Source: Patescibacteria group bacterium | GTDB taxonomy: Bacteria > Patescibacteriota > Microgenomatia > UBA12405 | Assembly (NCBI GenBank): GCA_013387215.1 | Contig: WARW01000022.1 | Location: 92,612-156,611 of the forward strand | Length of the DNA: 64,000 nt | Reading direction: 5' to 3' | Shown here: piece after piece, positions 1 through 64,000 of the stretch | Numbering within the stretch: position 1 is the first letter of the stretch | Layout: every line of letters begins with the position of its first letter | Program-made: the position numbers and the translations under genes | Notes under the pieces: model-generated | What the model saw: only the letters and a program-made list of their open reading frames with translations | The model's database searches: none | What the model was told of the DNA's origin: nothing

Positions 1-1055
1 CAGGCACCTAGACCATAAACATCAGTAAAATCAACTTTAAGACCTTTCTCTTTTATGGCTGCTTTAAATTCTTCTTCTGTTTTAATGGCATCAATATCAA
101 TTCCGGTTTTGTTGAAAATTAGATCTCTGAAAGTTGCTTTTATAAAATCAGGTTCAAAATCTAATTCAGTTCCTTGATAACTAATTTTAAGAGTGCCTTT
201 AACAGATTTAATAACATGACGGACTAAATCTTGAGTAAAACGCATTAAAACTTCGTAATCAACATAGGACCAGTAAAATTCAATTTGAGTAAATTCTGGA
301 TTGTGGAAACGAGAAACACCTTCATTTCGGAAATCTCTTGATACTTCGTAAACTTTTTCAAGACCACCGACAATGAGTCTCTTTAAATAAAGTTCATCAG
401 AAATGCGAAGATACATGTCCATGTCTAGAACATTGTGGTGAGTGGAAAATGGTTTAGCTGAGGCACCACCATATAGAGGTTGTAAAATCGGAGTTTCAAC
501 TTCCATAAAACCATGATCATCTAAAAAGCGGCGCATTTCAGATAAAATTTTAGTTCTGGCTTCAAATACTTTTCGGACTTCAGGATTTACAATCAAATCA
601 ACATAGCGTTGACGATATCTTTCTTCGACATCCTTTAGACCATGGAATTTTTCTGGCAATGGTCTTAAGTTTTTAGCTAATATTTGAAACGATTCGACAT
701 TAATAGTGATTTCACCAGCTTGAGTAGCAAAAACAGTGCCGGTAACAGTGGTAATATCACCCAAATCGTAAAGTTTAGTTTCTTTTATTCTTTCACCGAG
801 AGTTTTTTCTTGGAAGAATAGTTGGATTTTGCCAGTTCTATCGTGTAAATCAGCAAACATAATCTTGCCTTGTCCACGTTTAGACATAATACGACCCGCA
901 ACAGTAACTTTTTTATCCATCATTTCACGAGCTTCTGCGACCGTGTTTTTAGATTCCAAATTTGGTTGTGGATATGGATTAAGACCTAAACTCTTCATTT
1001 TTTCGAGTTTTTCTTGTCTTTGTTTTTGAAGATCATTTAGTTGAACATCTGGCAT
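1..1055 (-). CDS. lysS: lysyl-tRNA synthetase, class II (C-terminus lies beyond window start; N-terminal MPDVQLNDLQKQ...)
   Basis: Reverse-strand translation gives class II LysRS motifs (RNEGVSRFHNPEFTQIEFY, OB-fold N-domain). ATG at 1053-1055. Not in the ORF track because it runs off the window. Confidence 0.8.
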   Translation of the reverse strand, partial: MPDVQLNDLQKQRQEKLEKMKSLGLNPYPQPNLESKNTVAEAREMMDKKVTVAGRIMSKRGQGKIMFADLHDRTGKIQLFFQEKTLGERIKETKLYDLGDITTVTGTVFATQAGEITINVESFQILAKNLRPLPEKFHGLKDVEERYRQRYVDLIVNPEVRKVFEARTKILSEMRRFLDDHGFMEVETPILQPLYGGASAKPFSTHHNVLDMDMYLRISDELYLKRLIVGGLEKVYEVSRDFRNEGVSRFHNPEFTQIEFYWSYVDYEVLMRFTQDLVRHVIKSVKGTLKISYQGTELDFEPDFIKATFRDLIFNKTGIDIDAIKTEEEFKAAIKEKGLKVDFTDVYGLGA

Positions 1056-1133
1056 AGATGCAATTTTACTATATTTTTGAAAAATCATCTATGCCTAGAT
1101 GAAAGTTTGATCTGAAATAGCCGTGTTTTTTGC

Positions 1134-1601
1134 TTAAGCAACAGCAACAATTCGGTAGATTATTTTACCGGCTGGAGCTTCGACTTCAATCTCGTCATTT
1201 ACTTTTCGGCCCATCAAAGCTCGACCGAGCGGAGATTGATCTGAAATTTTGTTTAAATTTGGGTTAGATTCTAACTGGCTAACAATATGAAATTCTTTTT
1301 CCATTTTTTCGGAAATAATTAATTTCACTTTACAGCCAAGTTGAATAATTCCGTTTGAAGTAACGGTGTTATCGGTAATAATTTGAGAAGCTTCAAGCGC
1401 TTCTTCAAGATTATCTATTTTTTCATTAACGAGTTCCAACTCTTCTTTAAGTTGAGTTGCTAAACCGTCCTCACCAGATTCGTCTGGCTGAGCCACCTCT
1501 TCGATTTGAGTGACCAGGTGGTCTTGCTTTCTTTTTAATTCACCAAGTTCATTTAATAACTGGTGATAACCTTCTTTTGTTAGCAACGTTTTGTTGTTCA
1601 T
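1134..1601 (-). CDS. greA: transcription elongation factor GreA
   Basis: N-terminal coiled-coil plus C-terminal FKBP-like GreA domain (…IISEKMEKEFHIVS…SPLGRALMGRKVNDEIEV). The track start at 1610 is a TTG; the first ATG is at 1599-1601. Confidence 0.85.
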   Translation of the reverse strand: MNNKTLLTKEGYHQLLNELGELKRKQDHLVTQIEEVAQPDESGEDGLATQLKEELELVNEKIDNLEEALEASQIITDNTVTSNGIIQLGCKVKLIISEKMEKEFHIVSQLESNPNLNKISDQSPLGRALMGRKVNDEIEVEAPAGKIIYRIVAVA

Positions 1602-1620
1602 TTTTTTCAAATAATATTAC

Positions 1621-1692
1621 AAAAAAAGCCCCTCTTGTTTAGTAGAGTAGGTTATTGTTAAATTAATCAATAACCTTATTAAATGGAGAGGC
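1621..1692 (-). terminator. GC-rich stem (1628-1637/1684-1692) enclosing a perfect 9-bp stem (1649-1657/1668-1676), followed on the minus strand by a 7-nt U tract, ~20 nt upstream of the greA ATG
   Basis: Read directly from the sequence. No minus-strand ORF lies upstream, so it sits in the greA leader/promoter region. Confidence 0.4.
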
Positions 1693-1835
1693 AAATCACA
1701 TCAGCAATAATATCCATCATAAAAGTATTCTTCTTTAATGAAGTATAAAAATAACTTTTATTAACAAATATTTTTGCCATAAGTGATTATATTAGGGTAT
1801 ATTATATCATTTGTCAAATAGGTTACATTAGCAAT

Positions 1836-2540
1836 ATGGGTATTTTAGATATTTTGAGGATAACACCGAGAAAAAGACGTGTAAAAATAAAGAAAGGGCA
1901 TGGTGTTATTTATCATAACCCATCTGGCTTTAAGAGGTATTTTTTTTATTTTGGAAACGGAGTAGTTTTGGCAGCCATTATTGGAATTATCTATTTATAT
2001 TACCCGCTTGGAAAAGCTGTTTATGTTTATAAATTTCACACTAAACAAGATGAAGAAAAATTACAAACTTTTAAGAATGAGGTAAGCACCCAACCGACTA
2101 TAAATGAATTTTATCTGCAGATACCAAAAATCTTAGCTTCTTCTACTGTTATTCCTGATGTGTCCCCTTATGATACTAATGAATATTTAAAAGTGTTGAG
2201 TGAAAATGTGGTAGCACAGGCAAGAGGAAGTTCTCCTCCTGGACTTGGCGATGGCAAGACAACCTATTTGTTTGCTCATTCTTCCCAAGAAGGTATCAGT
2301 ATGGTCCGAAAAAATTCAGTGTTCTATCTTTTAGGACAAATGAATATGGGAGATGTAATTTATCTTAAATATAACGGAAAAGTTTATACCTACAGAACAT
2401 ATATGAAGAGAATTGTTAATTCGTCCGAATCTCAATATTTAAATTTTAAAGACGACAATAAAGAACTATTAATTTTACAAACCTGTTGGCCAATCGGAAC
2501 TGATTGGAAACGACTTTTAGTTTTTGCTCAAAGAGTATAG
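1836..2540 (+). CDS. sortase-family transpeptidase (N-terminal TM anchor)
   Basis: Conserved His (LFAHSS) and a TLxTC-type active-site motif (LILQTCWP), followed by a conserved Arg region. Confidence 0.7.
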   Translation: MGILDILRITPRKRRVKIKKGHGVIYHNPSGFKRYFFYFGNGVVLAAIIGIIYLYYPLGKAVYVYKFHTKQDEEKLQTFKNEVSTQPTINEFYLQIPKILASSTVIPDVSPYDTNEYLKVLSENVVAQARGSSPPGLGDGKTTYLFAHSSQEGISMVRKNSVFYLLGQMNMGDVIYLKYNGKVYTYRTYMKRIVNSSESQYLNFKDDNKELLILQTCWPIGTDWKRLLVFAQRV

Positions 2541-2576
2541 TATTTTTATCTTAAAATAAGGTATAATTTTCTGACC

Positions 2577-4010
2577 ATGGGCCTAGATCTATCGCTTTCT
2601 AATAACCAAAATTATTGGGTTGATTTGGAAAAATATATAAAAGAAACGGGTTTTGATGTGGACTTAATCAAACGAGCATTTGAGTTTGCTTCAAAAGCAC
2701 ATGCTAATCAATATCGAGAATCCGGAGATTTGGCAATCACCCATTTGTGCTGGGTAGCAAAAGTTGTATCTCAATTAAATATCGGGCAAGAAGCTGTTAT
2801 GGCAGCTTTAATGCACGATATTGTGGAAGAGACCAATGTCACAATCGATTCTATTGCTAACGAATTTGGCGATGAAGTTGCGCTTTTGGTTGCCGGTTTA
2901 ACGGAAGTTAAGAAAAAAACTAAAGGAATCTCAATTCATCAAACCAGTATTGAGATTTTTAGAAAGTTTTTATTTTCTTCAGTTAATGATGTTCGTATTT
3001 TGATAATCCGATTAGTAGACAAGCTGCATAATGGTCTGACAATTAATTCACTGCCTGAAGAAAAGAAAATTAGATACGCTAAAAAAGTGATGGGAATTTA
3101 TGGACCAATCGCTGAATATGTGGGGCTTCATTATTTTAAAAGACTTTTGGAAGATATAGCATTCAAAATTTTATATCCTGAAGAAGCTAAAAAAGTTGAA
3201 GAAATGTTTGAAGAAAGAGCTAATGATGAAGTTAAGGCCTTAGCTTTGGTAAAAGATACTATTTCTAAAATGATGAAAATAAACAATATTAATCATTTTT
3301 CTGTTGAAGGTAGAATAAAAAGTTTACATAGCACATATTTAAAAACTAAGAAAAAAGGTTTTGACAGAGTTAAGGATAGAGTTGGTGTGAGAATTTTGGT
3401 TGATACGGTGGCGGATTGTTACACAATTTTAGGTCTTCTTCATTCGAAATATAATTATTTACCTGACGAATTTGATGATTATATTTCTTCACCAAAACCA
3501 AATGGCTACCGTTCAATACAAACAACTCTTAACTGGAAAGATCGATTGACGGTTGAAGTTCAGATTAAAACTTTTGAAATGCATGAGTTTAACGAATTCG
3601 GACCAGCATCCCATATTGCCTATAAAATGGGCAGAGGAATGCATGCGGGCGTTGGTTTGGAATGGGTTCGAGATTTAATTAAATGGCAAACAAATGAAAA
3701 CAATGTCAGCAATTATCAACTTCATGTTTTGTCAAAATATATATATGTGTTTACTCCAAAAGGCGACACGATTCAGATGATAGCTGGTGCTACTGCTTTA
3801 GATTTTGCATACCGAATTCACACAGATATCGGGGATCACTGTTATGGCGTGAAGATTAATAATAAAATGTCTAAAATCGAGACTATTTTAAAAACGGGTG
3901 ATTTAGTGGAGGTCTTAATAAATAAAAAAAATAACGTTAATGTTAATTGGCTAAGCTTAGTCAAAACCAGCTGGGCAAAAGAACATATTAGGAAAATGAC
4001 TCAAAAGTAG
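2577..4010 (+). CDS. bifunctional (p)ppGpp synthetase/hydrolase Rel/SpoT homologue (HD + RelA_SpoT + TGS domains; no ACT domain)
   Basis: HD motif (ALMHDIVEET), synthetase core (RVKDRVGVRILVDTVADCY), TGS domain (YVFTPKGDTIQM…LDFAYRIHTDIG). TATAAT lies 10 nt upstream of the ATG. Confidence 0.85.
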   Translation: MGLDLSLSNNQNYWVDLEKYIKETGFDVDLIKRAFEFASKAHANQYRESGDLAITHLCWVAKVVSQLNIGQEAVMAALMHDIVEETNVTIDSIANEFGDEVALLVAGLTEVKKKTKGISIHQTSIEIFRKFLFSSVNDVRILIIRLVDKLHNGLTINSLPEEKKIRYAKKVMGIYGPIAEYVGLHYFKRLLEDIAFKILYPEEAKKVEEMFEERANDEVKALALVKDTISKMMKINNINHFSVEGRIKSLHSTYLKTKKKGFDRVKDRVGVRILVDTVADCYTILGLLHSKYNYLPDEFDDYISSPKPNGYRSIQTTLNWKDRLTVEVQIKTFEMHEFNEFGPASHIAYKMGRGMHAGVGLEWVRDLIKWQTNENNVSNYQLHVLSKYIYVFTPKGDTIQMIAGATALDFAYRIHTDIGDHCYGVKINNKMSKIETILKTGDLVEVLINKKNNVNVNWLSLVKTSWAKEHIRKMTQK

Positions 4011-4042
4011 TCGAAAGAAACGCTATCTAGTATAATCAGTCT

Positions 4043-5188
4043 ATGAATAATACTTTAACTATTGAGGAAAAAGTTGAATTAATCAGCAGAAATTGTCAGG
4101 AAGTTTTAACAAATGACGATTTAAAAAATTTAATTGAAACAAATACTCCATTAACACACTATATTGGATTTGAAATTTCCGGTATGGTTCATTTGGGCAC
4201 TGGTCTAATTTCAATGGGAAAAATCGCTGACTTTTTGAAAGCTGGAGTTAAATGCCAAATACTTTTAGCTGATTTTCATTCATATTTAAATAATAAATTG
4301 GGTGGTAATTGGGAGAATATTAGATGGGCTACTGAAAATTACTTTAAACAAGGTTTGATTGCTTCATTAAAATGTTTTGGTGTCAGTGAAGATCAAATTG
4401 AATTTGTAACTGGAAAAGATTTGTATGAAAAAAATATAACTCACTGGGAAACATTTATGGAAGTCGGAAAACATGTGACTTTATCCCGTAACTTGCGATC
4501 AATTTCTATTATGGGTAAGAAGCAGGGTAATGACGTAAGTATGGCAACTTTATTCTATCCACCACTTCAAGTGGCTGATATTTTTACTTTGAGAGTAAAT
4601 TTAGCTCATGCTGGAATGGATCAAAGAAAAGCTCATGTGGTGGCAAGACAAGTAGCCGAAAAATTAGTTATTAATCCCCTTTTCGATGCAAAAGGCAAAA
4701 AGATAGCACCAGTGGCCATTCATCAAAATTTGATTGCCGGATTAACCGGACCTGAATCGGTTGATTTAAAACAAGAAAAAGAAGATGTGACAATTGATTT
4801 AAAAATGAGTAAATCAAAACCAAATTCAGCAGTATTTATTCACGATACACCAGACGAAATTAGAAATAAAATTAGAAAAGCTTATGGACCTCCAAAAGTG
4901 ATTGAATACAATCCATTAATAAACTGGGTGAAAACTTTAATTTTCTGGGGCCAAGAGACCGGTGAATTCGTGATCGAAAGACCCGAAAAATTTGGCGGCA
5001 ATATTACTTACACCAAAGTATCAGATTTAATCAAAGACTACGAAGAAGGAGTTTTGTTCCCATTAGATTTAAAAAATGGAATTGCAGAATGGTTAATTAA
5101 AAAACTTGAACCTGCTCGACTTCATTTCGAACAAGAGGGTCCCAAAATGGGTCTTGCTAAAATGAGAGAGTTTTTGGAAATTAAGTAA
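4043..5188 (+). CDS. class Ic aminoacyl-tRNA synthetase, archaeal/eukaryotic type (TyrRS-like; TrpRS not excluded)
   Basis: HIGH-region GFEISGMVHLGTG and an exact KMSKS. TATAAT lies 7 nt before the ATG. Confidence 0.65.
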   Translation: MNNTLTIEEKVELISRNCQEVLTNDDLKNLIETNTPLTHYIGFEISGMVHLGTGLISMGKIADFLKAGVKCQILLADFHSYLNNKLGGNWENIRWATENYFKQGLIASLKCFGVSEDQIEFVTGKDLYEKNITHWETFMEVGKHVTLSRNLRSISIMGKKQGNDVSMATLFYPPLQVADIFTLRVNLAHAGMDQRKAHVVARQVAEKLVINPLFDAKGKKIAPVAIHQNLIAGLTGPESVDLKQEKEDVTIDLKMSKSKPNSAVFIHDTPDEIRNKIRKAYGPPKVIEYNPLINWVKTLIFWGQETGEFVIERPEKFGGNITYTKVSDLIKDYEEGVLFPLDLKNGIAEWLIKKLEPARLHFEQEGPKMGLAKMREFLEIK

Positions 5189-5194
5189 AAAAAA

Positions 5195-5248
5195 GCCGAG
5201 AGATTAATCAATACAAATTGTATTAATAAAGCTCCCGGCTAAATTCAT
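5195..5248. terminator. bidirectional hairpin between convergent genes (AGCCGAGAG…CTCCCGGCT outer, ATTAATACAA/TTGTATTAAT inner)
   Basis: Inverted repeats seen directly, flanked by A/T runs. Sits between the stops of the aaRS (+) and the 5255-6130 (-) ORF. Confidence 0.5.
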
Positions 5249-5254
5249 AATCTG

Positions 5255-6130
5255 TTAACCAATATTACCCGGATTTTTCCAGCAATTATAATCGCAACGA
5301 TAAACAATTGTTGGATTAGCAAGTAATCCCCTAGAAAACCAACAAGTAAATGGCTGATTAATGGTGTAAATTGATGGTGCTGGAGCAATTGAACGAACAG
5401 CAGAAACAGCAGTGCTTGAAGCACCTTTGGCTCCATATTCATTTAATTTCAAAATATTTTGCTGTTGAGCTTGGTCAATCATCCAGTTTCGATTTCTTTT
5501 GTCGATAAATCTTAATCCTTTTAACCAAGTCAATTCGAATTGGTGGGATAAATCGATCATAGGCATAATCAGCTGGTTATATTCAAGTTCCTCACCGATG
5601 TTTCTCATTAGCAAACGTGCCTTTTCGGTTAAATTAAAGAAATTTGGCTGTGAATCATCAACTGTAACCCAAAAGTATTCAGGCAAACCAATTTTTGGAT
5701 TAGCTTGTGTTTCTATTCTAATCACAGGATTTTTGTGTCCAGGTACATTGAAAAAGCTTAATCCTTTGGAGATTTTAATTCCTGGATAAGTGGTTTTGTT
5801 TGCTTTAACTTCAGTAGTTTCCGCTTTTTCTTTCCATTTAACAAGTATTTGCAGACTGGTAGCAATACCAAACGTTTCACTCTTAAAAGGTTTTAGTTCG
5901 ATATTTGATCCATGTCTTCTTAAAAATCTGTTTATTTTAAGATCACTTTCTGTAGCAATACTTTCGATTTCAGGAAGAAAAGCTAGTGCCTTTTGATTAG
6001 CTTCCATAAAATCAAGAAATTTTTGCTGATCAGGTGAAATTGCAATATACTTTTGTATACCTACATAAGCATCTGCTTTGGTGAACGCTGCTACCAATGA
6101 ATACATTGAATTTGTTTCCATATAAAACAC
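5255..6130 (-). CDS. hypothetical protein (291 aa)
   Basis: Long ORF with no motif I can name. Confidence 0.45.
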   Translation of the reverse strand: MFYMETNSMYSLVAAFTKADAYVGIQKYIAISPDQQKFLDFMEANQKALAFLPEIESIATESDLKINRFLRRHGSNIELKPFKSETFGIATSLQILVKWKEKAETTEVKANKTTYPGIKISKGLSFFNVPGHKNPVIRIETQANPKIGLPEYFWVTVDDSQPNFFNLTEKARLLMRNIGEELEYNQLIMPMIDLSHQFELTWLKGLRFIDKRNRNWMIDQAQQQNILKLNEYGAKGASSTAVSAVRSIAPAPSIYTINQPFTCWFSRGLLANPTIVYRCDYNCWKNPGNIG

Positions 6131-6391
6131 TCCTTCGAAGCTATCTTAATTCCTTTGGAACTAGCCAACATTTAGCTGACTGATAGCTATGTAACGGTTT
6201 CTAGGTCGGTTAACAAATTAATTGTAAAAGTACTAACAATATTACTAATTAATAAATCCGCTTTGGATATATTATTTGGTTAATATAATTGTCCGTTATA
6301 TTACCATTATCAGTAGAAATTTCAAGCCTATCTTTGACAAGCAGTTGTATAAATGATATAATTTATTATAGGTCTATTATATATAGTATAT

Positions 6392-7003
6392 ATGACAGAA
6401 CATGAAGAATATTTGACTGTAGAAGACTTGAAACAAACCCGAACCCGGGAGATTGATGGTCACATAATACAGGAAACTGTTGATTTGGGAATTGAACCAG
6501 AAGATTTAGAAAGAATAAACAAGCACTCAATTGAGGATGAATTTGGAAACCCTAAAGAAACCAGACAAAATCTTTCTAATTTATTAGATGGAGAAAAAGT
6601 TTTAGGATACGTTGATGGACATGCGGTTTATAAGAATGAAGATTCTTTTTATAAGGCTCCAGAAGTCAGAAATATTGTTAATTATCTTGAAGAAACTCCT
6701 GAAAAGGATAGAAGATATTTTAATCCAGCTGTTTTAGTCAGAAAAGATCAGAAAATATTTAGACAAGGATTTACCACCCAGGAAATGGTGGCAAAAAGAG
6801 TTGTTGATAATGACGGCAAGTGGCCAACTGTAGACGGAATGAAAAAATATATGGCATTAACTTCTTTTAGCTATTTTTATACGCCCAAAAACAGTTCTCA
6901 ACAAATAGTTTTTAACATGTATCCAGGAGACACATTTTTAACTTCACAGTCAGGAGAAAATAAAGAGAAAAAACAAGAAATGGCCAAAGCAAATAAAAAG
7001 TAA
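6392..7003 (+). CDS. hypothetical protein (203 aa), acidic N-terminus, Lys-rich C-terminus
   Basis: ORF follows a 260-bp AT-rich divergent intergenic region. No recognisable motif. Confidence 0.45.
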   Translation: MTEHEEYLTVEDLKQTRTREIDGHIIQETVDLGIEPEDLERINKHSIEDEFGNPKETRQNLSNLLDGEKVLGYVDGHAVYKNEDSFYKAPEVRNIVNYLEETPEKDRRYFNPAVLVRKDQKIFRQGFTTQEMVAKRVVDNDGKWPTVDGMKKYMALTSFSYFYTPKNSSQQIVFNMYPGDTFLTSQSGENKEKKQEMAKANKK

Positions 7004-7004
7004 T

Positions 7005-8291
7005 TTATTTGTAAAACGATCTTTTGATTAAGTCTTTTCTATATCGATTGGCAAAACGATGGGCTTCATCCCGTAAGCGTTGGAGTAATTGAAGTGATGG
7101 GGAATTTTTTGGAAGATTAATTTCTACCCATTCTGTGGCTGTTTTTATTACAATAGTTTCATTCTTCTTGGCAAGACCAATTAATGTGATATTCAATTCT
7201 GGTCTTTCCTTTATTACATCATTGGCAGCTGAAACTTGTGGTTTTCCCCCATCAACTAATAATATTTGAGGAATAGTCCATTCCAAGTGTTTTAATCTGC
7301 GCCAAACAACTTCTTTAATCATGTATTGATCGTCTTGTGTGTCTTTTGTATAAATTTTGAATTTTCGATATTCATCAACATCAATTTTGTCATTTTGAAA
7401 GACAACCATTGATCCAACAAAAAATTTGCTGCCTAAATTGGATATATCATAAGCTTCAATACGGAAAATATCAGTGACTTTGGCCATGTATGGGGCTAGG
7501 ACCATTTTTAATTCGCGTAAAGCTTTTCCGATTTGATCCTCCTGTAATTCAATCCGATCATAAAGATGATTTAAATTTTCCCAACCTGAGATTACATAAT
7601 TTAGGGCATTGATTTGATCCCGGCGAACTTTAGCCATTTCGTAATTTTCTGCTTTAGCATAAAGATTCATTTCTTTACTTAAGCGGGAAATTAACTTTTT
7701 GAAGTTTCCATCAAGAACACTTTTGATACGATTAACTGTTTTTCGATAATCTTTAACACTAATGTCTGGACCAGGACAAAGTCCAAGATGACAATATAAG
7801 CATTGGACACCTTTTGGATGTTTTTGAGAATAATATGGGAAAATGTGACGAATCGTTTTTAAAAGACTACGGACTGCCGTACTATTAGGAAAGGGTCCGT
7901 ATAGCGTAGCATTGTTAGCTAAATTAGACTTAAAGGCTGGAGTTATTAGTGGATATTTATCCTTACTTATGGATATATATACATAACTCTTATCGTCTTT
8001 TAGCTGAGAATTATATTTTGGGCGGTATTCTTTTATTAAACTGGCTTCAAGTATTAGTGCTTCTATTTCAGAACCAACGACATGAAAATCAATATCGGTA
8101 ATTTGAGACACTAGCTGTAGTGTTTTTGGACCTAAAGCATCATCACGTTGAAAATATTGATTAACTCTTTTTTTTAAATTTATAGCTTTACCGACATAGA
8201 TGATCTCGTGATCTATATTTTTATAAATATAAACGCCCGGTTTTCCAGGTAAAAGTTTGATTTTGTCTTGTAATAAATTTTGATCGTTCAT
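7005..8291 (-). CDS. uvrC: excinuclease ABC subunit C, short form (GIY-YIG + UvrBC-interaction + RNase-H-like endonuclease domains; C-terminal (HhH)2 absent)
   Basis: GIY-YIG motif (GVYIYKN…IYVGKAINLKKRVNQY). UvrC core is present through …LRDEAHRFANRYRK, where the protein ends. Confidence 0.85.
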   Translation of the reverse strand: MNDQNLLQDKIKLLPGKPGVYIYKNIDHEIIYVGKAINLKKRVNQYFQRDDALGPKTLQLVSQITDIDFHVVGSEIEALILEASLIKEYRPKYNSQLKDDKSYVYISISKDKYPLITPAFKSNLANNATLYGPFPNSTAVRSLLKTIRHIFPYYSQKHPKGVQCLYCHLGLCPGPDISVKDYRKTVNRIKSVLDGNFKKLISRLSKEMNLYAKAENYEMAKVRRDQINALNYVISGWENLNHLYDRIELQEDQIGKALRELKMVLAPYMAKVTDIFRIEAYDISNLGSKFFVGSMVVFQNDKIDVDEYRKFKIYTKDTQDDQYMIKEVVWRRLKHLEWTIPQILLVDGGKPQVSAANDVIKERPELNITLIGLAKKNETIVIKTATEWVEINLPKNSPSLQLLQRLRDEAHRFANRYRKDLIKRSFYK

Positions 8292-8415
8292 TAAAGTGTG
8301 GATATCTACAAATTATATTATATAATAGGACAATTTTAATACACTGATTGTGTTAAAAGGTACATTGAAACAGGTCACACCTGCGTGACTAAAATATTTG
8401 AAAGGAGTTGTTATT

Positions 8416-8853
8416 ATGTTAAAACTAGTCAAAAGGTTTTTGGGATCAATTGCAAATTTTTACAAAAGAATTACTAAGGATTCTACTCAAGATTTATCCG
8501 GAAACGCTCCAACTATTGAGGTGTTTCCAAACTCTTCCTACAGAATTGCACTTGATGAATTGTGTTTGCGCAATGGATTAAATTCAAAAGACTTAGTTCT
8601 GAACATGAAAAAATCCATTGAATCTGATTTTCAAAAAGCAAAAGAATTGACAGAAAAAGCAAATGAAATGAACAACGAAGCTACGAAAATTTTTAACGAA
8701 GCTATCAGAATAGCAAATGAAAATTACGCAAATGCAAAAGCAGCAGCTCGTGAAGTTTCAGATGAATCAATCACAATCAGCAAGAAGGCAGATATCAGCA
8801 GTAAATCTTACTATCTTTTAGCTACAGAAAGCGATATAAACAATTCCAAATAG
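8416..8853 (+). CDS. hypothetical coiled-coil protein (145 aa from the ATG)
   Basis: AAAGGAG RBS lies 8 nt upstream of the ATG at 8416. The track start at 8398 is a TTG. Confidence 0.45.
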   Translation: MLKLVKRFLGSIANFYKRITKDSTQDLSGNAPTIEVFPNSSYRIALDELCLRNGLNSKDLVLNMKKSIESDFQKAKELTEKANEMNNEATKIFNEAIRIANENYANAKAAAREVSDESITISKKADISSKSYYLLATESDINNSK

Positions 8854-8878
8854 TCTCTTGAGGGGCAAAAATTCTTTT

Positions 8879-11578
8879 TTAAAGAACCTTTTGCTCCTCT
8901 AACAACTTTTTCAAATATTGACCTGTATAACTTTTTTCGCAAGACATTACATCATCAACCGTACCAGTAACGACTACATTTCCGCCTTTTTCCCCTCCTT
9001 CAGGCCCCATATCGATAATCCAATCAGCATTTTTAATGACATCTAAGTTATGTTCAATAACGACAACAGTATTACCTTTGTCCACAAGCTGTCGTAATAC
9101 CTTAATTAACTTATCTGTATCGTAGAAATGAAGACCAGTTGTTGGCTCGTCTAGAATATATAGCATTTTGCCGTTTTCCCTTTTGACTAGTTCCCTACTA
9201 ATCTTGAGACGTTGTGATTCTCCACCCGACAAAGTATTTGAGGGTTGACCAAGTTCTAAATATCCAAGACCGACTTCTTGAATTGTATGAAGTTTTCTCC
9301 TTAAACTAGGAATATTTTTAAAGAACTCCAAAGCTTCATCAACCGTCATTTTTAAAATTTCGGAAATATTTTTGCCTTTGTAGTCGACTTCGAGAGTTTC
9401 TTCTTTAAATCTAGTGCCATGACATTCGTCACAAGTTACGTAAATATCAGGTAAAAATTGCATTTCAATTTTTATTTGTCCTTGACCTTCACAAACTGGA
9501 CAACGTCCATTTTTGACATTAAATGAAAAGCGGCCAGAATCATAACCACGAAGTTGAGCCTCAAGGGTTTGAGCCATTAAATTACGAACATCATCAAAAA
9601 TCTTAGTGTAAGTGGCAGGATTACTTCTTGGGGTGCGTCCAATTGGAGACTGATCAACCAAAAGAACATCAGAAACGTTTTCACAACCTTCAATTTTGTC
9701 GTATTGACCAATAGTGCCATAATAACTGCCTAATATGGATTTACGACAACCACCATATAAAGTGTCATGAATTAAGGTGGATTTGCCTGAACCAGAAACA
9801 CCAGTAATAGCAATAAATTTATTTAATGGGAAATCAACGGTAATATTTTTTAAATTCCATTGACGACAACCAGAAATTTTAATTTTATTGTGATTAATGA
9901 TGTCGACAATTGCTGGTTCGCTTTTAATCGTCATTTTACCTGATAAATATTTCCCGGTTAATGAGTTTTTGTCTTTTTTAATGTCTTCAAGAGAACCTTC
10001 AGACACTATTTCACCACCGTTTTTGCCTGCGTATGGGCCAAAATCGACTATGTGATCGGCGTTTTTAATTACATCTTCATCATGTTCCACCACAACAACC
10101 GTATTGCCAAGACTTTTTAATTTTTTAAGTGTGCCAATGAGCCGATCATTGTCGCGAGAATGGAGACCGATAGTGGGTTCATCAAGAATATATAAAACAC
10201 CGGTTAATCCAGTTCCAATTTGGCTGGCAAGTCGAATTCTTTGCGACTCACCACTTGATAATGTTCCAGCTTCTCGATCGAGACTTAAATAGTCAAGACC
10301 AACTGCCAATAAAAATTCCAAGCGGGCACTCAATTCTTTTTTAATTGGAATCAAAACTTCCCGCTCAGTATCGGTATTTAGATTTCCATTTAAATTACCT
10401 AACCACTGGGTTAATTTTTCAATAGGCAGTTGACAAATCTGATAAATATTTTGATCAAGAATAGTAATTGATAAGGCATCTTGGTTTAATCGAGAACCGT
10501 GACAGGTTGGACATTCTTCTTTGATCATGAATTTCTCCAACTCCTCTCTGACGGTATCTGATGGAGTGTTCACATATTTACCTTCAAGCATTTTGGCTTT
10601 CCATTCAGGAAATTTAGAACGATCAACTTGGAATTTTGATCCAAGACCTTTACAGTCTGGACAGGCACCTTGCGGCGAGTTAAATGAAAATAATCGCGGT
10701 TCAATTTCTGGCAATGAAAGATTACAGACAGGACAGGCAAAATTTTCAGAATAAAGCGTGTCACTCATATCTTTTGGAAAGTCAGGAAAATTAAATGAGA
10801 CATCTTTTACTTCAGTAACGATCGTCAAACCGTTGGCTAATTTCATAGCCTGTTCAACGTCGTCGACTAGACGATCATAAAGCGATTTTTCTTCTTTCAA
10901 ACTGTCTTTAGTAATTGAGACACGGTCAATAACAGCTGCAATATCGTGTTTATTGGTTTTAGCTATGCCAAAATCGCTGTAAAGATCTAGGATATGATTA
11001 TCGACACGAATCCATTTGTAACCTTGTTTTCTTAAATTTTCAGTTAAACCATGGAAATCACCTCTTTTGTCGCTGACAACTGGAGCTAAAATCATGATTT
11101 TATAGATGTTTAAACCAGAACTTTGAGTACGAGCAATATTCAAAATTTGAGTAACTATTTGTTTGCTAGTTTGAGGCATAACTTCACGACCACAGTTTGG
11201 ACAATGTGGGTGACCAACTCGAGCAAAAAGTAAACGTAAATAATCGTAAATTTCTGTTACTGTGCCGACAGTGGAACGGGGGTTATGAGAAATCGCTTTT
11301 TGATTGATGGCGATTGATGGAGAAAGTCCTTCAATTAAATCTACATCGGGACGCTTCATGCTGCCTAAGAACTGACGTGCATAAGAAGATAAACTTTCAA
11401 CATAACGACGCTGACCTTCGGCAAATAATGTATCGAAAGCCATGGATGATTTACCAGAACCAGAAACGCCGGTAAAAACCACCATTTTATTTTTAGGAAA
11501 CTCAAAAGAAACATCTTTCAAATTATTCTCTCGAGCACCTTTAACTATAATTTTTTGAATAGGAAATTCTTCTGACAT
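8879..11578 (-). CDS. uvrA: excinuclease ABC subunit A
   Basis: Two ABC ATPase modules (GVSGSGKSS…, LSGGESQR twice) and Zn-finger cysteines (CPNC…, CPVCEGQG, CDECHG). Confidence 0.95.
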   Translation of the reverse strand: MSEEFPIQKIIVKGARENNLKDVSFEFPKNKMVVFTGVSGSGKSSMAFDTLFAEGQRRYVESLSSYARQFLGSMKRPDVDLIEGLSPSIAINQKAISHNPRSTVGTVTEIYDYLRLLFARVGHPHCPNCGREVMPQTSKQIVTQILNIARTQSSGLNIYKIMILAPVVSDKRGDFHGLTENLRKQGYKWIRVDNHILDLYSDFGIAKTNKHDIAAVIDRVSITKDSLKEEKSLYDRLVDDVEQAMKLANGLTIVTEVKDVSFNFPDFPKDMSDTLYSENFACPVCNLSLPEIEPRLFSFNSPQGACPDCKGLGSKFQVDRSKFPEWKAKMLEGKYVNTPSDTVREELEKFMIKEECPTCHGSRLNQDALSITILDQNIYQICQLPIEKLTQWLGNLNGNLNTDTEREVLIPIKKELSARLEFLLAVGLDYLSLDREAGTLSSGESQRIRLASQIGTGLTGVLYILDEPTIGLHSRDNDRLIGTLKKLKSLGNTVVVVEHDEDVIKNADHIVDFGPYAGKNGGEIVSEGSLEDIKKDKNSLTGKYLSGKMTIKSEPAIVDIINHNKIKISGCRQWNLKNITVDFPLNKFIAITGVSGSGKSTLIHDTLYGGCRKSILGSYYGTIGQYDKIEGCENVSDVLLVDQSPIGRTPRSNPATYTKIFDDVRNLMAQTLEAQLRGYDSGRFSFNVKNGRCPVCEGQGQIKIEMQFLPDIYVTCDECHGTRFKEETLEVDYKGKNISEILKMTVDEALEFFKNIPSLRRKLHTIQEVGLGYLELGQPSNTLSGGESQRLKISRELVKRENGKMLYILDEPTTGLHFYDTDKLIKVLRQLVDKGNTVVVIEHNLDVIKNADWIIDMGPEGGEKGGNVVVTGTVDDVMSCEKSYTGQYLKKLLEEQKVL

Positions 11579-11583
11579 ATTTT

Positions 11584-13578
11584 TTAACCTTCTTCTATTT
11601 GTTTAATTTTGTCTCGAAGACTAATTGCTTCTTCGAAATTTAAATCTGATGCGAGTTCACGCATTTGTTTTTTGAGGACTTTAATATATTTTTGGCGTTG
11701 AGGCGGGGTTAGTTGCCATGGATCTTGATCAAGCTGGAAACCCTTCTCTTTTTCTTCAATTTCTATGATTTTAGGACGAATTGATTTTACCACTGTTTGA
11801 GGTGTGATGCCGTGAGTTTGATTATGTTCAATTTGAATTTTGCGACGTCTGTTCACTTCTTTTATTGCCCCATCCATGGCATCAGAAACGATATCTGAAT
11901 ATAGAATAACTTCACCATCTATATTTCGAGAAGCTCGACCCATTATTTGAATTAAGGCTGACTTGGAACGCAAGAATCCTTGCTGTCCGGCATCTAGAAT
12001 AGCAACTAAACTAACTTCAGGAAGATCCAAACCTTCACGAAGCAAGTTTATGCCAACCAAAACATCATAATTTCCCGAACGAAGATTATCTAAAATACTT
12101 GATCTTTCCAGAGTAGCAATATCGGCGTGCAAATAGGCAACTTTAAAAGGAATTGGAGTTTTGCTTGGATCTGAAAGATAACTTGATAAATCTTCTGCCA
12201 TTTTTTTAGTTAAAGTGGTGACAAGAACCCTTTCTTGTTTTTCAACTCTTTTGGCAATTTCTTGAATTAAATCAGGGATTTGGTTTTTACTTGATCTGAC
12301 TGTAATTGACGGATCAACTAGACCAGTTGGTCTAATTATTTGTTCAACAACATTACCTTTTGAATCATTAATTTCGTAGACAGAAGGGGTGGCAGAAACA
12401 TAAAGAATTTTTTTAACACGCTCATTAAACTCATTAAACTTAAGTGGACGATTATCCATGGCAGATGGTAGTCTAAAACCAAAATCTACCAAATTCTTTT
12501 TACGAGCTTGATCGCCGTTGTACATACCGCCAATTTGAGGAATGGTGACGTGGGATTCGTCGATAACAGTTAAAAATTTATCTCCCCAAAGATGGGTAAA
12601 ATAATCAATTAATGTGTATGGAGGATCACCTGGTTTTCTGTTTCTTTCAAAATAAGTTGAATAATTTTCAATTCCATTAACATAACCCATTTCCTGGATC
12701 ATCTCTAAGTCATATTCAACTCTTTGCTGAATTCGATGAGCTTCGAGAATTTTATTTTGAGAATTAAAAAGTTCAACTTGTTTTTGACAATCAGATCGAA
12801 TCTTTTTAAAAATTTCAGTTAAATCACTATTGGAAGCTCCGACATATTGTTTAGCTGGATAAAGCCTAAATTTTTCCAAATTAAATTCATGTCCTGTAAA
12901 TGGATGCCTTTGAATAATTTTCGATAAAGTTTCTCCGTTGAATTCAAGAGAAATTGTCCAATCTTGATAAGACGGCCAAATTTCAATATTTTCACCACGA
13001 ACCCTAAAAGTCGAACGCTTAAACTCAAGTTCTGATCGTGTATAAAATAATGATACTAAAGTTTCAAATAATTTTCTTCGATTCCAATTTTGTTTAAGAG
13101 CAAAATCAATAACCCGGCCGCTAAATTCAATTGGGTCACCAATGTTATAGATGCAACTGACTGAAGCAACAACAATATTATCATCACCAGAAAATAAATT
13201 AGAGGTTGCTTCAAGACGAAGCTTGTCGATTAAGTCGTTAATTTCAACTTCTTTAGCAATATAAGTGTCACTTGATGGGATATATGCTTCAGGTTGGTAA
13301 TAATCATAATAAGAAACAAAATATGAGACTTTATTGTTGGGGAATAATTCTTTGAATTCTTGATAAAGCTGGCCCGCTAATGTTTTATTATGGGAAATTA
13401 CCAGAGTTGGCATTTGAACGTTTTGAATAACATTAGCTACCGAAAATGTTTTACCCGATCCTGTTACACCCAGCAATGTTTGTTTGTCGATACCTTCCCT
13501 CAAATTGCTTGATAATTTATCAATCGCTTGAGGTTGATCACCGGACGGCTTGTATGGTAATTGAATTTCAAATGACAC
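11584..13578 (-). CDS. uvrB: excinuclease ABC subunit B
   Basis: Helicase motifs (GVTGSGKT, DESH), UvrB beta-hairpin region and C-terminal UVR domain (…LNFEEAISLRDKIKQIE). Confidence 0.95.
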   Translation of the reverse strand: MSFEIQLPYKPSGDQPQAIDKLSSNLREGIDKQTLLGVTGSGKTFSVANVIQNVQMPTLVISHNKTLAGQLYQEFKELFPNNKVSYFVSYYDYYQPEAYIPSSDTYIAKEVEINDLIDKLRLEATSNLFSGDDNIVVASVSCIYNIGDPIEFSGRVIDFALKQNWNRRKLFETLVSLFYTRSELEFKRSTFRVRGENIEIWPSYQDWTISLEFNGETLSKIIQRHPFTGHEFNLEKFRLYPAKQYVGASNSDLTEIFKKIRSDCQKQVELFNSQNKILEAHRIQQRVEYDLEMIQEMGYVNGIENYSTYFERNRKPGDPPYTLIDYFTHLWGDKFLTVIDESHVTIPQIGGMYNGDQARKKNLVDFGFRLPSAMDNRPLKFNEFNERVKKILYVSATPSVYEINDSKGNVVEQIIRPTGLVDPSITVRSSKNQIPDLIQEIAKRVEKQERVLVTTLTKKMAEDLSSYLSDPSKTPIPFKVAYLHADIATLERSSILDNLRSGNYDVLVGINLLREGLDLPEVSLVAILDAGQQGFLRSKSALIQIMGRASRNIDGEVILYSDIVSDAMDGAIKEVNRRRKIQIEHNQTHGITPQTVVKSIRPKIIEIEEKEKGFQLDQDPWQLTPPQRQKYIKVLKKQMRELASDLNFEEAISLRDKIKQIEEG

Positions 13579-13622
13579 ATATATATTTTATCAAAGTTTC
13601 GTCTTTTATTTGGGTGATAATA

Positions 13623-14147
13623 TTAATAGTTTTCGATAATGTTATTTTCCAAGGAATCTGTTTCCAAAGCACCAAACTCATTGAATATATCAATAATTTC
13701 CTGGTCGCTTTTTTCATTAGAAAATACAAATATTATGGCCCGACCATCGTTTATTAAATCTGAATATTTTATTGAACTATTTTCCTTAAAACCAATATCT
13801 TTAAACGCTTCCAAAAGACCTCCTAAGGCTTCTCCTCGAAAATATTTTGATGATGATAACGAGTCTGCTACAGGACCGCTTAATAAAACATGGCCAACTC
13901 CAGAAACTTCTGCTTCAGATAAATAATCTAAATGAGTAGCCACTGCTCCACTCAAACCTCCAATTGAATCACTAATATCCGATTCAATTTCTTCATCGCC
14001 CGTATATCTTTCCAAAGTTTCCGGATCATCATTATCCAATCCAATTAAAGATAGCTGATTGTTATCGAAACCGACTTCTTTTAATCTAATAATTGAATCT
14101 CCAGTTCTTTCATAATCGTCAAAAACTCCCACTACCATATGGGTCAT
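13623..14147 (-). CDS. acidic YflT-like general-stress-protein-17M-family protein
   Basis: N-terminus MTHMVVGVFDDYERTGDSIIRLKEVGF resembles the YflT/DUF1269 start. Very acidic. Confidence 0.45.
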   Translation of the reverse strand: MTHMVVGVFDDYERTGDSIIRLKEVGFDNNQLSLIGLDNDDPETLERYTGDEEIESDISDSIGGLSGAVATHLDYLSEAEVSGVGHVLLSGPVADSLSSSKYFRGEALGGLLEAFKDIGFKENSSIKYSDLINDGRAIIFVFSNEKSDQEIIDIFNEFGALETDSLENNIIENY

Positions 14148-14223
14148 AATTTATTTTCTAATATTTATATATGAAAAATATAAATATTTTGTAAATACAT
14201 TTATATATTTGTTATATTTGTTA

Positions 14224-14961
14224 ATGATCGATAACCGAGAAAAAATATATGTGGAAAAGATAAATCCTAGAGATAAAGCAACAATCGAAAATATAACAAA
14301 ACCAAGGAATTGGGATTATCAATTATTTAAGGAAGTTAATACTGCCCTTAGTATTGTTCCAGAAGGTAATTTCGTTCCAGCGTCAAATCGACCAGAAACA
14401 ATACATTTACAGGGTTTTAGCGAAGATATTAGTAAACTTCAGCAACTGTCGAAAAATGATGGGAATGAATATGCCTGCCCCATATTTTCTGATATTGATA
14501 AAAAAACTTTTGTGAGAGGGAAAATAACAGTTGGAAATAAAACTGAAGTTATTATCGATTCAACTCCTCAACCAGGTAGAGAAAAATATCAAAAATGCGT
14601 TGCCACAATTCATGTTCATCCATTAGATAGTAATTCATATATTGCTGCGCATGGATTTAGCGGTACTGACTTCAAAACGTTTTTATCATCCAGAACTCAA
14701 AAGTTTATGATAATGACGTGGGGTGAAAATAAACTTTTAGCTTTAAAAACATCGGTTACACCAAATCATTTATCTAGATTAGCGATAGATACGAGAATAA
14801 AAGACATTTCAGAAGATTTTTTATCAAAATCAACTCCTTCGACAGTTTTTAAGAAAGTAGTCGATTTTAATAAAGAAGTTTGTACTGAATTCGGTTTAAC
14901 TTTATATAATGCAGATAAACAAAATAGAGATTTATTTTCCAGAGTAAATGTAGCGACTTAA
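14224..14961 (+). CDS. hypothetical protein (track start at 14209 is a TTG; first ATG at 14224)
   Basis: ORF only. Contains an HVHPLDS segment that does not fit the JAMM pattern. Confidence 0.45.
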   Translation: MIDNREKIYVEKINPRDKATIENITKPRNWDYQLFKEVNTALSIVPEGNFVPASNRPETIHLQGFSEDISKLQQLSKNDGNEYACPIFSDIDKKTFVRGKITVGNKTEVIIDSTPQPGREKYQKCVATIHVHPLDSNSYIAAHGFSGTDFKTFLSSRTQKFMIMTWGENKLLALKTSVTPNHLSRLAIDTRIKDISEDFLSKSTPSTVFKKVVDFNKEVCTEFGLTLYNADKQNRDLFSRVNVAT

Positions 14962-15016
14962 AATTTTTATTGTTATATATCTTACATATGTAATTTATTT
15001 ATGATAAATTTTTTAT

Positions 15017-16558
15017 GTGTTAACAAAAGTTTATTCAGTAACAAATTTTGGATTAAATGCGACAGATGTCGAGGTGGAAGTAAATGTTGCTGACAAAGGA
15101 TTTCCTGGATTTGGAATTGTTGGACTAGCCAGTAAAGCTGTTGAAGAGACAAAAGAAAGAGTCAAGACAGCGATTATAAATTCTGATATTGAGTTTCCCA
15201 ACTCCAAAATAACAGTAAACCTAGCTCCAGCAGATTTACCAAAAGATGGAGCTTGCTATGACTTACCCATAGCCATCGGAATAATAACGGCAACAAGCGA
15301 TGTTAAACTGCCTCAAGAAAAATCGTTCTTTTTTGGTGAATTATCATTGGATGGAAGTTTAAGACACACAAAAGGAGTTTTTCTTTTAGCAGTTTTAGCA
15401 AAAGAAACTGGAGTGAAAAATGTTTTCGTGCCAAGATTATGCGCGAATGAAGCTTCAGTGATTGAAGATATAAATGTTTATCCGGTAGATAGCCTTAAGT
15501 CGTTGATACGTCATTTAAAAAAAGAAAAAGAGATTGAACCGTTAAACACAGTGAATACAGATGATGTACTTTCGGATATTAAAGCTGATTTTGATTTTTC
15601 TGAAATATTAGGCCAAGAACAGGCAAAAAGAGCTTTAGAAATTGCAGCGGCTGGAGGACACAATGTGTTTATGATGGGACCACCAGGATCAGGAAAAACA
15701 ATGTTATCAAGAGCGATGACAGGAATTCTTCCAAATTTAACCGAAAGAGAAAGTCTTGAGGTTACAAAGATATTTTCAATTACAGGCAATATTCCCGCCG
15801 GCGGATCAATCATTAGGAATAGACCTTTTAGATCTCCACATCACACAACTTCACAAGTTGGTCTTATTGGCGGTGGGTCCAATCCCCGACCAGGAGAAGT
15901 TTCTTTGGCTCATAGAGGGGCGCTTTTTTTGGACGAGTTCCCTGAATTTTCCAGAAATACTTTAGAAGCCTTAAAACAACCTTTGGAAGACGGTTATGTG
16001 AGCATTTCCAGAGCTGCCGGTTCGGTTACTTTTCCAGCTCAGTTTATTTTGATTGCTGCTGCAAATCCTTGCCCGTGTGGTTTTTTAGGCGATTTGAAAA
16101 AAGAATGCAAATGTAATGCTCACCAAATAATTAATTATAAAAAGAAATTATCAGGCCCTATCATGGATCGTATTGATATACATCTAAATGTACCAGCTGT
16201 TGGAGTTGATAAATTGATGATTAATAAATCGACTGATCTTTTGGCTGAAAAAAGTAGTGAAATAAAAATTAGGGTAGCTAGAGCTAGAAGCATTCAAACA
16301 AAAAGATTTAAAGATATTTCTAATGTACATTGCAACGCTGATATGAAAAACAAACATTTAAAAGAATTTTCCAAATTAAGCGATTCTGCCAATTTACTTT
16401 TAAAGCAAGCAGTCAATAAGTTTGGATTATCTGCCAGAACTTATTTTAGATTAATAAAAGTATCTAGAACCATTGCTGATTTAGCTGAAAGTGAAGAGAT
16501 TACGGAGACACACGTAGCTGAAGCTCTTCAATACAGAATTAGAAATAATGATTATTAA
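15017..16558 (+). CDS. comM: YifB/ComM-family Mg-chelatase-like AAA+ ATPase
   Basis: Lon-like N-domain, Walker A (MMGPPGSGKTM), sensor (GALFLDEFPEF), ChlI-type C-terminus. GTG start. Confidence 0.9.
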   Translation: MLTKVYSVTNFGLNATDVEVEVNVADKGFPGFGIVGLASKAVEETKERVKTAIINSDIEFPNSKITVNLAPADLPKDGACYDLPIAIGIITATSDVKLPQEKSFFFGELSLDGSLRHTKGVFLLAVLAKETGVKNVFVPRLCANEASVIEDINVYPVDSLKSLIRHLKKEKEIEPLNTVNTDDVLSDIKADFDFSEILGQEQAKRALEIAAAGGHNVFMMGPPGSGKTMLSRAMTGILPNLTERESLEVTKIFSITGNIPAGGSIIRNRPFRSPHHTTSQVGLIGGGSNPRPGEVSLAHRGALFLDEFPEFSRNTLEALKQPLEDGYVSISRAAGSVTFPAQFILIAAANPCPCGFLGDLKKECKCNAHQIINYKKKLSGPIMDRIDIHLNVPAVGVDKLMINKSTDLLAEKSSEIKIRVARARSIQTKRFKDISNVHCNADMKNKHLKEFSKLSDSANLLLKQAVNKFGLSARTYFRLIKVSRTIADLAESEEITETHVAEALQYRIRNNDY

Positions 16559-16563
16559 TACTT

Positions 16564-16950
16564 ATGAAATATTTAAATAAAGAAAAAAACTATAAAAAAG
16601 GTAAAAACGGTGAGGCTATTGCCAAAGATTATTTATTGAATGATGGGTATAATCTGCTGGAAATGAATTATAGAAATAAAATAGGTGAAATTGATTTAAT
16701 AATGACACAAAAGGATATTTTAGTTTTTACAGAAGTTAAATTAAAAATTGGAGATAGATATGGATTTCCGGAAGAAATGATAAATAGGCGTAAGCTTTGC
16801 CAGATTAGAAAAGTTGCGGAAAGTTTTTTATATTTTAAACCTGATATTTCTCTTAAGTTTAGGAAATATAGAATAGATGCCATATGTATTGTATTAAATG
16901 AATTAAACAGGGTTGAAAGGATTAGTCATTATCAAAATTTGACAGTTTAA
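16564..16950 (+). CDS. yraN: YraN-family (UPF0102) endonuclease
   Basis: GEAIAKDYLLNDGYNLLEMNYRNKIGEIDLI…FTEVK matches the UPF0102 core. Confidence 0.8.
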   Translation: MKYLNKEKNYKKGKNGEAIAKDYLLNDGYNLLEMNYRNKIGEIDLIMTQKDILVFTEVKLKIGDRYGFPEEMINRRKLCQIRKVAESFLYFKPDISLKFRKYRIDAICIVLNELNRVERISHYQNLTV

Positions 16951-17828
16951 TGATAAAAAGTTGGAGAACATGGCCTATTCAAAAACTTGAAAGTTCGGAC
17001 TTCCCCGAACAATTAAAAATAATAAAAAACTGCCCTAAATCTTTGTACTATCGAGGAAATTATAATAAAAATATATTTGATAATTCCATAAGTATAGTTG
17101 GCAGTCGAAATATTACCCGTTATGGGAAAGAAATTGTTTCCAAGATGGTGCCAGATTTATTGTTAAATAAACTTTGTATAATTTCTGGATTCATGTACGG
17201 AGTTGATTGCGAAGTTCATAATAAATGCGTGGAAAATAATGGTATTACTGTAGCAGTCTTGGGCGGTGGTTTGGATTATTTGTCGCCGATAGAAAATGAT
17301 AGTTTATATACAGAAATTTTAAATAATAACGGACTAGTCGTGTCGGAATATGAACCTGATTTTAAACCTACTTTATGGAGTTTTCCCCAAAGAAACAGGA
17401 TAGTATCAGGACTTTCCACAGTTGGCGTTTTAGTTGTTGAGGCTGGAATAAAATCGGGAAGTCTGATTACTGCTCGTGTAGGCGATGAACAAAAGAAAAA
17501 AATATTTGCCGTTCCAGGACCAATTAATTCTAAAACTTCCGAAGGGACGAACTATTTAATTAAAAACAATCTCGCAAAGCTGGTTACTTGCGTTGAAGAT
17601 ATCTTAGAAAGACCAGTATTAAATTACAAACAAGAAAATATTTTTATAAATAATTTATCTGGATTGGAGCTAGAAATATTTAATCTGCTACATCAGGATA
17701 GTTTGACGATTGATGAATTATCTTTGACTTTAAATTTGTCTGTTAATGAAATTTCATCAACAATATCTTTAATGTCATTAAAAGGTATCACTGAAGAAGA
17801 ACTTGGAAAAATCTATTTAATTAACTAA
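16950..17828 (+). CDS. dprA: DNA processing protein DprA/Smf
   Basis: Rossmann-like DprA core (SIVGSRNITRYG…ISGFMYGVDCEVH…VAVLGGGLD). TAATG overlap with yraN. Confidence 0.85.
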   Translation: MIKSWRTWPIQKLESSDFPEQLKIIKNCPKSLYYRGNYNKNIFDNSISIVGSRNITRYGKEIVSKMVPDLLLNKLCIISGFMYGVDCEVHNKCVENNGITVAVLGGGLDYLSPIENDSLYTEILNNNGLVVSEYEPDFKPTLWSFPQRNRIVSGLSTVGVLVVEAGIKSGSLITARVGDEQKKKIFAVPGPINSKTSEGTNYLIKNNLAKLVTCVEDILERPVLNYKQENIFINNLSGLELEIFNLLHQDSLTIDELSLTLNLSVNEISSTISLMSLKGITEEELGKIYLIN

Positions 17829-18964
17829 AGATAAGAGGCCCAGCTGGCGATTGGAGCAACGTTGCCGATAATAAAATTAATGGCGTACAAAATAATAGCT
17901 GGTAATAAAATTACAAAAATAATTTTAAAAGATTTGTCAGTTAGTGGTTTTTTGAAGGCGATTAACATTAACGGATATATAGGAGCAATATAGCGGCTAA
18001 TATCGCGATGAGCTACTAATAATGTAGCCATGACAAATACTAATGGGTAAATAGCAACAATATCGAATTTATATTTTTTTAGAAGTCTATAAACTCCATA
18101 AATGCTTAAGAAAAAGATATAAACAACATCTTCAAGCCAAATGGTGTTTACCCAAGGTTTATTATTACTTATAAAAACTAAGTATGGCAATTTGTTTAAA
18201 TGAAAATTGTCACCACTATGAAAATAAGCCCAGAAATCCCCTGTTTGAAAATAATAAAAAATAAATATTCCCAGTACAGTAAGAGGAACTAAAATGTATG
18301 CAAAATATTTTTTAAAAATATCTGCAAGATTTTTGGTTTTGATAAGCTCATAAATAGCAATAATTCCATATGAGATAAACAGTAAAATTCCAGGACTTTT
18401 AAAAAGCTGAGCTATGGCAGCAAAAATTGCCGACATAACGAATTTTTTATCTCTAAAAAAATAAATTGAAGTTAAAGTAGCAGCTAAAAACCAAGTTTCA
18501 GGTGCGCCAATTTGGCGAAGAATAAATAATCTAGCTGGAAAAAACATTAGAACTATTGTTAACCAAAATGCCTTTTTTTCGGACATCAAAGTTTTAAATA
18601 ATTCAAAAACAATTATGGTTAAAAATATTGATCCTAATAATGTGGCTATTAACATTGCCTTGGGACCGGTAGTTAGATTATTAAAAAGACCAATTAAAAA
18701 TGGATAACCAGGAAGATGTGCTGGGTAGTACTCAAGTGGTTGTGGCAAAGAAAAATTAGGACCAATACAATTTTTGTCGTAACCGCATTTGGAAATTACC
18801 ATGTAGTTTGGACCATCGTAATTGGCAAAAATGGTTTCAAGAGATGTGTTTGGAAAACCTATTTTACCTGGGATATTAAAATAAAATATAAACCAAAAAA
18901 GTAATGTCGAAGCAATAGTGATAATAACTAAGGTTAATATTTTCGAATATTTAGAAAAGCGCAT
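17825..18964 (-). CDS. polytopic membrane protein, possibly a GT-C-type (DUF2029/PMT-like) glycosyltransferase
   Basis: About 10 predicted TM helices and aromatic-rich loops. No soluble domain. Confidence 0.5.
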   Translation of the reverse strand: MRFSKYSKILTLVIITIASTLLFWFIFYFNIPGKIGFPNTSLETIFANYDGPNYMVISKCGYDKNCIGPNFSLPQPLEYYPAHLPGYPFLIGLFNNLTTGPKAMLIATLLGSIFLTIIVFELFKTLMSEKKAFWLTIVLMFFPARLFILRQIGAPETWFLAATLTSIYFFRDKKFVMSAIFAAIAQLFKSPGILLFISYGIIAIYELIKTKNLADIFKKYFAYILVPLTVLGIFIFYYFQTGDFWAYFHSGDNFHLNKLPYLVFISNNKPWVNTIWLEDVVYIFFLSIYGVYRLLKKYKFDIVAIYPLVFVMATLLVAHRDISRYIAPIYPLMLIAFKKPLTDKSFKIIFVILLPAIILYAINFIIGNVAPIASWASYL

Positions 18965-19068
18965 CTTCTCTATTTTACAACAGATATGCCTTAAACTATC
19001 AATTGCTTTATGTTTTGGGATAAAAGTATCAATTTAAGGGTGGTTTTGGTATAATTTTTAAGTTTTTA

Positions 19069-19140
19069 GGCCCCATCGTCTAGTGGTTCGGACATCAGGT
19101 TCTCATCCTGGTAACCGGAGTTCGATTCTCCGTGGGGTCA
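19069..19140 (+). tRNA. tRNA-Glu (anticodon CUC)
   Basis: Manual cloverleaf: acceptor GGCCCCA/TGGGGTC, D-stem GTCT/GGAC, anticodon loop TTCTCAT, T-arm CGGAG-TTCGATT-CTCCG. TATAAT lies just upstream. No CCA encoded. Confidence 0.85.
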
Positions 19141-19173
19141 CTAAATATCTTTTTCTTTAAACTAAACACATAT

Positions 19174-19746
19174 TTATTTGGTGGATTTATTGCGTAAGAT
19201 AGTTAGTGATTTTAGAATTAAAGTTGTGGTGACTGAACTACTAATTTTGTTATTTATAACCAGATCAACAGCTTTATTTAAAGTAATTTTTACAAGTTCT
19301 ATGTTTTCTGTTTTATCTTGATTACTATTTGATAGTTTTAAATTTGTAGCAAGAAATAAATGGTTTTGTGAGTTAACTACAGATGTCAGTGGATTTATTT
19401 TCCCAAGAGAAATCCATTTTCCTGCTTCAATTCCCGCCTCTTCCTTAAGTTCTCGTTTGGCAGCATCAATTGGTTTTTCTTTTTTTTCAATACCACCACT
19501 AACTGCTTCTAGTGTATTTTTTTTCATTACATACCTATATTGTTTCACTAAAAAAACGTTTTCTCTTTCGTCAATCGGTAAAACTGTAACTCCAGATTTA
19601 AGTTTTACTATACCAAAAGTACTATTCTTTTTGTCGGGCCTAATTACCTTATCCTCTTTTACTTCCATCCAATTATTTTTATAAATACTCACAGAATCAA
19701 TTAAAATCCAAGGATTCTTTTTCGATGGCATGATTGATTTTAACAA
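19174..19746 (-). CDS. NUDIX hydrolase
   Basis: Nudix box GGIEKKEKPIDAAKRELKEEAGIE. Confidence 0.8.
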   Translation of the reverse strand: MLKSIMPSKKNPWILIDSVSIYKNNWMEVKEDKVIRPDKKNSTFGIVKLKSGVTVLPIDERENVFLVKQYRYVMKKNTLEAVSGGIEKKEKPIDAAKRELKEEAGIEAGKWISLGKINPLTSVVNSQNHLFLATNLKLSNSNQDKTENIELVKITLNKAVDLVINNKISSSVTTTLILKSLTILRNKSTK

Positions 19747-19835
19747 ATATTACTAACAATTAAAGAAACGCTATATTTTACGTAAATTATGAAGCTTAAT
19801 AAACATGGTTTTATAAAGTCTTAACAAAGTTTAAA

Positions 19836-19880
19836 GCACTTGGTTTGCGTTGGTTATCGCGTTAAACACCAAGTGCTTTT
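19836..19880. terminator. 12-bp perfect hairpin (AAGCACTTGGT…ACCAAGTGCTT) followed by T6
   Basis: Inverted repeat plus T-run seen directly. Downstream of minus-strand small ORFs and upstream of the plus-strand AT-rich region. Confidence 0.45.
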
Positions 19881-19903
19881 TTGTGTGCAACATGCAATTA
19901 TTT

Positions 19904-20158
19904 TTAATATGTATTTCTCGAATCTTCGATCAATGTATAGGCTTCCGTTAAAATTACAAATACAGAGATAGAAATTAACAAGACTGAAATATTCTCTGAT
20001 ATTTGTATACTTAACACAATCGTTCCTAGTGAAAATATCACTAAGATTATGGAAAATATTTTGCGATAGCATAAAAGAGCTATGATCACTATAATGGTTT
20101 GGAAAGCGTAATCCACAATTACCCATAAGAAGGTCGAATTTGACAAATTTTCTCCCAA
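19904..20158 (-). CDS. possible small membrane protein (84 aa, 2-3 TM)
   Basis: ORF with hydrophobic segments only. It overlaps the 19854-20126 ORF, so only one of the two can be real. Confidence 0.3.
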   Translation of the reverse strand: MGENLSNSTFLWVIVDYAFQTIIVIIALLCYRKIFSIILVIFSLGTIVLSIQISENISVLLISISVFVILTEAYTLIEDSRNTY

Positions 20159-20459
20159 TTGAATTAAACTAGTTCTATTGATCTATAGGTGTACCGTTGG
20201 CGAGAGTTTCTTAAAATATATACAGCTAGACTTAGAACGAAGAGATACCAAATAATCAAAGTTATTGTGATATTTTTATTCACAGAATTCCTCCATCAAT
20301 CAAAACAATCGTTTGCATGTTGTTAAAGATCGACTAATTTTTATAGTCTTATTAATTTTACTACTGATCTTGTTTGATATAAATTGATTTATACTTTTTC
20401 TTACATATCCACTACCAGTATCTTAATATTCTTATTTTTAATGTGGCTATATTTGAAAT

Positions 20460-20831
20460 ATGAAAGACGCTATAAGTTGGTTTGACGTGCCAACAAAAGA
20501 TTTCGATAGGGCTCTTAATTTTTATTCAACAATTTTAGGCACTCCGTTAAAAATAGATACGTTTATGGGAACAAAGCTGGGATTTTTTCCAATGGAAGGG
20601 ACAGAGGGTGTTGGTGGAGATTTAGTGCCACCAGACCCAAGCAATGCACCATCTGCAACCGGTACGCGTATATATTTAAACTGCAACGGAAAGCTCGATG
20701 AGGTTTTAAGCCGTGTGGAACAAGCTGGCGGAAAAATTATCCGTGATAAAAATGATCTGGGCGATCAAGGATTTATGGCACAAATATTGGATACTGAAGG
20801 CAACCAAATCGGCTTACACAGCTACAAATAG
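20460..20831 (+). CDS. VOC/glyoxalase-family protein
   Basis: Glyoxalase-like beta-alpha-beta-beta-beta pattern. N-terminal WFDVPTKDFDRALNFY is typical of the family. Confidence 0.7.
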   Translation: MKDAISWFDVPTKDFDRALNFYSTILGTPLKIDTFMGTKLGFFPMEGTEGVGGDLVPPDPSNAPSATGTRIYLNCNGKLDEVLSRVEQAGGKIIRDKNDLGDQGFMAQILDTEGNQIGLHSYK

Positions 20832-20834
20832 AGT

Positions 20835-21368
20835 TTACTTAATTCCCATTAATTCTACTTCGAATATTAATGTGGCTTTAGGCGGAATTACACCCGGAAT
20901 TCCTCTGTCACCATATGCAAGGCTAGAAGGAATGGTTAATTTTCTTTTGCCGCCAACTTTCATACCAACAACGCCCTGATCCCATCCTTGAATAACTTGA
21001 CCAACACCAATCTTGGTTTCAAATGGCTGTCCACGGTCATAAGAACTATCAAATTTTTTGCCATCCTCGAGTGTTCCAAGATAATTAATTGAAATAGTAT
21101 CGCCAGACTTAACTTCTGGACCGGTTCCAACTTTTATATCTTCGATTTTTAGTTTATCCATACTTTTATTTGTTTGTGTAACAACTGGTGAAATTTGTAA
21201 TTCCGGTGTGATTTCCTCGGTCCGATTATTGGATTGGTTTGCCAATTGATCTGAAGAGACTGGAGCTTCATTCGGATTTTTAGACAAAATCATAAATGTA
21301 CCCGCTAAAACAGCAATAATAACAATAGGAGTAACAAATGATTGTGCTTTCATTTGACCATTATACAT
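20835..21368 (-). CDS. FKBP-type peptidyl-prolyl cis-trans isomerase, membrane-anchored
   Basis: FKBP signature (…FDSSYDRGQPFETKIGVGQVIQGWDQGVVGMKVGGKRKLTIP…LIFEVELMGI) plus an N-terminal TM segment. Confidence 0.85.
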   Translation of the reverse strand: MYNGQMKAQSFVTPIVIIAVLAGTFMILSKNPNEAPVSSDQLANQSNNRTEEITPELQISPVVTQTNKSMDKLKIEDIKVGTGPEVKSGDTISINYLGTLEDGKKFDSSYDRGQPFETKIGVGQVIQGWDQGVVGMKVGGKRKLTIPSSLAYGDRGIPGVIPPKATLIFEVELMGIK

Positions 21369-21543
21369 AATAAATTGTACGTTTTGTGTAATTTTTATTA
21401 CTTTTATGATAAACTTAATAATGCTCTTGCTAAGGAATATTTCTGTTCGGTTATATTTCTTAGCAGAGCTATTTTAATTCAAACTTACCAGTTTTTTGCT
21501 AATTTCAAAGACATTTTTAATAAACTAATTGTAATATTTTTTA

Positions 21544-21948
21544 ATGTTTGAAGGATTTAGAAAATTTATCTTAAGAGGAAACGTAATAGATTTGGCGGTA
21601 GGTGTGGTTATCGGTGCCGCCTTTAATATTGTTGTTCAATCGTTGGTTAAAGATGTTATTACTCCTTTAATCGGAATAATTGGCGGATTGCCAGATTTTT
21701 CTTCGTTCACTTTTAATGTTCGTAATAGTAAATTTTTAGTTGGAGATTTGATTAACTCTATTATTTCGTTTTTATTAATAGCCACAGTAATATATTTTGC
21801 GGTGGTTAAACCGATCAATAAACTGATGAGTTTTCGACAAAAAGAAAAACCAGCTGATAAAAAAATATGTCCTTATTGTTTAAGTGAAATTCCAATTAAT
21901 GCTACTAAATGCGCGTTTTGCACAGCTGATCTCAAAGTTAAAGCGTAA
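21544..21948 (+). CDS. mscL: large-conductance mechanosensitive channel MscL with C-terminal CxxC…CxxC zinc-ribbon tail
   Basis: MscL N-terminus and TM1 (FRKFILRGNVIDLAVGVVIGAAF) and TM2. The C-terminal 25 aa are CPYCLSEIPINATKCAFCTADL. Confidence 0.8.
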   Translation: MFEGFRKFILRGNVIDLAVGVVIGAAFNIVVQSLVKDVITPLIGIIGGLPDFSSFTFNVRNSKFLVGDLINSIISFLLIATVIYFAVVKPINKLMSFRQKEKPADKKICPYCLSEIPINATKCAFCTADLKVKA

Positions 21949-23140
21949 ATTTACCGTTGTGGTAAATAAGAACTTCAGAATCGTCCTCAAGAATCGCCGT
22001 CACTTTTCGATTTAGAGTAGAAATTATATCGGTATGAATACTGGAATTATTGTAACCCATTTTGTCCCAATCTTCTTTAGTTACTTTGGCTATATTTCCA
22101 GGAAAACATTCATGAAATGAGGTTCCAATGGCTAAATGAGTGTTTCCAAACTCGCCTCCAAAATTTTCATCAAATAAGGTCTCAGCCATAAATCGGTTAA
22201 TTTTGGAAAATCTTTTATCTGTAAGCGAGAATTCCCCTATTTTATCGGCATTCTCTACATTTATCATTTCTTTCAGGATCTTTTCGCCGACACGAGCTGA
22301 TGATTCAATTATTTTTCCTTTTGAAAATGTTAATCTAATGTCTTTTATAATATTTCCTTGATAATAAAGCGGCTGATTAAAATAAATTTTACCTTCAGTT
22401 TGTCGCCAATCAGGTGAAATAAATATTTCAAAACTTGGAATATTATTACCACTGCCACCGCGCCATTTACGATTCTGATCAAGACCAACAAAAATGTCTG
22501 TTTCAGTTGAAACTAAATGGAGTTTTTTAATTTTCAGAGTATCTAGTTTTTTGATTATCTTATTTATATCTTTGCTAATCTGCTGCCATTTTTGGATTGG
22601 ATCGATTTCATTTAAATAGCAGGCTCTAATAATCTGCTGCCAGCATTGTTTTAAAGATAGACCGGCTTCTTTAGCCATAGCTGGAGTTGCATATGAAGCC
22701 AGAGTCCAAGAAAATTTATTTTTTGATTCTTTGTTTTGACGCCAATCAAAATATGGCTTCATGGAGCGGTTTTTGTCCATTAATTTTTGAGGATCGATCC
22801 CTTCTAATTCATGCAAATCAGTTTCCGCAAGAATAGTAATCATGTGATGGGCTTCATTTACTTTTCCTTTTAAAAATTTTGCTGGGAAAAAACTAATTTG
22901 TTCTGGACTTGCCAAATCAAAAAAGTCTTTCATAACACCATCAGGTAAATATTGAATTATGGCGTGAGCTCCAGATTTCAAAACTGATTTTTGTAATGAA
23001 ATTAAAAGCGGTTTAGCTGATTCAGGAACTTGAAGGAAGACTACTTCGTTTTTTCTAATTCCCTTACCATTATTAAGCGCATATTTAACTAGCAAATCTG
23101 CATATTTATCGAGTATTTCTTGTGACGGTGTATAAATCAT
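21938..23140 (-). CDS. aminopeptidase, M29 (AmpS/PepS) family
   Basis: Length and M29-like blocks throughout (…EFSLTDKRFSKINRFMAETLFDENFGGEFGNTHLAIG…). Confidence 0.75.
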   Translation of the reverse strand: MIYTPSQEILDKYADLLVKYALNNGKGIRKNEVVFLQVPESAKPLLISLQKSVLKSGAHAIIQYLPDGVMKDFFDLASPEQISFFPAKFLKGKVNEAHHMITILAETDLHELEGIDPQKLMDKNRSMKPYFDWRQNKESKNKFSWTLASYATPAMAKEAGLSLKQCWQQIIRACYLNEIDPIQKWQQISKDINKIIKKLDTLKIKKLHLVSTETDIFVGLDQNRKWRGGSGNNIPSFEIFISPDWRQTEGKIYFNQPLYYQGNIIKDIRLTFSKGKIIESSARVGEKILKEMINVENADKIGEFSLTDKRFSKINRFMAETLFDENFGGEFGNTHLAIGTSFHECFPGNIAKVTKEDWDKMGYNNSSIHTDIISTLNRKVTAILEDDSEVLIYHNGKFTL

Positions 23141-23194
23141 AAAGGGATTATAACCAAAATTTATAATCCCGGTATGTTTTAATAATTTATTTAC

Positions 23195-24193
23195 TTAACT
23201 GGCAATGTCGAGTGGTTTTTCCGAATTATTATTTAAAACTTGAGGAAGTAATCCGTAATCTTCTGCGAGTTTAATTAAATGATTTGTAATCATATCGCCA
23301 CGCTTGGCAACAATTTCATCGTTGGGAGTTAAAATATTTATAGTCAGATATCGACCGACTGCATCTTGTTTACGCCTATTTTCCATATTATCCTGTACCT
23401 CAGAAATTTTGGCTTTTGCAGAATCAGCTAAATTAGTTACTTTATCTTGTATATTTTTACCAACCTCGTCTGATTTAGATTGAAATGATTCTAAGGTTGG
23501 TTGAATATTTTCTTGAACTTTTTCTTTATTTTCATTTAAAGTATTAGATGTTTGATTAAATTTATCTCTTACTGTTGGCTTTAAATCTTCTGATTTTTCT
23601 TGAATGTTTGTTTTTGCGTCTTTTAAAATATTTTTAGATTTTTCAACACCTTCATTTATTTTTCCTTGTATACCTTGAGTTTTTTCCTGTTCTTTAATAG
23701 TTTCTTCCACTTGGGGTTTGACAATAATTACATCTTTACCAATTGTTTCTATTTGAGAAATATTCACATACTTCTTGCCAGATTTTAAATCCTTAAAACC
23801 GCCTTGAGAGACTTCAAATTTTTCAACATATCCAGTTGTTGGATCAAATAATAAATCTGAGATTGTGCCAAGTTCCACACCTGTATCAGTGACCACTCTA
23901 TTGCGAGTTATATATGTATCGTGTTTGGCGATTGATGAAATTTTTTCTCCTGCTTCACTAGAATTTATAATTAAATTATCATTTTCTATTATCAAAGCAT
24001 CATCTCCAATACTTTTAACGTTATTAATTAAAATTAATTTGGGGTCTGAAAATAGTCCACTTTTTTTAACAATAACTGCAGCAATTTTTTTCTCATCGGG
24101 GTCATAAATTAGATCTTCAACTTTACCTATTTCTTTGCCATCCTGAAGAGAAATTATTTTTAAACCAATTACGTTTGTACCTTTTATAGTCAT
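23195..24193 (-). CDS. PRC-barrel-domain protein (two PRC barrels plus a long C-terminal coiled coil)
   Basis: Repeated GxxVxxxxGxxxGxVxDxxxD pattern (GLKIISLQDGKEIGKVEDLIYD; VVTDTGVELGTISDLLFD). Lys/Glu-rich heptads. Confidence 0.55.
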   Translation of the reverse strand: MTIKGTNVIGLKIISLQDGKEIGKVEDLIYDPDEKKIAAVIVKKSGLFSDPKLILINNVKSIGDDALIIENDNLIINSSEAGEKISSIAKHDTYITRNRVVTDTGVELGTISDLLFDPTTGYVEKFEVSQGGFKDLKSGKKYVNISQIETIGKDVIIVKPQVEETIKEQEKTQGIQGKINEGVEKSKNILKDAKTNIQEKSEDLKPTVRDKFNQTSNTLNENKEKVQENIQPTLESFQSKSDEVGKNIQDKVTNLADSAKAKISEVQDNMENRRKQDAVGRYLTINILTPNDEIVAKRGDMITNHLIKLAEDYGLLPQVLNNNSEKPLDIAS

Positions 24194-24201
24194 ATTTTTA
24201 T

Positions 24202-24651
24202 TTAATTTTTAAAATTGTTTATTTTAGTTTTAATAATGCCTTTTTGCTTCCTAGTCCAAAGAGCCAAAATCAGTCCAAGAGCTATCAAAATTAAGGCTGC
24301 ATATGGTAAATAAGTAGATTTCCAATCAATAGTTTTATTATTTACTGCGTCGACAGAAAGGATGTTTCCATTGTTACCTGTAGTGATAGTAACCCTATCG
24401 TTTTGGGTTATGTCGTTTAAACTAGATTCCGATTGATTTTTAGTAATTTTGATATCATCGGGAATGTTGTAGTCTTTTACCCCATTGTCTGTTTCTACTG
24501 TTAGGGTTTTATCTTCTCTTCTTAATACAGTTCCCGAAGTTGTGTTATTGGGAATATTTTCAACAGCCAATGTAACCCAAGTCAAACTAACAATGAAAGT
24601 AATGAGAAGAGACAGCGTCAAAAAAAAACTTCTAATAAATTTTTTACTCAT
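24202..24651 (-). CDS. small bitopic surface protein (N-terminal signal anchor, beta-rich ectodomain, C-terminal TM plus basic tail)
   Basis: Hydrophobic N- and C-termini. The C-terminus reads TYLPYAALILIALGLILALWTRKQKG. Confidence 0.5.
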   Translation of the reverse strand: MSKKFIRSFFLTLSLLITFIVSLTWVTLAVENIPNNTTSGTVLRREDKTLTVETDNGVKDYNIPDDIKITKNQSESSLNDITQNDRVTITTGNNGNILSVDAVNNKTIDWKSTYLPYAALILIALGLILALWTRKQKGIIKTKINNFKN

Positions 24652-24744
24652 TGCACCAGTTGATGATATTTAATTTTAATGGTATGTTAGGAGTTTTAAT
24701 TAATATGCGGTTAAGAAGTTTGTAATAATATTGTAAGAACAAAA

Positions 24745-24765
24745 ACTGGCAAGTAGAACTTGCCA
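24745..24765 (-). terminator. 9-bp perfect hairpin (CTGGCAAGT-aga-ACTTGCCAG) followed by a U-run on the minus strand
   Basis: Lies 30 nt downstream of the stop of the 24793-26715 gene. Confidence 0.5.
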
Positions 24766-24792
24766 GTAATTGAGAGGGTTTAAAATTGCTTT

Positions 24793-26715
24793 TTACTTTT
24801 GACCTAAAAAGAAAGACTGAACATCTTTATATTGGATTCGATTAGAAAAATCGCTATTAATTAAAGCCTCATTGCCACCCATACCCATATGCCAGTAGTT
24901 GAAACCAACTACACCGGGTCTTTTGGCAGCACCCATACTATTTTGAACTTGTTGTTCAACATCAGTAGTTCCAGCGCTACCCCATTCGCCTATTATGATT
25001 GGAACGTTTGGATATTTGGCTTGTAAATCATTCAATCCTTGATTCATTGTTTGACCAATAAGTTCTGGATAATGATCAATAGTTAAGTTGCCCATTTTTT
25101 GGACAGTGGCATCTTCCAAAATACCGTGCCAATCTGGATTATTACAACCCCAGACAACAAATCCATCTAGACCATAATAACCAACTTTCATTTGACCGCC
25201 TAGGCCAATAGAACTAAAGGCTTGATTTGATGTATCAATAGCGTCTCTGAGCCATTTATTAAAGTCTGCAATACTAGAATATTGGCATACACCTTGATCA
25301 CAACCAGTGAATCCTTGGATTCCACCGTTTTGTGGTTCTGGTTGAGGTGTGAAAATATCTCCAGCTGCAAATAAAGATGGATTATTTTTAATATAATCGG
25401 AAATCATAGTGAGATAATCAGCTTTGCTTTTATTAGCACCATATATTCCTTCAAATGTAATGTACATGTGCCGATGCCATACTTTCATGCCGCGAGCACG
25501 AATAGCGTCAACCCAAGCTTTAGTATAGGCAAGTGAGTTGCCACAAGATGGATTATCATATGGTGTTTCAACAGCAACATAATTAACTCCCAATTCTTTG
25601 GCTTTATCTAACCATTTACCAATAAAGGTTGGATCATCTTGACCACAAATTTTATCTTTGGTCTCTTTCATTGAGGAAACGCTTTGAATATCCCAAGTTT
25701 TGCCAGAATTTATTGGTGTAGGGGCAATGGTTGGCGTAACTGTAGGAATTGGATTAGATGTTGAGGAAATCAAACTATAGTTTAATTTTGCAACAGCATT
25801 TCCAGTGTTTTCATAATATTCCACTTTAATTTGATGATTACCTGCTGAAACTACCCGATCAGCTCCATCAGTTTTAAGAGCATGATCATTCCATTGATCA
25901 ATCAGCAAGTCGTTATCTAACCAGACTCGAATTCCATCGTCAGAATTAGTGATAAAACGATATGTACCCGCACTGAACGATTGGGTTTTGGTCCATCTGG
26001 CAACAAAATGATCGTTTGTTATTACTGAATTTGGTGAACCAGAACCCCAGTCAAAATTTATAGCACTATCTTGAGTGGTTAAAGTAGGAGAACTTGTTGG
26101 AATTTGAGGCGACGAAGAAACATTTGGTGTATTCCAATAGTTTCCAACGAAGTTATTTGAGTTTGTAACAACAGGAGTGGGTGTAGGCGTATTAGTCGGA
26201 GTTACTTGTGGCTGTGTAGAACCAACAACTTTTATACTCGTAATATCCACAGTAAATGGACCTGAATACCAAAATCTTGTATGAAGATCACCAACTGATT
26301 GGCTTAAGTTTAAACCAGAAAAATCGCTTAAATTTATATCAACAGTTTGAGGACCGTCAAAACAATTTTTGCCATAGTTAGACAAACTAACGTAATTCCA
26401 ATTATTAGATTGGTCAAAAATAAGCGCACTAGCATCACCGCTTAAAGCACAAAGTCCATGAAGATCATATGTAACTCTCAATGTACTGCTTCCTATAAGT
26501 GCTGAAGAATTTATAGATTGTCTTGCTTCAGATGCACCATTATTTCCAGTGAGATGCCAAGTTCCATTTAATAACTCGACATCACCGGCTGCATTGACCG
26601 ATTTATTATGAATAAATAAGCTGACAAAAAACGACAGACAAAGAAACGATAAAAAATATAGACGTTTTGATGAAAGTATCTTCATAGGGTGAATATTTTT
26701 TAAATAAATAAGCAA
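24793..26715 (-). CDS. secreted multidomain protein: signal peptide, beta-sandwich (CBM-like) domain, Thr/Pro linker, PA14 domain, Thr/Pro linker, clan-A (GH5-like) TIM-barrel glycoside-hydrolase-like domain
   Basis: Signal peptide. PA14 signature (YRFITNSDDGIRVWLDNDLLIDQW). Candidate catalytic Glu motifs (QPEPQNGG, IIGEWGSAG). Linkers TPTNTPTPTP and PIPTVTPTIAPTP. Confidence 0.7.
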   Translation of the reverse strand: MLIYLKNIHPMKILSSKRLYFLSFLCLSFFVSLFIHNKSVNAAGDVELLNGTWHLTGNNGASEARQSINSSALIGSSTLRVTYDLHGLCALSGDASALIFDQSNNWNYVSLSNYGKNCFDGPQTVDINLSDFSGLNLSQSVGDLHTRFWYSGPFTVDITSIKVVGSTQPQVTPTNTPTPTPVVTNSNNFVGNYWNTPNVSSSPQIPTSSPTLTTQDSAINFDWGSGSPNSVITNDHFVARWTKTQSFSAGTYRFITNSDDGIRVWLDNDLLIDQWNDHALKTDGADRVVSAGNHQIKVEYYENTGNAVAKLNYSLISSTSNPIPTVTPTIAPTPINSGKTWDIQSVSSMKETKDKICGQDDPTFIGKWLDKAKELGVNYVAVETPYDNPSCGNSLAYTKAWVDAIRARGMKVWHRHMYITFEGIYGANKSKADYLTMISDYIKNNPSLFAAGDIFTPQPEPQNGGIQGFTGCDQGVCQYSSIADFNKWLRDAIDTSNQAFSSIGLGGQMKVGYYGLDGFVVWGCNNPDWHGILEDATVQKMGNLTIDHYPELIGQTMNQGLNDLQAKYPNVPIIIGEWGSAGTTDVEQQVQNSMGAAKRPGVVGFNYWHMGMGGNEALINSDFSNRIQYKDVQSFFLGQK

Positions 26716-26973
26716 GCGTCAGTATAGTATCACCCTAATAGTTAATTATTGTGTAATATTTTTAGGTTCAAATGATGCTGTTTGATGCTTTTTAATTGAT
26801 TTACTCGTGTTTTATTTAATCAACTATTTGATTATTTTGGTTACATATATTCTTCAGATCAATTACCTGTTTTAGTTATATTTCTTACATAATTTTTACC
26901 ATTTTCTGATTTGTGTTTAACATCAAAATATTAAAGTCTAAAGTAATTAATATTTGATATCTTCCACAAAAAT

Positions 26974-27474
26974 ATGAATGCCAATAATGCAGTTCTGATC
27001 GTTTTAATTATCGGGTTGGCAGTTATTGGTGTTTTGATTTTTTCTAAAAGTAACAATACAAATTTGACTAGTTTGAGTTCTCCATCGCCAGAAGTTACTA
27101 CTGTATATGAAGAACCGCCTAGCCCAAGTGAAACTGTTAAATCTCCAATCAACGTCGTATTAAATTCATCAAACAAAAATAATAAGCAGAGTGGGGCAGC
27201 TGTTTTATCTGAAAGTAATGGAAAAGTAACAATTGTAATCAATGCAATTCCAGTTGTTAAAACGAGTTCTCAAACAGTAAGCATAAATAGTGGTGATTGC
27301 TCAAACCTTGGAAAAACCATTTATCAATTAAACAATTTAGTCAAAGGTAAATCGACGACACTTATTGACACGAATCTTCAGGAATTAACCGCAAAAATAC
27401 CTTTAGCAATAAGTATCCATGAACCAAATTCTTCTTCAAATGCATATATAGCCTGTGGCAGCGTTAAGAAATAA
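26974..27474 (+). CDS. membrane-anchored Ser/Thr/Pro-rich extracytoplasmic protein
   Basis: N-terminal TM, then SSPSPEVTTVYEEPPSPSE. The C-terminal domain carries two Cys. Confidence 0.45.
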   Translation: MNANNAVLIVLIIGLAVIGVLIFSKSNNTNLTSLSSPSPEVTTVYEEPPSPSETVKSPINVVLNSSNKNNKQSGAAVLSESNGKVTIVINAIPVVKTSSQTVSINSGDCSNLGKTIYQLNNLVKGKSTTLIDTNLQELTAKIPLAISIHEPNSSSNAYIACGSVKK

Positions 27475-27489
27475 TAACTTTTAAATTTC

Positions 27490-30400
27490 ATGGAAAATAC
27501 AAGCAATAAAATATTTAGAATAAAACCGCGTGATTTTAAGTCGACAATAGGTGCTGGAGTAGTTTTTAAAGAAAAAAGATTTATAACTCATACGTTGCTG
27601 GATGAATCTAAATCAGCAGTAATAACTTTCGCTAGGTGGCAGAAAGTAATTATTCTATTATTTTTATTAAGTTTAATTACTGGCTTAATTTTGTTTCCAC
27701 TAAAAACATTAGGTTTGTTTGTTGGATTTTTAAGTGTAGTTTATTTTATTGATGTACTTTTTAATTTATATGTAATATTTAAAAGTTTATATTTTCCACC
27801 AGAAATTATTGTCAAGGATGAGGATATAAAAAATATAAATGATTTAGAACTCCCAACATATTCTATACTTTGTCCTTTATATAAGGAATCTGAAGTAATC
27901 AAACAATTTTTAACAAATATAAATAATATTGATTGGCCAAAAAATAAACTTGATGTGCTGCTCCTACTTGAAGAGGATGATCTGATTACCCAAGAGGCGG
28001 CAAAAAATATAGATTTACCAAAATATGTTAGGGTAATTATTGTTCCAAATTCATTGCCAAAAACAAAACCAAAAGCTTGTAATTATGGACTACAACTTGC
28101 CAAAGGAAAATATCTAGTTGTTTACGATGCTGAAGACTTACCTGATCCACTTCAACTTAAAAAGGCATATCTAACTTTTCAAAAAGTACCTAAAAACGTT
28201 TACTGCTTACAAGCAAAACTAAATTACTATAATTCATCACAAAATTTGTTGACCCGATTATTTACGGCCGAATATTCCCTTTGGTTTGACGTTGTTTTAC
28301 CAGGATTACAATCGATCAATACCAGCATACCGTTGGGTGGAACCAGTAATCATTTTAGAACTAACGATTTAATTAAACTTCAAGGCTGGGATCCTTTTAA
28401 TGTGACAGAAGATTGCGATTTGGGAATAAGATTGTTCAAAGAAGGATATAAAACGGCAATATTTGATTCTACTACTTTGGAAGAGGCCAACAGTAATGTG
28501 GGAAATTGGATAAGACAAAGATCACGCTGGATAAAAGGATATTTGCAAACCTATTTTGTTCATACCAGAAACCCAATAAGTTTTATAAAAGATTTCAAAT
28601 TTCACGCCTTAATATTTCAATTAATTATCGGTCTTCGTATTTCATTCATTTTAATTAATCCGATTCTTTGGCTGACTACAATCGCCTACTTCGTTTTTTA
28701 TAAATATGTTGGGTCGACTATCGAACTTTTGTATCCTCCTTTTATTTTTTACATTGCCGCCTTCTCACTGTTGATTGGAAATTTTATCTATCTTTACAAT
28801 TATATGATTGGCTGCGCCAAAAAGGAGCAATGGTCAATATTAAAGTTTGTATATCTAGTTCCATTCTATTGGGTATTGATGACTTCAAGTGCTGTTATGG
28901 CCATTCATCAATTAATTTTTAAACCATATTTTTGGGAAAAAACGAACCACGGCTTGAATGTTCAAAAAGAGAAGAGGCCAATCTTTGGACCAGTCTTTGC
29001 AAATTTGGGATTGTTTTTTAAGGATATCCGAGAGGCTGACCTTGTCTTGGTTTTAGCAGCAATTGGGGTTAATTTTTTGAACTTTTTGTATAATGCTTTT
29101 TTGAGTCGAAATGTAAATATAGAAGGTTTTGGTTTAATAAGCTTAATTAGTAACTTTTTTCTTCTAGTTTCCATTCCAATTTATTCACTTTCTGCAACAG
29201 TTGCTAATAAGACTGCATTTTTCTTGGGAAAATATAAAATTTCAATTAAGGATTTTTGGTCTATAACCAGGAAACGTACGATATCAGTTGGATTTGTAGT
29301 AGCAATAATTTGGTTAACACTAATACCTTTTTTGATGCTATTTTTCCAAGCAAACTCCCCTATTCCATTCATATTATTTACCCCTATTTTAATAATTGGA
29401 CTAGTGGGTGCCGTGGATAGTGGTTTTTTAAGTGGTAATTTAAGATTTAAAGATATTGCGTTATTGATTATGATCGAGGCTTTTTTGAAGTTAGTGCTTT
29501 CTATATATATTGTTGAATTGGGTTTCCCTAATTTAGTCTATGCAGCAATTCCAGTTTCTATGATTGTGTCTTTTGTTATGGCATGGATGTTTGCAAGAAA
29601 TATAGTTCCCGAATCTAAAGTGACAAGTGAAAACACAATTTCGTTTCCAGTCGGTTTTTTTTCCACATCTTTTTTAATTAAATTTTCACTTATAGCTTTT
29701 CTAAGTTTTGATGTTCTTTTGGCTAAACACTTTTTGAGTCCCATTGAATCTGGAAAATATGCGTTAATAGCCCTTGCTGGTAAAATGATATTTTTTATTA
29801 GCACTTTATTTAGCCAATTTCTTATTCCTTTAATAAGTAAATCTGAAGGCGCAAATAATAACAGTAATAAGATTTTTGGCAAGATTTTTTTGATCTCTAT
29901 TTTTTCCAGTCTGGTTTTATATATCGGAATTGGTTTATTTGGAAATATTACAGCTCCAATATTATTTGGATCTAACATTAAATCGGTGACGCAATTGTTG
30001 CCTGTATATGGATTAGCAATATTGTGTTTCACAATTTCGAATAATATTGAAACTTTTCAATTAATTAAGAATGACAAAATATTTCCAACCTTAAGTTTTT
30101 TAATAGCAATTTTGCAAATTATTGGCATTTCTATATTTCACAACAGTATTCAAGATATCGTGTTAATCATGACAGTAGTTTCAATATTAAGTATCTTATT
30201 TGTGACTATCATTAGTCTGAATTATCAATATATAAATAGTTCACTTATAAAATTATCCGAAATATTTATTGGCAATAAATATAATGTAAATGAAAATAAT
30301 AAATATCGAATTCTAATTTTCAATTGGTATGACATAAAAAATAAATGGTCTGGGGGTGCTGAAATATACATACATAAAATAGCCAATTATTTAGCTAAAA

Positions 30401-31458
30401 ATAATTGTGAACTTACTTTTTTTTGTGCCGGTGATGGAAGCAGCCTGAGTGAAGAAACTGTTGATGGGATAAAAATTATAAGAAAAGGCAATATGTATAC
30501 CGTTCCTATTTGGGCTTTTATTAATTATATTTTTCGATTTAGAGGCAAGTACGATTTAATAATCGATGTTGCTAAAGGAATTCCCTTTTTCACACCTTTA
30601 TACAGCAGCATTCCAGTTATCGGGGTTATTCATCATATCCATCAAAAAATGTTTTTGAGTGGGCTGCCATTCCCGTTGAATCGAATCGCTATGACTATAG
30701 AAGCCAACTTTTTGCCTGCAATTTATAAAAATACAGATATGATAACCGTTTCAAAATCCTCAAAATCTGCAATGAGCGATATTGGTTTTGATATAAAAAG
30801 AATACGAATTGCTAATCCGGGAGTGAAAATAAAAATTAACAAAAAAATTAATAAATCCACAAAACCAACATTAATTTATTTGGGACGACTTAAGCAATAT
30901 AAACATATTGATAACATTATTATTGCTTTAGCAAAAATTAAAAAATACCATCCAGAAACTAAATTAATTATTGCCGGAACTGGCGATAATGAAGAATATT
31001 TAAGAGAGTTAACTAGAGATTTGAAACTAGAAAAATCTGTTGATTTTATGGGTAAGGTTTCCGAAGAAGATAAGCCAAGCTTACTGGGAAAAGCTTGGAT
31101 AGCAATACAACCTTCTGAGGTTGAAGGTTGGGGCATAACAAATATTGAAGCGAACATGTGCGGTACTCCAGTAATTGCATCAGACGTAGACGGATTAAAA
31201 GATTCTGTAATAGATGGAAAAACTGGAATTTTGGTTCCAGTGAACAACATTAATTCTCTTGCTAAAGCAGTGATTGATCTTATTGAGGATGATGTTTATA
31301 GAACTTATTTAACTAATAACGCAATTAAATGGAGCAAAAGATTTAAATGGCATAAAAGCGGAAAAATATTTATTGATTTGATAAATCAAAAGCTTAAAAA
31401 ACAAAGTGAAGAGTATGGTGTGGTTGAGAATGAAAATTTGGAGGGAGTATATGAATAG
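27490..31458 (+). CDS. 1322-aa fusion: TM-flanked processive GT2 synthase domain, Wzx/MOP-like multi-TM domain (~12 TM), C-terminal GT4 (Glycos_transf_1) domain
   Basis: GT2 motifs D…DAED…TED…QRSRW are all present (aa ~120-350). Residues ~500-900 are almost entirely hydrophobic helices, like a polysaccharide-biosynthesis flippase. The C-terminal EGWGITNIEANMCGTPVIASDVDGLKDSVIDGKTGILV matches GT4. One uninterrupted ORF. Confidence 0.8.
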   Translation: MENTSNKIFRIKPRDFKSTIGAGVVFKEKRFITHTLLDESKSAVITFARWQKVIILLFLLSLITGLILFPLKTLGLFVGFLSVVYFIDVLFNLYVIFKSLYFPPEIIVKDEDIKNINDLELPTYSILCPLYKESEVIKQFLTNINNIDWPKNKLDVLLLLEEDDLITQEAAKNIDLPKYVRVIIVPNSLPKTKPKACNYGLQLAKGKYLVVYDAEDLPDPLQLKKAYLTFQKVPKNVYCLQAKLNYYNSSQNLLTRLFTAEYSLWFDVVLPGLQSINTSIPLGGTSNHFRTNDLIKLQGWDPFNVTEDCDLGIRLFKEGYKTAIFDSTTLEEANSNVGNWIRQRSRWIKGYLQTYFVHTRNPISFIKDFKFHALIFQLIIGLRISFILINPILWLTTIAYFVFYKYVGSTIELLYPPFIFYIAAFSLLIGNFIYLYNYMIGCAKKEQWSILKFVYLVPFYWVLMTSSAVMAIHQLIFKPYFWEKTNHGLNVQKEKRPIFGPVFANLGLFFKDIREADLVLVLAAIGVNFLNFLYNAFLSRNVNIEGFGLISLISNFFLLVSIPIYSLSATVANKTAFFLGKYKISIKDFWSITRKRTISVGFVVAIIWLTLIPFLMLFFQANSPIPFILFTPILIIGLVGAVDSGFLSGNLRFKDIALLIMIEAFLKLVLSIYIVELGFPNLVYAAIPVSMIVSFVMAWMFARNIVPESKVTSENTISFPVGFFSTSFLIKFSLIAFLSFDVLLAKHFLSPIESGKYALIALAGKMIFFISTLFSQFLIPLISKSEGANNNSNKIFGKIFLISIFSSLVLYIGIGLFGNITAPILFGSNIKSVTQLLPVYGLAILCFTISNNIETFQLIKNDKIFPTLSFLIAILQIIGISIFHNSIQDIVLIMTVVSILSILFVTIISLNYQYINSSLIKLSEIFIGNKYNVNENNKYRILIFNWYDIKNKWSGGAEIYIHKIANYLAKNNCELTFFCAGDGSSLSEETVDGIKIIRKGNMYTVPIWAFINYIFRFRGKYDLIIDVAKGIPFFTPLYSSIPVIGVIHHIHQKMFLSGLPFPLNRIAMTIEANFLPAIYKNTDMITVSKSSKSAMSDIGFDIKRIRIANPGVKIKINKKINKSTKPTLIYLGRLKQYKHIDNIIIALAKIKKYHPETKLIIAGTGDNEEYLRELTRDLKLEKSVDFMGKVSEEDKPSLLGKAWIAIQPSEVEGWGITNIEANMCGTPVIASDVDGLKDSVIDGKTGILVPVNNINSLAKAVIDLIEDDVYRTYLTNNAIKWSKRFKWHKSGKIFIDLINQKLKKQSEEYGVVENENLEGVYE

Positions 31459-32374
31459 GACATTGTTAGTAAACATCGGAATTCCCGCATATAACGAAAT
31501 GCAGAACATCGGGAAATTATTAGAATCTCTACAATCTCAAAATTTTCAAGAATTTAAGATAAACAATATATTGGTTGTATCTGATGGCAGCACCGATGAC
31601 ACAGATAGAATCGTAAAAAAATTTAAAAATAAAAAAATAAAATTGATTAGTGATAAAAAAAGAAACGGAGTGGCTATTAGACTTAATCAAATTATAAAGC
31701 TAACCGATACGGATATTTTAGTTATTTTAAATGCCGATATTTTACCTAAAGATTCTAATTTTATTGATCATTTGGTTAAGCCGATAATACATTATAATGC
31801 CGACTTAACATCAGCAGCAATTAGACCCGTTACTCCTACAAAATGGTTTGAAAAAATTGTTGGAGTAGGCGAAAAAATAAAAACTAGTTTTTTTGAAGAT
31901 TATTTAAAGGGTAATAATTTTTATACTTGCAGAGGGACCGCTAGAGCATTTTCTAAAAGATTTTATAAAAAGATTGTGTTTCCAAACAAAATTGGCGACG
32001 ATTCTTATTCGTATTTATATTGTGTGTCTAATAATTATAAATACTTTTTTGCAGACCAGGCGATTATTTATTTTAAATTACCAGATAGTTATAAAGATTT
32101 TAAAAAACAAATAGTTAGGTTTTTAAAAATTAAAGAGAATTTTTCTTTGGTTTTTGGAACGAAACAAATAAATAAAAATTTATATTTTTCAAAATTTAAG
32201 TTTATTAAAAAAACATTTTCTTATTTTTTACACGATATTATGGGGACGGTTCTGTATTCAATGCTTTACACGTATGTACGAATAGACAGTTTATTCGCAA
32301 GAAGCGATAGCTCTGGTGCTTGGGAAACTTCAAAAAGCACTAAATTATTAAACAATTTATATGAAACAAAATAA
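31451..32374 (+). CDS. GT2 family glycosyltransferase
   Basis: NIGIPAYNEMQNI…VVSDGSTDDT. Start ATG at 31451 overlaps the upstream stop (ATGAATAG). GGAGG lies 4 nt upstream. Confidence 0.75.
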   Translation: MNRTLLVNIGIPAYNEMQNIGKLLESLQSQNFQEFKINNILVVSDGSTDDTDRIVKKFKNKKIKLISDKKRNGVAIRLNQIIKLTDTDILVILNADILPKDSNFIDHLVKPIIHYNADLTSAAIRPVTPTKWFEKIVGVGEKIKTSFFEDYLKGNNFYTCRGTARAFSKRFYKKIVFPNKIGDDSYSYLYCVSNNYKYFFADQAIIYFKLPDSYKDFKKQIVRFLKIKENFSLVFGTKQINKNLYFSKFKFIKKTFSYFLHDIMGTVLYSMLYTYVRIDSLFARSDSSGAWETSKSTKLLNNLYETK

Positions 32375-33185
32375 ACAACTTTTTAGATATGAAAATGTTT
32401 TGATACCAATAAGAAAAATTGTATATCTTGTTCTTTGTTTTTATGATCAATATATTTTAAAAAACTATAATAAAACTTTTGTTGTTTGTTATCACAGTAT
32501 TTCCAGTGATGATTGGAGATTTAGCATAAATCCAGAAAATTTTAAAAAACAAATTAATTATTTATCAAAAAATTACCAGTTTATTAATGCAGATCAGCTT
32601 CTTAATTATTTAGAAAACAAAGACAATTTAAGTAAACCATCGATCCTTATATGCTTTGATGATGGTTATAAAGATTTATTATCGATAAAAAACTATTTAT
32701 ATCAGAAAAATATAAAACCATTATTATTTCTAATCTCTAAAACTAAAGGTGTTAACCGAAAGGAATTAAAAAATAGAAAACAACTTTTAAACAAAAATGA
32801 TATAAAAACGCTCATGGATTTTGGTTGGACAATTGGCTCACACGGCCTGACTCATTCTAATTTTTTCAAATTGAATAAGTTGCAAAAAGAATCAGAAATA
32901 ATTATTTCAAAAAAGACTTTAGAAAAAAAATTTAGAGTAGATATTAAATATTTTTCTTTTCCAAAGGGAAATTATTCTATTGAAGATATCGAAATTTTAA
33001 GAAGAGCAGGTTATAAGTTGGCTTTTTCTATGGAAGATAGAATTTTAGTCCAACAAATTAATCCCTATATTATTCCTCGAATCGGAGTCGATAAAACTCA
33101 TAATTTTAATGAATTTAAATCACTTTTTTCACCTTCTGTAATAAAAGTTAGAAATGTTTTTAAAAAATTTTTATCCTATGTCTAA
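32361..33185 (+). CDS. polysaccharide deacetylase (NodB/CE4)
   Basis: ICFDDGYKDL, HGLTHSNF and later His motifs. Confidence 0.75.
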   Translation: MKQNKQLFRYENVLIPIRKIVYLVLCFYDQYILKNYNKTFVVCYHSISSDDWRFSINPENFKKQINYLSKNYQFINADQLLNYLENKDNLSKPSILICFDDGYKDLLSIKNYLYQKNIKPLLFLISKTKGVNRKELKNRKQLLNKNDIKTLMDFGWTIGSHGLTHSNFFKLNKLQKESEIIISKKTLEKKFRVDIKYFSFPKGNYSIEDIEILRRAGYKLAFSMEDRILVQQINPYIIPRIGVDKTHNFNEFKSLFSPSVIKVRNVFKKFLSYV

Positions 33186-33891
33186 TAATTTGATTAATAT
33201 ACTAAATTTAGCCCGATCTAAAACCAGTAGGTTTGTTAAACCTAGAAAAAATTATTTTATTTTTACAAACCCACAAAGAAGTTTGAGGCCAGTGAGCAAA
33301 TTATATGGATTTGACAGAGGGACACCGATCGACAGGTATTATATTGAAAAATTTTTAGAAAATAATAAAGTTTTAATTTATGGGAGATGTTTGGAGATAC
33401 ATGACAATTTTTATACAAAAAAATTTGGAGAGGAAAGGGTTACTGTAAGCGATGTCTTGGATATAAATCCTGATAATTTTCAGGCAAATATTCATGGAGA
33501 TTTGAGAAATTTATCCAATATCGAAAATGAAACCTATGATTGTTTAATAGTTACTCATACCTTGGGAATAATCGATGATTACAATTCGGTAGTGAAAGAA
33601 TGTTATCGAATATTAAAAAAAGGTGGATACCTGCTTTTAACTTCTTCATTTATCGGGCCGCTTTATGACAAAGAAAATACTTTTTGGAAATTTACACCTA
33701 AGTCTTTAGACTATATATTTTCAAAAATATTTTTAAATTCTAAAGCTGAAATTACAACGTATGGGAATGTTTTGGTCTGCCAATGTTTTTTGGCTGGTTT
33801 TTCATTAGAAGAACTTAAACGAGAAGAACTTGAATATAACGATTCTAATTTTCCATTAGTAGTTTGTTTAAAGGTAAGAAAAAGTTTATGA
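33178..33891 (+). CDS. class I SAM-dependent methyltransferase
   Basis: CLEIHD…VLDIN… (motif I-like) and …RILKKGGYLLLT (post-II). ATGTCTAA overlap with the upstream stop. Confidence 0.6.
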   Translation: MSNNLINILNLARSKTSRFVKPRKNYFIFTNPQRSLRPVSKLYGFDRGTPIDRYYIEKFLENNKVLIYGRCLEIHDNFYTKKFGEERVTVSDVLDINPDNFQANIHGDLRNLSNIENETYDCLIVTHTLGIIDDYNSVVKECYRILKKGGYLLLTSSFIGPLYDKENTFWKFTPKSLDYIFSKIFLNSKAEITTYGNVLVCQCFLAGFSLEELKREELEYNDSNFPLVVCLKVRKSL

Positions 33892-35093
33892 AAAACAAAC
33901 ATATTGATGTAATCGTTAAGTATTTTTATCCGGTCGTTGCAGGAATTGAAACAAACATATTGGAAACGTATAGCATTTTAGCTAAAGAAGGGTGGGATAT
34001 TACTATTCATACTTCCAAAGATGTATATATGTGTAAAAATTGCTTAAGCGACAAAGAAAAATATAGAGGATTAAGAATAGTTCGATATAAGTTTTCTTTT
34101 TTTGGTTTTTTTCCCAAAATTGATTGGAGTAATACTAGTTTGGTATGTCTTCACAATTTTGATGTTTTCCCTCATTTTAGAATTCTTATATATAGTTTGT
34201 ATTTGAAAATTTTAGATAAAAAATATTTTGGTCTAATATTAACTCCCCATGGCGGCTTTAATCCAGAATGGTCTATTTATTCAAAAGCAATTGGCTTCAT
34301 AAAAAAGTTGTATCACTTTACATTTGGAGCTATTTTAATAAATTTAGTAGTTGATGGAATCAGGGCGGTTTCAGATTGGGAAAAAGAAGAAATTATTTCT
34401 AAGAATGTAAAAAAAGAATTAGTCGTAGTTATTGATAATGGAATTGAAACTGAGGCATTTTTGAATCTCGAAAAACTGGCTAGCAAGGAAATAAAAAACC
34501 AAGTAAGTATTTTTGGAGATTATATTATTCAAATAGGCAGAATCTATCCGATTAAGAACTATGAAACAACGATAATTGCCTTAAATAGTCTTCCTAAAAA
34601 TCTTAAATATATAATTGTTGGACCCATTAGCGATAAAAAATATTTTGATAATTTAAATATTTTAATAAACAAATTCAATTTAAATGATCGCGTTAAATTT
34701 GTGGGGGTGATAAAAGGAATCGATAAATATTACCTTATCAAACACGCTCAAATGATGGTGCACATGGCTTTATGGGAAAGTTTTTGCAATGTTGTTCATG
34801 AAGGCTTAAGTCAAGGCTTGGTGTGCATAGTGGCCAACAATACCGCTCTACCCTATTTGGTTAAGGATGGAATAAATGGATATTGTGTAGAAACAAAAGA
34901 TTTTAATGAATTGGCAAAAAAAATCAATTTTGTTTTGAAGAACAAAGAAACTCCAATGATAAAAGAAATGGAGGAAATTAACAGAAATTATGGCCGAATT
35001 AATAGCTGGAAAAATGTGGCGAATAAAATGAATTCTTTTTATAAGTACAAACTTAACATGTTTACTAATCATGAAAAACTATGGTCAGTCTAA
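33888..35093 (+). CDS. GT4 family glycosyltransferase
   Basis: Glycos_transf_1 C-terminal block (…SFCNVVHEGLSQGLVCIVANNTALPYLVKDGINGY). ATGA overlap with the methyltransferase stop. Confidence 0.75.
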   Translation: MKNKHIDVIVKYFYPVVAGIETNILETYSILAKEGWDITIHTSKDVYMCKNCLSDKEKYRGLRIVRYKFSFFGFFPKIDWSNTSLVCLHNFDVFPHFRILIYSLYLKILDKKYFGLILTPHGGFNPEWSIYSKAIGFIKKLYHFTFGAILINLVVDGIRAVSDWEKEEIISKNVKKELVVVIDNGIETEAFLNLEKLASKEIKNQVSIFGDYIIQIGRIYPIKNYETTIIALNSLPKNLKYIIVGPISDKKYFDNLNILINKFNLNDRVKFVGVIKGIDKYYLIKHAQMMVHMALWESFCNVVHEGLSQGLVCIVANNTALPYLVKDGINGYCVETKDFNELAKKINFVLKNKETPMIKEMEEINRNYGRINSWKNVANKMNSFYKYKLNMFTNHEKLWSV

Positions 35094-36715
35094 ATTTAAA
35101 GAATAACTGGTTTAATGTTTTATATTATTTAATTTGTATATTAATATTGGTTTTAAGTCTGCGAGGAATTCCGGGGAATCCAAAAGATTTAGAATTAAAT
35201 ACTTCAACTTGGAAAGAAAATGGACCTTTGGAATTATCTACAGACAGAGGAAGATTCGCTTTAACTTATTCTTTATTAGAGAATAAATCTTTTAATTTTT
35301 CTTTAAATATTGCTAAGTTTGCAACTCCAGATTTGGGATATTTCAATGGCAAGTTTGTTTCCTTGTTTGATCCTGGTTTATCATTTTTGGTTATACCAGG
35401 ATATATTATTGGGAAACTATTAGGAGCTGCACAAGTCGGGACTTTTGCCATTATTTCTATCTTTGCGCTTTTAAATGTCTTTCTAATTAGAAAGTTATCA
35501 GAAGAACTTGGAGCTAATAAAATTATGTCTGCGATAGCTGGTTTAGTATTTTTATTTGCAACACCGGCTTTTACTTATAGTGTTACTTTGTATCAACACC
35601 AAATTACAACTTTTATTATTTTGCTGTCTACTTTTCTTTTAATAAAATATGATAATTTTTGGACATTGGCTTTAGTATGGATGCTTCTTGGATTGTCGTT
35701 TGCCATTGATTATCCAAATGCAGTTTTGGTTTTTCCACTAGTAATTTTGGCAATTAAAAAAATATTTTCTATCGATATTCAAAAAAACAGAATTTTATTT
35801 AGATTAAAGAGTTTATACATATTAAGTTTATTAACAGTACTTATACCAATCAGCTTTCTTCTTTGGTTCAATAAAAATTCATACAATAAATATTTTCAAC
35901 TGGCAGGTACGGTTACTCAAGTTACAGGGTTTGATAATAACACTCCTATAAATAATAGATATGTTATTGAAGATGCAACAAAGTATGTAAGCCCAGACAG
36001 AAAAAGCGGTTTTTTGGGAAGCTTTTTTTATACAAGAAATTTGCTTGAAGGATTTTATATTTTATTTTTAAGTCCAGACAGAGGAATTGTGAATTATACG
36101 CCTGTAATTCTTTTGGGATTAGGCGGAATTATTGTGGCTTATAAAAGGAAAATGGAATTACTGCCATTTTTGTTTTCAATAATCGGATTGAATATTCTTT
36201 TGTATGCCATGTGGGGAGACCCTTGGGGCGGATGGGCTTTTGGATCAAGATACTTAATACCTACCTATGCTATTCTTTCTATTTTTATTTCCATATTTTT
36301 AACAAAATATAGAAAATATTTAATCTTGTTGCCAATATTTTTAATTTTGTTTTCTTATTCAGTTTTTGTAAATACTGCCGGTGCTATTACTACTAATGCA
36401 ATACCACCTCAAGTTGAAGTGCTTGATTTGGAAAAAGCTTCCAACAGTATTCAAAAATATACTTATCAAAAAAATTTTGATTATTTGAGCATGAATAAAT
36501 CGAAATCATTTGTTTACCAATTAATCGGCAAAAATTATATGAGTTCCTGGAGATACTTTTATGTTTTGTATACATTAATTATGTCTTTAAGCGTGGGTTT
36601 ATTAGTTGTTCAATATGCAGATAATTTTAAAAAAATATTTTCAAAAATCTCCATTAATGTTTTTCGAAAAACATTACCTCTTAATATTAATTTTTTAAAG
36701 AGAAAATATGACTAA
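35081..36715 (+). CDS. GT-C-fold (PMT/ArnT-like) polytopic membrane glycosyltransferase, putative
   Basis: About 12 TM. Asp/Arg-containing first extracytoplasmic loop (LSTDRGRFALTYSL). Overall topology like GT39/GT83. Confidence 0.55.
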   Translation: MVSLNLKNNWFNVLYYLICILILVLSLRGIPGNPKDLELNTSTWKENGPLELSTDRGRFALTYSLLENKSFNFSLNIAKFATPDLGYFNGKFVSLFDPGLSFLVIPGYIIGKLLGAAQVGTFAIISIFALLNVFLIRKLSEELGANKIMSAIAGLVFLFATPAFTYSVTLYQHQITTFIILLSTFLLIKYDNFWTLALVWMLLGLSFAIDYPNAVLVFPLVILAIKKIFSIDIQKNRILFRLKSLYILSLLTVLIPISFLLWFNKNSYNKYFQLAGTVTQVTGFDNNTPINNRYVIEDATKYVSPDRKSGFLGSFFYTRNLLEGFYILFLSPDRGIVNYTPVILLGLGGIIVAYKRKMELLPFLFSIIGLNILLYAMWGDPWGGWAFGSRYLIPTYAILSIFISIFLTKYRKYLILLPIFLILFSYSVFVNTAGAITTNAIPPQVEVLDLEKASNSIQKYTYQKNFDYLSMNKSKSFVYQLIGKNYMSSWRYFYVLYTLIMSLSVGLLVVQYADNFKKIFSKISINVFRKTLPLNINFLKRKYD

Positions 36716-38306
36716 CTATACATTTTCTATTCCTGTTAATTTTTGGAAAAATACAGGTTTAGTATTAGAAAAAAATTTAAAGTTAATTGTAGGAATAATT
36801 TTGGTAATAATTTCCATTACCGCATTTGTTTATTATTGGAGAAACGGACTAGGAATCGCATATAACGATGCGAGATCACACTTAGATATTGGGCGCCGAG
36901 TTATTGAAGGATTAAAACCTGGGTTAGCTCAACTTGGCTCTGTTTGGTTGCCATTGCTGCATTTCTTGATGATTCCTACAATTTGGAATAATTTTATGTG
37001 GCATTCCGGACTTTCAGGAGCATTGGTTTCGATGATTTCTTTTGTATTTTGCGGACTTTTGATTTATCAATTTCTAGAACAATTAGGGGTTGGAAAAGTT
37101 GGTCGATTAACTGGTGTAATTATTTTTGCAGCTAATCTGAATATATTATATTTGCAATCCACAGCCATGACAGAACTGTTGCTTTTAGCTACGATGACGG
37201 CTGGTTCATATGAATTATTGATTTGGCACAAAACAGGCAATTATTTAAATTTAGTTAAATCAGCGATTTGGATAATGCTTTCCACTTTAACTCGATATGA
37301 TGGGTGGTTTTTATTGTTCTATGCCACTCTTTTAATAATTATTAATGTAGTAAAAAAGAAAAGTTACAAAACAGCAGAAGGCACTTTGATTTTATTTTTG
37401 ACTATGGCCGCTTTAGGGGTGGTTTTGTGGTTTTTGTGGAATTTATTAATCTTTAAAGATCCTTTTTATTTTATTACTGGTCCATTTTCAGCAAAGGCAC
37501 AGCAAGATTTATTGTCTAACGCAGGCGTATTACCAACTAAGGGAAACTTTTTTTTATCCATGAAGGTCTATTTATATGCCTTGATGTATAACACTCAAAC
37601 TTTTCCGTCAATACTTGGATTAATTGGGGCAATTATATTGTGGTTTGATAATAAGATAAACAGATCCATAAAAATGGCATCAACGGTACTTTTAGCACCA
37701 TTATTTTTTAATATAATAGCTTTATATATTGGACACTCGGTTTTATATGTACAAGGGATATCTGGAAACACCTGGTTTAATGTTAGGTATGGAATTATGC
37801 TCCTACCATCAATTGCTATATTTATTGGATACTTAATCGATAAATTAAAACCGTTTAGGGTAGTTTTAATTTCACTTATTTTATTTACTTCATTTTTTTC
37901 AATAGTAAGCGGGGATGCAGTAACAATAGATGATGCAAAATTTGGTTCCAGCCAAAAAAACGTTACTGAAATAAGCGAGTGGCTTAAAGAAAATGTGACT
38001 AACGAAAATAGTTATATTTTAATTTCCGTTGCTTCACACGATGCAATTGTTTTTTCCTCTGGATTACCAATGAAACGTTTTATACATGAAGGGACTGGAG
38101 ACTATTGGAATAAAGCGATAATAAACCCGGATAAATACGCAAAATATATTATTATGAGAACTAATGATGCAACAGATATGACTTTTAGATTGGTCGGCAA
38201 ATCACCTGGATTTAGCCGATATCAAAAAATTTCTAGTTTTCCTTTCGCAGACATATATGAATTAAGACCAGAATATTGGAATAATTTAGCAACAAACACA
38301 AAATGA
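36708..38306 (+). CDS. second GT-C-fold membrane glycosyltransferase, putative
   Basis: About 12 TM. First loop YNDARSHLDIGRRV. Large C-terminal extracytoplasmic domain. ATGACTAA overlap with the upstream stop. Confidence 0.55.
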   Translation: MTNYTFSIPVNFWKNTGLVLEKNLKLIVGIILVIISITAFVYYWRNGLGIAYNDARSHLDIGRRVIEGLKPGLAQLGSVWLPLLHFLMIPTIWNNFMWHSGLSGALVSMISFVFCGLLIYQFLEQLGVGKVGRLTGVIIFAANLNILYLQSTAMTELLLLATMTAGSYELLIWHKTGNYLNLVKSAIWIMLSTLTRYDGWFLLFYATLLIIINVVKKKSYKTAEGTLILFLTMAALGVVLWFLWNLLIFKDPFYFITGPFSAKAQQDLLSNAGVLPTKGNFFLSMKVYLYALMYNTQTFPSILGLIGAIILWFDNKINRSIKMASTVLLAPLFFNIIALYIGHSVLYVQGISGNTWFNVRYGIMLLPSIAIFIGYLIDKLKPFRVVLISLILFTSFFSIVSGDAVTIDDAKFGSSQKNVTEISEWLKENVTNENSYILISVASHDAIVFSSGLPMKRFIHEGTGDYWNKAIINPDKYAKYIIMRTNDATDMTFRLVGKSPGFSRYQKISSFPFADIYELRPEYWNNLATNTK

Positions 38307-39535
38307 TTGCATTAGTTGCCTCGTTTGTGGTTTCGTTATTTTCTTTAAATAATAATTTAACTATTAATGATTCTTGGTGGAAAGTTCAGTCTGTTGACAC
38401 GGTAAAATATTCACGTGATCTGGCTAGAAGTGAAATTTCAAACCCAAATTTGGATTCAATTATTGACGAGCAAGTTAAAGATATTGCTGATATTGGGGCA
38501 AATTATGTTGCTATTGATACTCCATATGATGAAGAGTTTAGGCCCTATTTAATAAAATGGGTTGAAAGTGCAAGAAGACACAATCTTAATGTTTGGTTTC
38601 GAGGTAATTTTTCCGGTTGGGAAAAATGGTTTGATTATCAGTCTATTAGCAGCGAGGATCATTTAAAAATGACGAGTAATTTTATTTTAAACAATCCCGA
38701 TTTGTTTAAAGATGGTGACATTTTTACGGCTTGCCCTGAGTGTGAAAACGGAACAATAGGCGATCCAAGAAGCACTGGTAATTTAGATGAATATCGCTCG
38801 TTTATGATTAATGAATATCAAATAACAAAAAATGATTTTAAAAAAATTAATAAAAAGGTTATTTCAAACTTTAATTCGATGAATGGAGATGTAGCAATGG
38901 CAGTGATGGATAAACCGACAACACAGTCAATGGATGGAATTGTGACAATAGACCATTATGTGGCGGATCCAGAAAAAATAACTGATTATATAAATCTTAT
39001 AAGTGAAAATAGTGGAGGAAAAATTGTTTTAGGTGAATTTGGCGCTCCTATCCCCGATTTAAACGGTAATCTGGATGAAGATCAACAATCTATATGGATT
39101 AATGAAGCCTTAAATAAAATAGCTCAGTCAAATAATATTATTGGAATAAATTATTGGACTAACATAAATTCAACTACCCAACTATGGAATAATAATGGTA
39201 TCCCTAGAAAGGCCGTTAGTATCGTGAAAAATTATTATTCACCTCAAATATTAAGAGGGTCTATTAAAAATGAGATCGGACAAGCAGTTAGAAATGCCGA
39301 TGTGTATATTGCCAATAAGTCAACAAAATCTGATAATAATGGATATTTTTCAATACCATATATAAACCACAATACTAACGTAAATATTTATAGTCCCGAT
39401 TATATGCATCAGATAATATCTATTGATGATTTCAAAAAAAACGGAAAAGCAATTTTAATTAAATATCCAGAAGACTTTTGGTTTAGAGCGGAGAAATTAT
39501 TTTATTCTATATATACCAGCCGCTTCCGGAGGTAA
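38303..39535 (+). CDS. clan-A glycoside-hydrolase-like protein (paralogue of the 24793-26715 catalytic domain) with C-terminal CarboxypepD_reg-like domain
   Basis: Shares NYVAIDTPYD, GDIFTACPECENG, IDHY and LGEFGAP blocks with the PA14 protein. C-terminal GSIKNEIGQAVRNADVYIANKSTKSDNNGYFSI. ATGA overlap. Confidence 0.65.
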   Translation: MIALVASFVVSLFSLNNNLTINDSWWKVQSVDTVKYSRDLARSEISNPNLDSIIDEQVKDIADIGANYVAIDTPYDEEFRPYLIKWVESARRHNLNVWFRGNFSGWEKWFDYQSISSEDHLKMTSNFILNNPDLFKDGDIFTACPECENGTIGDPRSTGNLDEYRSFMINEYQITKNDFKKINKKVISNFNSMNGDVAMAVMDKPTTQSMDGIVTIDHYVADPEKITDYINLISENSGGKIVLGEFGAPIPDLNGNLDEDQQSIWINEALNKIAQSNNIIGINYWTNINSTTQLWNNNGIPRKAVSIVKNYYSPQILRGSIKNEIGQAVRNADVYIANKSTKSDNNGYFSIPYINHNTNVNIYSPDYMHQIISIDDFKKNGKAILIKYPEDFWFRAEKLFYSIYTSRFRR

Positions 39536-40303
39536 CATGCTGGCAATTTTAGGCATAATAAAACGAGTCGGCATAAAATCGTTATGAGTATAAATTTCTT
39601 TGGCTGTAACTATTGTTTTTTGAGATGGAACACAAAGACTTCGAGTGGAAGGATCAAAGAGTCTGTATGAACCATCAATAGAAACCGGCAAAACACAAAA
39701 TTTGGTTTTATCTTTTAAAAATCTTGTTACAATTCCGTCAAAAGAATTATCCTCTTTTACCTCTACCATGCCATTAATTATTCCATTTTCATTAATTCTT
39801 CCGCCTTTTAGAGTGCCTTCCGGTAAAAATATTATTCCGAAATTATCTTTGTGGGCTGATATTAATTTTTTAAGATTATCTGAGTTTTTATCTTCTATTC
39901 CATATCTTTTTATGTCTTCTTCTCGTGTGACAGGTATCAAATTAACACCTCTTTGCTGACATACCGGTGTCAGTTTTTCTACTAAATACCTGACTTCTTC
40001 ACCCTGATCACCTGAACAAATTGAACTAGCTATCGGTAAATAAAAACCGTTAAAACCATCAACTTTTATTTTGCTTGTAATCATGGAAATAGCGAGTCCG
40101 TCAGCGTGACTTTGATGATTACTTACTATAAGAGGCATGTAGCCTTCTTTAATTAAGGTGGAAAAATCGGAAATTAACTGTTGATTACAATTCAACTCGA
40201 AGTTATTAAAAATATTGCCCAATTCAGAGACTGATCTTTTCTCTGGTACTTGAGCCATTAATGTACCTTCATTCTTATTTGTGATTATAAGTTTTTCTGA
40301 CAT
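39497..40303 (-). CDS. 1-acyl-sn-glycerol-3-phosphate acyltransferase-like (PlsC family)
   Basis: HxxxxD motif (NHQSHADG) and downstream EGT/PEGT block (FLPEGTLKGG). Confidence 0.7.
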   Translation of the reverse strand: MSEKLIITNKNEGTLMAQVPEKRSVSELGNIFNNFELNCNQQLISDFSTLIKEGYMPLIVSNHQSHADGLAISMITSKIKVDGFNGFYLPIASSICSGDQGEEVRYLVEKLTPVCQQRGVNLIPVTREEDIKRYGIEDKNSDNLKKLISAHKDNFGIIFLPEGTLKGGRINENGIINGMVEVKEDNSFDGIVTRFLKDKTKFCVLPVSIDGSYRLFDPSTRSLCVPSQKTIVTAKEIYTHNDFMPTRFIMPKIASMLPPEAAGIYRIK

Positions 40304-40424
40304 AAGTGCCCTATATTAACATACTCTTACTCATCACTTACAAAATTGTTGTAACTTACTAATTTTCGCTTGTTATATTCTTTTGTTATCCTTTAAATTC
40401 TAAAAAAAGGAGGTGAACTCAAAG

Positions 40425-40565
40425 ATGGCAGACCAAAATAAGCAAGGAGGCGCCAATCAGGGTGACAAGAAGAAAGATCCTCGAAAGGATATCAATGAAA
40501 AAGGCGGCGAAAGAACTCAAGATTCAGAGAATGATATGAGTGATTTGACCGATATGGATGAATAA
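40425..40565 (+). CDS. small acidic protein (46 aa: MADQNKQGGANQGDKKKDPRKDINEKGGERTQDSENDMSDLTDMDE)
   Basis: Canonical AAGGAGGTG SD lies 7 nt upstream. Below the ORF-track length cut-off. Confidence 0.4.
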   Translation: MADQNKQGGANQGDKKKDPRKDINEKGGERTQDSENDMSDLTDMDE

Positions 40566-40585
40566 TATTTTATAAATGGAGAAGC

Positions 40586-40619
40586 ATTATGAATAGTCCC
40601 AAAAGGGACTATTCATAAT
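40586..40619 (+). promoter_or_regulatory. perfect 15-bp palindrome ATTATGAATAGTCCC-AAAA-GGGACTATTCATAAT ending 5 nt before the rpsD ATG
   Basis: Read directly from the sequence. It occupies the position where an SD would be. Confidence 0.45.
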
Positions 40620-40624
40620 AAAAT

Positions 40625-41227
40625 ATGGCAAAATTTATTGGCCCTAAAGACAAATTATCCAGAAGAGAAGGATTTGATCTTTTTAATAAAGGGGCAAAAT
40701 TAAGAAAAATAGATCGAAAACCGGGACAACACGATCAAACAAAAAATAAAAAAGTTTCCGATTATGGAAAACAATTAAGATCAAAGCAAAAAGCAAAGAG
40801 ATTTTATGGAGTTTTTGAAAAACAATTTAGAAACTACGTTTTACAAGCAAATAAAACAAAAGGGAAAGCAGGAGAAGCTTTAATAACTTTATTGGAAAGA
40901 AGACTAGATAATGTAGTCTTTAGATTGGGATTAGCTCCAACAAGACCGGCAGCAAGACAATTTGTTAGTCACAATCATGTCTTAATAAATAACAAAGTAT
41001 TAAATGTTCCTTCATATCAGGTAAATATAGGTGAAGTAATTAGTCTTTCAAAGACTGCAATAGAAATACCGGCAGTGAAAGAATTACTGGAAGGTGAGGA
41101 AAAACCAAAAATACCAGATTGGCTGGAAAGAGATGGCACTAGTGGAAAATTGATACGGTATCCTATCTTAACCGATGTAAGAGAACCAATCAGTGTTATT
41201 GATATTATCGAATTTTATTCACGCTAA
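40625..41227 (+). CDS. rpsD: 30S ribosomal protein S4
   Basis: MAKFIGPKDKLSRREG… and the S4 RNA-binding domain. Confidence 0.9.
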   Translation: MAKFIGPKDKLSRREGFDLFNKGAKLRKIDRKPGQHDQTKNKKVSDYGKQLRSKQKAKRFYGVFEKQFRNYVLQANKTKGKAGEALITLLERRLDNVVFRLGLAPTRPAARQFVSHNHVLINNKVLNVPSYQVNIGEVISLSKTAIEIPAVKELLEGEEKPKIPDWLERDGTSGKLIRYPILTDVREPISVIDIIEFYSR

Positions 41228-41548
41228 TTTTGATAAAAAAGAGAAAACAATTGATAAGATAATTGCAAAAAGAATTGCCCAACCAAGACCATCAACAGAA
41301 AATCCAGGAACGATTTTTGTGGCTAATAAAATTATGATGGCGTTAATCACTAAAGTGAAAAGACCTAAAGTTAAGATATTTATTGGAAGGGTTAAAATTA
41401 CTAAAATCGGTTTTAAAATGAAGTTTAATATTCCCAATACTACGGCTAGAACTATGGCTGTTCCAATACTATTAATAAACACACCTGGCAAAATATAAGC
41501 TGTTATAAAAATAGAAATAACATAAAGTGCAAATCGTAAAATATTCAT
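41219..41548 (-). CDS. DUF360/phage-holin-superfamily-IV-like 4-TM membrane protein
   Basis: Four hydrophobic helices. YILPGVFI…GTAIVLAVVLGILNFILKPIL is typical of PF04020. Confidence 0.55.
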   Translation of the reverse strand: MNILRFALYVISIFITAYILPGVFINSIGTAIVLAVVLGILNFILKPILVILTLPINILTLGLFTLVINAIIILLATKIVPGFSVDGLGWAILFAIILSIVFSFLSKLA

Positions 41549-41630
41549 CTATCTTTATTATAGAACTAAATTCATTTTTTCCCAAGCCTTTAACATAATT
41601 CATACATTAAAGACTTGGGTTATAAATTTT

Positions 41631-43055
41631 TTATTCTAAGCTTTCAACATTAACACCGTACCCCCAATCAATTTCTGGATAAGAGTGGAGAAGTTTATTG
41701 ATATAAACTTTTAGCTGATCATAACCAGATTGGTTGTTGGATTCGAATTTTATTGTTAAATAAGGTCCATTTTGAGAATATCTGACAACAAACATTCCGT
41801 CCACTAAATTTAGTCTGACACCATCACCTGCTCGGCGCTCATCTGAAATAATTTCTGCTTGAGGATAATCTTTTTTCAAAACTTCACTAATTTTATCCAT
41901 CAAAGAAACTTTTTTATCATCGGCACAGCCAACTTTAATTTCCGGACTGGAAATATATTGTGGTAATGAAGCTACAGCCTGAGACAATGTTTGATTGGTT
42001 CGACCAAGATAATCTAACAATCGAACGGTGGAATAAAATCCATCATCATGATTATAAAAATCAGCAGAAAAGAAAAAGTGGCCTGATAATTCGCCTGCAA
42101 ATGCACCGCCTGCTTCTTTATTATATTTTTTAACGAAAGAATGTCCGGTTCTAACCATGTTTGGTTTGCCGCCGTTTCGAGTAATAGTTTCTTCAACCAA
42201 TTTAGAACATAAAGTGTTGAAGGTAATAACAGAACCCGGATGATATGCCAAAACATCAGCTGACATTAGAGCAACTAAAACATCGTTCCAAATAATGCCA
42301 CCCTTTTCATCAATAATTCCAATGCGATCACCATCGGCATCATAAGTAAAACCAACTGCAGCACCTGATTCAATTACTTCTTGAGCAATTCTTTTAGCAA
42401 CTACAGATTCGGTTGGATCTGGAGTTCCAAGCGGGAAAGTTGGATCAATATTGCAATTTTTTTCGACAACCTCAAAACCTGCGCCTCTTAATGCGTTTGG
42501 AACAATTGCACCAGCAGTGGCACAATTAGCATCAATTAAAACCTTTATAGGTTTTAAATTAGTAAAACGTTTAAGAATATCTGCAAAATAGGCAGAATTT
42601 ACATCTTGAATAGTGCTGTTTCCAACCTTATCACCTTGTGAATAATTTTCATTTAAAACTAAATTTTTGATTTCTTGAATTCCTTCGCTGACTAATGTTT
42701 CAGAAAAATCAGAAGCTAGTTTCATGCCGTTATATTCACCCGGGTTGTGAGAAGCAGTAATAAAGGCTCCGCCTTTTCGGTTTAAAAAATATTGTGCCCA
42801 ATAAAAAGTTCCAACCATAGTGAGACCAATATTTACAACATCAATACCTGTCCAAGTTAAACCTTTAATAAAAGCTTCACTATATTCTTTACTGGTGGCT
42901 CGGCAATCATACCCAACTATAGCTTCAGTGATGCCTCGATTCTTTAAAAAAGTTCCATGTGCCCGGCCAATGTGTTCATAAAGTTCTGGAGATAAATCTT
43001 GACCCACTATTCCTCTAATATCATAACCACGAAAAATACTTTGATTTACTTGCAT
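41631..43055 (-). CDS. phosphoglucomutase/phosphomannomutase
   Basis: Active-site Ser loop (ITASHNPGEYNGMK), Mg-binding (DADGDR) and a sugar-binding loop. Confidence 0.85.
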   Translation of the reverse strand: MQVNQSIFRGYDIRGIVGQDLSPELYEHIGRAHGTFLKNRGITEAIVGYDCRATSKEYSEAFIKGLTWTGIDVVNIGLTMVGTFYWAQYFLNRKGGAFITASHNPGEYNGMKLASDFSETLVSEGIQEIKNLVLNENYSQGDKVGNSTIQDVNSAYFADILKRFTNLKPIKVLIDANCATAGAIVPNALRGAGFEVVEKNCNIDPTFPLGTPDPTESVVAKRIAQEVIESGAAVGFTYDADGDRIGIIDEKGGIIWNDVLVALMSADVLAYHPGSVITFNTLCSKLVEETITRNGGKPNMVRTGHSFVKKYNKEAGGAFAGELSGHFFFSADFYNHDDGFYSTVRLLDYLGRTNQTLSQAVASLPQYISSPEIKVGCADDKKVSLMDKISEVLKKDYPQAEIISDERRAGDGVRLNLVDGMFVVRYSQNGPYLTIKFESNNQSGYDQLKVYINKLLHSYPEIDWGYGVNVESLE

Positions 43056-43103
43056 AAAAAATTTAACTAATAATGGTTAGAGTACACAAAGAATAACATA
43101 TTT

Positions 43104-45008
43104 TTATACAACCGATTCCAGATTACACCGTTGAAAAACAAAAAGATTATTTTCAGGCGGAAAAGCCATATTAATATAATCCTCAACCATCCGAGCGCCA
43201 CTAACGATATTAAGAAGACCTCCTTTCCAAAGTGTTTTAACTTCATCAAAATGTTTTTCTGGATCTTGCGAGACTTTTATTGAGTGTTCTAATTGAGAAT
43301 AATAATTTTCAAATTCTTCTGCAGAGTTAGTATTACCTTCAATAGCATAGTAAGAGGTTTTTGGAAGTTCGGCGTAGAAACCATCCACAGTAGAAACCTG
43401 GAGAGCACCACCAAAACCTGTTTTCATGCCAGAAGTGGCACATGCTTCTTCCCCTACCCTAGGCGTATTTGTCCAAACATGACAAGCAGGTCCAAGTTTT
43501 TTGGCAAGCTCTGTGTCCCAATCAGGTAGATAATGGATTTGGTTTCTAAAAACGTCATTTTCAGCGATGGATTTTAAAACAAACGACAACTGATCTTTAG
43601 CAATACCGTCGGCTGGATGAGCCTTACCACTAATAAAAATATGGACATTAGGATTGCTGGTTAAAATATTCTGTAAACGATCTGGATATTTAAATATCAT
43701 CCACCTTCTTTTATAATCTGCCACACGACGAGCGTCTCCAATAATTACGGCATTATCCAGAAGTTGAACAATATTCCCGAATTGATCCAAACGTTTCCCT
43801 TCCAATAGATATTCACGAAGATCTGCAACTGCTTTTGATTTTAAATTATGAAATTCTTTTGGGTTTATTTTATCTATATTTTCTTCAAAACTAGTTAAAT
43901 TTGGAATTCCAAACTTATCAATTACTTGATGTTTTTCTAGGAATTTAAACATTTCTGGATTCCAACCTTTTTGATAGATACCATTGGTAACTGAATCAAA
44001 ATTAGTTTTAATTCCATAATAAATATCTCCGTAACATTGCCTGAAAATTCTTGTTGCTTCGTCTGAATGGAATTGGCTGACACCATTGCATTTTTCAGAC
44101 ATATATTTTGCTAAATCAAGAAACTTAAGCATTCCGCCGCGCTGATTAATAAATGTTTCCAATTGTATTTTTGCTTCGCTGCTTTGCAAATTGTTAAAAA
44201 TTAAATTGCATTGCCCCCGATTAAAACTGGCTTCAGCTGCTGGAACTAAAGTGTGGTTAGTAAGAATTGTTTTACCTCTTAATTCTGCAAGTGCCTTTAG
44301 GTATGCATCGTAGTTATTACCATATATTTGAGTTTTGTAGTCTAAAAATGATAGAGCGCTTAAAACGGTAGCTGATTCATTCAAATGAATAACTGATGGT
44401 TCTTCAATTAATCCTTTTTCTTGGAGTTGTTGAATTACCTGAAAACCACCCATACCCATTACAACGTTATTCCAAAGACGTTCATCGCTGTTCGGTTCTT
44501 TAGGGTAAACTTCTCCAGATACCTTTAGTAATAATAGTTTTGTAGAATCGGTACTTAGGCCATATTGATAAACTTCAGGACTTTGCACTTGGTTATTAAA
44601 ATCTTTTATGCAAACATTTACTTGGTCAAATCTCTCCATTCCAATTTCTTGAGGTGATGGCAACTGTTTTTCTTCATCGTACTGATAATAATTACTGTTT
44701 TCACATCGAATAATTTGTTGTTCTTTGCGAGAACTATATGCTAATCCTAAGAAATACCCGGGTAAACCAATGTCGGCTGCTTGTAAAAAATGGTCGCGAG
44801 AAAGCATTCCTAAACCACCATTGGCACCTAAACCAGGACAACCATATTCAGCTGAAAAATAAACATACGGATTCTTTTTGTTAATTTGTTCCGAAAGATC
44901 GGTTCTATCGATAGTCTCTAAAAATTCAGGCCATTTTCTTGAAATCGGATTGATTTCACACCCTAAACTATTAATCTGCTCTCTAACTGACAGATATTTT
45001 TCTTTCAT
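43104..45008 (-). CDS. alpha-glucan (glycogen/maltodextrin) phosphorylase, GT35, short archaeal-type
   Basis: GANGGLGMLSRDHF (GGLG motif). PLP-Lys region (ATSGMKTGFGGALQVSTVDGF). Confidence 0.75.
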   Translation of the reverse strand: MKEKYLSVREQINSLGCEINPISRKWPEFLETIDRTDLSEQINKKNPYVYFSAEYGCPGLGANGGLGMLSRDHFLQAADIGLPGYFLGLAYSSRKEQQIIRCENSNYYQYDEEKQLPSPQEIGMERFDQVNVCIKDFNNQVQSPEVYQYGLSTDSTKLLLLKVSGEVYPKEPNSDERLWNNVVMGMGGFQVIQQLQEKGLIEEPSVIHLNESATVLSALSFLDYKTQIYGNNYDAYLKALAELRGKTILTNHTLVPAAEASFNRGQCNLIFNNLQSSEAKIQLETFINQRGGMLKFLDLAKYMSEKCNGVSQFHSDEATRIFRQCYGDIYYGIKTNFDSVTNGIYQKGWNPEMFKFLEKHQVIDKFGIPNLTSFEENIDKINPKEFHNLKSKAVADLREYLLEGKRLDQFGNIVQLLDNAVIIGDARRVADYKRRWMIFKYPDRLQNILTSNPNVHIFISGKAHPADGIAKDQLSFVLKSIAENDVFRNQIHYLPDWDTELAKKLGPACHVWTNTPRVGEEACATSGMKTGFGGALQVSTVDGFYAELPKTSYYAIEGNTNSAEEFENYYSQLEHSIKVSQDPEKHFDEVKTLWKGGLLNIVSGARMVEDYINMAFPPENNLFVFQRCNLESVV

Positions 45009-45097
45009 AGGACTATATTTTTAATATATTTAACAGAGTGTAGCACTCATTTAAGCAAACGGTGTTTTATAATTGTTATATTTGATAAAATTAGTGT

Positions 45098-45427
45098 ATG
45101 GATCAAATAAAATATGAAGATTTCGCCAAAGTTGAATTCATGGTTGGTGAAATTAAAGAAGCTGTAAAAGTTGAAGAGTCTGACAAACTGATTAGAATGA
45201 GAGTCGATTTTGGTGAAGAAAATTTGAGAACAGTTTTTTCTGGTATATATAAATCATATAAGCCTGAGGAGTTATTGGGTAAGAAAACAGTTTTTGTGAC
45301 AAACATTATTCCAAGAAAAATTATGGGTGAACCTTCTGAAGCTATGATTTTTGCTGCTGAAGAAAATGAAATGGTTAGTATTTTAATATTAGATAAAGAA
45401 GTTAAAAACGGATCAAAGGTTTTTTAA
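45098..45427 (+). CDS. standalone tRNA-binding domain protein (CsaA/Trbp111/EMAP-II-like OB fold)
   Basis: FAKVEFMVGEIKEAVKVEESDKLIRMRVDFGEE… matches the tRNA_bind OB-fold. Confidence 0.7.
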   Translation: MDQIKYEDFAKVEFMVGEIKEAVKVEESDKLIRMRVDFGEENLRTVFSGIYKSYKPEELLGKKTVFVTNIIPRKIMGEPSEAMIFAAEENEMVSILILDKEVKNGSKVF

Positions 45428-45428
45428 T

Positions 45429-47147
45429 ATGAATAATATTGCTGAACAATTAAAAAAAATTATTTTATCTGCAAGCCAAGACTTAAATTTGAATGTTGAT
45501 GAAAATCAAATTAGTTTAGAACACCCTACAGATTTTAAATTTGGAGATTACTCGACTAATGTGGCAATGGTTTTAGCAAAACAAGAGAAAAAGAATCCAA
45601 TTGAATTGGGAAAAAGTATCAAAAACAAACTTGAAGAAAAAATGCCAGATTTTATTGAGAAAATTGAAATAGCCGGAGCGGGATTTATAAATTTTTATTT
45701 AAGAACTGATCTTTTAGTAAAACTTGCAGAAAAATTTAATTACGAAGTCGAAATTAAAAATGAATTAAGTGAAAATGGTCATGGCAAAACCATGGTGATC
45801 GATTATTCTGCACCAAACATTGCTAAACCTTTTGGCATCGGCCACTTGCGATCAACCAATATTGGACAAGCTATCTATAATATTTACAAAACTTTAGGCT
45901 GGAATACAATTGGAGACAACCATATCGGAGATTGGGGTACACAATTCGGAAAACTAATCGTAGCCATCAAAAAATGGGGAGATACTAATTTAGATGAAAT
46001 GACTATTGAAGACTTGGAAAGACTTTATGTTAAGTTTCACAAAGAATCGGAAACTGATGAAAAATTAATAGATGAAGGACGAGAATGGTTTTCCAAATTG
46101 GAAAATGGTGATGAAGAAGCCCGAAAAATATGGCAAAAGTGTATTGATATTTCATTCAGAGAATTTGACAAAGTATATAAAATGCTGGGAGTAAAAATTG
46201 ATTATGTGCACGGCGAAGCTTTTTACCAAGACATGTTGACATCAGTTACCAAAGAAATTATTGAGTCAGGAATAACCACCGACAGCGAAGGGGCAAAAAT
46301 TATTGAATTTGAAAACATGCCACCAGCAATGCTGCAAAAGTCAAATGGAACTACGACATATTTCACCAGAGATATGGCAACAATTAAATACAGAATAAAA
46401 GAATGGAATCCAGATTTGATGATTTACGAAGTTGGGGTTGATCAAGATCTTCATTTTAGACAAGTATTTAAAACTGCTGAAATGCTGGGTTGGATGCCAA
46501 AAAATGGTTTTGTGCATGTGGCTCACGGATTAATTCGATGGAAAAATGGAAAATTTTCAACTCGAAAAGGCGATACAATTCATCTTGCAGACGTAATTGA
46601 TAAAGCGGTTGAAAAAGCTTCTGAGATTGCAAATAAAAGTTTGATTGGAAAAGATTTACCAAAAGAACAAAAAGATGAAATGATTAAATCGGTTGCTATT
46701 GGTGCAATTAAATTTAACGATCTATCATCTGACCCAAGAAAAGATGTCATTTTTGATTGGGACCAAGTGATGAGTTTAGAGGGAGATTCGGGTCCCTATC
46801 TTCAATATACTTATGCCCGATGCATGAGTGTTTTAAGAAAGACTCAAGTTAAAGAACAAAAAAATATCAACACAATTCCTGAAACTTTAAATAATGAGGA
46901 ATTAGCTTTGCTAAAAGAATTTTATAAATTCGAAGAAAAAGTTATTGAAGCATCAAAAAGATTTTCTCCAGCAGTAATCGCTGAATATCTTTTAAGCATT
47001 GCTCGAAAATATAATGAATTTTACGGAAAGCATAGAATTATTGATCAAAAAGAAGAAGATTTCAGAATCTTTTTGACCAGAACTACTGCCAGTATTTTAG
47101 AGATGGGACTTCAGATTTTGGGAATCAATACAATAGAAAGGATGTAA
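45429..47147 (+). CDS. argS: arginyl-tRNA synthetase
   Basis: Class I core (PNIAKPFGIGHLRST), Q-loop and C-terminal DALR anticodon-binding domain. Confidence 0.85.
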   Translation: MNNIAEQLKKIILSASQDLNLNVDENQISLEHPTDFKFGDYSTNVAMVLAKQEKKNPIELGKSIKNKLEEKMPDFIEKIEIAGAGFINFYLRTDLLVKLAEKFNYEVEIKNELSENGHGKTMVIDYSAPNIAKPFGIGHLRSTNIGQAIYNIYKTLGWNTIGDNHIGDWGTQFGKLIVAIKKWGDTNLDEMTIEDLERLYVKFHKESETDEKLIDEGREWFSKLENGDEEARKIWQKCIDISFREFDKVYKMLGVKIDYVHGEAFYQDMLTSVTKEIIESGITTDSEGAKIIEFENMPPAMLQKSNGTTTYFTRDMATIKYRIKEWNPDLMIYEVGVDQDLHFRQVFKTAEMLGWMPKNGFVHVAHGLIRWKNGKFSTRKGDTIHLADVIDKAVEKASEIANKSLIGKDLPKEQKDEMIKSVAIGAIKFNDLSSDPRKDVIFDWDQVMSLEGDSGPYLQYTYARCMSVLRKTQVKEQKNINTIPETLNNEELALLKEFYKFEEKVIEASKRFSPAVIAEYLLSIARKYNEFYGKHRIIDQKEEDFRIFLTRTTASILEMGLQILGINTIERM

Positions 47148-47259
47148 ACAATATAACAATCTATTGTTGTTTTGATATATATAAAGCAGTATAATTCCGT
47201 CAAAACTATAAAATAGTTTTTACGTTCATTAAAATCCATATAAGAAGGGAGAGATTTTT

Positions 47260-47796
47260 GTGGATACGAAGATCCAGGTGATAACAATTGGCACGACTAA
47301 ATACGAGGTGCGGATAAGCAAATCAACAGAAAGTTCTGCTGCAGACACAATTACGACTGAATTGATCAATCGGCTTAAAAATTCTTTTAATGCAATGATT
47401 GATGAATACATCACGTTGAAGAGGGCTTTTAAAGCATCAAGAATTAGAAAAACTCAAAAATTATTTAACAAAATTATCACTTTATTTGAATCAAAAGATC
47501 GCGACTATACTAAAGACGAATTATTTTGGGATCTTTTTTATTTGAGGGATAAATTGGGCTTGTATTATTTTGAAGGCAGAAAATGTGAAGATTTTAGAAA
47601 AATATTGAGAGCGTTACTTGATATTGTGGTTACCAACGACCCATCTTCGACTGGTTTGATTGATATCCAAAATATCAGCGAGGCATTAATTGCTTTAGGT
47701 TCTTCACCAACTGATTTAGCATTACAAGAAGCGATGTTTGAACTGGTTGGATGGAAGAATCTAAATGTCAAAAAAATAGTTATTGAGCTGCCTTAA
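47260..47796 (+). CDS. hypothetical protein (178 aa), GTG start with AAGAAGGGAGAG RBS
   Basis: ORF plus RBS only. Confidence 0.45.
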   Translation: MDTKIQVITIGTTKYEVRISKSTESSAADTITTELINRLKNSFNAMIDEYITLKRAFKASRIRKTQKLFNKIITLFESKDRDYTKDELFWDLFYLRDKLGLYYFEGRKCEDFRKILRALLDIVVTNDPSSTGLIDIQNISEALIALGSSPTDLALQEAMFELVGWKNLNVKKIVIELP

Positions 47797-47805
47797 CTAG
47801 CTGGG

Positions 47806-47845
47806 GTGTTTTTTTGTTTTTTAAAAAACACCCCCTACACCTTTT
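47806..47845. terminator. bidirectional terminator GGGGTGTTTTTT-g-TTTTTTAAAAAACACCCC between convergent genes
   Basis: Perfect GC-clamped inverted repeat with T/A runs on both sides. Sits between the 47260-47796 stop and the lon stop. Confidence 0.6.
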
Positions 47846-47859
47846 TATATGGATTTTGT

Positions 47860-50268
47860 TTATATCGCAAAAATTTTCTTATAGATTTCGTTGTAATGTT
47901 CAACTGGGATAAATTTAATATCCTTTTTAACTTCCTTTGGAACATCAACTAGAGATTTAATATTATCTTTTGGTATAAAGATTGTTTTTAAACCTGCACG
48001 GTGAGCAGCAATGGTTTTTTCTTTAAGACCACCAATTTCCAAAATGTTTCCACGAATAGTTATTTCACCAGTCATTCCAATATCGCGAGGCATGGCAATT
48101 TCTTTAAGTGCAGAAATTAAAGCAGTAGTAATTGCACCTCCTGCTGATGGACCGTCTTTTGGAGTGGCACCTTCTGGGACGTGAATATGAATATCGATTT
48201 TATGAAAATCTTTATTTATGCCAAACGATTTAGCTTGAGAACGGATATATGAAACTGCTGCTTGGCAGGATTCTTTCATAACAGAACCAAGCTTTCCGGT
48301 TAATATTAATTGCCCCCTACCTGGCATTATATTGACTTCTATAAAGAGAATATCTCCACCAACTGAAGTCCATGCTAAACCAGTGGACACGCCGATTTCA
48401 TCTTTCTTACCTTTTAATGGTGAGGTAAATTTCTCTGGACCGAGGAACTTTTTAATAGTGACAGGATTGTTTAAGTCCACACTATCAACGTGGTTAACAA
48501 CGATTCTTTTGGCTACTTTTCTAAAGAGGCTGGCAATTACTCTTTCAAGACTACGAACACCAGCTTCTAAAGTGTAACTTTCAATAATATATTTTAAGGT
48601 TTCATCTTTGATTTCAGCAATATTGTTCATGCTTAAACCATTGGCAGCTAATTCCTTTTTAATCAGGTATTTTTTAGCAATATGGAATTTTTCATCAAGG
48701 GTGTAACCAGAAAAATTGATTATTTCCAAACGGTCTCGAAGAGGACCTGGAATTGTACTTATGTCGTTTCCAGTTAAGATAAAAAAAACTTTAGTTAAAT
48801 CCATTGGAAAATCGAGATAGTGATCAGTAAAATCCTTGTTTTGTTCAGGGTCTAGAGTTTCCAAAAGAGCAGCAGACGGATCTCCACGATAATCGGCACC
48901 AATTTTGTCGATTTCATCCAACATAAAAACTGGATTTAAAGATTTGGCATCTTTAAGGCCTTTGATAATTCGTCCTGGCATAGCACCAACATATGTGCGT
49001 CGATGACCTCGAATTTCTGCCTCATCTCGAATTCCTCCTAATGAAGCTCGAATAAACTCCCTTCCTAAGGCTTTAGCAATTGATTTACCAAGTGAGGTTT
49101 TGCCGACGCCTGGAGGACCAATGAAACATAAAATATTTGAAATAGGACCAATATCACCTTTGGTTTTACTGTTTTGGCCTTTTAAATTGAGAACAGCTAA
49201 ATATTCCAAGATTCTTTCTTTGACATCCTTAATACCATAATGTTCTTCATCAAGAATTTTAGCAGCCTTTGCCAAGCTAATATTTGATTTGCTATATTTA
49301 CCCCAAGGAAGATCAACAACAGTTTCAAGATAAGTCCGAATATAGCTTGATTCTGGAGCCATAGCACCCATTTCTTCAAGACGTTCAAGCTCTTTTTGCA
49401 TTTTCTTTTTTATTTCCTTTGGCATGGCAGATTTTTTTATTTTTGTGCCTAGGTCACCAAATTCACCATTACTACTAGATTGTCCAAGACGTTTTAACTC
49501 TTTTTCGATCTGTCTTTTTCTTTCCTCTAAAACATTTCTTTTAATACCGGTATTAAATTTTTCTTGAGTTTTTTCTTCAATAGATCTTTCGAGCTCGGCT
49601 ACTTTCATTTCTTGAACTAAATATTCAGTAGCTTCTTTAAGCCTTTGACTGACTAATAGAGTTTCTAATAATTCCTGTTTTTCGGGAATTTTAGCTTCAA
49701 CAGAGAAACAAACTTGATCAGCAAGATCGCTGCTGGAAACACCACTACTAAGTTGCATCATGGCTGGAAGATCAAACTGACGTCCCATAGCGAAAGCTTT
49801 TTTAAGTTGGCTCAATAAAGCTTCAGCGGATTGCTGGATTTCAGTAACAGATTCATTAACAACAGGAAGATCAACATATTCAACCATAATATAGGGATCG
49901 GTCTGAATCATATTGGTAATATTTACGCGAGAGACACCTTTAACAATAGCATGTAAACTGCCATCGGTTTGGAGAATATGTTCGATTTTAGCCAGCACAC
50001 CAACAGTATAAAGATCACCCATTTGAGGCTTTTCGGTCTTAGAGTTTTGCTGGGTAGTGACAATAACCATTTTATTAGTATTGTCGTAAGCATGGAGTAA
50101 AGAATTCATAGATTCTTTGCGTCCAAAGAATAGAGATGTTTCCACTGATGGGAACAAAACGATATTTCTTAAAGGAATTAAAGGTAAGATTTTTCTTACC
50201 GGTTGGACAGACAAATTGGAATCCTGATTTTGGTCGACAACGGGATATTTATTTTTTTTATCTGGCAT
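47860..50268 (-). CDS. lon: ATP-dependent Lon protease
   Basis: LON N-domain, AAA+ Walker A (GPPGVGKTS), proteolytic Ser-Lys dyad region (PKDGPSAG). Confidence 0.95.
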   Translation of the reverse strand: MPDKKNKYPVVDQNQDSNLSVQPVRKILPLIPLRNIVLFPSVETSLFFGRKESMNSLLHAYDNTNKMVIVTTQQNSKTEKPQMGDLYTVGVLAKIEHILQTDGSLHAIVKGVSRVNITNMIQTDPYIMVEYVDLPVVNESVTEIQQSAEALLSQLKKAFAMGRQFDLPAMMQLSSGVSSSDLADQVCFSVEAKIPEKQELLETLLVSQRLKEATEYLVQEMKVAELERSIEEKTQEKFNTGIKRNVLEERKRQIEKELKRLGQSSSNGEFGDLGTKIKKSAMPKEIKKKMQKELERLEEMGAMAPESSYIRTYLETVVDLPWGKYSKSNISLAKAAKILDEEHYGIKDVKERILEYLAVLNLKGQNSKTKGDIGPISNILCFIGPPGVGKTSLGKSIAKALGREFIRASLGGIRDEAEIRGHRRTYVGAMPGRIIKGLKDAKSLNPVFMLDEIDKIGADYRGDPSAALLETLDPEQNKDFTDHYLDFPMDLTKVFFILTGNDISTIPGPLRDRLEIINFSGYTLDEKFHIAKKYLIKKELAANGLSMNNIAEIKDETLKYIIESYTLEAGVRSLERVIASLFRKVAKRIVVNHVDSVDLNNPVTIKKFLGPEKFTSPLKGKKDEIGVSTGLAWTSVGGDILFIEVNIMPGRGQLILTGKLGSVMKESCQAAVSYIRSQAKSFGINKDFHKIDIHIHVPEGATPKDGPSAGGAITTALISALKEIAMPRDIGMTGEITIRGNILEIGGLKEKTIAAHRAGLKTIFIPKDNIKSLVDVPKEVKKDIKFIPVEHYNEIYKKIFAI

Positions 50269-50272
50269 ATAT

Positions 50273-50306
50273 TTAGCAGTCTAGCATGTTGTTTGCTAAG
50301 TGTCAA
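50273..50306 (-). promoter_or_regulatory. lon promoter (TTGACA-17-TAGACT) with an overlapping CIRCE-like inverted repeat (lon-strand TTAGCAAAC-N9-GACTGCTAA) ending 4 nt before the lon ATG
   Basis: Inverted repeat TTAGCA…TGCTAA with the CIRCE 9-N9-9 geometry. 6/9 and 8/9 matches to TTAGCACTC/GAGTGCTAA. Confidence 0.35.
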
Positions 50307-50628
50307 TTGAAACTTATAATTTTTATTTTCGTGACGATTTTTTTATTTTACAGTCTCAAAATCTCTTTACAATGGCTTAAAATATATTATTTGTAATTAT
50401 AACATTTTTGAGAGCCGAAGAGACGATATGTGAATCAAATTTTAACCAGCATTCGGTTAAAATTATTTTTTTGTTAAATTGTCGATAAACATAATTATCA
50501 TAATATTCTGGGATTTTGCTGAAGTGAATTTAGTTTAAAAGTTGTTTAGGTATATAAGTATATAAATGTAAAACAAACTATATAATAACTTTTGGTATTT
50601 TTCCAATAAAATTGATAGAATAACGTCA

Positions 50629-51540
50629 ATGGTAAAAAGCGAAACTATAAAGAAAAAATTTGGCAGAGTAGTAATTTTAGGTAGACCAAACACAGGTAAA
50701 TCTACATTATTAAATGCAATCATGAGTCAAAAGGTGGCTATCACTTCACCATTACCTCAAACCACCAGAAAAAATTCGCGTGTCGTTTTTTCGGATGAAA
50801 GAGGGAAAATAATATTTTCTGATACCCCAGGCATTATTAATAAAATTAATGATTTAGTTGGAAAAAGAGTTAATACTGAAGCTCCAAAAGAATTAGGGAG
50901 AGGCAATGTTATTGTTTGTGTTGTCGATATTTCGAGACCTAAGAGTGATGAAGAAAATAAAGTAATCGGTTTAGTAAGAAAATCTGATTCAAGAAAAATT
51001 TTGGTTTACAACAAAACAGATGCGGCAATTGGCTCAAAGGACCATATGGCTGAATATAATTATTTGGAAGATGAGTTTGATAAAGTCATTTCTGTTAGCG
51101 CTATTAAAGAAAAGAATGTTAAAGGCTTAATTAATTATATTTTTGAATTATTACCTGAGGTAGACGAAGAAAATATTGAAAAGGATATTGAAATAACAGA
51201 AGCCAAGAATAGACCAGTTATCAGCATGAATTCGAGAGAATATATTGCAGAATTAATTCGAGAAAAAGCATATTTATTTTTAAGAAAAGAAGTTCCCTAC
51301 TCTATTAATGTAGAAGTAACAAAAGTTCAAGATAAACAAAAACTAATTTTGATTCAAGCAACCATCTATACGACCGCTGACAGATATAAAAAAATGGTTA
51401 TCGGCAAAGGCGGTAAAAAAATAAAAGAGATTGGATATAATGCCAGAAAAGAGCTTGAACTGATGTCGAGACGAAAGATTTTTTTGGAACTTACTGTTCA
51501 AATTGACCCCCACTGGCCAGAAAGAGTAATAAGCAACTAA
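50629..51540 (+). CDS. era: GTPase Era
   Basis: G1 GRPNTGKST, G2 QTTR, G3 DTPG, G4 NKTD. C-terminal KH domain. Confidence 0.9.
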   Translation: MVKSETIKKKFGRVVILGRPNTGKSTLLNAIMSQKVAITSPLPQTTRKNSRVVFSDERGKIIFSDTPGIINKINDLVGKRVNTEAPKELGRGNVIVCVVDISRPKSDEENKVIGLVRKSDSRKILVYNKTDAAIGSKDHMAEYNYLEDEFDKVISVSAIKEKNVKGLINYIFELLPEVDEENIEKDIEITEAKNRPVISMNSREYIAELIREKAYLFLRKEVPYSINVEVTKVQDKQKLILIQATIYTTADRYKKMVIGKGGKKIKEIGYNARKELELMSRRKIFLELTVQIDPHWPERVISN

Positions 51541-51596
51541 TCGAGCTATAATAAATCTACTTGCATTTAGAATTAAATTCAGCTAGAAATATTACT

Positions 51597-52289
51597 ATGC
51601 TTAAAGTAGAAAATATCAATAAGAGTTTTAAGGAAAAAGAAGTACTTAAGGACATTAGTTTCGAGATAAAAAAGAATAGCATTGTTGGTCTTTTGGGGCC
51701 AAACGGAGCCGGAAAAACCACTTTGATGAGAATAATTGTTGGATTTTATAGCGCAAGTAATGGAAAAATACTTTGGGATGGCAAAAAGGTTGACACTAGA
51801 TCTGAAAAACATAAATCAAGGATTGGATATTTACCAGAAAACAATCCACTGTATATGAATTTAACAGGCGGTGAATATTTGGAATATATATCTGAATTAA
51901 AACAAATTTCAAAAGAAGAAATTAAAGAGGAAATTTTTAAAGTTGCCCAACAATGCGGAATTCAAAACGTGTTATCACAACAAATTGAAACTCTTTCAAA
52001 GGGTTACAAACAAAGAGTTGGTTTAGCAGCAGCACTTTTAGGTGATCCAAAAATTTTGATATTAGATGAGCCAACTTCTGGTTTAGATCCAAATCAAATT
52101 ATAGAAATTCGTGACTTAATTAAGGGATTGTCAAAAAACAAAATGATTTTGATTTCTACTCATATTTTGCCTGAGGCTAGGGAAATTTGTGAGAGATTAA
52201 TCATAATTAATCGAGGTGAAATTGCTTTAAATGAGGAAACTAAGAAAATTAAAAATTTAGAGAAAAAATTTGTTGAATTAACCGCATGA
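51597..52289 (+). CDS. ABC transporter ATP-binding protein
   Basis: Walker A GPNGAGKTT, signature LSKGYKQRV, Walker B ILILDEPTSGLD. First ATG at 51597 (the track start at 51561 is a TTG). Confidence 0.85.
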   Translation: MLKVENINKSFKEKEVLKDISFEIKKNSIVGLLGPNGAGKTTLMRIIVGFYSASNGKILWDGKKVDTRSEKHKSRIGYLPENNPLYMNLTGGEYLEYISELKQISKEEIKEEIFKVAQQCGIQNVLSQQIETLSKGYKQRVGLAAALLGDPKILILDEPTSGLDPNQIIEIRDLIKGLSKNKMILISTHILPEAREICERLIIINRGEIALNEETKKIKNLEKKFVELTA

Positions 52290-52999
52290 AAAATATAATT
52301 ACAATCGCCAAAAAAGAATGGAGAAATTATTTTAGTAGTCCAGTGGGATATGTTTTTGCCGGATTATTACTAGTGGTAGTTAATTGGTTATTTTTCAGTA
52401 ATTTTTTTATCGGCGGACAAGCTGATTTGAATCCTTATTGGTCAAATTTTTCATTGATTTTATCTTTGTTTGTTCCTGCTATTTCCATGAACTTGATTGC
52501 AGAAGAGAAGAAAAACAGCACCTGGGAAGTTTTATTATCATTACCTATTAACGAAAAAGAATTGGTGCTTGGTAAGTTTTTAGGCTGCGCATTATATTTA
52601 TTGTTTACAATATTATTATCATTGCCAGTAATAATCACTGTATATGTTTTAGGGAAACCTGATGTGGGTTTAATAATAGGCGGTTTTGTGGGAATACTCC
52701 TTTTGAGTCTTTCATATTTATCGGTAGGTATTTTCGTGTCAAGTTTGAGCAATCAGGCAATTGTAGGATTTTTGGGTTCTTCGGTGATTCTTTTGGTTAA
52801 TAGCTTAATGGGACAAGAAATTTTACTTTCAAGAGTCCCCTCTTTTGCAAAAGATTTTATCGGCGGATTGAGCGTAAATTTTAGGTCGGCTAATTTTTCG
52901 TCTGGAGCAATTAGTATTGGAGATTTAGTTTTCTTTATTTCCTGGATAATTATTTTCATTACATTAACAATCATTTCATTAAAATCACGCAATAAATAA
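52286..52999 (+). CDS. ABC-2 type permease
   Basis: Six hydrophobic helices. ATGA overlap with the ATPase gene. Confidence 0.7.
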   Translation: MKNIITIAKKEWRNYFSSPVGYVFAGLLLVVVNWLFFSNFFIGGQADLNPYWSNFSLILSLFVPAISMNLIAEEKKNSTWEVLLSLPINEKELVLGKFLGCALYLLFTILLSLPVIITVYVLGKPDVGLIIGGFVGILLLSLSYLSVGIFVSSLSNQAIVGFLGSSVILLVNSLMGQEILLSRVPSFAKDFIGGLSVNFRSANFSSGAISIGDLVFFISWIIIFITLTIISLKSRNK

Positions 53000-53003
53000 A
53001 CTT

Positions 53004-54473
53004 ATGAATAAGAAAAAAATATTATCTTTAATGAGTGCAACCAATATTATTATTGTAGTGGTTTTGATTAATATATTTTTGTCGTTTTATCCTTTTTTAA
53101 AAATTGATTTAAGCAAGGAAAAAATTCATTCACTTTCCCCTACTACAAAGAATATTGTTAAGGGCCTGGATGATATTGTGACAATTAAAGTATTTGCCAG
53201 TGAAGATTTGCCAACAAATCTAAAACCAATGGCTTCAAATTTAAAAACAATTTTAGAAGAATTTAGCAGATTAAATCGAAATAGATTTAAAGTTCAATAT
53301 TTTGATCCTGCAAAAAATCTGTCTGCAAAAGATGAAGCAGATAAACTGGGGATACAAAAGCTGCAGTTCTCCAGTTTAAAGTCCGATAAATATGAAGTAA
53401 GCACAGGCTATTTCGGTTTAGCAATATTTTATGGCAGCAAGAAAGTTATATTACCTGTGGCTGGCGATGTGGATAACATGGAGTATTTCATTGATTCTGG
53501 TGTAAAAAGAATTTTACGTAAAGAAACGCCAGAAATAGCGTTATATGAGGACAACAAAGACTCACAAACACAGCTTCAATATTTAAGAAAATTTTTAAGC
53601 GCGGATTATACTGTCGACGAAGTTCAGCAAATTAACGGCGAGCAAAAACTTCCTGAAAAAGCTGATTTATTGGTAATAGTCGGCCAAAAAAATAAATTAG
53701 ACAATGCCGGTTTAACAAAATTAAAAGATTGGGTAAATAATAAAAAAGGCTTGATTGCTTTTATTGACAAAGTTTCTTTGAATCAAAGTTTACAAGGAAC
53801 GGTTAATGCAGATAGCGGATTAGAAAGTATTTTTAAAGAAAAAGGTATGGATGTTCAAACCAATTTAGTGGTTGATGAAAGTTCTACTTATGCAAACTTT
53901 CAATCCCAAAACGGTCAATTTGCAGTTCAATATCCATTGTGGGTTCAAATTAGACCTGAAAATATAAACAAAAATGTGCCAGCAGTATCGGGAGTGAATG
54001 AATTAATTATGCCTTGGACTTCAAGTATTAATATCAGTAATGGCGCTAAAGAGTTATTTTCAAGCAGCCAAAATTCTCTAACTATTAATGATTTTTCCAG
54101 CCTATTGCCAACAATGCAATTTCCGAAACAGTATACGGGTAAGAAGACCATTGGCGCCATAAATACTGATGGTGTCAAGATGGCATTGATTGGAAACAGC
54201 AATTTTATTAAAGACCAATATGTGACAGGCAGCAGTCAAAATTTATATCTGGCATTAAATATGGTTGATTATTTTTCTCAAGATGCTTCACTTTTATCTA
54301 TTAGAAGTAAAAGTTTAGACAGCAACCCTTTGAAGAATATAAGTGATAATTCCAAGTCTATTATTCGATGGACAATGGTATTTTTGCCAGTTATTCTTTT
54401 AATATTAACAGCAGTTGCGGCAAATATTATCAGAAAAAAGAATAATCGTATTTGGAGTCTTTATGAAAATTAA
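53004..54473 (+). CDS. GldG-like ABC-transporter auxiliary (ABC_transp_aux) protein, N- and C-terminal TM anchors
   Basis: Architecture and position after the ABC-2 permease. Large extracytoplasmic domain between two TM segments. Confidence 0.6.
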   Translation: MNKKKILSLMSATNIIIVVVLINIFLSFYPFLKIDLSKEKIHSLSPTTKNIVKGLDDIVTIKVFASEDLPTNLKPMASNLKTILEEFSRLNRNRFKVQYFDPAKNLSAKDEADKLGIQKLQFSSLKSDKYEVSTGYFGLAIFYGSKKVILPVAGDVDNMEYFIDSGVKRILRKETPEIALYEDNKDSQTQLQYLRKFLSADYTVDEVQQINGEQKLPEKADLLVIVGQKNKLDNAGLTKLKDWVNNKKGLIAFIDKVSLNQSLQGTVNADSGLESIFKEKGMDVQTNLVVDESSTYANFQSQNGQFAVQYPLWVQIRPENINKNVPAVSGVNELIMPWTSSINISNGAKELFSSSQNSLTINDFSSLLPTMQFPKQYTGKKTIGAINTDGVKMALIGNSNFIKDQYVTGSSQNLYLALNMVDYFSQDASLLSIRSKSLDSNPLKNISDNSKSIIRWTMVFLPVILLILTAVAANIIRKKNNRIWSLYEN

Positions 54474-55284
54474 AAATCCTTTATACCTTACCTCAACTTT
54501 ATTGTTGATAGGTGCGGCGATAGTTTTTATAAAACTTAATCCTTCCTTTTTAACAAAAAAATCAGTGCCATATTTTTCAAAAGATATTGGTAAATTTTGT
54601 ATAAATGATTTTTGTTTAAACCAAGAAAATGGCAAGTGGTTCGTTCTCCAAAACAATAAAGAAATTCCCGCAGATGAAGAGATGGTTAAGGCTTACACTG
54701 ATAAGTTTAAAAACATTACTTTAAAGGAATTGATTTCGCAAAACCCAGACAAGTTTTCAACCTTAGGAATCGGTGAATCTAAGGTCGTTTTGGATATTAA
54801 CAATAAAAAACTAGAAATAGGTAATATTACAAATGATACTGATGGAACTTATGTGCGTGAAGATAATGGAAAAGAAGTATATAAAATTAATATAATTTTA
54901 GATAAAAATAATTTACCTAAATCAGATTATTGGCAATTAAGAAATTTAACTAAATTTCCCAAGTCTCAAGTCTTAAAAATTACAGTAAATTTTTCAGGTA
55001 AAACTTTAGAATGGAATCCAGATGGTAAGGGTAATTGGAAAAATGATACTCAAGTAGAAAAATTATTGAATTTGGAAAGGGTAAAATATATTAATGATTT
55101 TAAATATAATACCGATAATTCCTATGAATTCATCATAAATACCGATAGTGGAATTGATAATATAAGCATTGGCAGTTTTGCGATAGACAAAAAGACTAAT
55201 ATATATTGGGCAACGTTAGACAAGCTTAATTATTTTGAAATTAATAAATCTGACTTTGATTTATTGACAGAAAATCTTAAGTAA
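54463..55284 (+). CDS. DUF4340-like protein that follows GldG-type genes
   Basis: Positional conservation. N-terminal TM. ATG at 54463 overlaps the upstream gene end. Confidence 0.45.
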   Translation: MKIKNPLYLTSTLLLIGAAIVFIKLNPSFLTKKSVPYFSKDIGKFCINDFCLNQENGKWFVLQNNKEIPADEEMVKAYTDKFKNITLKELISQNPDKFSTLGIGESKVVLDINNKKLEIGNITNDTDGTYVREDNGKEVYKINIILDKNNLPKSDYWQLRNLTKFPKSQVLKITVNFSGKTLEWNPDGKGNWKNDTQVEKLLNLERVKYINDFKYNTDNSYEFIINTDSGIDNISIGSFAIDKKTNIYWATLDKLNYFEINKSDFDLLTENLK

Positions 55285-55324
55285 TTTAGACTGAATTAAT
55301 TATAAAATTTTTTGAGGTATTATT

Positions 55325-55741
55325 ATGTCAAAATCAACAGGAAAATTTTTTTTAGCTGGTCTTATCGGCGTTGCAGCAGGCTTATTATTGGCTCCAAAAT
55401 CAGGTAAAGAAACCAGAGAAGATATAAAAGAATTAGCTTTAAAACTTACTAAACAAGTTAAGTCGGGAGCCGAAGAAACCGAAGATAAAGTTAAGGAAAT
55501 TTTCGGAACTGCTAATAAAGTTGCGGTTGATAAATATAAAGAAATCAGAACCGCTGTTGTGGATAAGGTTGCCGCAGTAAAAACCGCAGGACAAGAGATT
55601 GATAAAGAAAAATATGGTTTGATTGTTGAAGATGTGGTCAGTGAATTTAAAGATGATTTCGCTTCTACAAAAAGCGGTGCTTTAAAAATGGTGACTCAAT
55701 TAAAGAAAGATTGGGAAAAAATTAAAAAAGCTTTAGTCTAA
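55325..55741 (+). CDS. YtxH-domain protein
   Basis: GKFFLAGLIGVAAGLLLAPKSGKETREDIKE matches the YtxH N-terminal motif. Confidence 0.6.
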   Translation: MSKSTGKFFLAGLIGVAAGLLLAPKSGKETREDIKELALKLTKQVKSGAEETEDKVKEIFGTANKVAVDKYKEIRTAVVDKVAAVKTAGQEIDKEKYGLIVEDVVSEFKDDFASTKSGALKMVTQLKKDWEKIKKALV

Positions 55742-56683
55742 AGTTTTTGTAATCAAATCATTTAGATTCTTAACACTCTCAGGGTCAGCAATTGAAACTG
55801 AGAGTTTTGCTTTTATGAGAGACATTTCTTTTTTAATTGCCTCAGGATCCATTAAATCGTATTTGGTCAATACAACAATTTCGGGTTTCTCAGCTAATTT
55901 TTGACTGTAATTATTTAGTTCTTTTCTGACAGTTTTATAATCTTTTAAAGGACTTGGAGATTCTGCAGAAACACAATGAATTAACAAACTGGTTCTTTCG
56001 ATATGTTTTAAAAATCGAAAACCTAATCCTTTTCCATCTGCCGCTCCTTCAATTAAACCTGGGATATCGGCAATTATTTTTCCACCACGTGTGACTCCTA
56101 AATTTGGCTCGAGTGTAGTAAAAGCGTAATTAGCAACTTTTGCATTAGCTGTGGTTAATTCGTTTAACAAACTAGTTTTGCCAGCATTAGGAAGACCAAT
56201 CAAGCCAATTTGAGCAATTAATTTTAATTGTAAAAATAAATTCTTAGTTGAGGTTTTAAAACCCTTCTCACACTCTCTAGGTGTTTGATTGGTGGCGGAA
56301 CGAAAGAAATGATTACCACGCCCGCCAGAACCACCCTTAGCCATTAAAACGCGCTGTCCAACTTCAGTAAATTCAACTGAAGTGCCATTGTCATAAGTTG
56401 CTAATGTTCCGACTGGAATATAGATAGTCAAATCCTCGCCGTCTTTTCCATGGCGATTGTTGCGACTGCCAGGTTCACCATTTTGGGCTGAGTAAACTTT
56501 TGCATGTCGAAATTGATTTAATTTACTAACATCAGTGACTGCTTCAAAATATACAGAACCACCTTGGCCACCATCGCCACCATCTGGTCCACCTTTTGGA
56601 CGCCAAGCATCAGTATAGAAATGGACAACACCATTTCCGCCGTCACCACCTTTAATTGTTATTCTAACTTCGTCAATTAGCAT
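55733..56683 (-). CDS. obg: GTPase Obg
   Basis: Gly-rich Obg fold (KGGDGGNGVVHF…GGPDGGDGGQGGSVYF) and G domain (GLPNAGKTSLL). Start set at the internal M (MLIDEVRI…), not the track start at 56728. Confidence 0.9.
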   Translation of the reverse strand: MLIDEVRITIKGGDGGNGVVHFYTDAWRPKGGPDGGDGGQGGSVYFEAVTDVSKLNQFRHAKVYSAQNGEPGSRNNRHGKDGEDLTIYIPVGTLATYDNGTSVEFTEVGQRVLMAKGGSGGRGNHFFRSATNQTPRECEKGFKTSTKNLFLQLKLIAQIGLIGLPNAGKTSLLNELTTANAKVANYAFTTLEPNLGVTRGGKIIADIPGLIEGAADGKGLGFRFLKHIERTSLLIHCVSAESPSPLKDYKTVRKELNNYSQKLAEKPEIVVLTKYDLMDPEAIKKEMSLIKAKLSVSIADPESVKNLNDLITKTLD

Positions 56684-56700
56684 GGGTATATTATACAGTA

Positions 56701-57699
56701 TTAATTTTTTGCCACTAGTTGGCCACAAGCTGCATCAAGACTTTGACCAAAAGACTTTCTAATTGAAAAATTTATACGAGCCTTCTCAAGTCCATAGATG
56801 AATTGATTAAAGGTATTTGTGTTTGATGGTGTCATGCCACCATCAACTTTATTAAGAGGAATAATATTGAGATAAAAAAGGTGATTTGATTGTATAAATT
56901 TAATAATTTTGGATAAATCTTCAAGAGAATCATTAACACCAGACATTAGAGCGTATTCAAAAAATATTTGGCGTTTGGTTTTTTTAGCATATAAGTCACA
57001 AGATTTTTTGAGATCTTCAAGAGAATATTGCCGAGCAATAGGCATAATCGATTCCCTCTTTTTCTGATCTGCAGAATGAAGCGAAACGGCTAAATTAATT
57101 TGAGTGTTTAAATTGGCAAAATCATCTATTCTGTCGACAACACCTGCTGTTGAGATACTAATTTTTCTGACACCAATATCTAGCCCCTCTTTAGAATTTA
57201 TTATATTAATTGCTGAAATCACATTGTCCCAATTTAAAAATGGCTCACCCATCCCCATCAAAACAATCCGACCAACATATTTAGGAAATAATTTTTGATT
57301 CCAAAATATTATCTGATCAACGATTTCGTCTGTTGTTAAGTTTCGTTTGAAACCCATTTTGCCGGTTGCACAAAACTTGCAGGCAAGCGGACAGCCAACC
57401 TGCGAGGAAACGCAAACAGTAATCCATTCGTCATAATTCATTAGAACAGACTCGATTTTTTGACCATCATGTGTTTCGAGTAAGACCTTTTCTGTTTGTT
57501 CACCCACACTAGTTTTTATTGGTTTAAGAGATAGATAATTTAGATTAGCACTAAGAAATTTACGCAGATCTTTGGAAATATCCGTCATATTTTCAAAAGA
57601 ATCAAATCGGCCAGAATAATAGCTTTTGCTTATTTGTTTAAAGCGAAATGACGGCTCTTTTTTGTCTTGCAACAGTTGTTTAAGTTTTGCGAAATCCAT
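56701..57699 (-). CDS. rlmN: radical SAM 23S rRNA/tRNA A-C2 methyltransferase RlmN
   Basis: CxxxCxxC (CPLACKFCATG), MGMGEP, and C-terminal Cys (GQSLDAACGQL). Confidence 0.9.
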   Translation of the reverse strand: MDFAKLKQLLQDKKEPSFRFKQISKSYYSGRFDSFENMTDISKDLRKFLSANLNYLSLKPIKTSVGEQTEKVLLETHDGQKIESVLMNYDEWITVCVSSQVGCPLACKFCATGKMGFKRNLTTDEIVDQIIFWNQKLFPKYVGRIVLMGMGEPFLNWDNVISAINIINSKEGLDIGVRKISISTAGVVDRIDDFANLNTQINLAVSLHSADQKKRESIMPIARQYSLEDLKKSCDLYAKKTKRQIFFEYALMSGVNDSLEDLSKIIKFIQSNHLFYLNIIPLNKVDGGMTPSNTNTFNQFIYGLEKARINFSIRKSFGQSLDAACGQLVAKN

Positions 57700-57725
57700 G
57701 AATGTAGTATCTCACAAACAGAAAC

Positions 57726-58040
57726 TTACTTATTAATAGCGTTGACGTAATCAATTTTTTGACGAAAACCAACAAATGATTCGACTAACTCGCCATCATT
57801 AAAAAGTAGAACTGTAGGGATTGCGGAAACATTATATTTGTCTCCAAGTTCGCTTTGTTCATCAACATTAATTTTGGTCAACTTAACTTTACCTTTTAAT
57901 TCTTCACTGATTTCATCCAAAACTGGACTAAGCATTTGACATGGACCACACCAAGGCGCCCAGAAATCGACTAGTACTTTACCTTTAGAATTAATAACTT
58001 CATCTTGAAAATTTTGGGTTGTGAGATCGATATGGGTCAT
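57726..58040 (-). CDS. trxA: thioredoxin
   Basis: WAPWCGPC active site. 104 aa. Confidence 0.9.
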   Translation of the reverse strand: MTHIDLTTQNFQDEVINSKGKVLVDFWAPWCGPCQMLSPVLDEISEELKGKVKLTKINVDEQSELGDKYNVSAIPTVLLFNDGELVESFVGFRQKIDYVNAINK

Positions 58041-58042
58041 AA

Positions 58043-58471
58043 TTATTTAGATTTAACTAATTTAGCAGTGTAAATTATTTGTCGTAATACACCATCAGCG
58101 CCTTCAATTTGATTAGAACCGGAGAGAGTGACATATTGGGCCAAATAATCGGATAATGCTGTTTTAAGTTCTTTAATTTGAGATTGTGTGTCTTGAAGTT
58201 TTTCGACAATATGGGTGGCTTCGGGCTTGGTCATGACTTTTTGTTTAGCAATGGTCTTGAGCTTGGCTTGTTTTTTAGCTTCAATAGCTGCTTCTTGATA
58301 TTCCAAATCATTTTCCAAAAGAGCATCGATCATTGATTTTTGCTCTTTGTATTCTTTGTCAAGAATTTCAAAGCGGGACATAGTACTGTTAATTAACGAT
58401 TCAACACTGAGAAGGTTGACCGCTTGATTGGTTTGATTAGATTCGGTAGTCATACCGTTTAACTTTAACAA
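58043..58471 (-). CDS. hypothetical coiled-coil protein (142 aa)
   Basis: ORF tightly packed between trxA and dus. Heptad-rich. Confidence 0.45.
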   Translation of the reverse strand: MLKLNGMTTESNQTNQAVNLLSVESLINSTMSRFEILDKEYKEQKSMIDALLENDLEYQEAAIEAKKQAKLKTIAKQKVMTKPEATHIVEKLQDTQSQIKELKTALSDYLAQYVTLSGSNQIEGADGVLRQIIYTAKLVKSK

Positions 58472-59511
58472 TTTACAAATTCACCTTCAAGCGTCAAAAG
58501 TTCTTCAACTGAATTAAGTCTTACTAAAGATGCACGTAGTTGTTTAGCATTGCTCAAACCATAGGAATAAAGAATAAAATGTTTTCTTAAGCTATCAAAG
58601 GATCGGTGAGGAAATACTTCTTTAAAAATTTGAGCGTGTAAGAGCATGGCGGAAAATTTTTCCTTAGGACTGGCAATATGATCATTAAAAGCCCAAGGAT
58701 TACCCATGGCACTGCGACCAATCAAAACGCCAGTTACGCCATATTTATGGCAGTATTCTTTAGCAATAGTCTTAGTTTTTACATCTCCATTACCCCAGAT
58801 TTTAGTATCATAGTTTTTAGCAATTTGAACTGCTTTTTCTATTTCTTCCCAGCCAGCAGTACCTGCATAACCTTGTTTTAAAGTTCTACCGTGAAGAGTG
58901 ATTATATCTATACCTTGATTCAATAAATGAGTGATCCATTGCTCAACAATAGATTTATCGATACCAAGTCGAGTTTTAACTGAAATAGTTGGTTTGTATG
59001 AGCAGTCTTGTTTTAGATTAGAATATTTTTTATTTCTTTTAATAACTTCTAATGTTTTATTATTTAGACCAATTTTATCGATAGAAACTTTTTTATTAAA
59101 CCAATCATCAATTCCTTTTTTTGCCGCCTTGATTATTTCAGCTGCCAATTCAGGTTTTCCAATTAAAGCAGCACCACTGCCATGCTGGGTAACAGTTTTA
59201 GCAGGACAACCCATATTGATATCAACACCATCGAAGCCAAGTTCACAAAGGACGATGGCTGATTTATAGAAACTTTCTGGATCCTTACCAAATAACTGCC
59301 CAACTATCGGCCTTTCTTGAGGAGAATATAAAAGAGTGTCGTAGAGTTTAACTCCACCACGACTTAGACCTTCAGCACTTACAAATTCAGTAAAAATAAC
59401 GTCTGGCTTTTCAATTTGAGTCTGAACTAATCTGAAGGCTTCGTCGGTGACACCGTCCATTGGGGCAAGACCAACGACTTCATTTTGTTGCAAAAGTTGT
59501 CTGAAATTCAT
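58465..59511 (-). CDS. tRNA-dihydrouridine synthase
   Basis: LAPMDGVTDEAFR N-terminus. FMN-binding TIM-barrel blocks (DINMGCP, catalytic Cys region). Confidence 0.85.
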   Translation of the reverse strand: MNFRQLLQQNEVVGLAPMDGVTDEAFRLVQTQIEKPDVIFTEFVSAEGLSRGGVKLYDTLLYSPQERPIVGQLFGKDPESFYKSAIVLCELGFDGVDINMGCPAKTVTQHGSGAALIGKPELAAEIIKAAKKGIDDWFNKKVSIDKIGLNNKTLEVIKRNKKYSNLKQDCSYKPTISVKTRLGIDKSIVEQWITHLLNQGIDIITLHGRTLKQGYAGTAGWEEIEKAVQIAKNYDTKIWGNGDVKTKTIAKEYCHKYGVTGVLIGRSAMGNPWAFNDHIASPKEKFSAMLLHAQIFKEVFPHRSFDSLRKHFILYSYGLSNAKQLRASLVRLNSVEELLTLEGEFVNC

Positions 59512-60125
59512 TATTTATTTCTTTTGTTTTTGTTTCTTGAAGCAAACTTTGAACCTTGTCGAGATCCAAAATTTCTAGATTCAAAAACAGATTGACGAAC
59601 ATGATTAGGACCATTTGATCTTCTGTTTTGTTCGTTTCTGGCAGCTAATTTAGCTGAACTACCGCCTCGACGAGTTGGTTTCCATGTTTCAGTAGCTGCT
59701 GGTTTTCTGGCTCGTGGAGTGAAACCATTAATATTGGAAGAAGTATTATCTCTTTCTATTTTTTCACCAGTATTATATTCAAAAGCACTCATGTGTCGAC
59801 CTTTATATTTTTGATCCAGAGCTTCAATGTGGCGAGTTTTGCCTTCTGGAGTATCGTAGGGATCGGGCTGGGCATAATCAACAATTATGGTTCGTTCATC
59901 AATTCTGTAACCATGATATTTTTTCTTGGCATTAACTGCATCATTTACATTTTCATACTCAACATACGCCATACCACGGCTTCGGTTCCATCTGTTTTTG
60001 ATTACTTTAATAGAAACTACCTTTCCTTCGGTAATAAAAAGGCTTAATAAATCACCTTCAGTGGTGTCATACGGAAGACTGCCGATGAAAAGTCTTTTAG
60101 AAATTTGCTTACTGTTTGGGGCCAT
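59511..60125 (-). CDS. RRM-domain RNA-binding protein with Arg/Gly/Ser/Asn-rich C-terminal tail
   Basis: RNP2 LFIGSL and RNP1 RGMAYVEY. Confidence 0.7.
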   Translation of the reverse strand: MAPNSKQISKRLFIGSLPYDTTEGDLLSLFITEGKVVSIKVIKNRWNRSRGMAYVEYENVNDAVNAKKKYHGYRIDERTIIVDYAQPDPYDTPEGKTRHIEALDQKYKGRHMSAFEYNTGEKIERDNTSSNINGFTPRARKPAATETWKPTRRGGSSAKLAARNEQNRRSNGPNHVRQSVFESRNFGSRQGSKFASRNKNKRNK

Positions 60126-60223
60126 AATTATTTTTGTATTTTACCCTATTTTGACGCTAAATTCAAATAAGAAAAATAAATTATATAATTTATTATATTA
60201 TGATTTTAGCTTAAAATGAAGTT

Positions 60224-60856
60224 ATGCTTAAATATGAAACCATAGTATTGGGAGACTTGGGAACTAATTGTTATTTGGTTTGGAACGAAGAAACAAAAGA
60301 ATGTTTTATTATCGATCCAGCAGATGATGGTGTAGGGATTTCAGATATGATAAGTTCCAAAGGCTTAAACCCGGTTGGCATCCTTTTGACTCATGGGCAT
60401 TTTGATCATACCTTGGCCGCTTTGGATTTAAAATTAATTTTTAATATTCCAGTTTATTGCAGTCAACAGGATATATTTTTATTAAAAAGACAAAATCAAA
60501 CAGCAACTCATTTTTTAAAAAGAAGAGTTTTTGCTCCAAACCTAAACAATATTGATATAGACCTTGATGATACAAAAGAAATATTTTTAGGTGATGAAAT
60601 ACTTCAAGTGATTAAAACACCAGGACACACACCTGGCAGTGTTTGTTTTTATAACCGCGAAAATGGACTGCTTTTTAGTGGTGATACTCTTTTTGCCGGT
60701 CTTAGGGGAAGAACTGATTTAAAGTATAGCTCCACCGAAGAAATATTTAAAAGTCTTAAAAATTTAATGAAGCTACCTGACGACACACTAGTTTTGCCGG
60801 GCCACGGAGAGGAAACCACGATTGGACGAGAATCGGAAAGATATATTAAAGATTAA
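60224..60856 (+). CDS. MBL-fold metallo-hydrolase (glyoxalase-II-like)
   Basis: THGHFDHT motif, downstream His (PGHTPG) and Asp/His ligands. Confidence 0.8.
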   Translation: MLKYETIVLGDLGTNCYLVWNEETKECFIIDPADDGVGISDMISSKGLNPVGILLTHGHFDHTLAALDLKLIFNIPVYCSQQDIFLLKRQNQTATHFLKRRVFAPNLNNIDIDLDDTKEIFLGDEILQVIKTPGHTPGSVCFYNRENGLLFSGDTLFAGLRGRTDLKYSSTEEIFKSLKNLMKLPDDTLVLPGHGEETTIGRESERYIKD

Positions 60857-61154
60857 GCTTTATCGTCTTCTTTAAGATTGTGAATAGTTTCGTCGAAGTT
60901 TTTGATATGGTCTTGTTTAATACTTTCCAAAAGTTCAATCAATAAACCATTGATATATGATTTAACGCCCAATGCTTGTTCAGGTGTTAATTTTAATTCT
61001 TGAGTTAATTCTTCTATGGTTTTCATACTTTTTTAACAAAGCAATAATAAATAGAACTGGATATTTATATCATTTATGAGGCAAAAATCCAATTGATCTC
61101 TTATTTTACAAAAATATTAGCTAAAATAGTATAATAGTTCGCAAGCTCACCAAT

Positions 61155-61223
61155 GCCCCGTCGTCTAATGGTAGGACAATCGGCTCTGAACCGGTTAATT
61201 GTGGTTCGAATCCATGCGGGGCA
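61155..61223 (+). tRNA. tRNA-Gln (anticodon CUG)
   Basis: Manual cloverleaf: acceptor GCCCCGT/GCGGGGC, anticodon stem ATCGG/CCGGT, loop CTCTGAA, T-loop TTCGAAT, discriminator A. Confidence 0.8.
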
Positions 61224-61351
61224 ACACAATCCAAATGTTTCATGGTTCGAATCTCCCCTCAAGGGGGATCCTAGACATGCGGGGCAACACAATCCAAATG
61301 TTTTATGGTTCAAATCTCCCCTCAAGGGGGATCCTAGACATGCGGGGCAAC
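61215..61351 (+). repeat. two 63-bp tandem direct repeats plus a partial third, each re-duplicating the tRNA-Gln 3-prime end (GGTTCGAATC…CATGCGGGGCAAC) and containing an embedded TCCCC-TCAA-GGGGA hairpin
   Basis: TGCGGGGCAAC recurs at 61215, 61278 and 61341. Units differ at 2 positions (C/T, G/A). Confidence 0.75.
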
Positions 61352-61369
61352 AAATATTTTTGGTAGAAT

Positions 61370-61831
61370 TTGTTTATGAATATCAAAAGAGCAGCTAGAA
61401 CAGTGATTGTTGATGAAAATAATTTAATCGCTTTAATTGATGTAAGAAATGGCGAGTATTATAAAATTCCTGGAGGAGGCATTGAAGAGGGAGAAACAGA
61501 AATTGAAGCGGCAATGAGAGAAGCTTCTGAGGAAGCCGGATGCGAAATTGTAATCGGCCCTAAGATTGGTGAAAATGAATTTTTAGATAATAATTCGGAA
61601 TACGGAGAAACAGTACATCATTCAGTTTGTTTTTTAGCAAAAAAAGTTGGAGAAAGCAAAAAGACAAGTTTTAATGAATGGGAAAAAAGTAACAATATGA
61701 AATTAATATGGGTAACAGTTCCACAAGCTTTGAAACTTTTTGAAAACGTGAGTACAACTGATGAGTTTGCATCAAAAATTAACGAGAGAGACTACAATTT
61801 TGTTCTTAAGGCTAAAGAGCTGCTGAAATAA
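61370..61831 (+). CDS. NUDIX hydrolase
   Basis: Nudix box GGGIEEGETEIEAAMREASEEAGCE. Confidence 0.75.
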   Translation: MFMNIKRAARTVIVDENNLIALIDVRNGEYYKIPGGGIEEGETEIEAAMREASEEAGCEIVIGPKIGENEFLDNNSEYGETVHHSVCFLAKKVGESKKTSFNEWEKSNNMKLIWVTVPQALKLFENVSTTDEFASKINERDYNFVLKAKELLK

Positions 61832-61863
61832 TATTTTGTTAAATACTAAAGATATAATTAAGG

Positions 61864-62445
61864 ATGAGTTTTGATGAGCAAGATATTTTTGAGAAAAATG
61901 AATTTTTTCAATTAGATTTGCAAAAAGAAATAATAAAATCAAAAGAGTTTGAAAATTGCAAGTTTAGCAAATGCAGTTTTGTAGGGACGGAATTTATAAA
62001 ATGCAGATTTAACGAATGTATGTTTGAAAACTGCATTATGAGTGGAGTTAATTTTAGTGGAAGCAATTTACTAGATTTAGATTTTATTAAATCAAAAGTA
62101 TTAGGAATAGATTGGACAAAAACGTTTAATATAAATTATCTACAATTTAAAGAATGCCAATTAAATTATTCAAATTTCAGATACTTAAAATTATCAAAGT
62201 TAGTAATTACTAATTCCGAGGCAAAAGAAGTCGATTTTATTGGTGCAGAAATTCCAGAAGTAGACTTTAGGGGAAGCAATCTGGAAGGTGCTATTTTTTC
62301 AAAAACAAATCTTTATAAAGCAAATTTCAAAAAAGCTTCAAATTTTTCGATTGATTTTAAAACTAATAATATTAAAAAGGCAAAGTTTTTGCTTGCAGAT
62401 GCAATTAGTTTATTAAGCGGCTTGGATATAATTATTGAAAATTGA
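61864..62445 (+). CDS. pentapeptide-repeat protein
   Basis: Tandem A(D/N)LxF-type pentads (CKFSKCSFVGTEFIKCRFNECMFENCIMSGVNFSGSNL…). Confidence 0.75.
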   Translation: MSFDEQDIFEKNEFFQLDLQKEIIKSKEFENCKFSKCSFVGTEFIKCRFNECMFENCIMSGVNFSGSNLLDLDFIKSKVLGIDWTKTFNINYLQFKECQLNYSNFRYLKLSKLVITNSEAKEVDFIGAEIPEVDFRGSNLEGAIFSKTNLYKANFKKASNFSIDFKTNNIKKAKFLLADAISLLSGLDIIIEN

Positions 62446-62447
62446 AT

Positions 62448-63056
62448 CTAAAGTTTATTAATTAAAATGTTAATTAGATAATTTGCAATTGGATAAATAA
62501 CTTTATTTAAGACTGTATTAAAAGATATAAATAAAATAATTATAAATATCAGTCCATAACGATCCAAAGAAAACCATTTTTGACTTAAAGAATTAGGCAA
62601 CAATCCCCCAACTACTCGAGAACCATCGAGGGGCGGTATGGGAAGTAAATTTAGGATAGCTAAAAAAACATTTATAGTAATTGCAAAAGTTAACATTTGA
62701 TAGGCAATTACGTTTATTTGAAAAAAATGCAGTAATAGCGTGGCCACAAAAGCAATTAAAAGATTGGTTATTGGACCAGCTATGGCAGTGATTGCAAAAT
62801 CTTTTTTAATATTTTTAAATTTTTTAGGATTAATTGGAACTGGTTTGGCTCCACCAAAAATAAAAGGACTGCCGACTAATATAAAAAATAATGGCAGAAG
62901 TATTGTAAAAATGGGATCGATGTGTGGAAGAGGATTTAGAGTTAAACGTCCTGATTTTTGGGCGGTATCGTCTCCAAAGAATTGAGCCACTAAACCGTGA
63001 GACAGTTCATGAAGAATGACGGAATAAATTATTATAATCAAATAGATTAATGTCAT
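62448..63056 (-). CDS. site-2-protease-class (M50) zinc metalloprotease, small membrane form
   Basis: HExxH in a TM helix (ILHELSHGLVAQ). Four or more TM segments. Confidence 0.7.
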   Translation of the reverse strand: MTLIYLIIIIYSVILHELSHGLVAQFFGDDTAQKSGRLTLNPLPHIDPIFTILLPLFFILVGSPFIFGGAKPVPINPKKFKNIKKDFAITAIAGPITNLLIAFVATLLLHFFQINVIAYQMLTFAITINVFLAILNLLPIPPLDGSRVVGGLLPNSLSQKWFSLDRYGLIFIIILFISFNTVLNKVIYPIANYLINILINKL

Positions 63057-64000
63057 TATTTTGCAGATTGCAAAACTACCTGGACAATCATTGTTTTATT
63101 ATTTCTCCAAATTTCTATTGGCACTTTATTCCCTACTTTTTGAAGTAAAATCAAACTACTTAATTCATTAGTACCATCCGAACTTACTGATTGTCCAGCA
63201 AATTTAGTGATAATATCATTAGCTTTTATTCCCGCCATGTTAGCTGGTGAATTAGGCAACACTTCAACGACATATGCACCAGGAACACTACCCATTGAGC
63301 TAGCTTGACTTGAATCTAGAGCAACATATCTGACTCCTAAAAACGGCTGCTGAAAATTTTGACCATTATTTTGAAAGGCATTTATTAAATCCTTGGCCAC
63401 ATTAACAGGTATAGCAAATCCTAAATTTGAACCAGAGACTGAAACGGCTGTGTTAATACCAATAACATTGCCATTGGAATCCAACAATGGTCCGCCAGAA
63501 TTTCCTGGACTTATTGGAGCATCAGTTTGGATGACATTGTTAAGCTGTTCAACTGATCCTAGAAATGGAGTTCCAGCTTTTATTCCACGGCTAACTCCAG
63601 AAATAACACCAGAAGTAACTGTGTTTCTAAACTCACCCAACGGTGTTCCAATAGCAATGGCGGTTTGACCAAGTTGAAGCGATGAAGAGTCGCCTAAAAC
63701 TACAGGTTTTAGTCCAGCTGCATCTATTTTTAATATTGCTAAATCATTTAAAGGATCTTTGTAAATTTTTTTTACATCAAAGGTTTCATTATTATTAGTG
63801 ATAACACTATAATTCCCTGATACGTCTGATACTACATGTTTATTGGTTAAAATTAGCCCGTCGGAAGAAACTATAAATCCCGAGCCGATATTGTTCGAAG
63901 TATTATCGGTTTTAGAAGAAATTGTGACTACCGATGGCAAATTAGATTTGACTGCCGAAGTAATAGCCGATTCTTCTGGATTTGTTATCTTTTCAGTATT
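63056..64000 (-). CDS. HtrA/DegP-family trypsin-like serine protease with PDZ domain (N-terminus beyond window end)
   Basis: Catalytic His (TNKHVV), Asp, and Ser (GNSGGPLLD). C-terminal PDZ. The reading frame stays open through 64000. Confidence 0.85.
   Translation of the reverse strand, partial: NTEKITNPEESAITSAVKSNLPSVVTISSKTDNTSNNIGSGFIVSSDGLILTNKHVVSDVSGNYSVITNNNETFDVKKIYKDPLNDLAILKIDAAGLKPVVLGDSSSLQLGQTAIAIGTPLGEFRNTVTSGVISGVSRGIKAGTPFLGSVEQLNNVIQTDAPISPGNSGGPLLDSNGNVIGINTAVSVSGSNLGFAIPVNVAKDLINAFQNNGQNFQQPFLGVRYVALDSSQASSMGSVPGAYVVEVLPNSPANMAGIKANDIITKFAGQSVSSDGTNELSSLILLQKVGNKVPIEIWRNNKTMIVQVVLQSAK

Follow-up and report, generated by a model that had tools for sequence, protein, structure and literature searches.

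Proteins A and B are GT-C glycosyltransferases with a distant relationship to each other; their genes, followed by that of protein C, close an eight-gene operon conserved across Microgenomates (CPR bacteria). They probably act on the outer face of the membrane, where they would transfer sugars from lipid-linked donors in building or decorating a surface β-glycan. The fold, conservation, operon structure and gene fusions are direct observations of the present analysis; from them we infer which donor and acceptor are used and how A and B divide the work, the acceptor being suggested by gene fusion and gene neighborhood. The genes are listed in Table 1, in which positions refer to the window, the whole 64-kb stretch of DNA that was analyzed.

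Table 1. Genes of the operon and its upstream flank.
Feature	Position	Strand	Length	Remarks
Secreted protein	24793..26715	-	640 aa	Mucin-like protein of the first-pass annotation; PA14 by Pfam (E 2e-18)
Membrane-anchored protein	26974..27474	+	166 aa	Directly upstream of operon; Ser/Pro-rich segment SSPSPEVTTVYEEPPSPSE; no Pfam family
Three-part fusion	27490..31458	+	1322 aa	Pfam Glyco_trans_2_3, Glyco_tranf_2_3, Glycos_transf_1
Small GT2	31451..32374	+	307 aa	Glycos_transf_2 (E 5e-23); one of a variable set, 0-5 per operon
CE4 polysaccharide-deacetylase-family protein	32361..33185	+	274 aa	Polysacc_deac_1 (E 2e-16); variable component, 27 of 61 loci
SAM-dependent methyltransferase	33154..33891	+	245 aa	Methyltransf_11 (E 6e-9); variable component, 9 of 61 loci
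GT4 glycosyltransferase	33864..35093	+	409 aa	Glycos_transf_1 (E 3.5e-26); variable component
Protein A	35081..36715	+	544 aa	GT-C-fold membrane glycosyltransferase; about 12 TM helices; unannotated family without a Pfam model
Protein B	36708..38306	+	532 aa	GT-C-fold membrane glycosyltransferase; about 13 TM helices
Protein C	38303..39535	+	410 aa	N-terminal membrane anchor, probable clan GH-A glycoside hydrolase domain, CarboxypepD_reg β-sandwich

The ORFs of A and B lie exactly where the first-pass annotation placed them and overlap by 8 nt. With 1020 database homologs of A and 2158 of B, and with a B relative encoded in 410 GTDB species representatives, they are not chance ORFs. No Pfam model covers either family and neither has been studied; their glycosyltransferase function is predicted. 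The proposal that both are GT-C-fold membrane enzymes whose first outer loop carries an acidic residue is borne out by fold and conservation. The loop motifs were found at residues 53-59 of A (STDRGRF) and 52-64 of B (YNDARSHLDIGRR). D54 of B is invariant, E/D55 of A (D in this window) is nearly so, and each opens the first helix past TM1. Structural matches include ArnT, PimE, AftB and Emb enzymes; for B the top Foldseek rank is STT3 (E 8e-7), against E 6e-3 or worse for PMT. B is a divergent relative of the PMT_2/ArnT-like group and ends in a conserved outer α/β domain of about 130 aa.

The eight operon genes (27490-39535) are co-directional, with start and stop codons overlapping from the first gene's stop onward; B and C share 4 nt at their junction. 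Synteny was compared in 81 non-redundant loci. A is upstream of B in 74 of 74 loci, and C lies downstream of B within about 3.3 kb in 69 of 73 (within 500 nt in 55 of 73). The middle of the operon, including the number of small GT2 genes, is variable. Relative to the closest relative (L001), B and the GT2 synthase domain are 71% and 76% identical, but the small cytoplasmic GT2 only 44%; the reference values are 71.5% for ribosomal protein S4 and 78% for ArgRS. B and the synthase are thus conserved to the same degree as S4 and ArgRS and the small GT2 is not, which fits a conserved acceptor and a variable glycan. The operon census contained neither a Wzy/WaaL-type enzyme nor any other outer-face transferase that recurs, which leaves A and B as the sole conserved candidates for post-export steps.

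The 1322-aa protein, which opens the operon in relatives as well, comprises a processive-type GT2 synthase with TM helices (residues ~1-490), a MOP/Wzx-type flippase (~490-945) and a GT4 (~945-1322). NCBIfam PgaC_IcaA matches residues 83-478 over model positions 4-393 of 407 (E 1.2e-16). All four motifs expected of a synthase (D, DxD, TED, QxxRW) are present, and the translation reads KPKACNYG, YDAED, GGTSNHFR, VTEDCDLG and QRSRW. The central block is assigned to the MOP family by its orthologs, which match Polysacc_synt_3 (8e-12), Polysacc_synt and MatE. L001 does not have this domain, which means that the route of export varies among relatives. At the other end of the operon, C is a conserved partner of B. 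Its invariant residues include E146, E148, N149 and G244-E245 (motif GEFG); matches to Glyco_hydro_cc are weak and occur in 7 of 36 C members, and the C domain of one B-C fusion (P0251) scores above the cutoff (26.2 vs 21 bits). These weak profile matches and conserved Glu residues suggest that C is probably a clan GH-A glycoside hydrolase.

Natural gene fusions were counted in the 150 best B-family representatives. In ten, B is fused with a processive GT2 synthase, an architecture that was not found described in the literature searched. B is fused to GH5 in 12, to C in four (P0251, P0263, P0292, P0379) and to GH113 in one, already included in the ten because it has the processive GT2 too; fusions to these hydrolases number 17 in total. 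One representative joins B and A in a single chain. Three carry a GtrB-like GT2 with the DxDxQ signature of polyprenyl-phosphate GT2s, and one of the three adds a GtrA domain; because B relatives are fused to such polyprenyl-phosphate sugar synthase modules, a lipid-linked sugar donor is plausible. The upstream part of A fusions is cytoplasmic and consists of GT2-CE4, GT2-GT4 or CE4. In L009 and L026 the small GT2 precedes A in a fusion, with a GT4 between the two in L026, and CE4 is N-terminal to A in L009, L068 and L074, with no TM segment before TM1 of A. The CE4 protein of the operon is probably cytoplasmic as well. Taken with the synteny, the fusions to a processive glycan synthase and glycoside hydrolases point to a polysaccharide acceptor.

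A pathway consistent with these data would begin with the 1322-aa protein, in which a processive cellulose/PNAG-synthase-type GT2, a MOP flippase and a GT4 are combined. The species-variable cytoplasmic set (GT2s, GT4, CE4 deacetylase, methyltransferase, NDP-sugar enzymes) would make a variable glycan part on a lipid carrier. After export, A and B would take lipid-phosphate-linked sugars and branch, extend or attach the glycan on a polysaccharide acceptor, most probably the β-glycan from the GT2 synthase, and membrane-anchored C would trim or release the polymer. No donor synthase for A and B was found in the window: its operon GT2s do not have DxDxQ, and the 64 kb hold neither a DPM1/Ppm1-type GT2 with this signature nor a GtrA- or GtrB-like gene. 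The small GT2, which had been put forward as the polyprenyl-phosphate sugar synthase, was not confirmed in that role. It reads NADIL in place of DxDxQ (a signature found in 3 of 140 operon GT2s), hydropathy shows no TM segment, and its PDB matches are generic (DPMS 1e-3, GtrB 6e-3).

The first rank of STT3, a protein-glycosylating enzyme, among the Foldseek matches of B counts against the pathway proposed above. Genes for a sortase-substrate protein (D) and a sortase come after the operon in 39 of 62 related loci, which makes a protein acceptor possible. The variable glycosyltransferases would then build a lipid-linked oligosaccharide, the MOP domain would flip it, and B or A would transfer it en bloc to a surface protein; we regard this as unlikely. 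The target in most relatives would be D, which is encoded directly after C and has a signal peptide, a 4-Cys domain, a Gly/Ser/Asn/Thr-rich linker, an LA[ST]TG sorting signal and a TM segment. Such a logic resembles that of archaeal AglB pathways or of the glycopolymer-modified GspA of Actinomyces. The variable glycosyltransferase set, methyltransferase, MOP flippase and two GT-C enzymes parallel the Haloferax Agl pathway, and the top NCBIfam match of the operon GT4 is Agl16 (E 1e-50; 173 bits vs a cutoff of 575). A glycopolymer on a sortase substrate has a precedent in GspA with LcpA and SrtA (PMC6381275). However, in contrast to STT3, AglB and PglB, there is no Pfam STT3 match and B contains no WWDYG motif, the operons have no recurrent initiating phosphoglycosyl transferase, and D and the sortase are missing from the operon end both here and in L001. 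The GtrA/GtrB modules fused to B relatives make monosaccharide rather than oligosaccharide-PP donors, and the synthase, GH5, GH113 and C fusions indicate a polysaccharide substrate.

More doubtful still is a lipid or lipoglycan acceptor, with A and B glycosylating or elongating a membrane glycolipid whose lipid anchor the GT4 would prime. Models for such a reaction are ArnT on lipid A, and PimE, MptA and the Emb enzymes on mycobacterial LM/LAM. The structural matches to ArnT, PimE, AftB and Emb enzymes and the conserved operon GT4 domains are in its favor, as are the GT2-CE4-A fusions, which mirror the ArnC-ArnD-ArnT order of the Arn pathway. However, the operon offers no sign of a particular lipid anchor, and the conserved synthase and hydrolase partners better fit a free or wall-bound polymer. 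CPR bacteria are Gram-positive-like and are not known to have lipid A, the target of the aminoarabinose modification by ArnC-ArnD-ArnT; the operon context here is polysaccharide synthesis, and no window protein significantly matches PF13231 or the ArnT family.

The first-pass annotation had raised the possibility that A and B are PMT-like protein O-mannosyltransferases that transfer mannose from polyprenyl-phosphate-mannose to the Thr/Pro and Ser/Pro linkers of secreted proteins encoded upstream. The linkers were found in the 640-aa and 166-aa ORFs, but their role as acceptors was not upheld. The 640-aa protein consists of a signal peptide, an N-terminal domain, a TPTNTPTPTP linker, PA14, a PIPTVTPTIAPTP linker and a paralog of C (C-terminal 286 aa, 28% identity, E 6e-24). 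Its Thr/Pro runs are therefore interdomain linkers, and the protein as a whole is secreted and carbohydrate-active, with several domains joined by ordinary linkers of this kind. Neighbors of the PA14 and 166-aa types adjoin only 1 of 61 related loci, the latter in the closest relative (L001/L002), but A, B and C occur together almost universally. The GT-C fold and a plausible lipid-phosphate sugar donor remain in common with PMT/GT39 enzymes (including bacterial Pmt with Ppm1). Despite the conserved acidic residue of the first outer loop, Pfam PMT_2 matches in distant B relatives and Ser/Thr/Pro-rich proteins within 9 kb upstream, PMT membership is very improbable: PF02366 (PMT), PF16192 (PMT_4TMC) and MIR have zero matches across A, B and 100 family members, there is no DE motif, PMT is not the best structural match, the window holds no Ppm1-type GT2, the link to Ser/Thr-rich substrates is not conserved, and B is fused to glycan synthases and hydrolases.

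The proposed role of A and B in surface β-glycan assembly can be compared with several known systems. Bcs cellulose and Pga PNAG systems likewise pair a membrane-embedded processive GT2 (D, DxD, TED, QxxRW) with a dedicated glycoside hydrolase, but are not known to include GT-C enzymes or a fused MOP flippase and GT4. In GtrA/GtrB/GtrC, CsbB/GtcA/YfhO and GacI/J/K/L, an outer-face GT-C modifies a glycopolymer with a GT2-made, flipped polyprenyl-phosphate sugar (PMC8035078, PMC10821137). The single-chain GtrA-GtrB-B and GtrB-B fusions among B relatives resemble these systems, and the GacK-like Wzx/MOP-type flippase is present here as a domain. The window differs in having no DxDxQ GtrB-type GT2 or GtrA, and A and B belong to a highly conserved core, where they form an obligatory pair accompanied by a GH-A hydrolase and a processive synthase, rather than being serotype-specific accessories. 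In the Lactococcus PSP/rhamnan system (WpsA-J), strain-variable cytoplasmic glycosyltransferases make a lipid-carried oligosaccharide, and outer-face GT-C-fold enzymes are proposed to polymerize the repeat units and transfer them onto the polymer (WpsJ) (PMC10821137). The Microgenomates operon does not have a recognizable initiating GT2, and its proteins show no apparent sequence relationship to WpsH, WpsI or WpsJ, but it shares with WpsA-J the variable cytoplasmic glycosyltransferases, the Wzx-type flippase, the outer-face GT-C enzymes and the conserved acceptor polymer, which would be made by a processive GT2 in Microgenomates and is an ABC-exported rhamnan in Lactococcus.

A and B, the 544-aa and 532-aa membrane proteins encoded by adjoining genes, lie exactly where the first-pass annotation placed them, and both carry the loop-1 motifs that it described, STDRGRF in A and YNDARSHLDIGRR in B. 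Homologues number 1020 for A and 2158 for B in a collection of 5.8 billion proteins, so both are real genes. Among the matches listed, all homologues are unnamed or "hypothetical", none has a precomputed Pfam domain, and where a lineage is given it belongs almost without exception to Patescibacteria (Levy-, Davies-, Beckwithbacteria and the like). Conservation within the B family is unusually high, with a mean column identity of 64%; D54, R56, H58, R63, R64, E156 and many positions of the C-terminal domain are invariant. The A family has a mean identity of 49% and conserves E/D55, R56, G57, D84 and the block W-G-D-P-W-G-G-W-A-F-G-S-R-Y. Profile-profile comparison of A with B yielded a local match alone (probability 1.8%), around G[DN]xW...RY, which lies in an outer loop that is itself conserved, so the two are at best very distant paralogues.

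The closest relative of the window, which has a G+C content of about 32%, is a 1.1-Mb metagenome contig with identical gene order. Between the two, B is 71% identical and the GT2 synthase domain of the operon 76%, compared with 71.5% for ribosomal protein S4 and 78% for ArgRS. That the core proteins are about as conserved as S4 suggests an important envelope polymer.

AlphaFold2 models were built from 50-sequence alignments (A, pLDDT 91.1 and pTM 0.91; B, 79.6 and 0.79, with loops of moderate confidence only). They predict about 12 transmembrane (TM) helices in A, about 13 in B, and a C-terminal alpha/beta domain of about 130 residues in B that would be extramembrane if the N-terminus is cytoplasmic. 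Both models show the multi-pass fold common to ArnT, PglB, PMT and ALG enzymes, which bears out the GT-C assignment made from sequence; judged from the predicted structures, that assignment is sound. The structural-match values for B are 22.4 for AglB, 22.3 for ALG12, 21.7 for Pmt4, 20.6 for STT3B and 20.5 for ArnT. In Foldseek searches with B, STT3 ranked first (E 8e-7), PMT entries stood far down the list (E 6e-3 or worse), and WaaL was non-significant. The best structural matches are therefore neither O-antigen ligases or polymerases (WaaL/Wzy type) nor proteins of a non-GT-C fold, the outcome that the first-pass annotation had named as a refutation. No single GT-C family is favoured for either protein, PMT least of all. 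The acidic residue expected in the first outer loop after TM1 is also present, as invariant D54 in B and nearly invariant E55 in A (E in the family, D in the window), and opens the first loop helix (H54-66 in B, H53-68 in A). From its position we infer that it is the counterpart of the catalytic Asp of ArnT and PglB.

Pfam gave no match for A, B or any of 50 A homologues. The PMT_2 model (PF13231) matched 3 of 50 close B homologues weakly (best E 3e-4), and matched neither A nor the window's B. Relatives found with the B profile at E 1e-85 or better pass the PMT_2 gathering cutoff of 26.1 bits (P0250, 30.3; P0294, 34.9), so B would be a divergent ArnT/PMT_2-type GT-C by transitive homology, its putative membership of that group running via these relatives. 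Against NF047440 (LA_3751/LA_3752 putative glycosyltransferases; curated cutoff 200 bits) A scored 43.3 and B 24.6, so both are related to the proteins of that family without being members of it. Sequence searches of PDB chains with A and B, single-sequence and profile, returned nothing useful. A literature search found nothing on these proteins, on CPR/Microgenomates GT-C enzymes or on LA_3751, and a 2026 preprint on CPR pili bore no relation to glycosylation.

A and B are the sixth and seventh of eight co-directional genes, and from the stop codon of gene 1 onward neighbours share start/stop-codon overlaps. The GT2 part of the gene 1 product carries the motifs KPKACNYG, YDAED, GGTSNHFR, VTEDCDLG and QRSRW, matches PgaC_IcaA over nearly its full length (E 1.2e-16) and has five TM segments by hydropathy. 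Motifs of the D, DxD, TED and QxxRW kind and TM segments, together with a conserved hydrolase, give the operon the predicted make-up of a synthase-dependent system with a processive-type GT2. The central block has about 11 TM helices and its orthologues match Polysacc_synt, Polysacc_synt_3 and MatE, which identifies it as a MOP/Wzx-type flippase domain; its profile found no significant match in the PDB. The corresponding 947-aa protein of the closest relative (locus L001) joins a GT2 synthase to a GT4 without the MOP block, so the flippase domain is not universal in this type of operon, and the 10 kb around the first operon gene of that locus contain no MOP gene. Two ORFs antisense to gene 1 are most likely non-coding by-products of AT-rich sequence.

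Gene 1 is followed by a small GT2, a CE4 deacetylase, a methyltransferase and a GT4. The best NCBIfam match of this GT4 is the archaeal N-glycosylation protein Agl16 (E 1e-50, near full length, far under the family cutoff; next-best family 1e-19). The predicted hydrolase C, encoded 3' of B, has invariant E146, E148 and N149 and a GEFG motif. Its profile found no significant match in the PDB, and the C domain of one protein in which B and C are fused passes the Glyco_hydro_cc cutoff. A 268-aa ORF is convergent with the operon end, sharing 39 nt with the 3' end of C, and has only a weak acyltransferase (PlsC-type) motif match (E 5e-3); in L001 a histidine phosphatase gene takes its place. The phosphoglucomutase/phosphomannomutase gene just downstream, which adjoins the operon in L001 too, could supply hexose-1-phosphate for nucleotide sugars.

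Features of the window and of related loci (other loci are marked by an L number; positions are nucleotides).
Feature	Position	Strand	Description
Sortase-like gene	1836-2540	+	Pfam Sortase, E 8.6e-16; 25 kb from operon
640-aa ORF	24793-26715	-	secreted; PA14 and C-like domain
166-aa ORF	26974-27474	+	Ser/Thr/Pro-rich
Operon	27490-39535		eight genes
Gene 1	27490-31458	+	1322 aa; three-part fusion GT2 - MOP block - GT4
Antisense ORF	29538-30032	-	164 aa; inside gene 1
Antisense ORF	30876-31250	-	124 aa; inside gene 1
Small GT2	31451-32374		
GT4	33864-35093	+	
A	35081-36715	+	544 aa; predicted GT-C fold
B	36708-38306	+	532 aa; predicted GT-C fold; 8-nt overlap with A
C	38303-39535	+	410 aa; N-terminal membrane anchor; putative GH-A-type domain; CarboxypepD_reg beta-sandwich
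268-aa ORF	39497-40303	-	convergent with operon
Phosphoglucomutase/phosphomannomutase	41631-43055	-	just downstream of operon
Glycogen-phosphorylase-like gene	43104-45008	-	just downstream of operon
Gene 1 relative	L001:4610-7453		947 aa; GT2 synthase and GT4
Protein D	L003:12609-13268		
Protein D equivalent	L005:13063-13635		
Protein D equivalent	L015:13847-14776		

In one scan, GTDB species representatives yielded 410 loci with a B relative; organism labels are unreliable for many of the metagenome bins. Synteny was compared in 81 non-redundant loci with flanks of up to 10 kb per side. A lies directly upstream of B in all 74 loci with enough flank, and C lies downstream of B: of 73 loci, 55 have it at a distance of 500 nt or less and 69 at no more than about 3.3 kb. 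Upstream is a variable block of zero to five small GT2 genes, CE4 (27 of 61 loci), methyltransferase (9 of 61), GT4s and various NDP-sugar enzymes (RmlA- and RmlC-like proteins, 4,6-dehydratases, aminotransferases, acetyltransferases and PIG-L), and the synthase-MOP-GT4 protein is usually 5' of this block. The layout, conserved machinery with species-specific sugar chemistry, is the signature of a surface-glycan locus. The operon gene census revealed no recurrent WecA/WbaP-type initiating transferase or Wzy/WaaL-type protein.

Gene fusions connect these components within single chains. A is fused to other domains in four species, as GT2-CE4-A, GT2-GT4-A and CE4-A (unassigned N-terminal region), and the added domains are cytoplasmic because no TM segment precedes TM1 of A. 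The position of CE4 in these proteins indicates that the operon CE4 is cytoplasmic, and an outer-face, PgaB-like role for it was ruled out. An exhaustive B-profile search of 1.84 billion representatives recovered 857 proteins at E 1e-30 or better. The best 150 of the 857 include 10 fusions of a processive GT2 to B (one of them a synthase-B-GH113 protein), 12 B-GH5, 4 B-C, 1 A-B and 3 with an N-terminal DxDxQ GT2, one of which carries GtrA as well; the identity of the partner domains was confirmed with Pfam. Examples are A-B (P0242), B-GH5 (P0250), B-C (P0251), GtrB-B (P0328), a GtrB-like GT2 with a processive GT2 and B (P0294), GtrA-GtrB-B (P0322) and processive GT2-B-GH113 (P0338). The last two, from Saccharimonadales and Ktedonobacteraceae respectively, are the named examples, and the fusion holders extend the B family past Microgenomates to other CPR classes and Chloroflexota. 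The partners of B, a beta-glycan-type synthase, clan GH-A hydrolases and lipid-phosphate-sugar enzymes, indicate that the acceptor is probably a polysaccharide and the donor a lipid-monophosphate sugar.

The likeliest reading, and one that we regard as somewhat probable, is a mechanism in four parts. A beta-linked backbone would be made and exported by the GT2 synthase. Lipid-linked sugars or oligosaccharides would be produced by the variable cytoplasmic enzymes and flipped by the MOP domain, and A and B, probably complexed with C, would transfer them onto the polymer at the outer face. C would then trim or release the product. The analysis establishes the fold, the conservation, the layout of the operon and the fusions. 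The functions given here for A, B and the operon were read from predicted structures, profile hits, gene order and fused genes, and it is from these that we infer the donor, the acceptor and how A and B divide the work.

The donor is the weakest link of this polysaccharide model, and the search for it covered 64 kb. The small GT2 had been put forward as a polyprenyl-phosphate sugar synthase, a proposal that did not hold up: it reads NADIL at the site of DxDxQ, the motif that serves as criterion for polyprenyl-phosphate GT2s (PMC10821137), and a C-terminal TM pair is lacking. By every test applied it is a generic GT2, and it resembles DPMS and GtrB only in a generic way; as a candidate it was rejected as unproven. 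Only 3 of 140 operon GT2s carry DxDxQ, and no GtrA- or GtrB-like gene occurs in the 64 kb. Of the parts of a three-component (GtrA/GtrB/GtrC-type) system, the window thus has the GT-C enzymes and a MOP flippase domain, without a GtrB-type GT2. The full set occurs as single-chain fusions among B relatives (P0322, P0328 and P0294).

En bloc glycosylation of protein, of the OST type, is rather unlikely. It would agree with the likeness of B to AglB and STT3 and with the presence after the operon, in 39 of 62 loci with enough flank, of D, a sortase-substrate protein, and of a sortase; both are missing at this position in the window. Neither A nor B has a Pfam match to STT3, the B sequence lacks WWD, and in the models its likeness to STT3, AglB and PglB is at the level of the fold only. 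D, encoded directly 3' of C in most Microgenomates and followed by one or two sortase genes, is about 200 aa long and has equivalents in 48 loci. Its signal peptide precedes a 4-Cys domain of about 110 aa (FPSC...QCFC...IQTNWWK...WGL), for which Pfam gave no match in three members scanned. The remainder is a Gly/Ser/Asn/Thr/Pro-rich linker (sometimes with FN3), the sorting signal LGLA[ST]TGN, a TM segment and a basic tail. The 64-kb window has a single sortase-like gene, and no protein D, LPXTG- or LAxTG-type substrate or GH5-like gene was found in it. A or B might attach the operon glycan to D, the sortase then fixing the glycoprotein to peptidoglycan, an idea that we consider quite unlikely to be right. 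If true, it would be a CPR-specific, GT-C-dependent anchoring of a wall glycopolymer via a protein, analogous in function to Actinomyces LcpA/GspA/SrtA and using unrelated enzymes.

A lipid or lipoglycan as acceptor for A and B is quite unlikely; the fusion partners of B point to a polysaccharide. PMT-like O-glycosylation of the neighbouring Ser/Thr/Pro-rich secreted proteins, the model of the first-pass annotation, is very improbable, since PF02366 and PF16192 matched neither A nor B nor any of 100 family members, even with E values as high as 1 allowed, the PMT DE motif is replaced in loop 1 by T-D-R in A (family consensus P-E-R) and by N-D-A in B, and the 64 kb have no partner DxDxQ GT2 of Ppm1/DPM1 type. 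MIR domains, a lumenal-loop feature of eukaryotic PMTs, are present in neither A nor B.

The Thr/Pro and Ser/Pro stretches on which that model drew are present in the 640-aa and 166-aa ORFs. The 640-aa protein consists of a signal peptide, an N-terminal domain, a TPTNTPTPTP linker, PA14, a PIPTVTPTIAPTP linker and a C-like domain (28% identity to C, E 6e-24), a layout in which the Thr/Pro runs are linkers between the domains of a carbohydrate-active, secreted protein. Only 1 of 61 loci, that of the nearest relative, has a PA14-type protein or a homologue of the 166-aa protein beside the operon, and nothing specific ties the Ser/Thr/Pro-rich proteins to A and B. A tempting, unsupported claim, PMT-type protein O-mannosylation in CPR bacteria, is thereby removed. 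The window has two paralogous C-type putative hydrolase domains, one membrane-anchored in C and one secreted, joined with PA14 and the N-terminal domain.

On the polysaccharide reading, a CPR operon for envelope glycan that is very widespread, occurring in at least 410 species representatives, has as its core two GT-C families so far unstudied. For CPR/Patescibacteria, which spend their lives attached to host cells, surface glycans are probably important to this lifestyle; to our knowledge their cell envelope is essentially uncharacterised. The B fusions yield a testable hypothesis, that synthase-dependent export and outer-face GT-C glycosylation form one pathway, a combination that we know of in no textbook route of polysaccharide assembly. 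As far as the literature search shows, this synthase-plus-GT-C architecture is undescribed.

The nearest analogues are the multi-component transmembrane glycosylation systems of Gram-positive walls and ArnC-ArnD-ArnT. Among the former, lactococcal PSP is especially close, with variable cytoplasmic GTs, a Wzx flippase, GT-C-fold outer-face enzymes and a conserved polymer (PMC10821137, PMC8035078). The system in the window, which is without a recognisable initiating GT2 and whose families are unmodelled by Pfam, differs from these analogues in having an obligatory A-B pair that is closely tied to a processive synthase and to a GH-A hydrolase.

Follow-up and report, generated by a model that had tools for sequence, protein, structure and literature searches.

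The tRNA-Gln gene and its surroundings

An intact tRNA-Gln(CUG) gene without an encoded CCA occupies positions 61154..61225 on the forward strand of the window, by which the whole 64-kb stretch of DNA analysed here is meant. It is followed directly by two tandem units that each carry pieces of its own 3' end. ARAGORN and the Rfam tRNA model (RF00005; 57.1 bits at a gathering score of 29) agree on the gene, which had also been recognised as an intact tRNA-Gln(CUG) ahead of repeats in an earlier inspection of the letters (the sequence-only reading). The start given there, 61155, has to be corrected to the ARAGORN start at 61154. In front of the gene, a consensus scan finds TTTACA-16-TAGTAT at 61105-61132, within a promoter-like region (TTTACA ... 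TAGTATAAT) that extends over 61105..61135 on the forward strand. The upstream block ttttacaaaaatattagctaaaatagtataat is the same in one related lineage (L001) and nearly the same in another (L002), and the region 61105..61135 may well serve as the promoter of the tRNA gene.

The last repeat copy is followed by a putative trailer of the tRNA gene (AAATATTTTTGG...; 61352..61375, forward strand), assigned by its likeness to the trailers of the lineages L116 and L001. Next come a NUDIX hydrolase gene (61376..61831, forward strand; Pfam PF00293, 47 bits) and a pentapeptide-repeat protein gene (61864..62445, forward strand; Pfam PF13599 and PF00805), the latter with a low G+C content of about 0.25 in the composition profile. 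They are the first and second genes of a lineage-specific variable slot, and the NUDIX gene has no counterpart at the equivalent position in any relative compared. The genes for an M50 peptidase and an HtrA-like protease (62448..63940, reverse strand; Pfam) are core neighbours outside the feature. NUDIX, pentapeptide, M50 and HtrA are the four genes that Pfam assigns in the 2.6 kb downstream, where no integrase or recombinase gene was found.

Two open reading frames in this region are artefacts. The first (61153..61398, forward strand) runs through the tRNA and the repeats and has no Pfam match. Its sole non-self database matches are P0122 and P0123, relatives that align over the tRNA-encoded residues only, and the suspicion of the sequence-only reading that this frame is an artefact of read-through is thereby borne out. 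The second lies on the opposite strand (61101-61325) and has no Pfam match either. In an annotation of the contig, ORF 61153-61398 is to be dropped as spurious and the repeat units are to be labelled as tRNA gene fragments.

Anatomy of the 63-bp repeat array

Tandem Repeats Finder reports a period of 63 bp with 2.2 copies, 97% matches and a score of 266 at 61213-61352. Together with a repeat search it delimits unit 1 at 61226..61288 and unit 2 at 61289..61351 on the forward strand, which are 97% identical and make up an array of 126 bp in total. The two near-identical 63-bp units that had been noticed by inspection are thus seen by both methods. The partial third unit that had been added to them is the tRNA's own 3' end, the register of Tandem Repeats Finder beginning inside the tRNA; past 61351 there is no third unit, only an unrelated trailer.

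Unit 1 opens with an 18-nt spacer (61226-61243), the final base of which is also the first T of the 11-mer that follows. The T-arm piece TGGTTCGAATC (61243-61253) comes next, then the 22-nt insert (61254-61275), and the unit closes with CATGCGGGGCAAC (61276-61288), which copies the tRNA 3' end. In unit 2 the T-arm piece TGGTTCAAATC lies at 61306-61316, the 22-nt insert at 61317-61338 and the 3'-end copy at 61339-61351, all on the forward strand like their counterparts in unit 1. The spacer reads ACAATCCAAATGTTT(C/T)AT and the T-arm piece TGGTTC(G/A)AATC, with the sequence ACAATCCAAATGTTTCATGGTTCGAATC at the junction between the two. Only two positions distinguish the units, a C at 61241 that is a T at 61304 and a G at 61248 that is an A at 61311.

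The likeness to the tRNA gene is seen in the 14-mer CATGCGGGGCAACA, present three times in steps of 63 bp (at 61213, within the tRNA, and at 61276 and 61339), and in the T-arm 11-mer TGGTTCGAATC, present at 61202 in the tRNA, at 61243 and, with one G>A change, at 61306. Removal of the insert leaves a contiguous 24-nt block that reaches from the 5' strand of the T-stem to one base past the discriminator. The 24-nt 3' block of the tRNA is therefore found twice more behind the gene, as looked for in displaced fragments, each time split by the 22-nt insert. Just 50 nt lie between successive 3'-end copies, and the non-tRNA DNA between the gene and the fragment amounts to 18 nt, or to 40 nt if the insert is included. 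The units are devoid of the 5' acceptor strand, the D arm and the anticodon arm; they are called as tRNA neither by ARAGORN nor by Rfam, even at E<=10, and 61154-61225 is the only tRNA detected there.

The hairpin TCCCC-TCAA-GGGGGA lies at 61254..61268 (forward strand) in unit 1 and has its second copy at 61317-61331. A 15-nt hairpin insert had been described in the sequence-only reading, and the 15-nt TCCCCTCAAGGGGGA is indeed present, but it belongs to a longer, 22-nt insertion, TCCCCTCAAGGGGGATCCTAGA, which splits the tRNA-derived block at TGGTTCGAATC^CATGCGGGGCAAC. Hairpin and 3' end together make up a 35-nt string for which 0 occurrences are expected by chance and just two are seen, at 61254 and 61317.

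With this anatomy, it is highly improbable that the array or its copy number is an error in the assembly of this genome from a metagenome. Only one metagenome-assembled contig, of 321,689 bp, was seen as the source, and short-read assemblies are often unreliable on the copy number of tandem repeats, but the array lies in the interior of a long contig, the units differ from each other at the two positions named above, and the 40 nt of unique sequence in each unit must come from real reads. In addition, the k-mer sizes usual in assemblers exceed 13-14 nt, and shared repeats of only 13-14 nt are unlikely to give rise to a cycle in the assembly graph.

Searches for further copies, a donor or an attP site

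No further copy of the unit was found in the 64-kb window when 2-3 mismatches were allowed, and CCCCTNNNGGGG has no occurrence outside the array within the same 64 kb. A donor for the spacer or the insert was detected neither in the window nor at the relatives' loci. Viral contigs gave 0 matches to the unit or an attP, and phage and plasmid collections gave none. The integrase with a matching attP that the sequence-only reading had proposed to look for failed to appear in the window and in the viral, phage and plasmid collections. The single viral match to the 3' block (L120) is the triple tRNA-Gln cluster of an unrelated phage-like contig.

Two wider scans were carried out. In 185,579 species genomes, the pattern GGTTCRAATC-N15-30-CATGCNGGGCAA was matched 15 times, always in coding sequence or in unrelated tRNA flanks and at about the number estimated by hand for chance. 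In metagenome contigs, a search for two CATGCGGGGCAA copies 30-60 nt apart returned 91 stretches, mostly CRISPR arrays that contain the 12-mer by chance (61- and 73-bp periods), or coding or satellite repeats; the only tRNA-linked cases were L035/L039 (tRNA-Gln) and L061 (tRNA-Phe).

Short length and a hairpin are what a generic REP- or MITE-like dispersed repeat, brought next to the tRNA by chance, would also show. Such an element should recur at other sites, a finding that the sequence-only reading had named as fatal to its own interpretation, and no such repeat exists in the window, the relatives or the collections: the window holds no other copy at 2-3 mismatches, the relatives' loci hold none, the species genomes yielded chance matches only, and the metagenome scan, unrelated CRISPR arrays aside, contained no related unit. 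This reading can hardly be credited.

The interior of the unit was also considered as a diverged copy of the trailer and the NUDIX start, with AAAT.TTT..TGGT..GAAT and TCAA-N8-CTAGA as the likenesses spotted by eye, and this candidate was rejected as chance. The local alignment of the unit interior to the trailer scores 16, shuffled sequences score 13.4 +/- 2.7, and 411 of 2000 shuffles were as good. Because the similarity to the trailer is at chance level and no donor was found in the window or in relatives, a plain duplication of native sequence does not account for spacer and insert.

The same locus in related lineages

The MBL-fold hydrolase encoded upstream of the tRNA assigns the window, by its homologues, to Candidatus Shapirobacteria (Microgenomates, candidate phyla radiation); a protein identical to it is found on one NCBI contig of 321,689 bp. 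The locus was compared in seven related Shapirobacteria/Microgenomates lineages (L001, L002, L005, L113, L114, L116 and L119). The identity of the MBL protein to that of the window is 84% in L001, 75% in L002-L004, 74% in L005/L006, 70% in L113, 68% in L114/L115 and 67% in L116; the synteny of L119 is shown via the small ORF (78% identity) and the C-terminus of the MBL protein. The order Obg, RlmN, thioredoxin, Dus, RRM protein, MBL, small ORF and tRNA-Gln(CUG) is kept in all seven lineages. The tRNA stands alone in six of them, and the remaining one, L119, has tRNA-Gln fragments of a different kind. The array is missing in L001, L002-4, L005, L113, L114/115, L116, L118 and L119, and the presence/absence polymorphism at the tRNA that had been put forward as a check of the sequence-only reading is thus real. 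A mismatch-tolerant scan of L002, L005, L113, L114 and L116 revealed no second copy of the tRNA 3' end within 8 kb. Displaced tRNA fragments as borders of the relatives' variable slots were likewise considered, and none was found within this distance.

The trailer AAATATTTTTGG begins like the post-tRNA sequence of L116 (AAATATTGGTCG) and, less clearly, like that of L001 (AAAATTTAATTG). This is a likeness by eye, and a MAFFT alignment paired the trailer with L116 over the first six bases only. As the relatives have no such array and the sequence after its last copy starts in the manner of L116 and, less clearly, of L001, the array is considered, on this comparison of sequences, to be a 126-bp insertion that is specific to the window's lineage and has direct repeats of the tRNA 3' end at its borders.

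The contig of L006 ends inside the tRNA, which was examined as a possible sign of an integrated element. The break is at a variable acceptor-stem base and more probably reflects co-occurring related strains that share tRNA k-mers.

A hypervariable slot with recombinase remnants

Each lineage compared has its own set of genes from the tRNA up to the conserved LytR / M50-HtrA block. The slot is filled by the NUDIX and pentapeptide-repeat proteins in the window, by an HD_4 protein and two hypothetical proteins in L002, by three hypothetical proteins, an NTPase and a patatin in L005, by an ABC transporter in L113, and by a hypothetical protein, HD_3, a beta-CASP protein and UCP014422 in L114. In L116 it is almost empty, and a GIY-YIG ORF lies upstream of the tRNA. 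LytR and KsgA form the next conserved block; in the window and in L002, M50 and HtrA stand in front of it, and in L002/L003 the M50-HtrA pair adjoins LytR in the same order. The proposal that the block downstream of the repeats may be island-associated does not hold for M50 and HtrA, which are core neighbours and not cargo; only the NUDIX and pentapeptide genes fill the variable slot.

Across Shapirobacteria/Microgenomates, the 3' flank of the tRNA-Gln(CUG) that comes behind MBL hydrolase and small ORF is a hot spot of gene content. Since integration targets are, to our knowledge, poorly documented in the reduced genomes of uncultured bacteria of the candidate phyla radiation (CPR), this hot spot could mark a place at which to look for mobile DNA in CPR assemblies.

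Two contigs that were found by searching with the artefactual read-through ORF, L118 and L119, are informative about this site. In L118, a Bro-N gene lies on one side of tRNA-Gln(CUG) and a serine recombinase gene (Resolvase, 39.9 bits) on the other, about 120 nt past the tRNA. In L119, a 12-nt 5' tRNA fragment is duplicated and followed by a small hairpin and then by the intact tRNA; four bases past the latter begins a 5'-truncated second tRNA-Gln copy, which has different stems and a 26-nt hairpin insert in the D loop. L119 also has, 3' of tRNA-Gln, the leader of the recombinase gene seen in L118, a sequence that includes ..TTTTGATATTTTGGCGTAAAATAAAAAGTAG.., but not the gene itself. In L114, a shorter remnant of this leader lies directly 3' of the tRNA, also without the gene. 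Because of the recombinase in L118, the leader remnants in L119 and L114 and the tRNA-Gln fragments in L119, mobile recombinase-associated DNA is taken to land repeatedly 3' of tRNA-Gln in this clade and to leave partial tRNA-Gln copies behind.

A strict tie of the recombinase element to tRNA-Gln was considered and rejected, as L121 (Shapirobacteria) has the leader and the gene without an adjoining tRNA-Gln. Nearly all homologues that databases contain for the recombinase N-terminus are truncated. The cause is probably contig ends, as in L118/L121, and a multi-copy mobile gene would fit this picture. In the window, tblastn detected no homologue of the relatives' serine recombinase, and the leader shared by L114, L118 and L119 was not detectable. 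Viral contigs contained the recombinase neither by protein nor by leader DNA.

Folding of the units and possible RNA function

The unit hairpin folds into a 7-bp stem, AUCUCCC/GGGGGAU, and is followed by TCCTAGACATG. The sequence-only reading had offered terminator elements as an alternative; the hairpin is followed by no T run, and the terminator scan of 60700-62000 did not call the unit hairpins, which speaks against this idea. The units fold no more stably than shuffled sequences (z-scores of -0.24 and -0.75). A structured RNA was given up as a candidate: the fold z-scores are insignificant and three sequences are too few for a covariation analysis. A match of the units to the rtT family (Rfam RF00391) is absent, and at E<=10 Rfam lists just the tRNA and chance lncRNA/snoRNA hits.

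It is conceivable that the units are functional RNA modules, each composed of a hairpin and a copy of the acceptor 3' strand, that are co-transcribed with tRNA-Gln. Placed between tRNA and NUDIX mRNA, they could signal processing or act as insulators, and they could also be the precursor of a small RNA like E. coli rtT; read from the other strand, the array could be a sponge complementary to the tRNA 3' end. Co-transcription is compatible with the scan of 60700-62000, in which no terminator parts tRNA, array and NUDIX. A precedent is available in the E. coli tyrT operon, the repeats of which contain the tRNA 3' end and yield the RttR small RNA (PMC3318445, citing Bosl and Kersten, 1991), and the tRNA-Gln(UUG) of L035, on an unrelated chromosome, is followed by a second 3'-end copy at 63-nt spacing after a similar hairpin. 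Such a function is nevertheless improbable. The array is missing in all close relatives and hence not conserved, the unit folds are not better than those of shuffles, Rfam lists no match of the units at E<=10, rtT included, and the units lack the 5' acceptor strand that a tRNA-like minihelix requires. Moreover, the metagenome scan for pairs of the 12-mer brought up just one other tRNA-Gln case among its 91 matching stretches. If the units were functional, they would represent a counterpart, in a very distant phylum, of what is seen at E. coli tyrT/rttR. More soberly, they probably have no role of their own and are just carried along in a transcript, as part of the tRNA trailer or of the NUDIX leader; the intact tRNA is probably the sole functional product.

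Origin of the array

Site-specific excision is conservative and leaves one att site. The array had been interpreted as the scar of serial integration and excision, and this interpretation has to be abandoned in its original form: a single att site is expected after excision, fragments are normally kilobases away and not 50 nt as here, and the tandem arrangement speaks for local duplication. Because the two 97%-identical units stand in perfect tandem register, they are better explained by a local duplication than by two integrations, and this tandem step would be recent, judged from the few differences between the units.

With moderate confidence, the array is regarded here as a lineage-specific, probably non-functional scar at a recombination hot spot 3' of tRNA-Gln(CUG), generated by mobile DNA or illegitimate recombination and subsequently doubled. 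A regenerated target accompanied by a displaced fragment is a recognised mark of tDNA integration (PMC4383910; PMC9897764), with 9-23 kb between fragment and gene in published examples (PMC9897764). The T loop is used by tRNA-targeting phage integrases, and the attB of Ms6 lies in the T loop of tRNA-Ala (PMC1762012).

In the first of the proposed steps, DNA would enter at the tRNA 3' end by way of a tRNA-targeting mobile element, or by illegitimate or abortive recombination, and would produce a displaced copy of the last 24 nt of the tRNA with about 18 nt of foreign DNA left before the fragment. In the second, the fragment would gain the 22-nt palindromic insertion. In the third, the directly repeated tRNA 3' ends would allow replication slippage or unequal crossing-over, by which the 63-bp unit would be doubled. 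A recombinase or mobile element may have been the maker of the first fragment at this site, insertion presumably preceded doubling, and the resulting array would be without function. As just 18 nt of putative foreign DNA are found beside the tRNA, an almost complete secondary deletion must be assumed. The 22-nt insert is left unexplained by the proposal and counts against the scar reading. The same is true of several negative results given above: no recombinase gene in the 2.6 kb downstream, no homologue of the relatives' serine recombinase and no trace of its leader in the window, no attP-like copy in the viral, phage and plasmid collections, and no tRNA-fragment repeats at the borders of the relatives' variable slots.

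A purely local origin is possible, though rather unlikely. A template switch, slippage or double-strand-break repair would have copied the segment from the T arm to the 3' end, with neither mobile element nor function involved; filler DNA would have become the spacer and the palindromic insert, and the unit would then have been duplicated in tandem. That plain duplication can make tandem tRNA 3' ends is illustrated by the 64-bp units behind the tRNA-Phe of L061, and E. coli tyrT has the 19-nt tRNA-Tyr 3' end six times, 178-bp tandem units included. A recombinase or attP was not found for the window, and the AUC of the T loop is used again in the stem of the insert, as expected from a snap-back event. 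On the other hand, spacer and insert, 40 of the 63 nt, have no detectable local template, whereas the spacer of L061 is its native trailer, and recombinase-associated remnants occupy the same locus in relatives.

Comparison with known systems

The displaced fragments of attL/attR sites, as in the Islander definition (PMC4383910) and in PMC9897764, share several traits with the array. In both, an intact regenerated tRNA is followed by direct repeats of its 3' part that start from the T arm; here the last fragment abuts an L116-/L001-like trailer, and presence/absence among relatives, a hot spot of gene content and recombinase remnants in relatives complete the likeness. The differences concern scale and make-up. 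An integrated element is of kilobase scale, whereas 18 nt (40 with the insert) are found here, and no integrase is present in cis. The search for kilobase-scale foreign DNA between gene and fragment, by which a tDNA island is recognised, returned only the 50 nt between 3'-end copies. In addition, the fragment of the window is split by a 22-nt insert, and its perfect tandem indicates a local duplication.

The serine-recombinase element of L118, with its remnants in L119 and L114, is found at the same tRNA gene, on the same 3' side and in the same clade as the array. L119, like the window, has partial tRNA-Gln copies with hairpin inserts near the intact gene. The gene and leader of this element were, however, undetected in the window, and the unit shares only its tRNA-derived part with the remnants.

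The closest structural precedent is provided by the distal repeats of E. coli tyrT-tyrV, where tandem units likewise come after a tRNA gene and each contain a 3'-terminal segment of the tRNA. The 19-nt tRNA-Tyr 3' end is found there six times, and three of the copies, downstream of tyrV and 178 bp apart, overlap the annotations of tpr and of the small RNA rttR. The two arrays are related neither in sequence nor by Rfam, and the units of the window are 63 bp long without an embedded ORF, in contrast to 178 bp in E. coli. The tyrT repeat is kept in most E. coli genomes compared (PMC3318445), and its small RNA has been detected (Bosl and Kersten, 1991, as cited in PMC3318445). The E. coli repeat thus yields a detected small RNA, whereas the array of the window is limited to one lineage and known here from its sequence alone.

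A plain duplication is exemplified by L061, in which tRNA-Phe is followed by 64-bp tandem units made of the segment from the T loop to CCA and of the gene's own terminator trailer. Period (about 63-64 bp), copy number (two to three) and identity from the T loop through the 3' end are alike in both. A single duplication suffices in L061, the spacer being its own trailer with the terminator hairpin, whereas spacer and insert of the window match nothing local.

In L035/L039, a chromosomal tRNA-Gln(UUG) within a tRNA cluster is followed by a 21-nt 3'-end copy at 63-nt spacing. The copy in L035 is preceded by the hairpin TACCCTTTAGGGTA, which resembles TCCCCTCAAGGGGGA of the window. With so few cases, the 63-nt spacing and the hairpin form shared by L035 and the window are inseparable from coincidence. 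That the units of the window, the L035 unit and the junction hairpin of L119 belong to an undescribed class of small modules, with a T-CCC-N4-GGG-A hairpin and a tRNA-Gln end copy about 63 nt from tRNA-Gln in unrelated bacteria, is very improbable. If it were true, a CPR serine recombinase directed at tRNA-Gln might recognise the modules or recombine at them; alternatively, they might be co-transcribed mimics of the tRNA 3' half, used as decoys or as signals for processing.

The main value of the finding lies in annotation and in the understanding of genome plasticity in CPR bacteria. The array belongs with the tRNA 3'-fragment repeats and scars at tDNA hot spots, a kind of arrangement that is already known.

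Rearrangement of the tRNA-Gln locus and a serine recombinase leader

A rearranged tRNA-Gln(CUG) locus was found in the related lineage L119 (L119:330-640; ENA ERZ28613979, scaffold_81420), in a region syntenic with positions 60700-61400 of the window. Here the intact tRNA-Gln(CUG) (396-467) is preceded by a 12-nt duplicate of the tRNA 5' end (TGCTCTGTCGTC) and the hairpin TCCCTAAAGGGA. Only 4 bases past the intact tRNA begins a second, 5'-truncated tRNA-Gln copy, which differs in the anticodon and acceptor stems and holds a 26-nt hairpin insert in its D loop. This truncated copy is followed by the leader of a recombinase gene without the gene itself.

The same conserved leader (CCGTCATTTTGATATTTTGGCGTAAAATAAAAAGTAGAAACGCAAAAATTTTATG; L119:~620-690) stands ahead of a serine recombinase gene in the related contigs L118 (~990-1046) and L121 (5920-6003), and persists immediately past the 3' end of tRNA-Gln, with the recombinase gene missing, in L119 and in the syntenic lineage L114 (8906-8975). 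In L118 (L118:2-1250; ENA ERZ15184940, NODE_82947), tRNA-Gln(CUG) lies between a minus-strand Bro-N domain gene and the serine recombinase gene, which starts about 120 nt past the tRNA, encodes a Resolvase N-terminal domain (39.9 bits) and is cut off by the contig end. This arrangement looks like a mobile element that adjoins or carries tRNA-Gln. In the databases, almost every homologue of the recombinase N-terminus is truncated as well, a pattern that fits an assembly-breaking, multi-copy element.

Variation in the tRNA and its surroundings

At the base of the T stem of the tRNA-Gln (UGUGG/CCAUG; window 61198-61217) are two G-U wobble pairs, both of which are kept in five related lineages (L001, L002, L005, L114 and L119). 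In L113, L116 and L118 the 3' strand reads CCAUA and one Watson-Crick pair is regained. The repeat units of the window have CAUGG, which would result in perfect T-stem pairing, and a tRNA-Gln with the T stem that the units would give occurs on a viral contig (L120:1333-1405).

In L116, and in none of the other relatives, an 80-aa ORF with a GIY-YIG domain (L116:8901-9143; 68.6 bits) is placed between the conserved small ORF and tRNA-Gln, adjoining the tRNA 5' end. This ORF could represent a free-standing nuclease or a further sign of locus plasticity. The 186-kb contig of L006, a lineage grouped with L005, stops within the T arm and acceptor of tRNA-Gln (…GGTTCGAATCCATGC; L006:5948-6011; Logan SRR9964840_5382). 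The break point is a base that varies between lineages, and the contig end therefore more probably marks a strain-level break in the assembly than an integrated element.

Downstream of tRNA-Gln in the window, the pentapeptide-repeat gene has a G+C content of 0.25-0.26 versus about 0.33-0.37 in its flanks (window 61750-62500). This is compatible with recent acquisition, although not unique, because positions 54750-55249 are equally low in G+C.

Tandem tRNA 3'-end copies in metagenomes

In the metagenome matches L022 and L024, as at about 60 further loci, the 12-mer CATGCGGGGCAA forms part of CRISPR repeats; one example, from human-gut assemblies, is CGGATCATCCCCGCGCATGCGGGGCAAAC with a period of 61 bp, and other assemblies have an array with a 73-bp period. 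These loci were rejected as unrelated to the tRNA-Gln array.

A tRNA-Gln(UUG) with a second 3'-end copy is located in a chromosomal tRNA cluster (Phe, Gly, Val, Leu, Gln, Pro) of two metagenome contigs (L035:2602-2740 and L039; JGI Ga0334900_1005096 and Ga0334899_1004593). AATCCATGCGGGGCAACATTT recurs 3' of this tRNA at a spacing of exactly 63 nt, and the second copy is preceded by the hairpin TACCCTTTAGGGTA, similar to the window hairpin TCCCCTCAAGGGGGA; the likeness could reflect either coincidence or a shared mechanism. An independent case of tandem tRNA 3'-end duplication is the minus-strand tRNA-Phe of L061 (540-780; JGI Ga0154020_10136460), which came to light only because its terminator contains CATGCGGGGCAA. 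Two more 64-bp tandem copies, the last one degenerate, follow this tRNA, each comprising the T-loop-to-CCA segment and the terminator hairpin.
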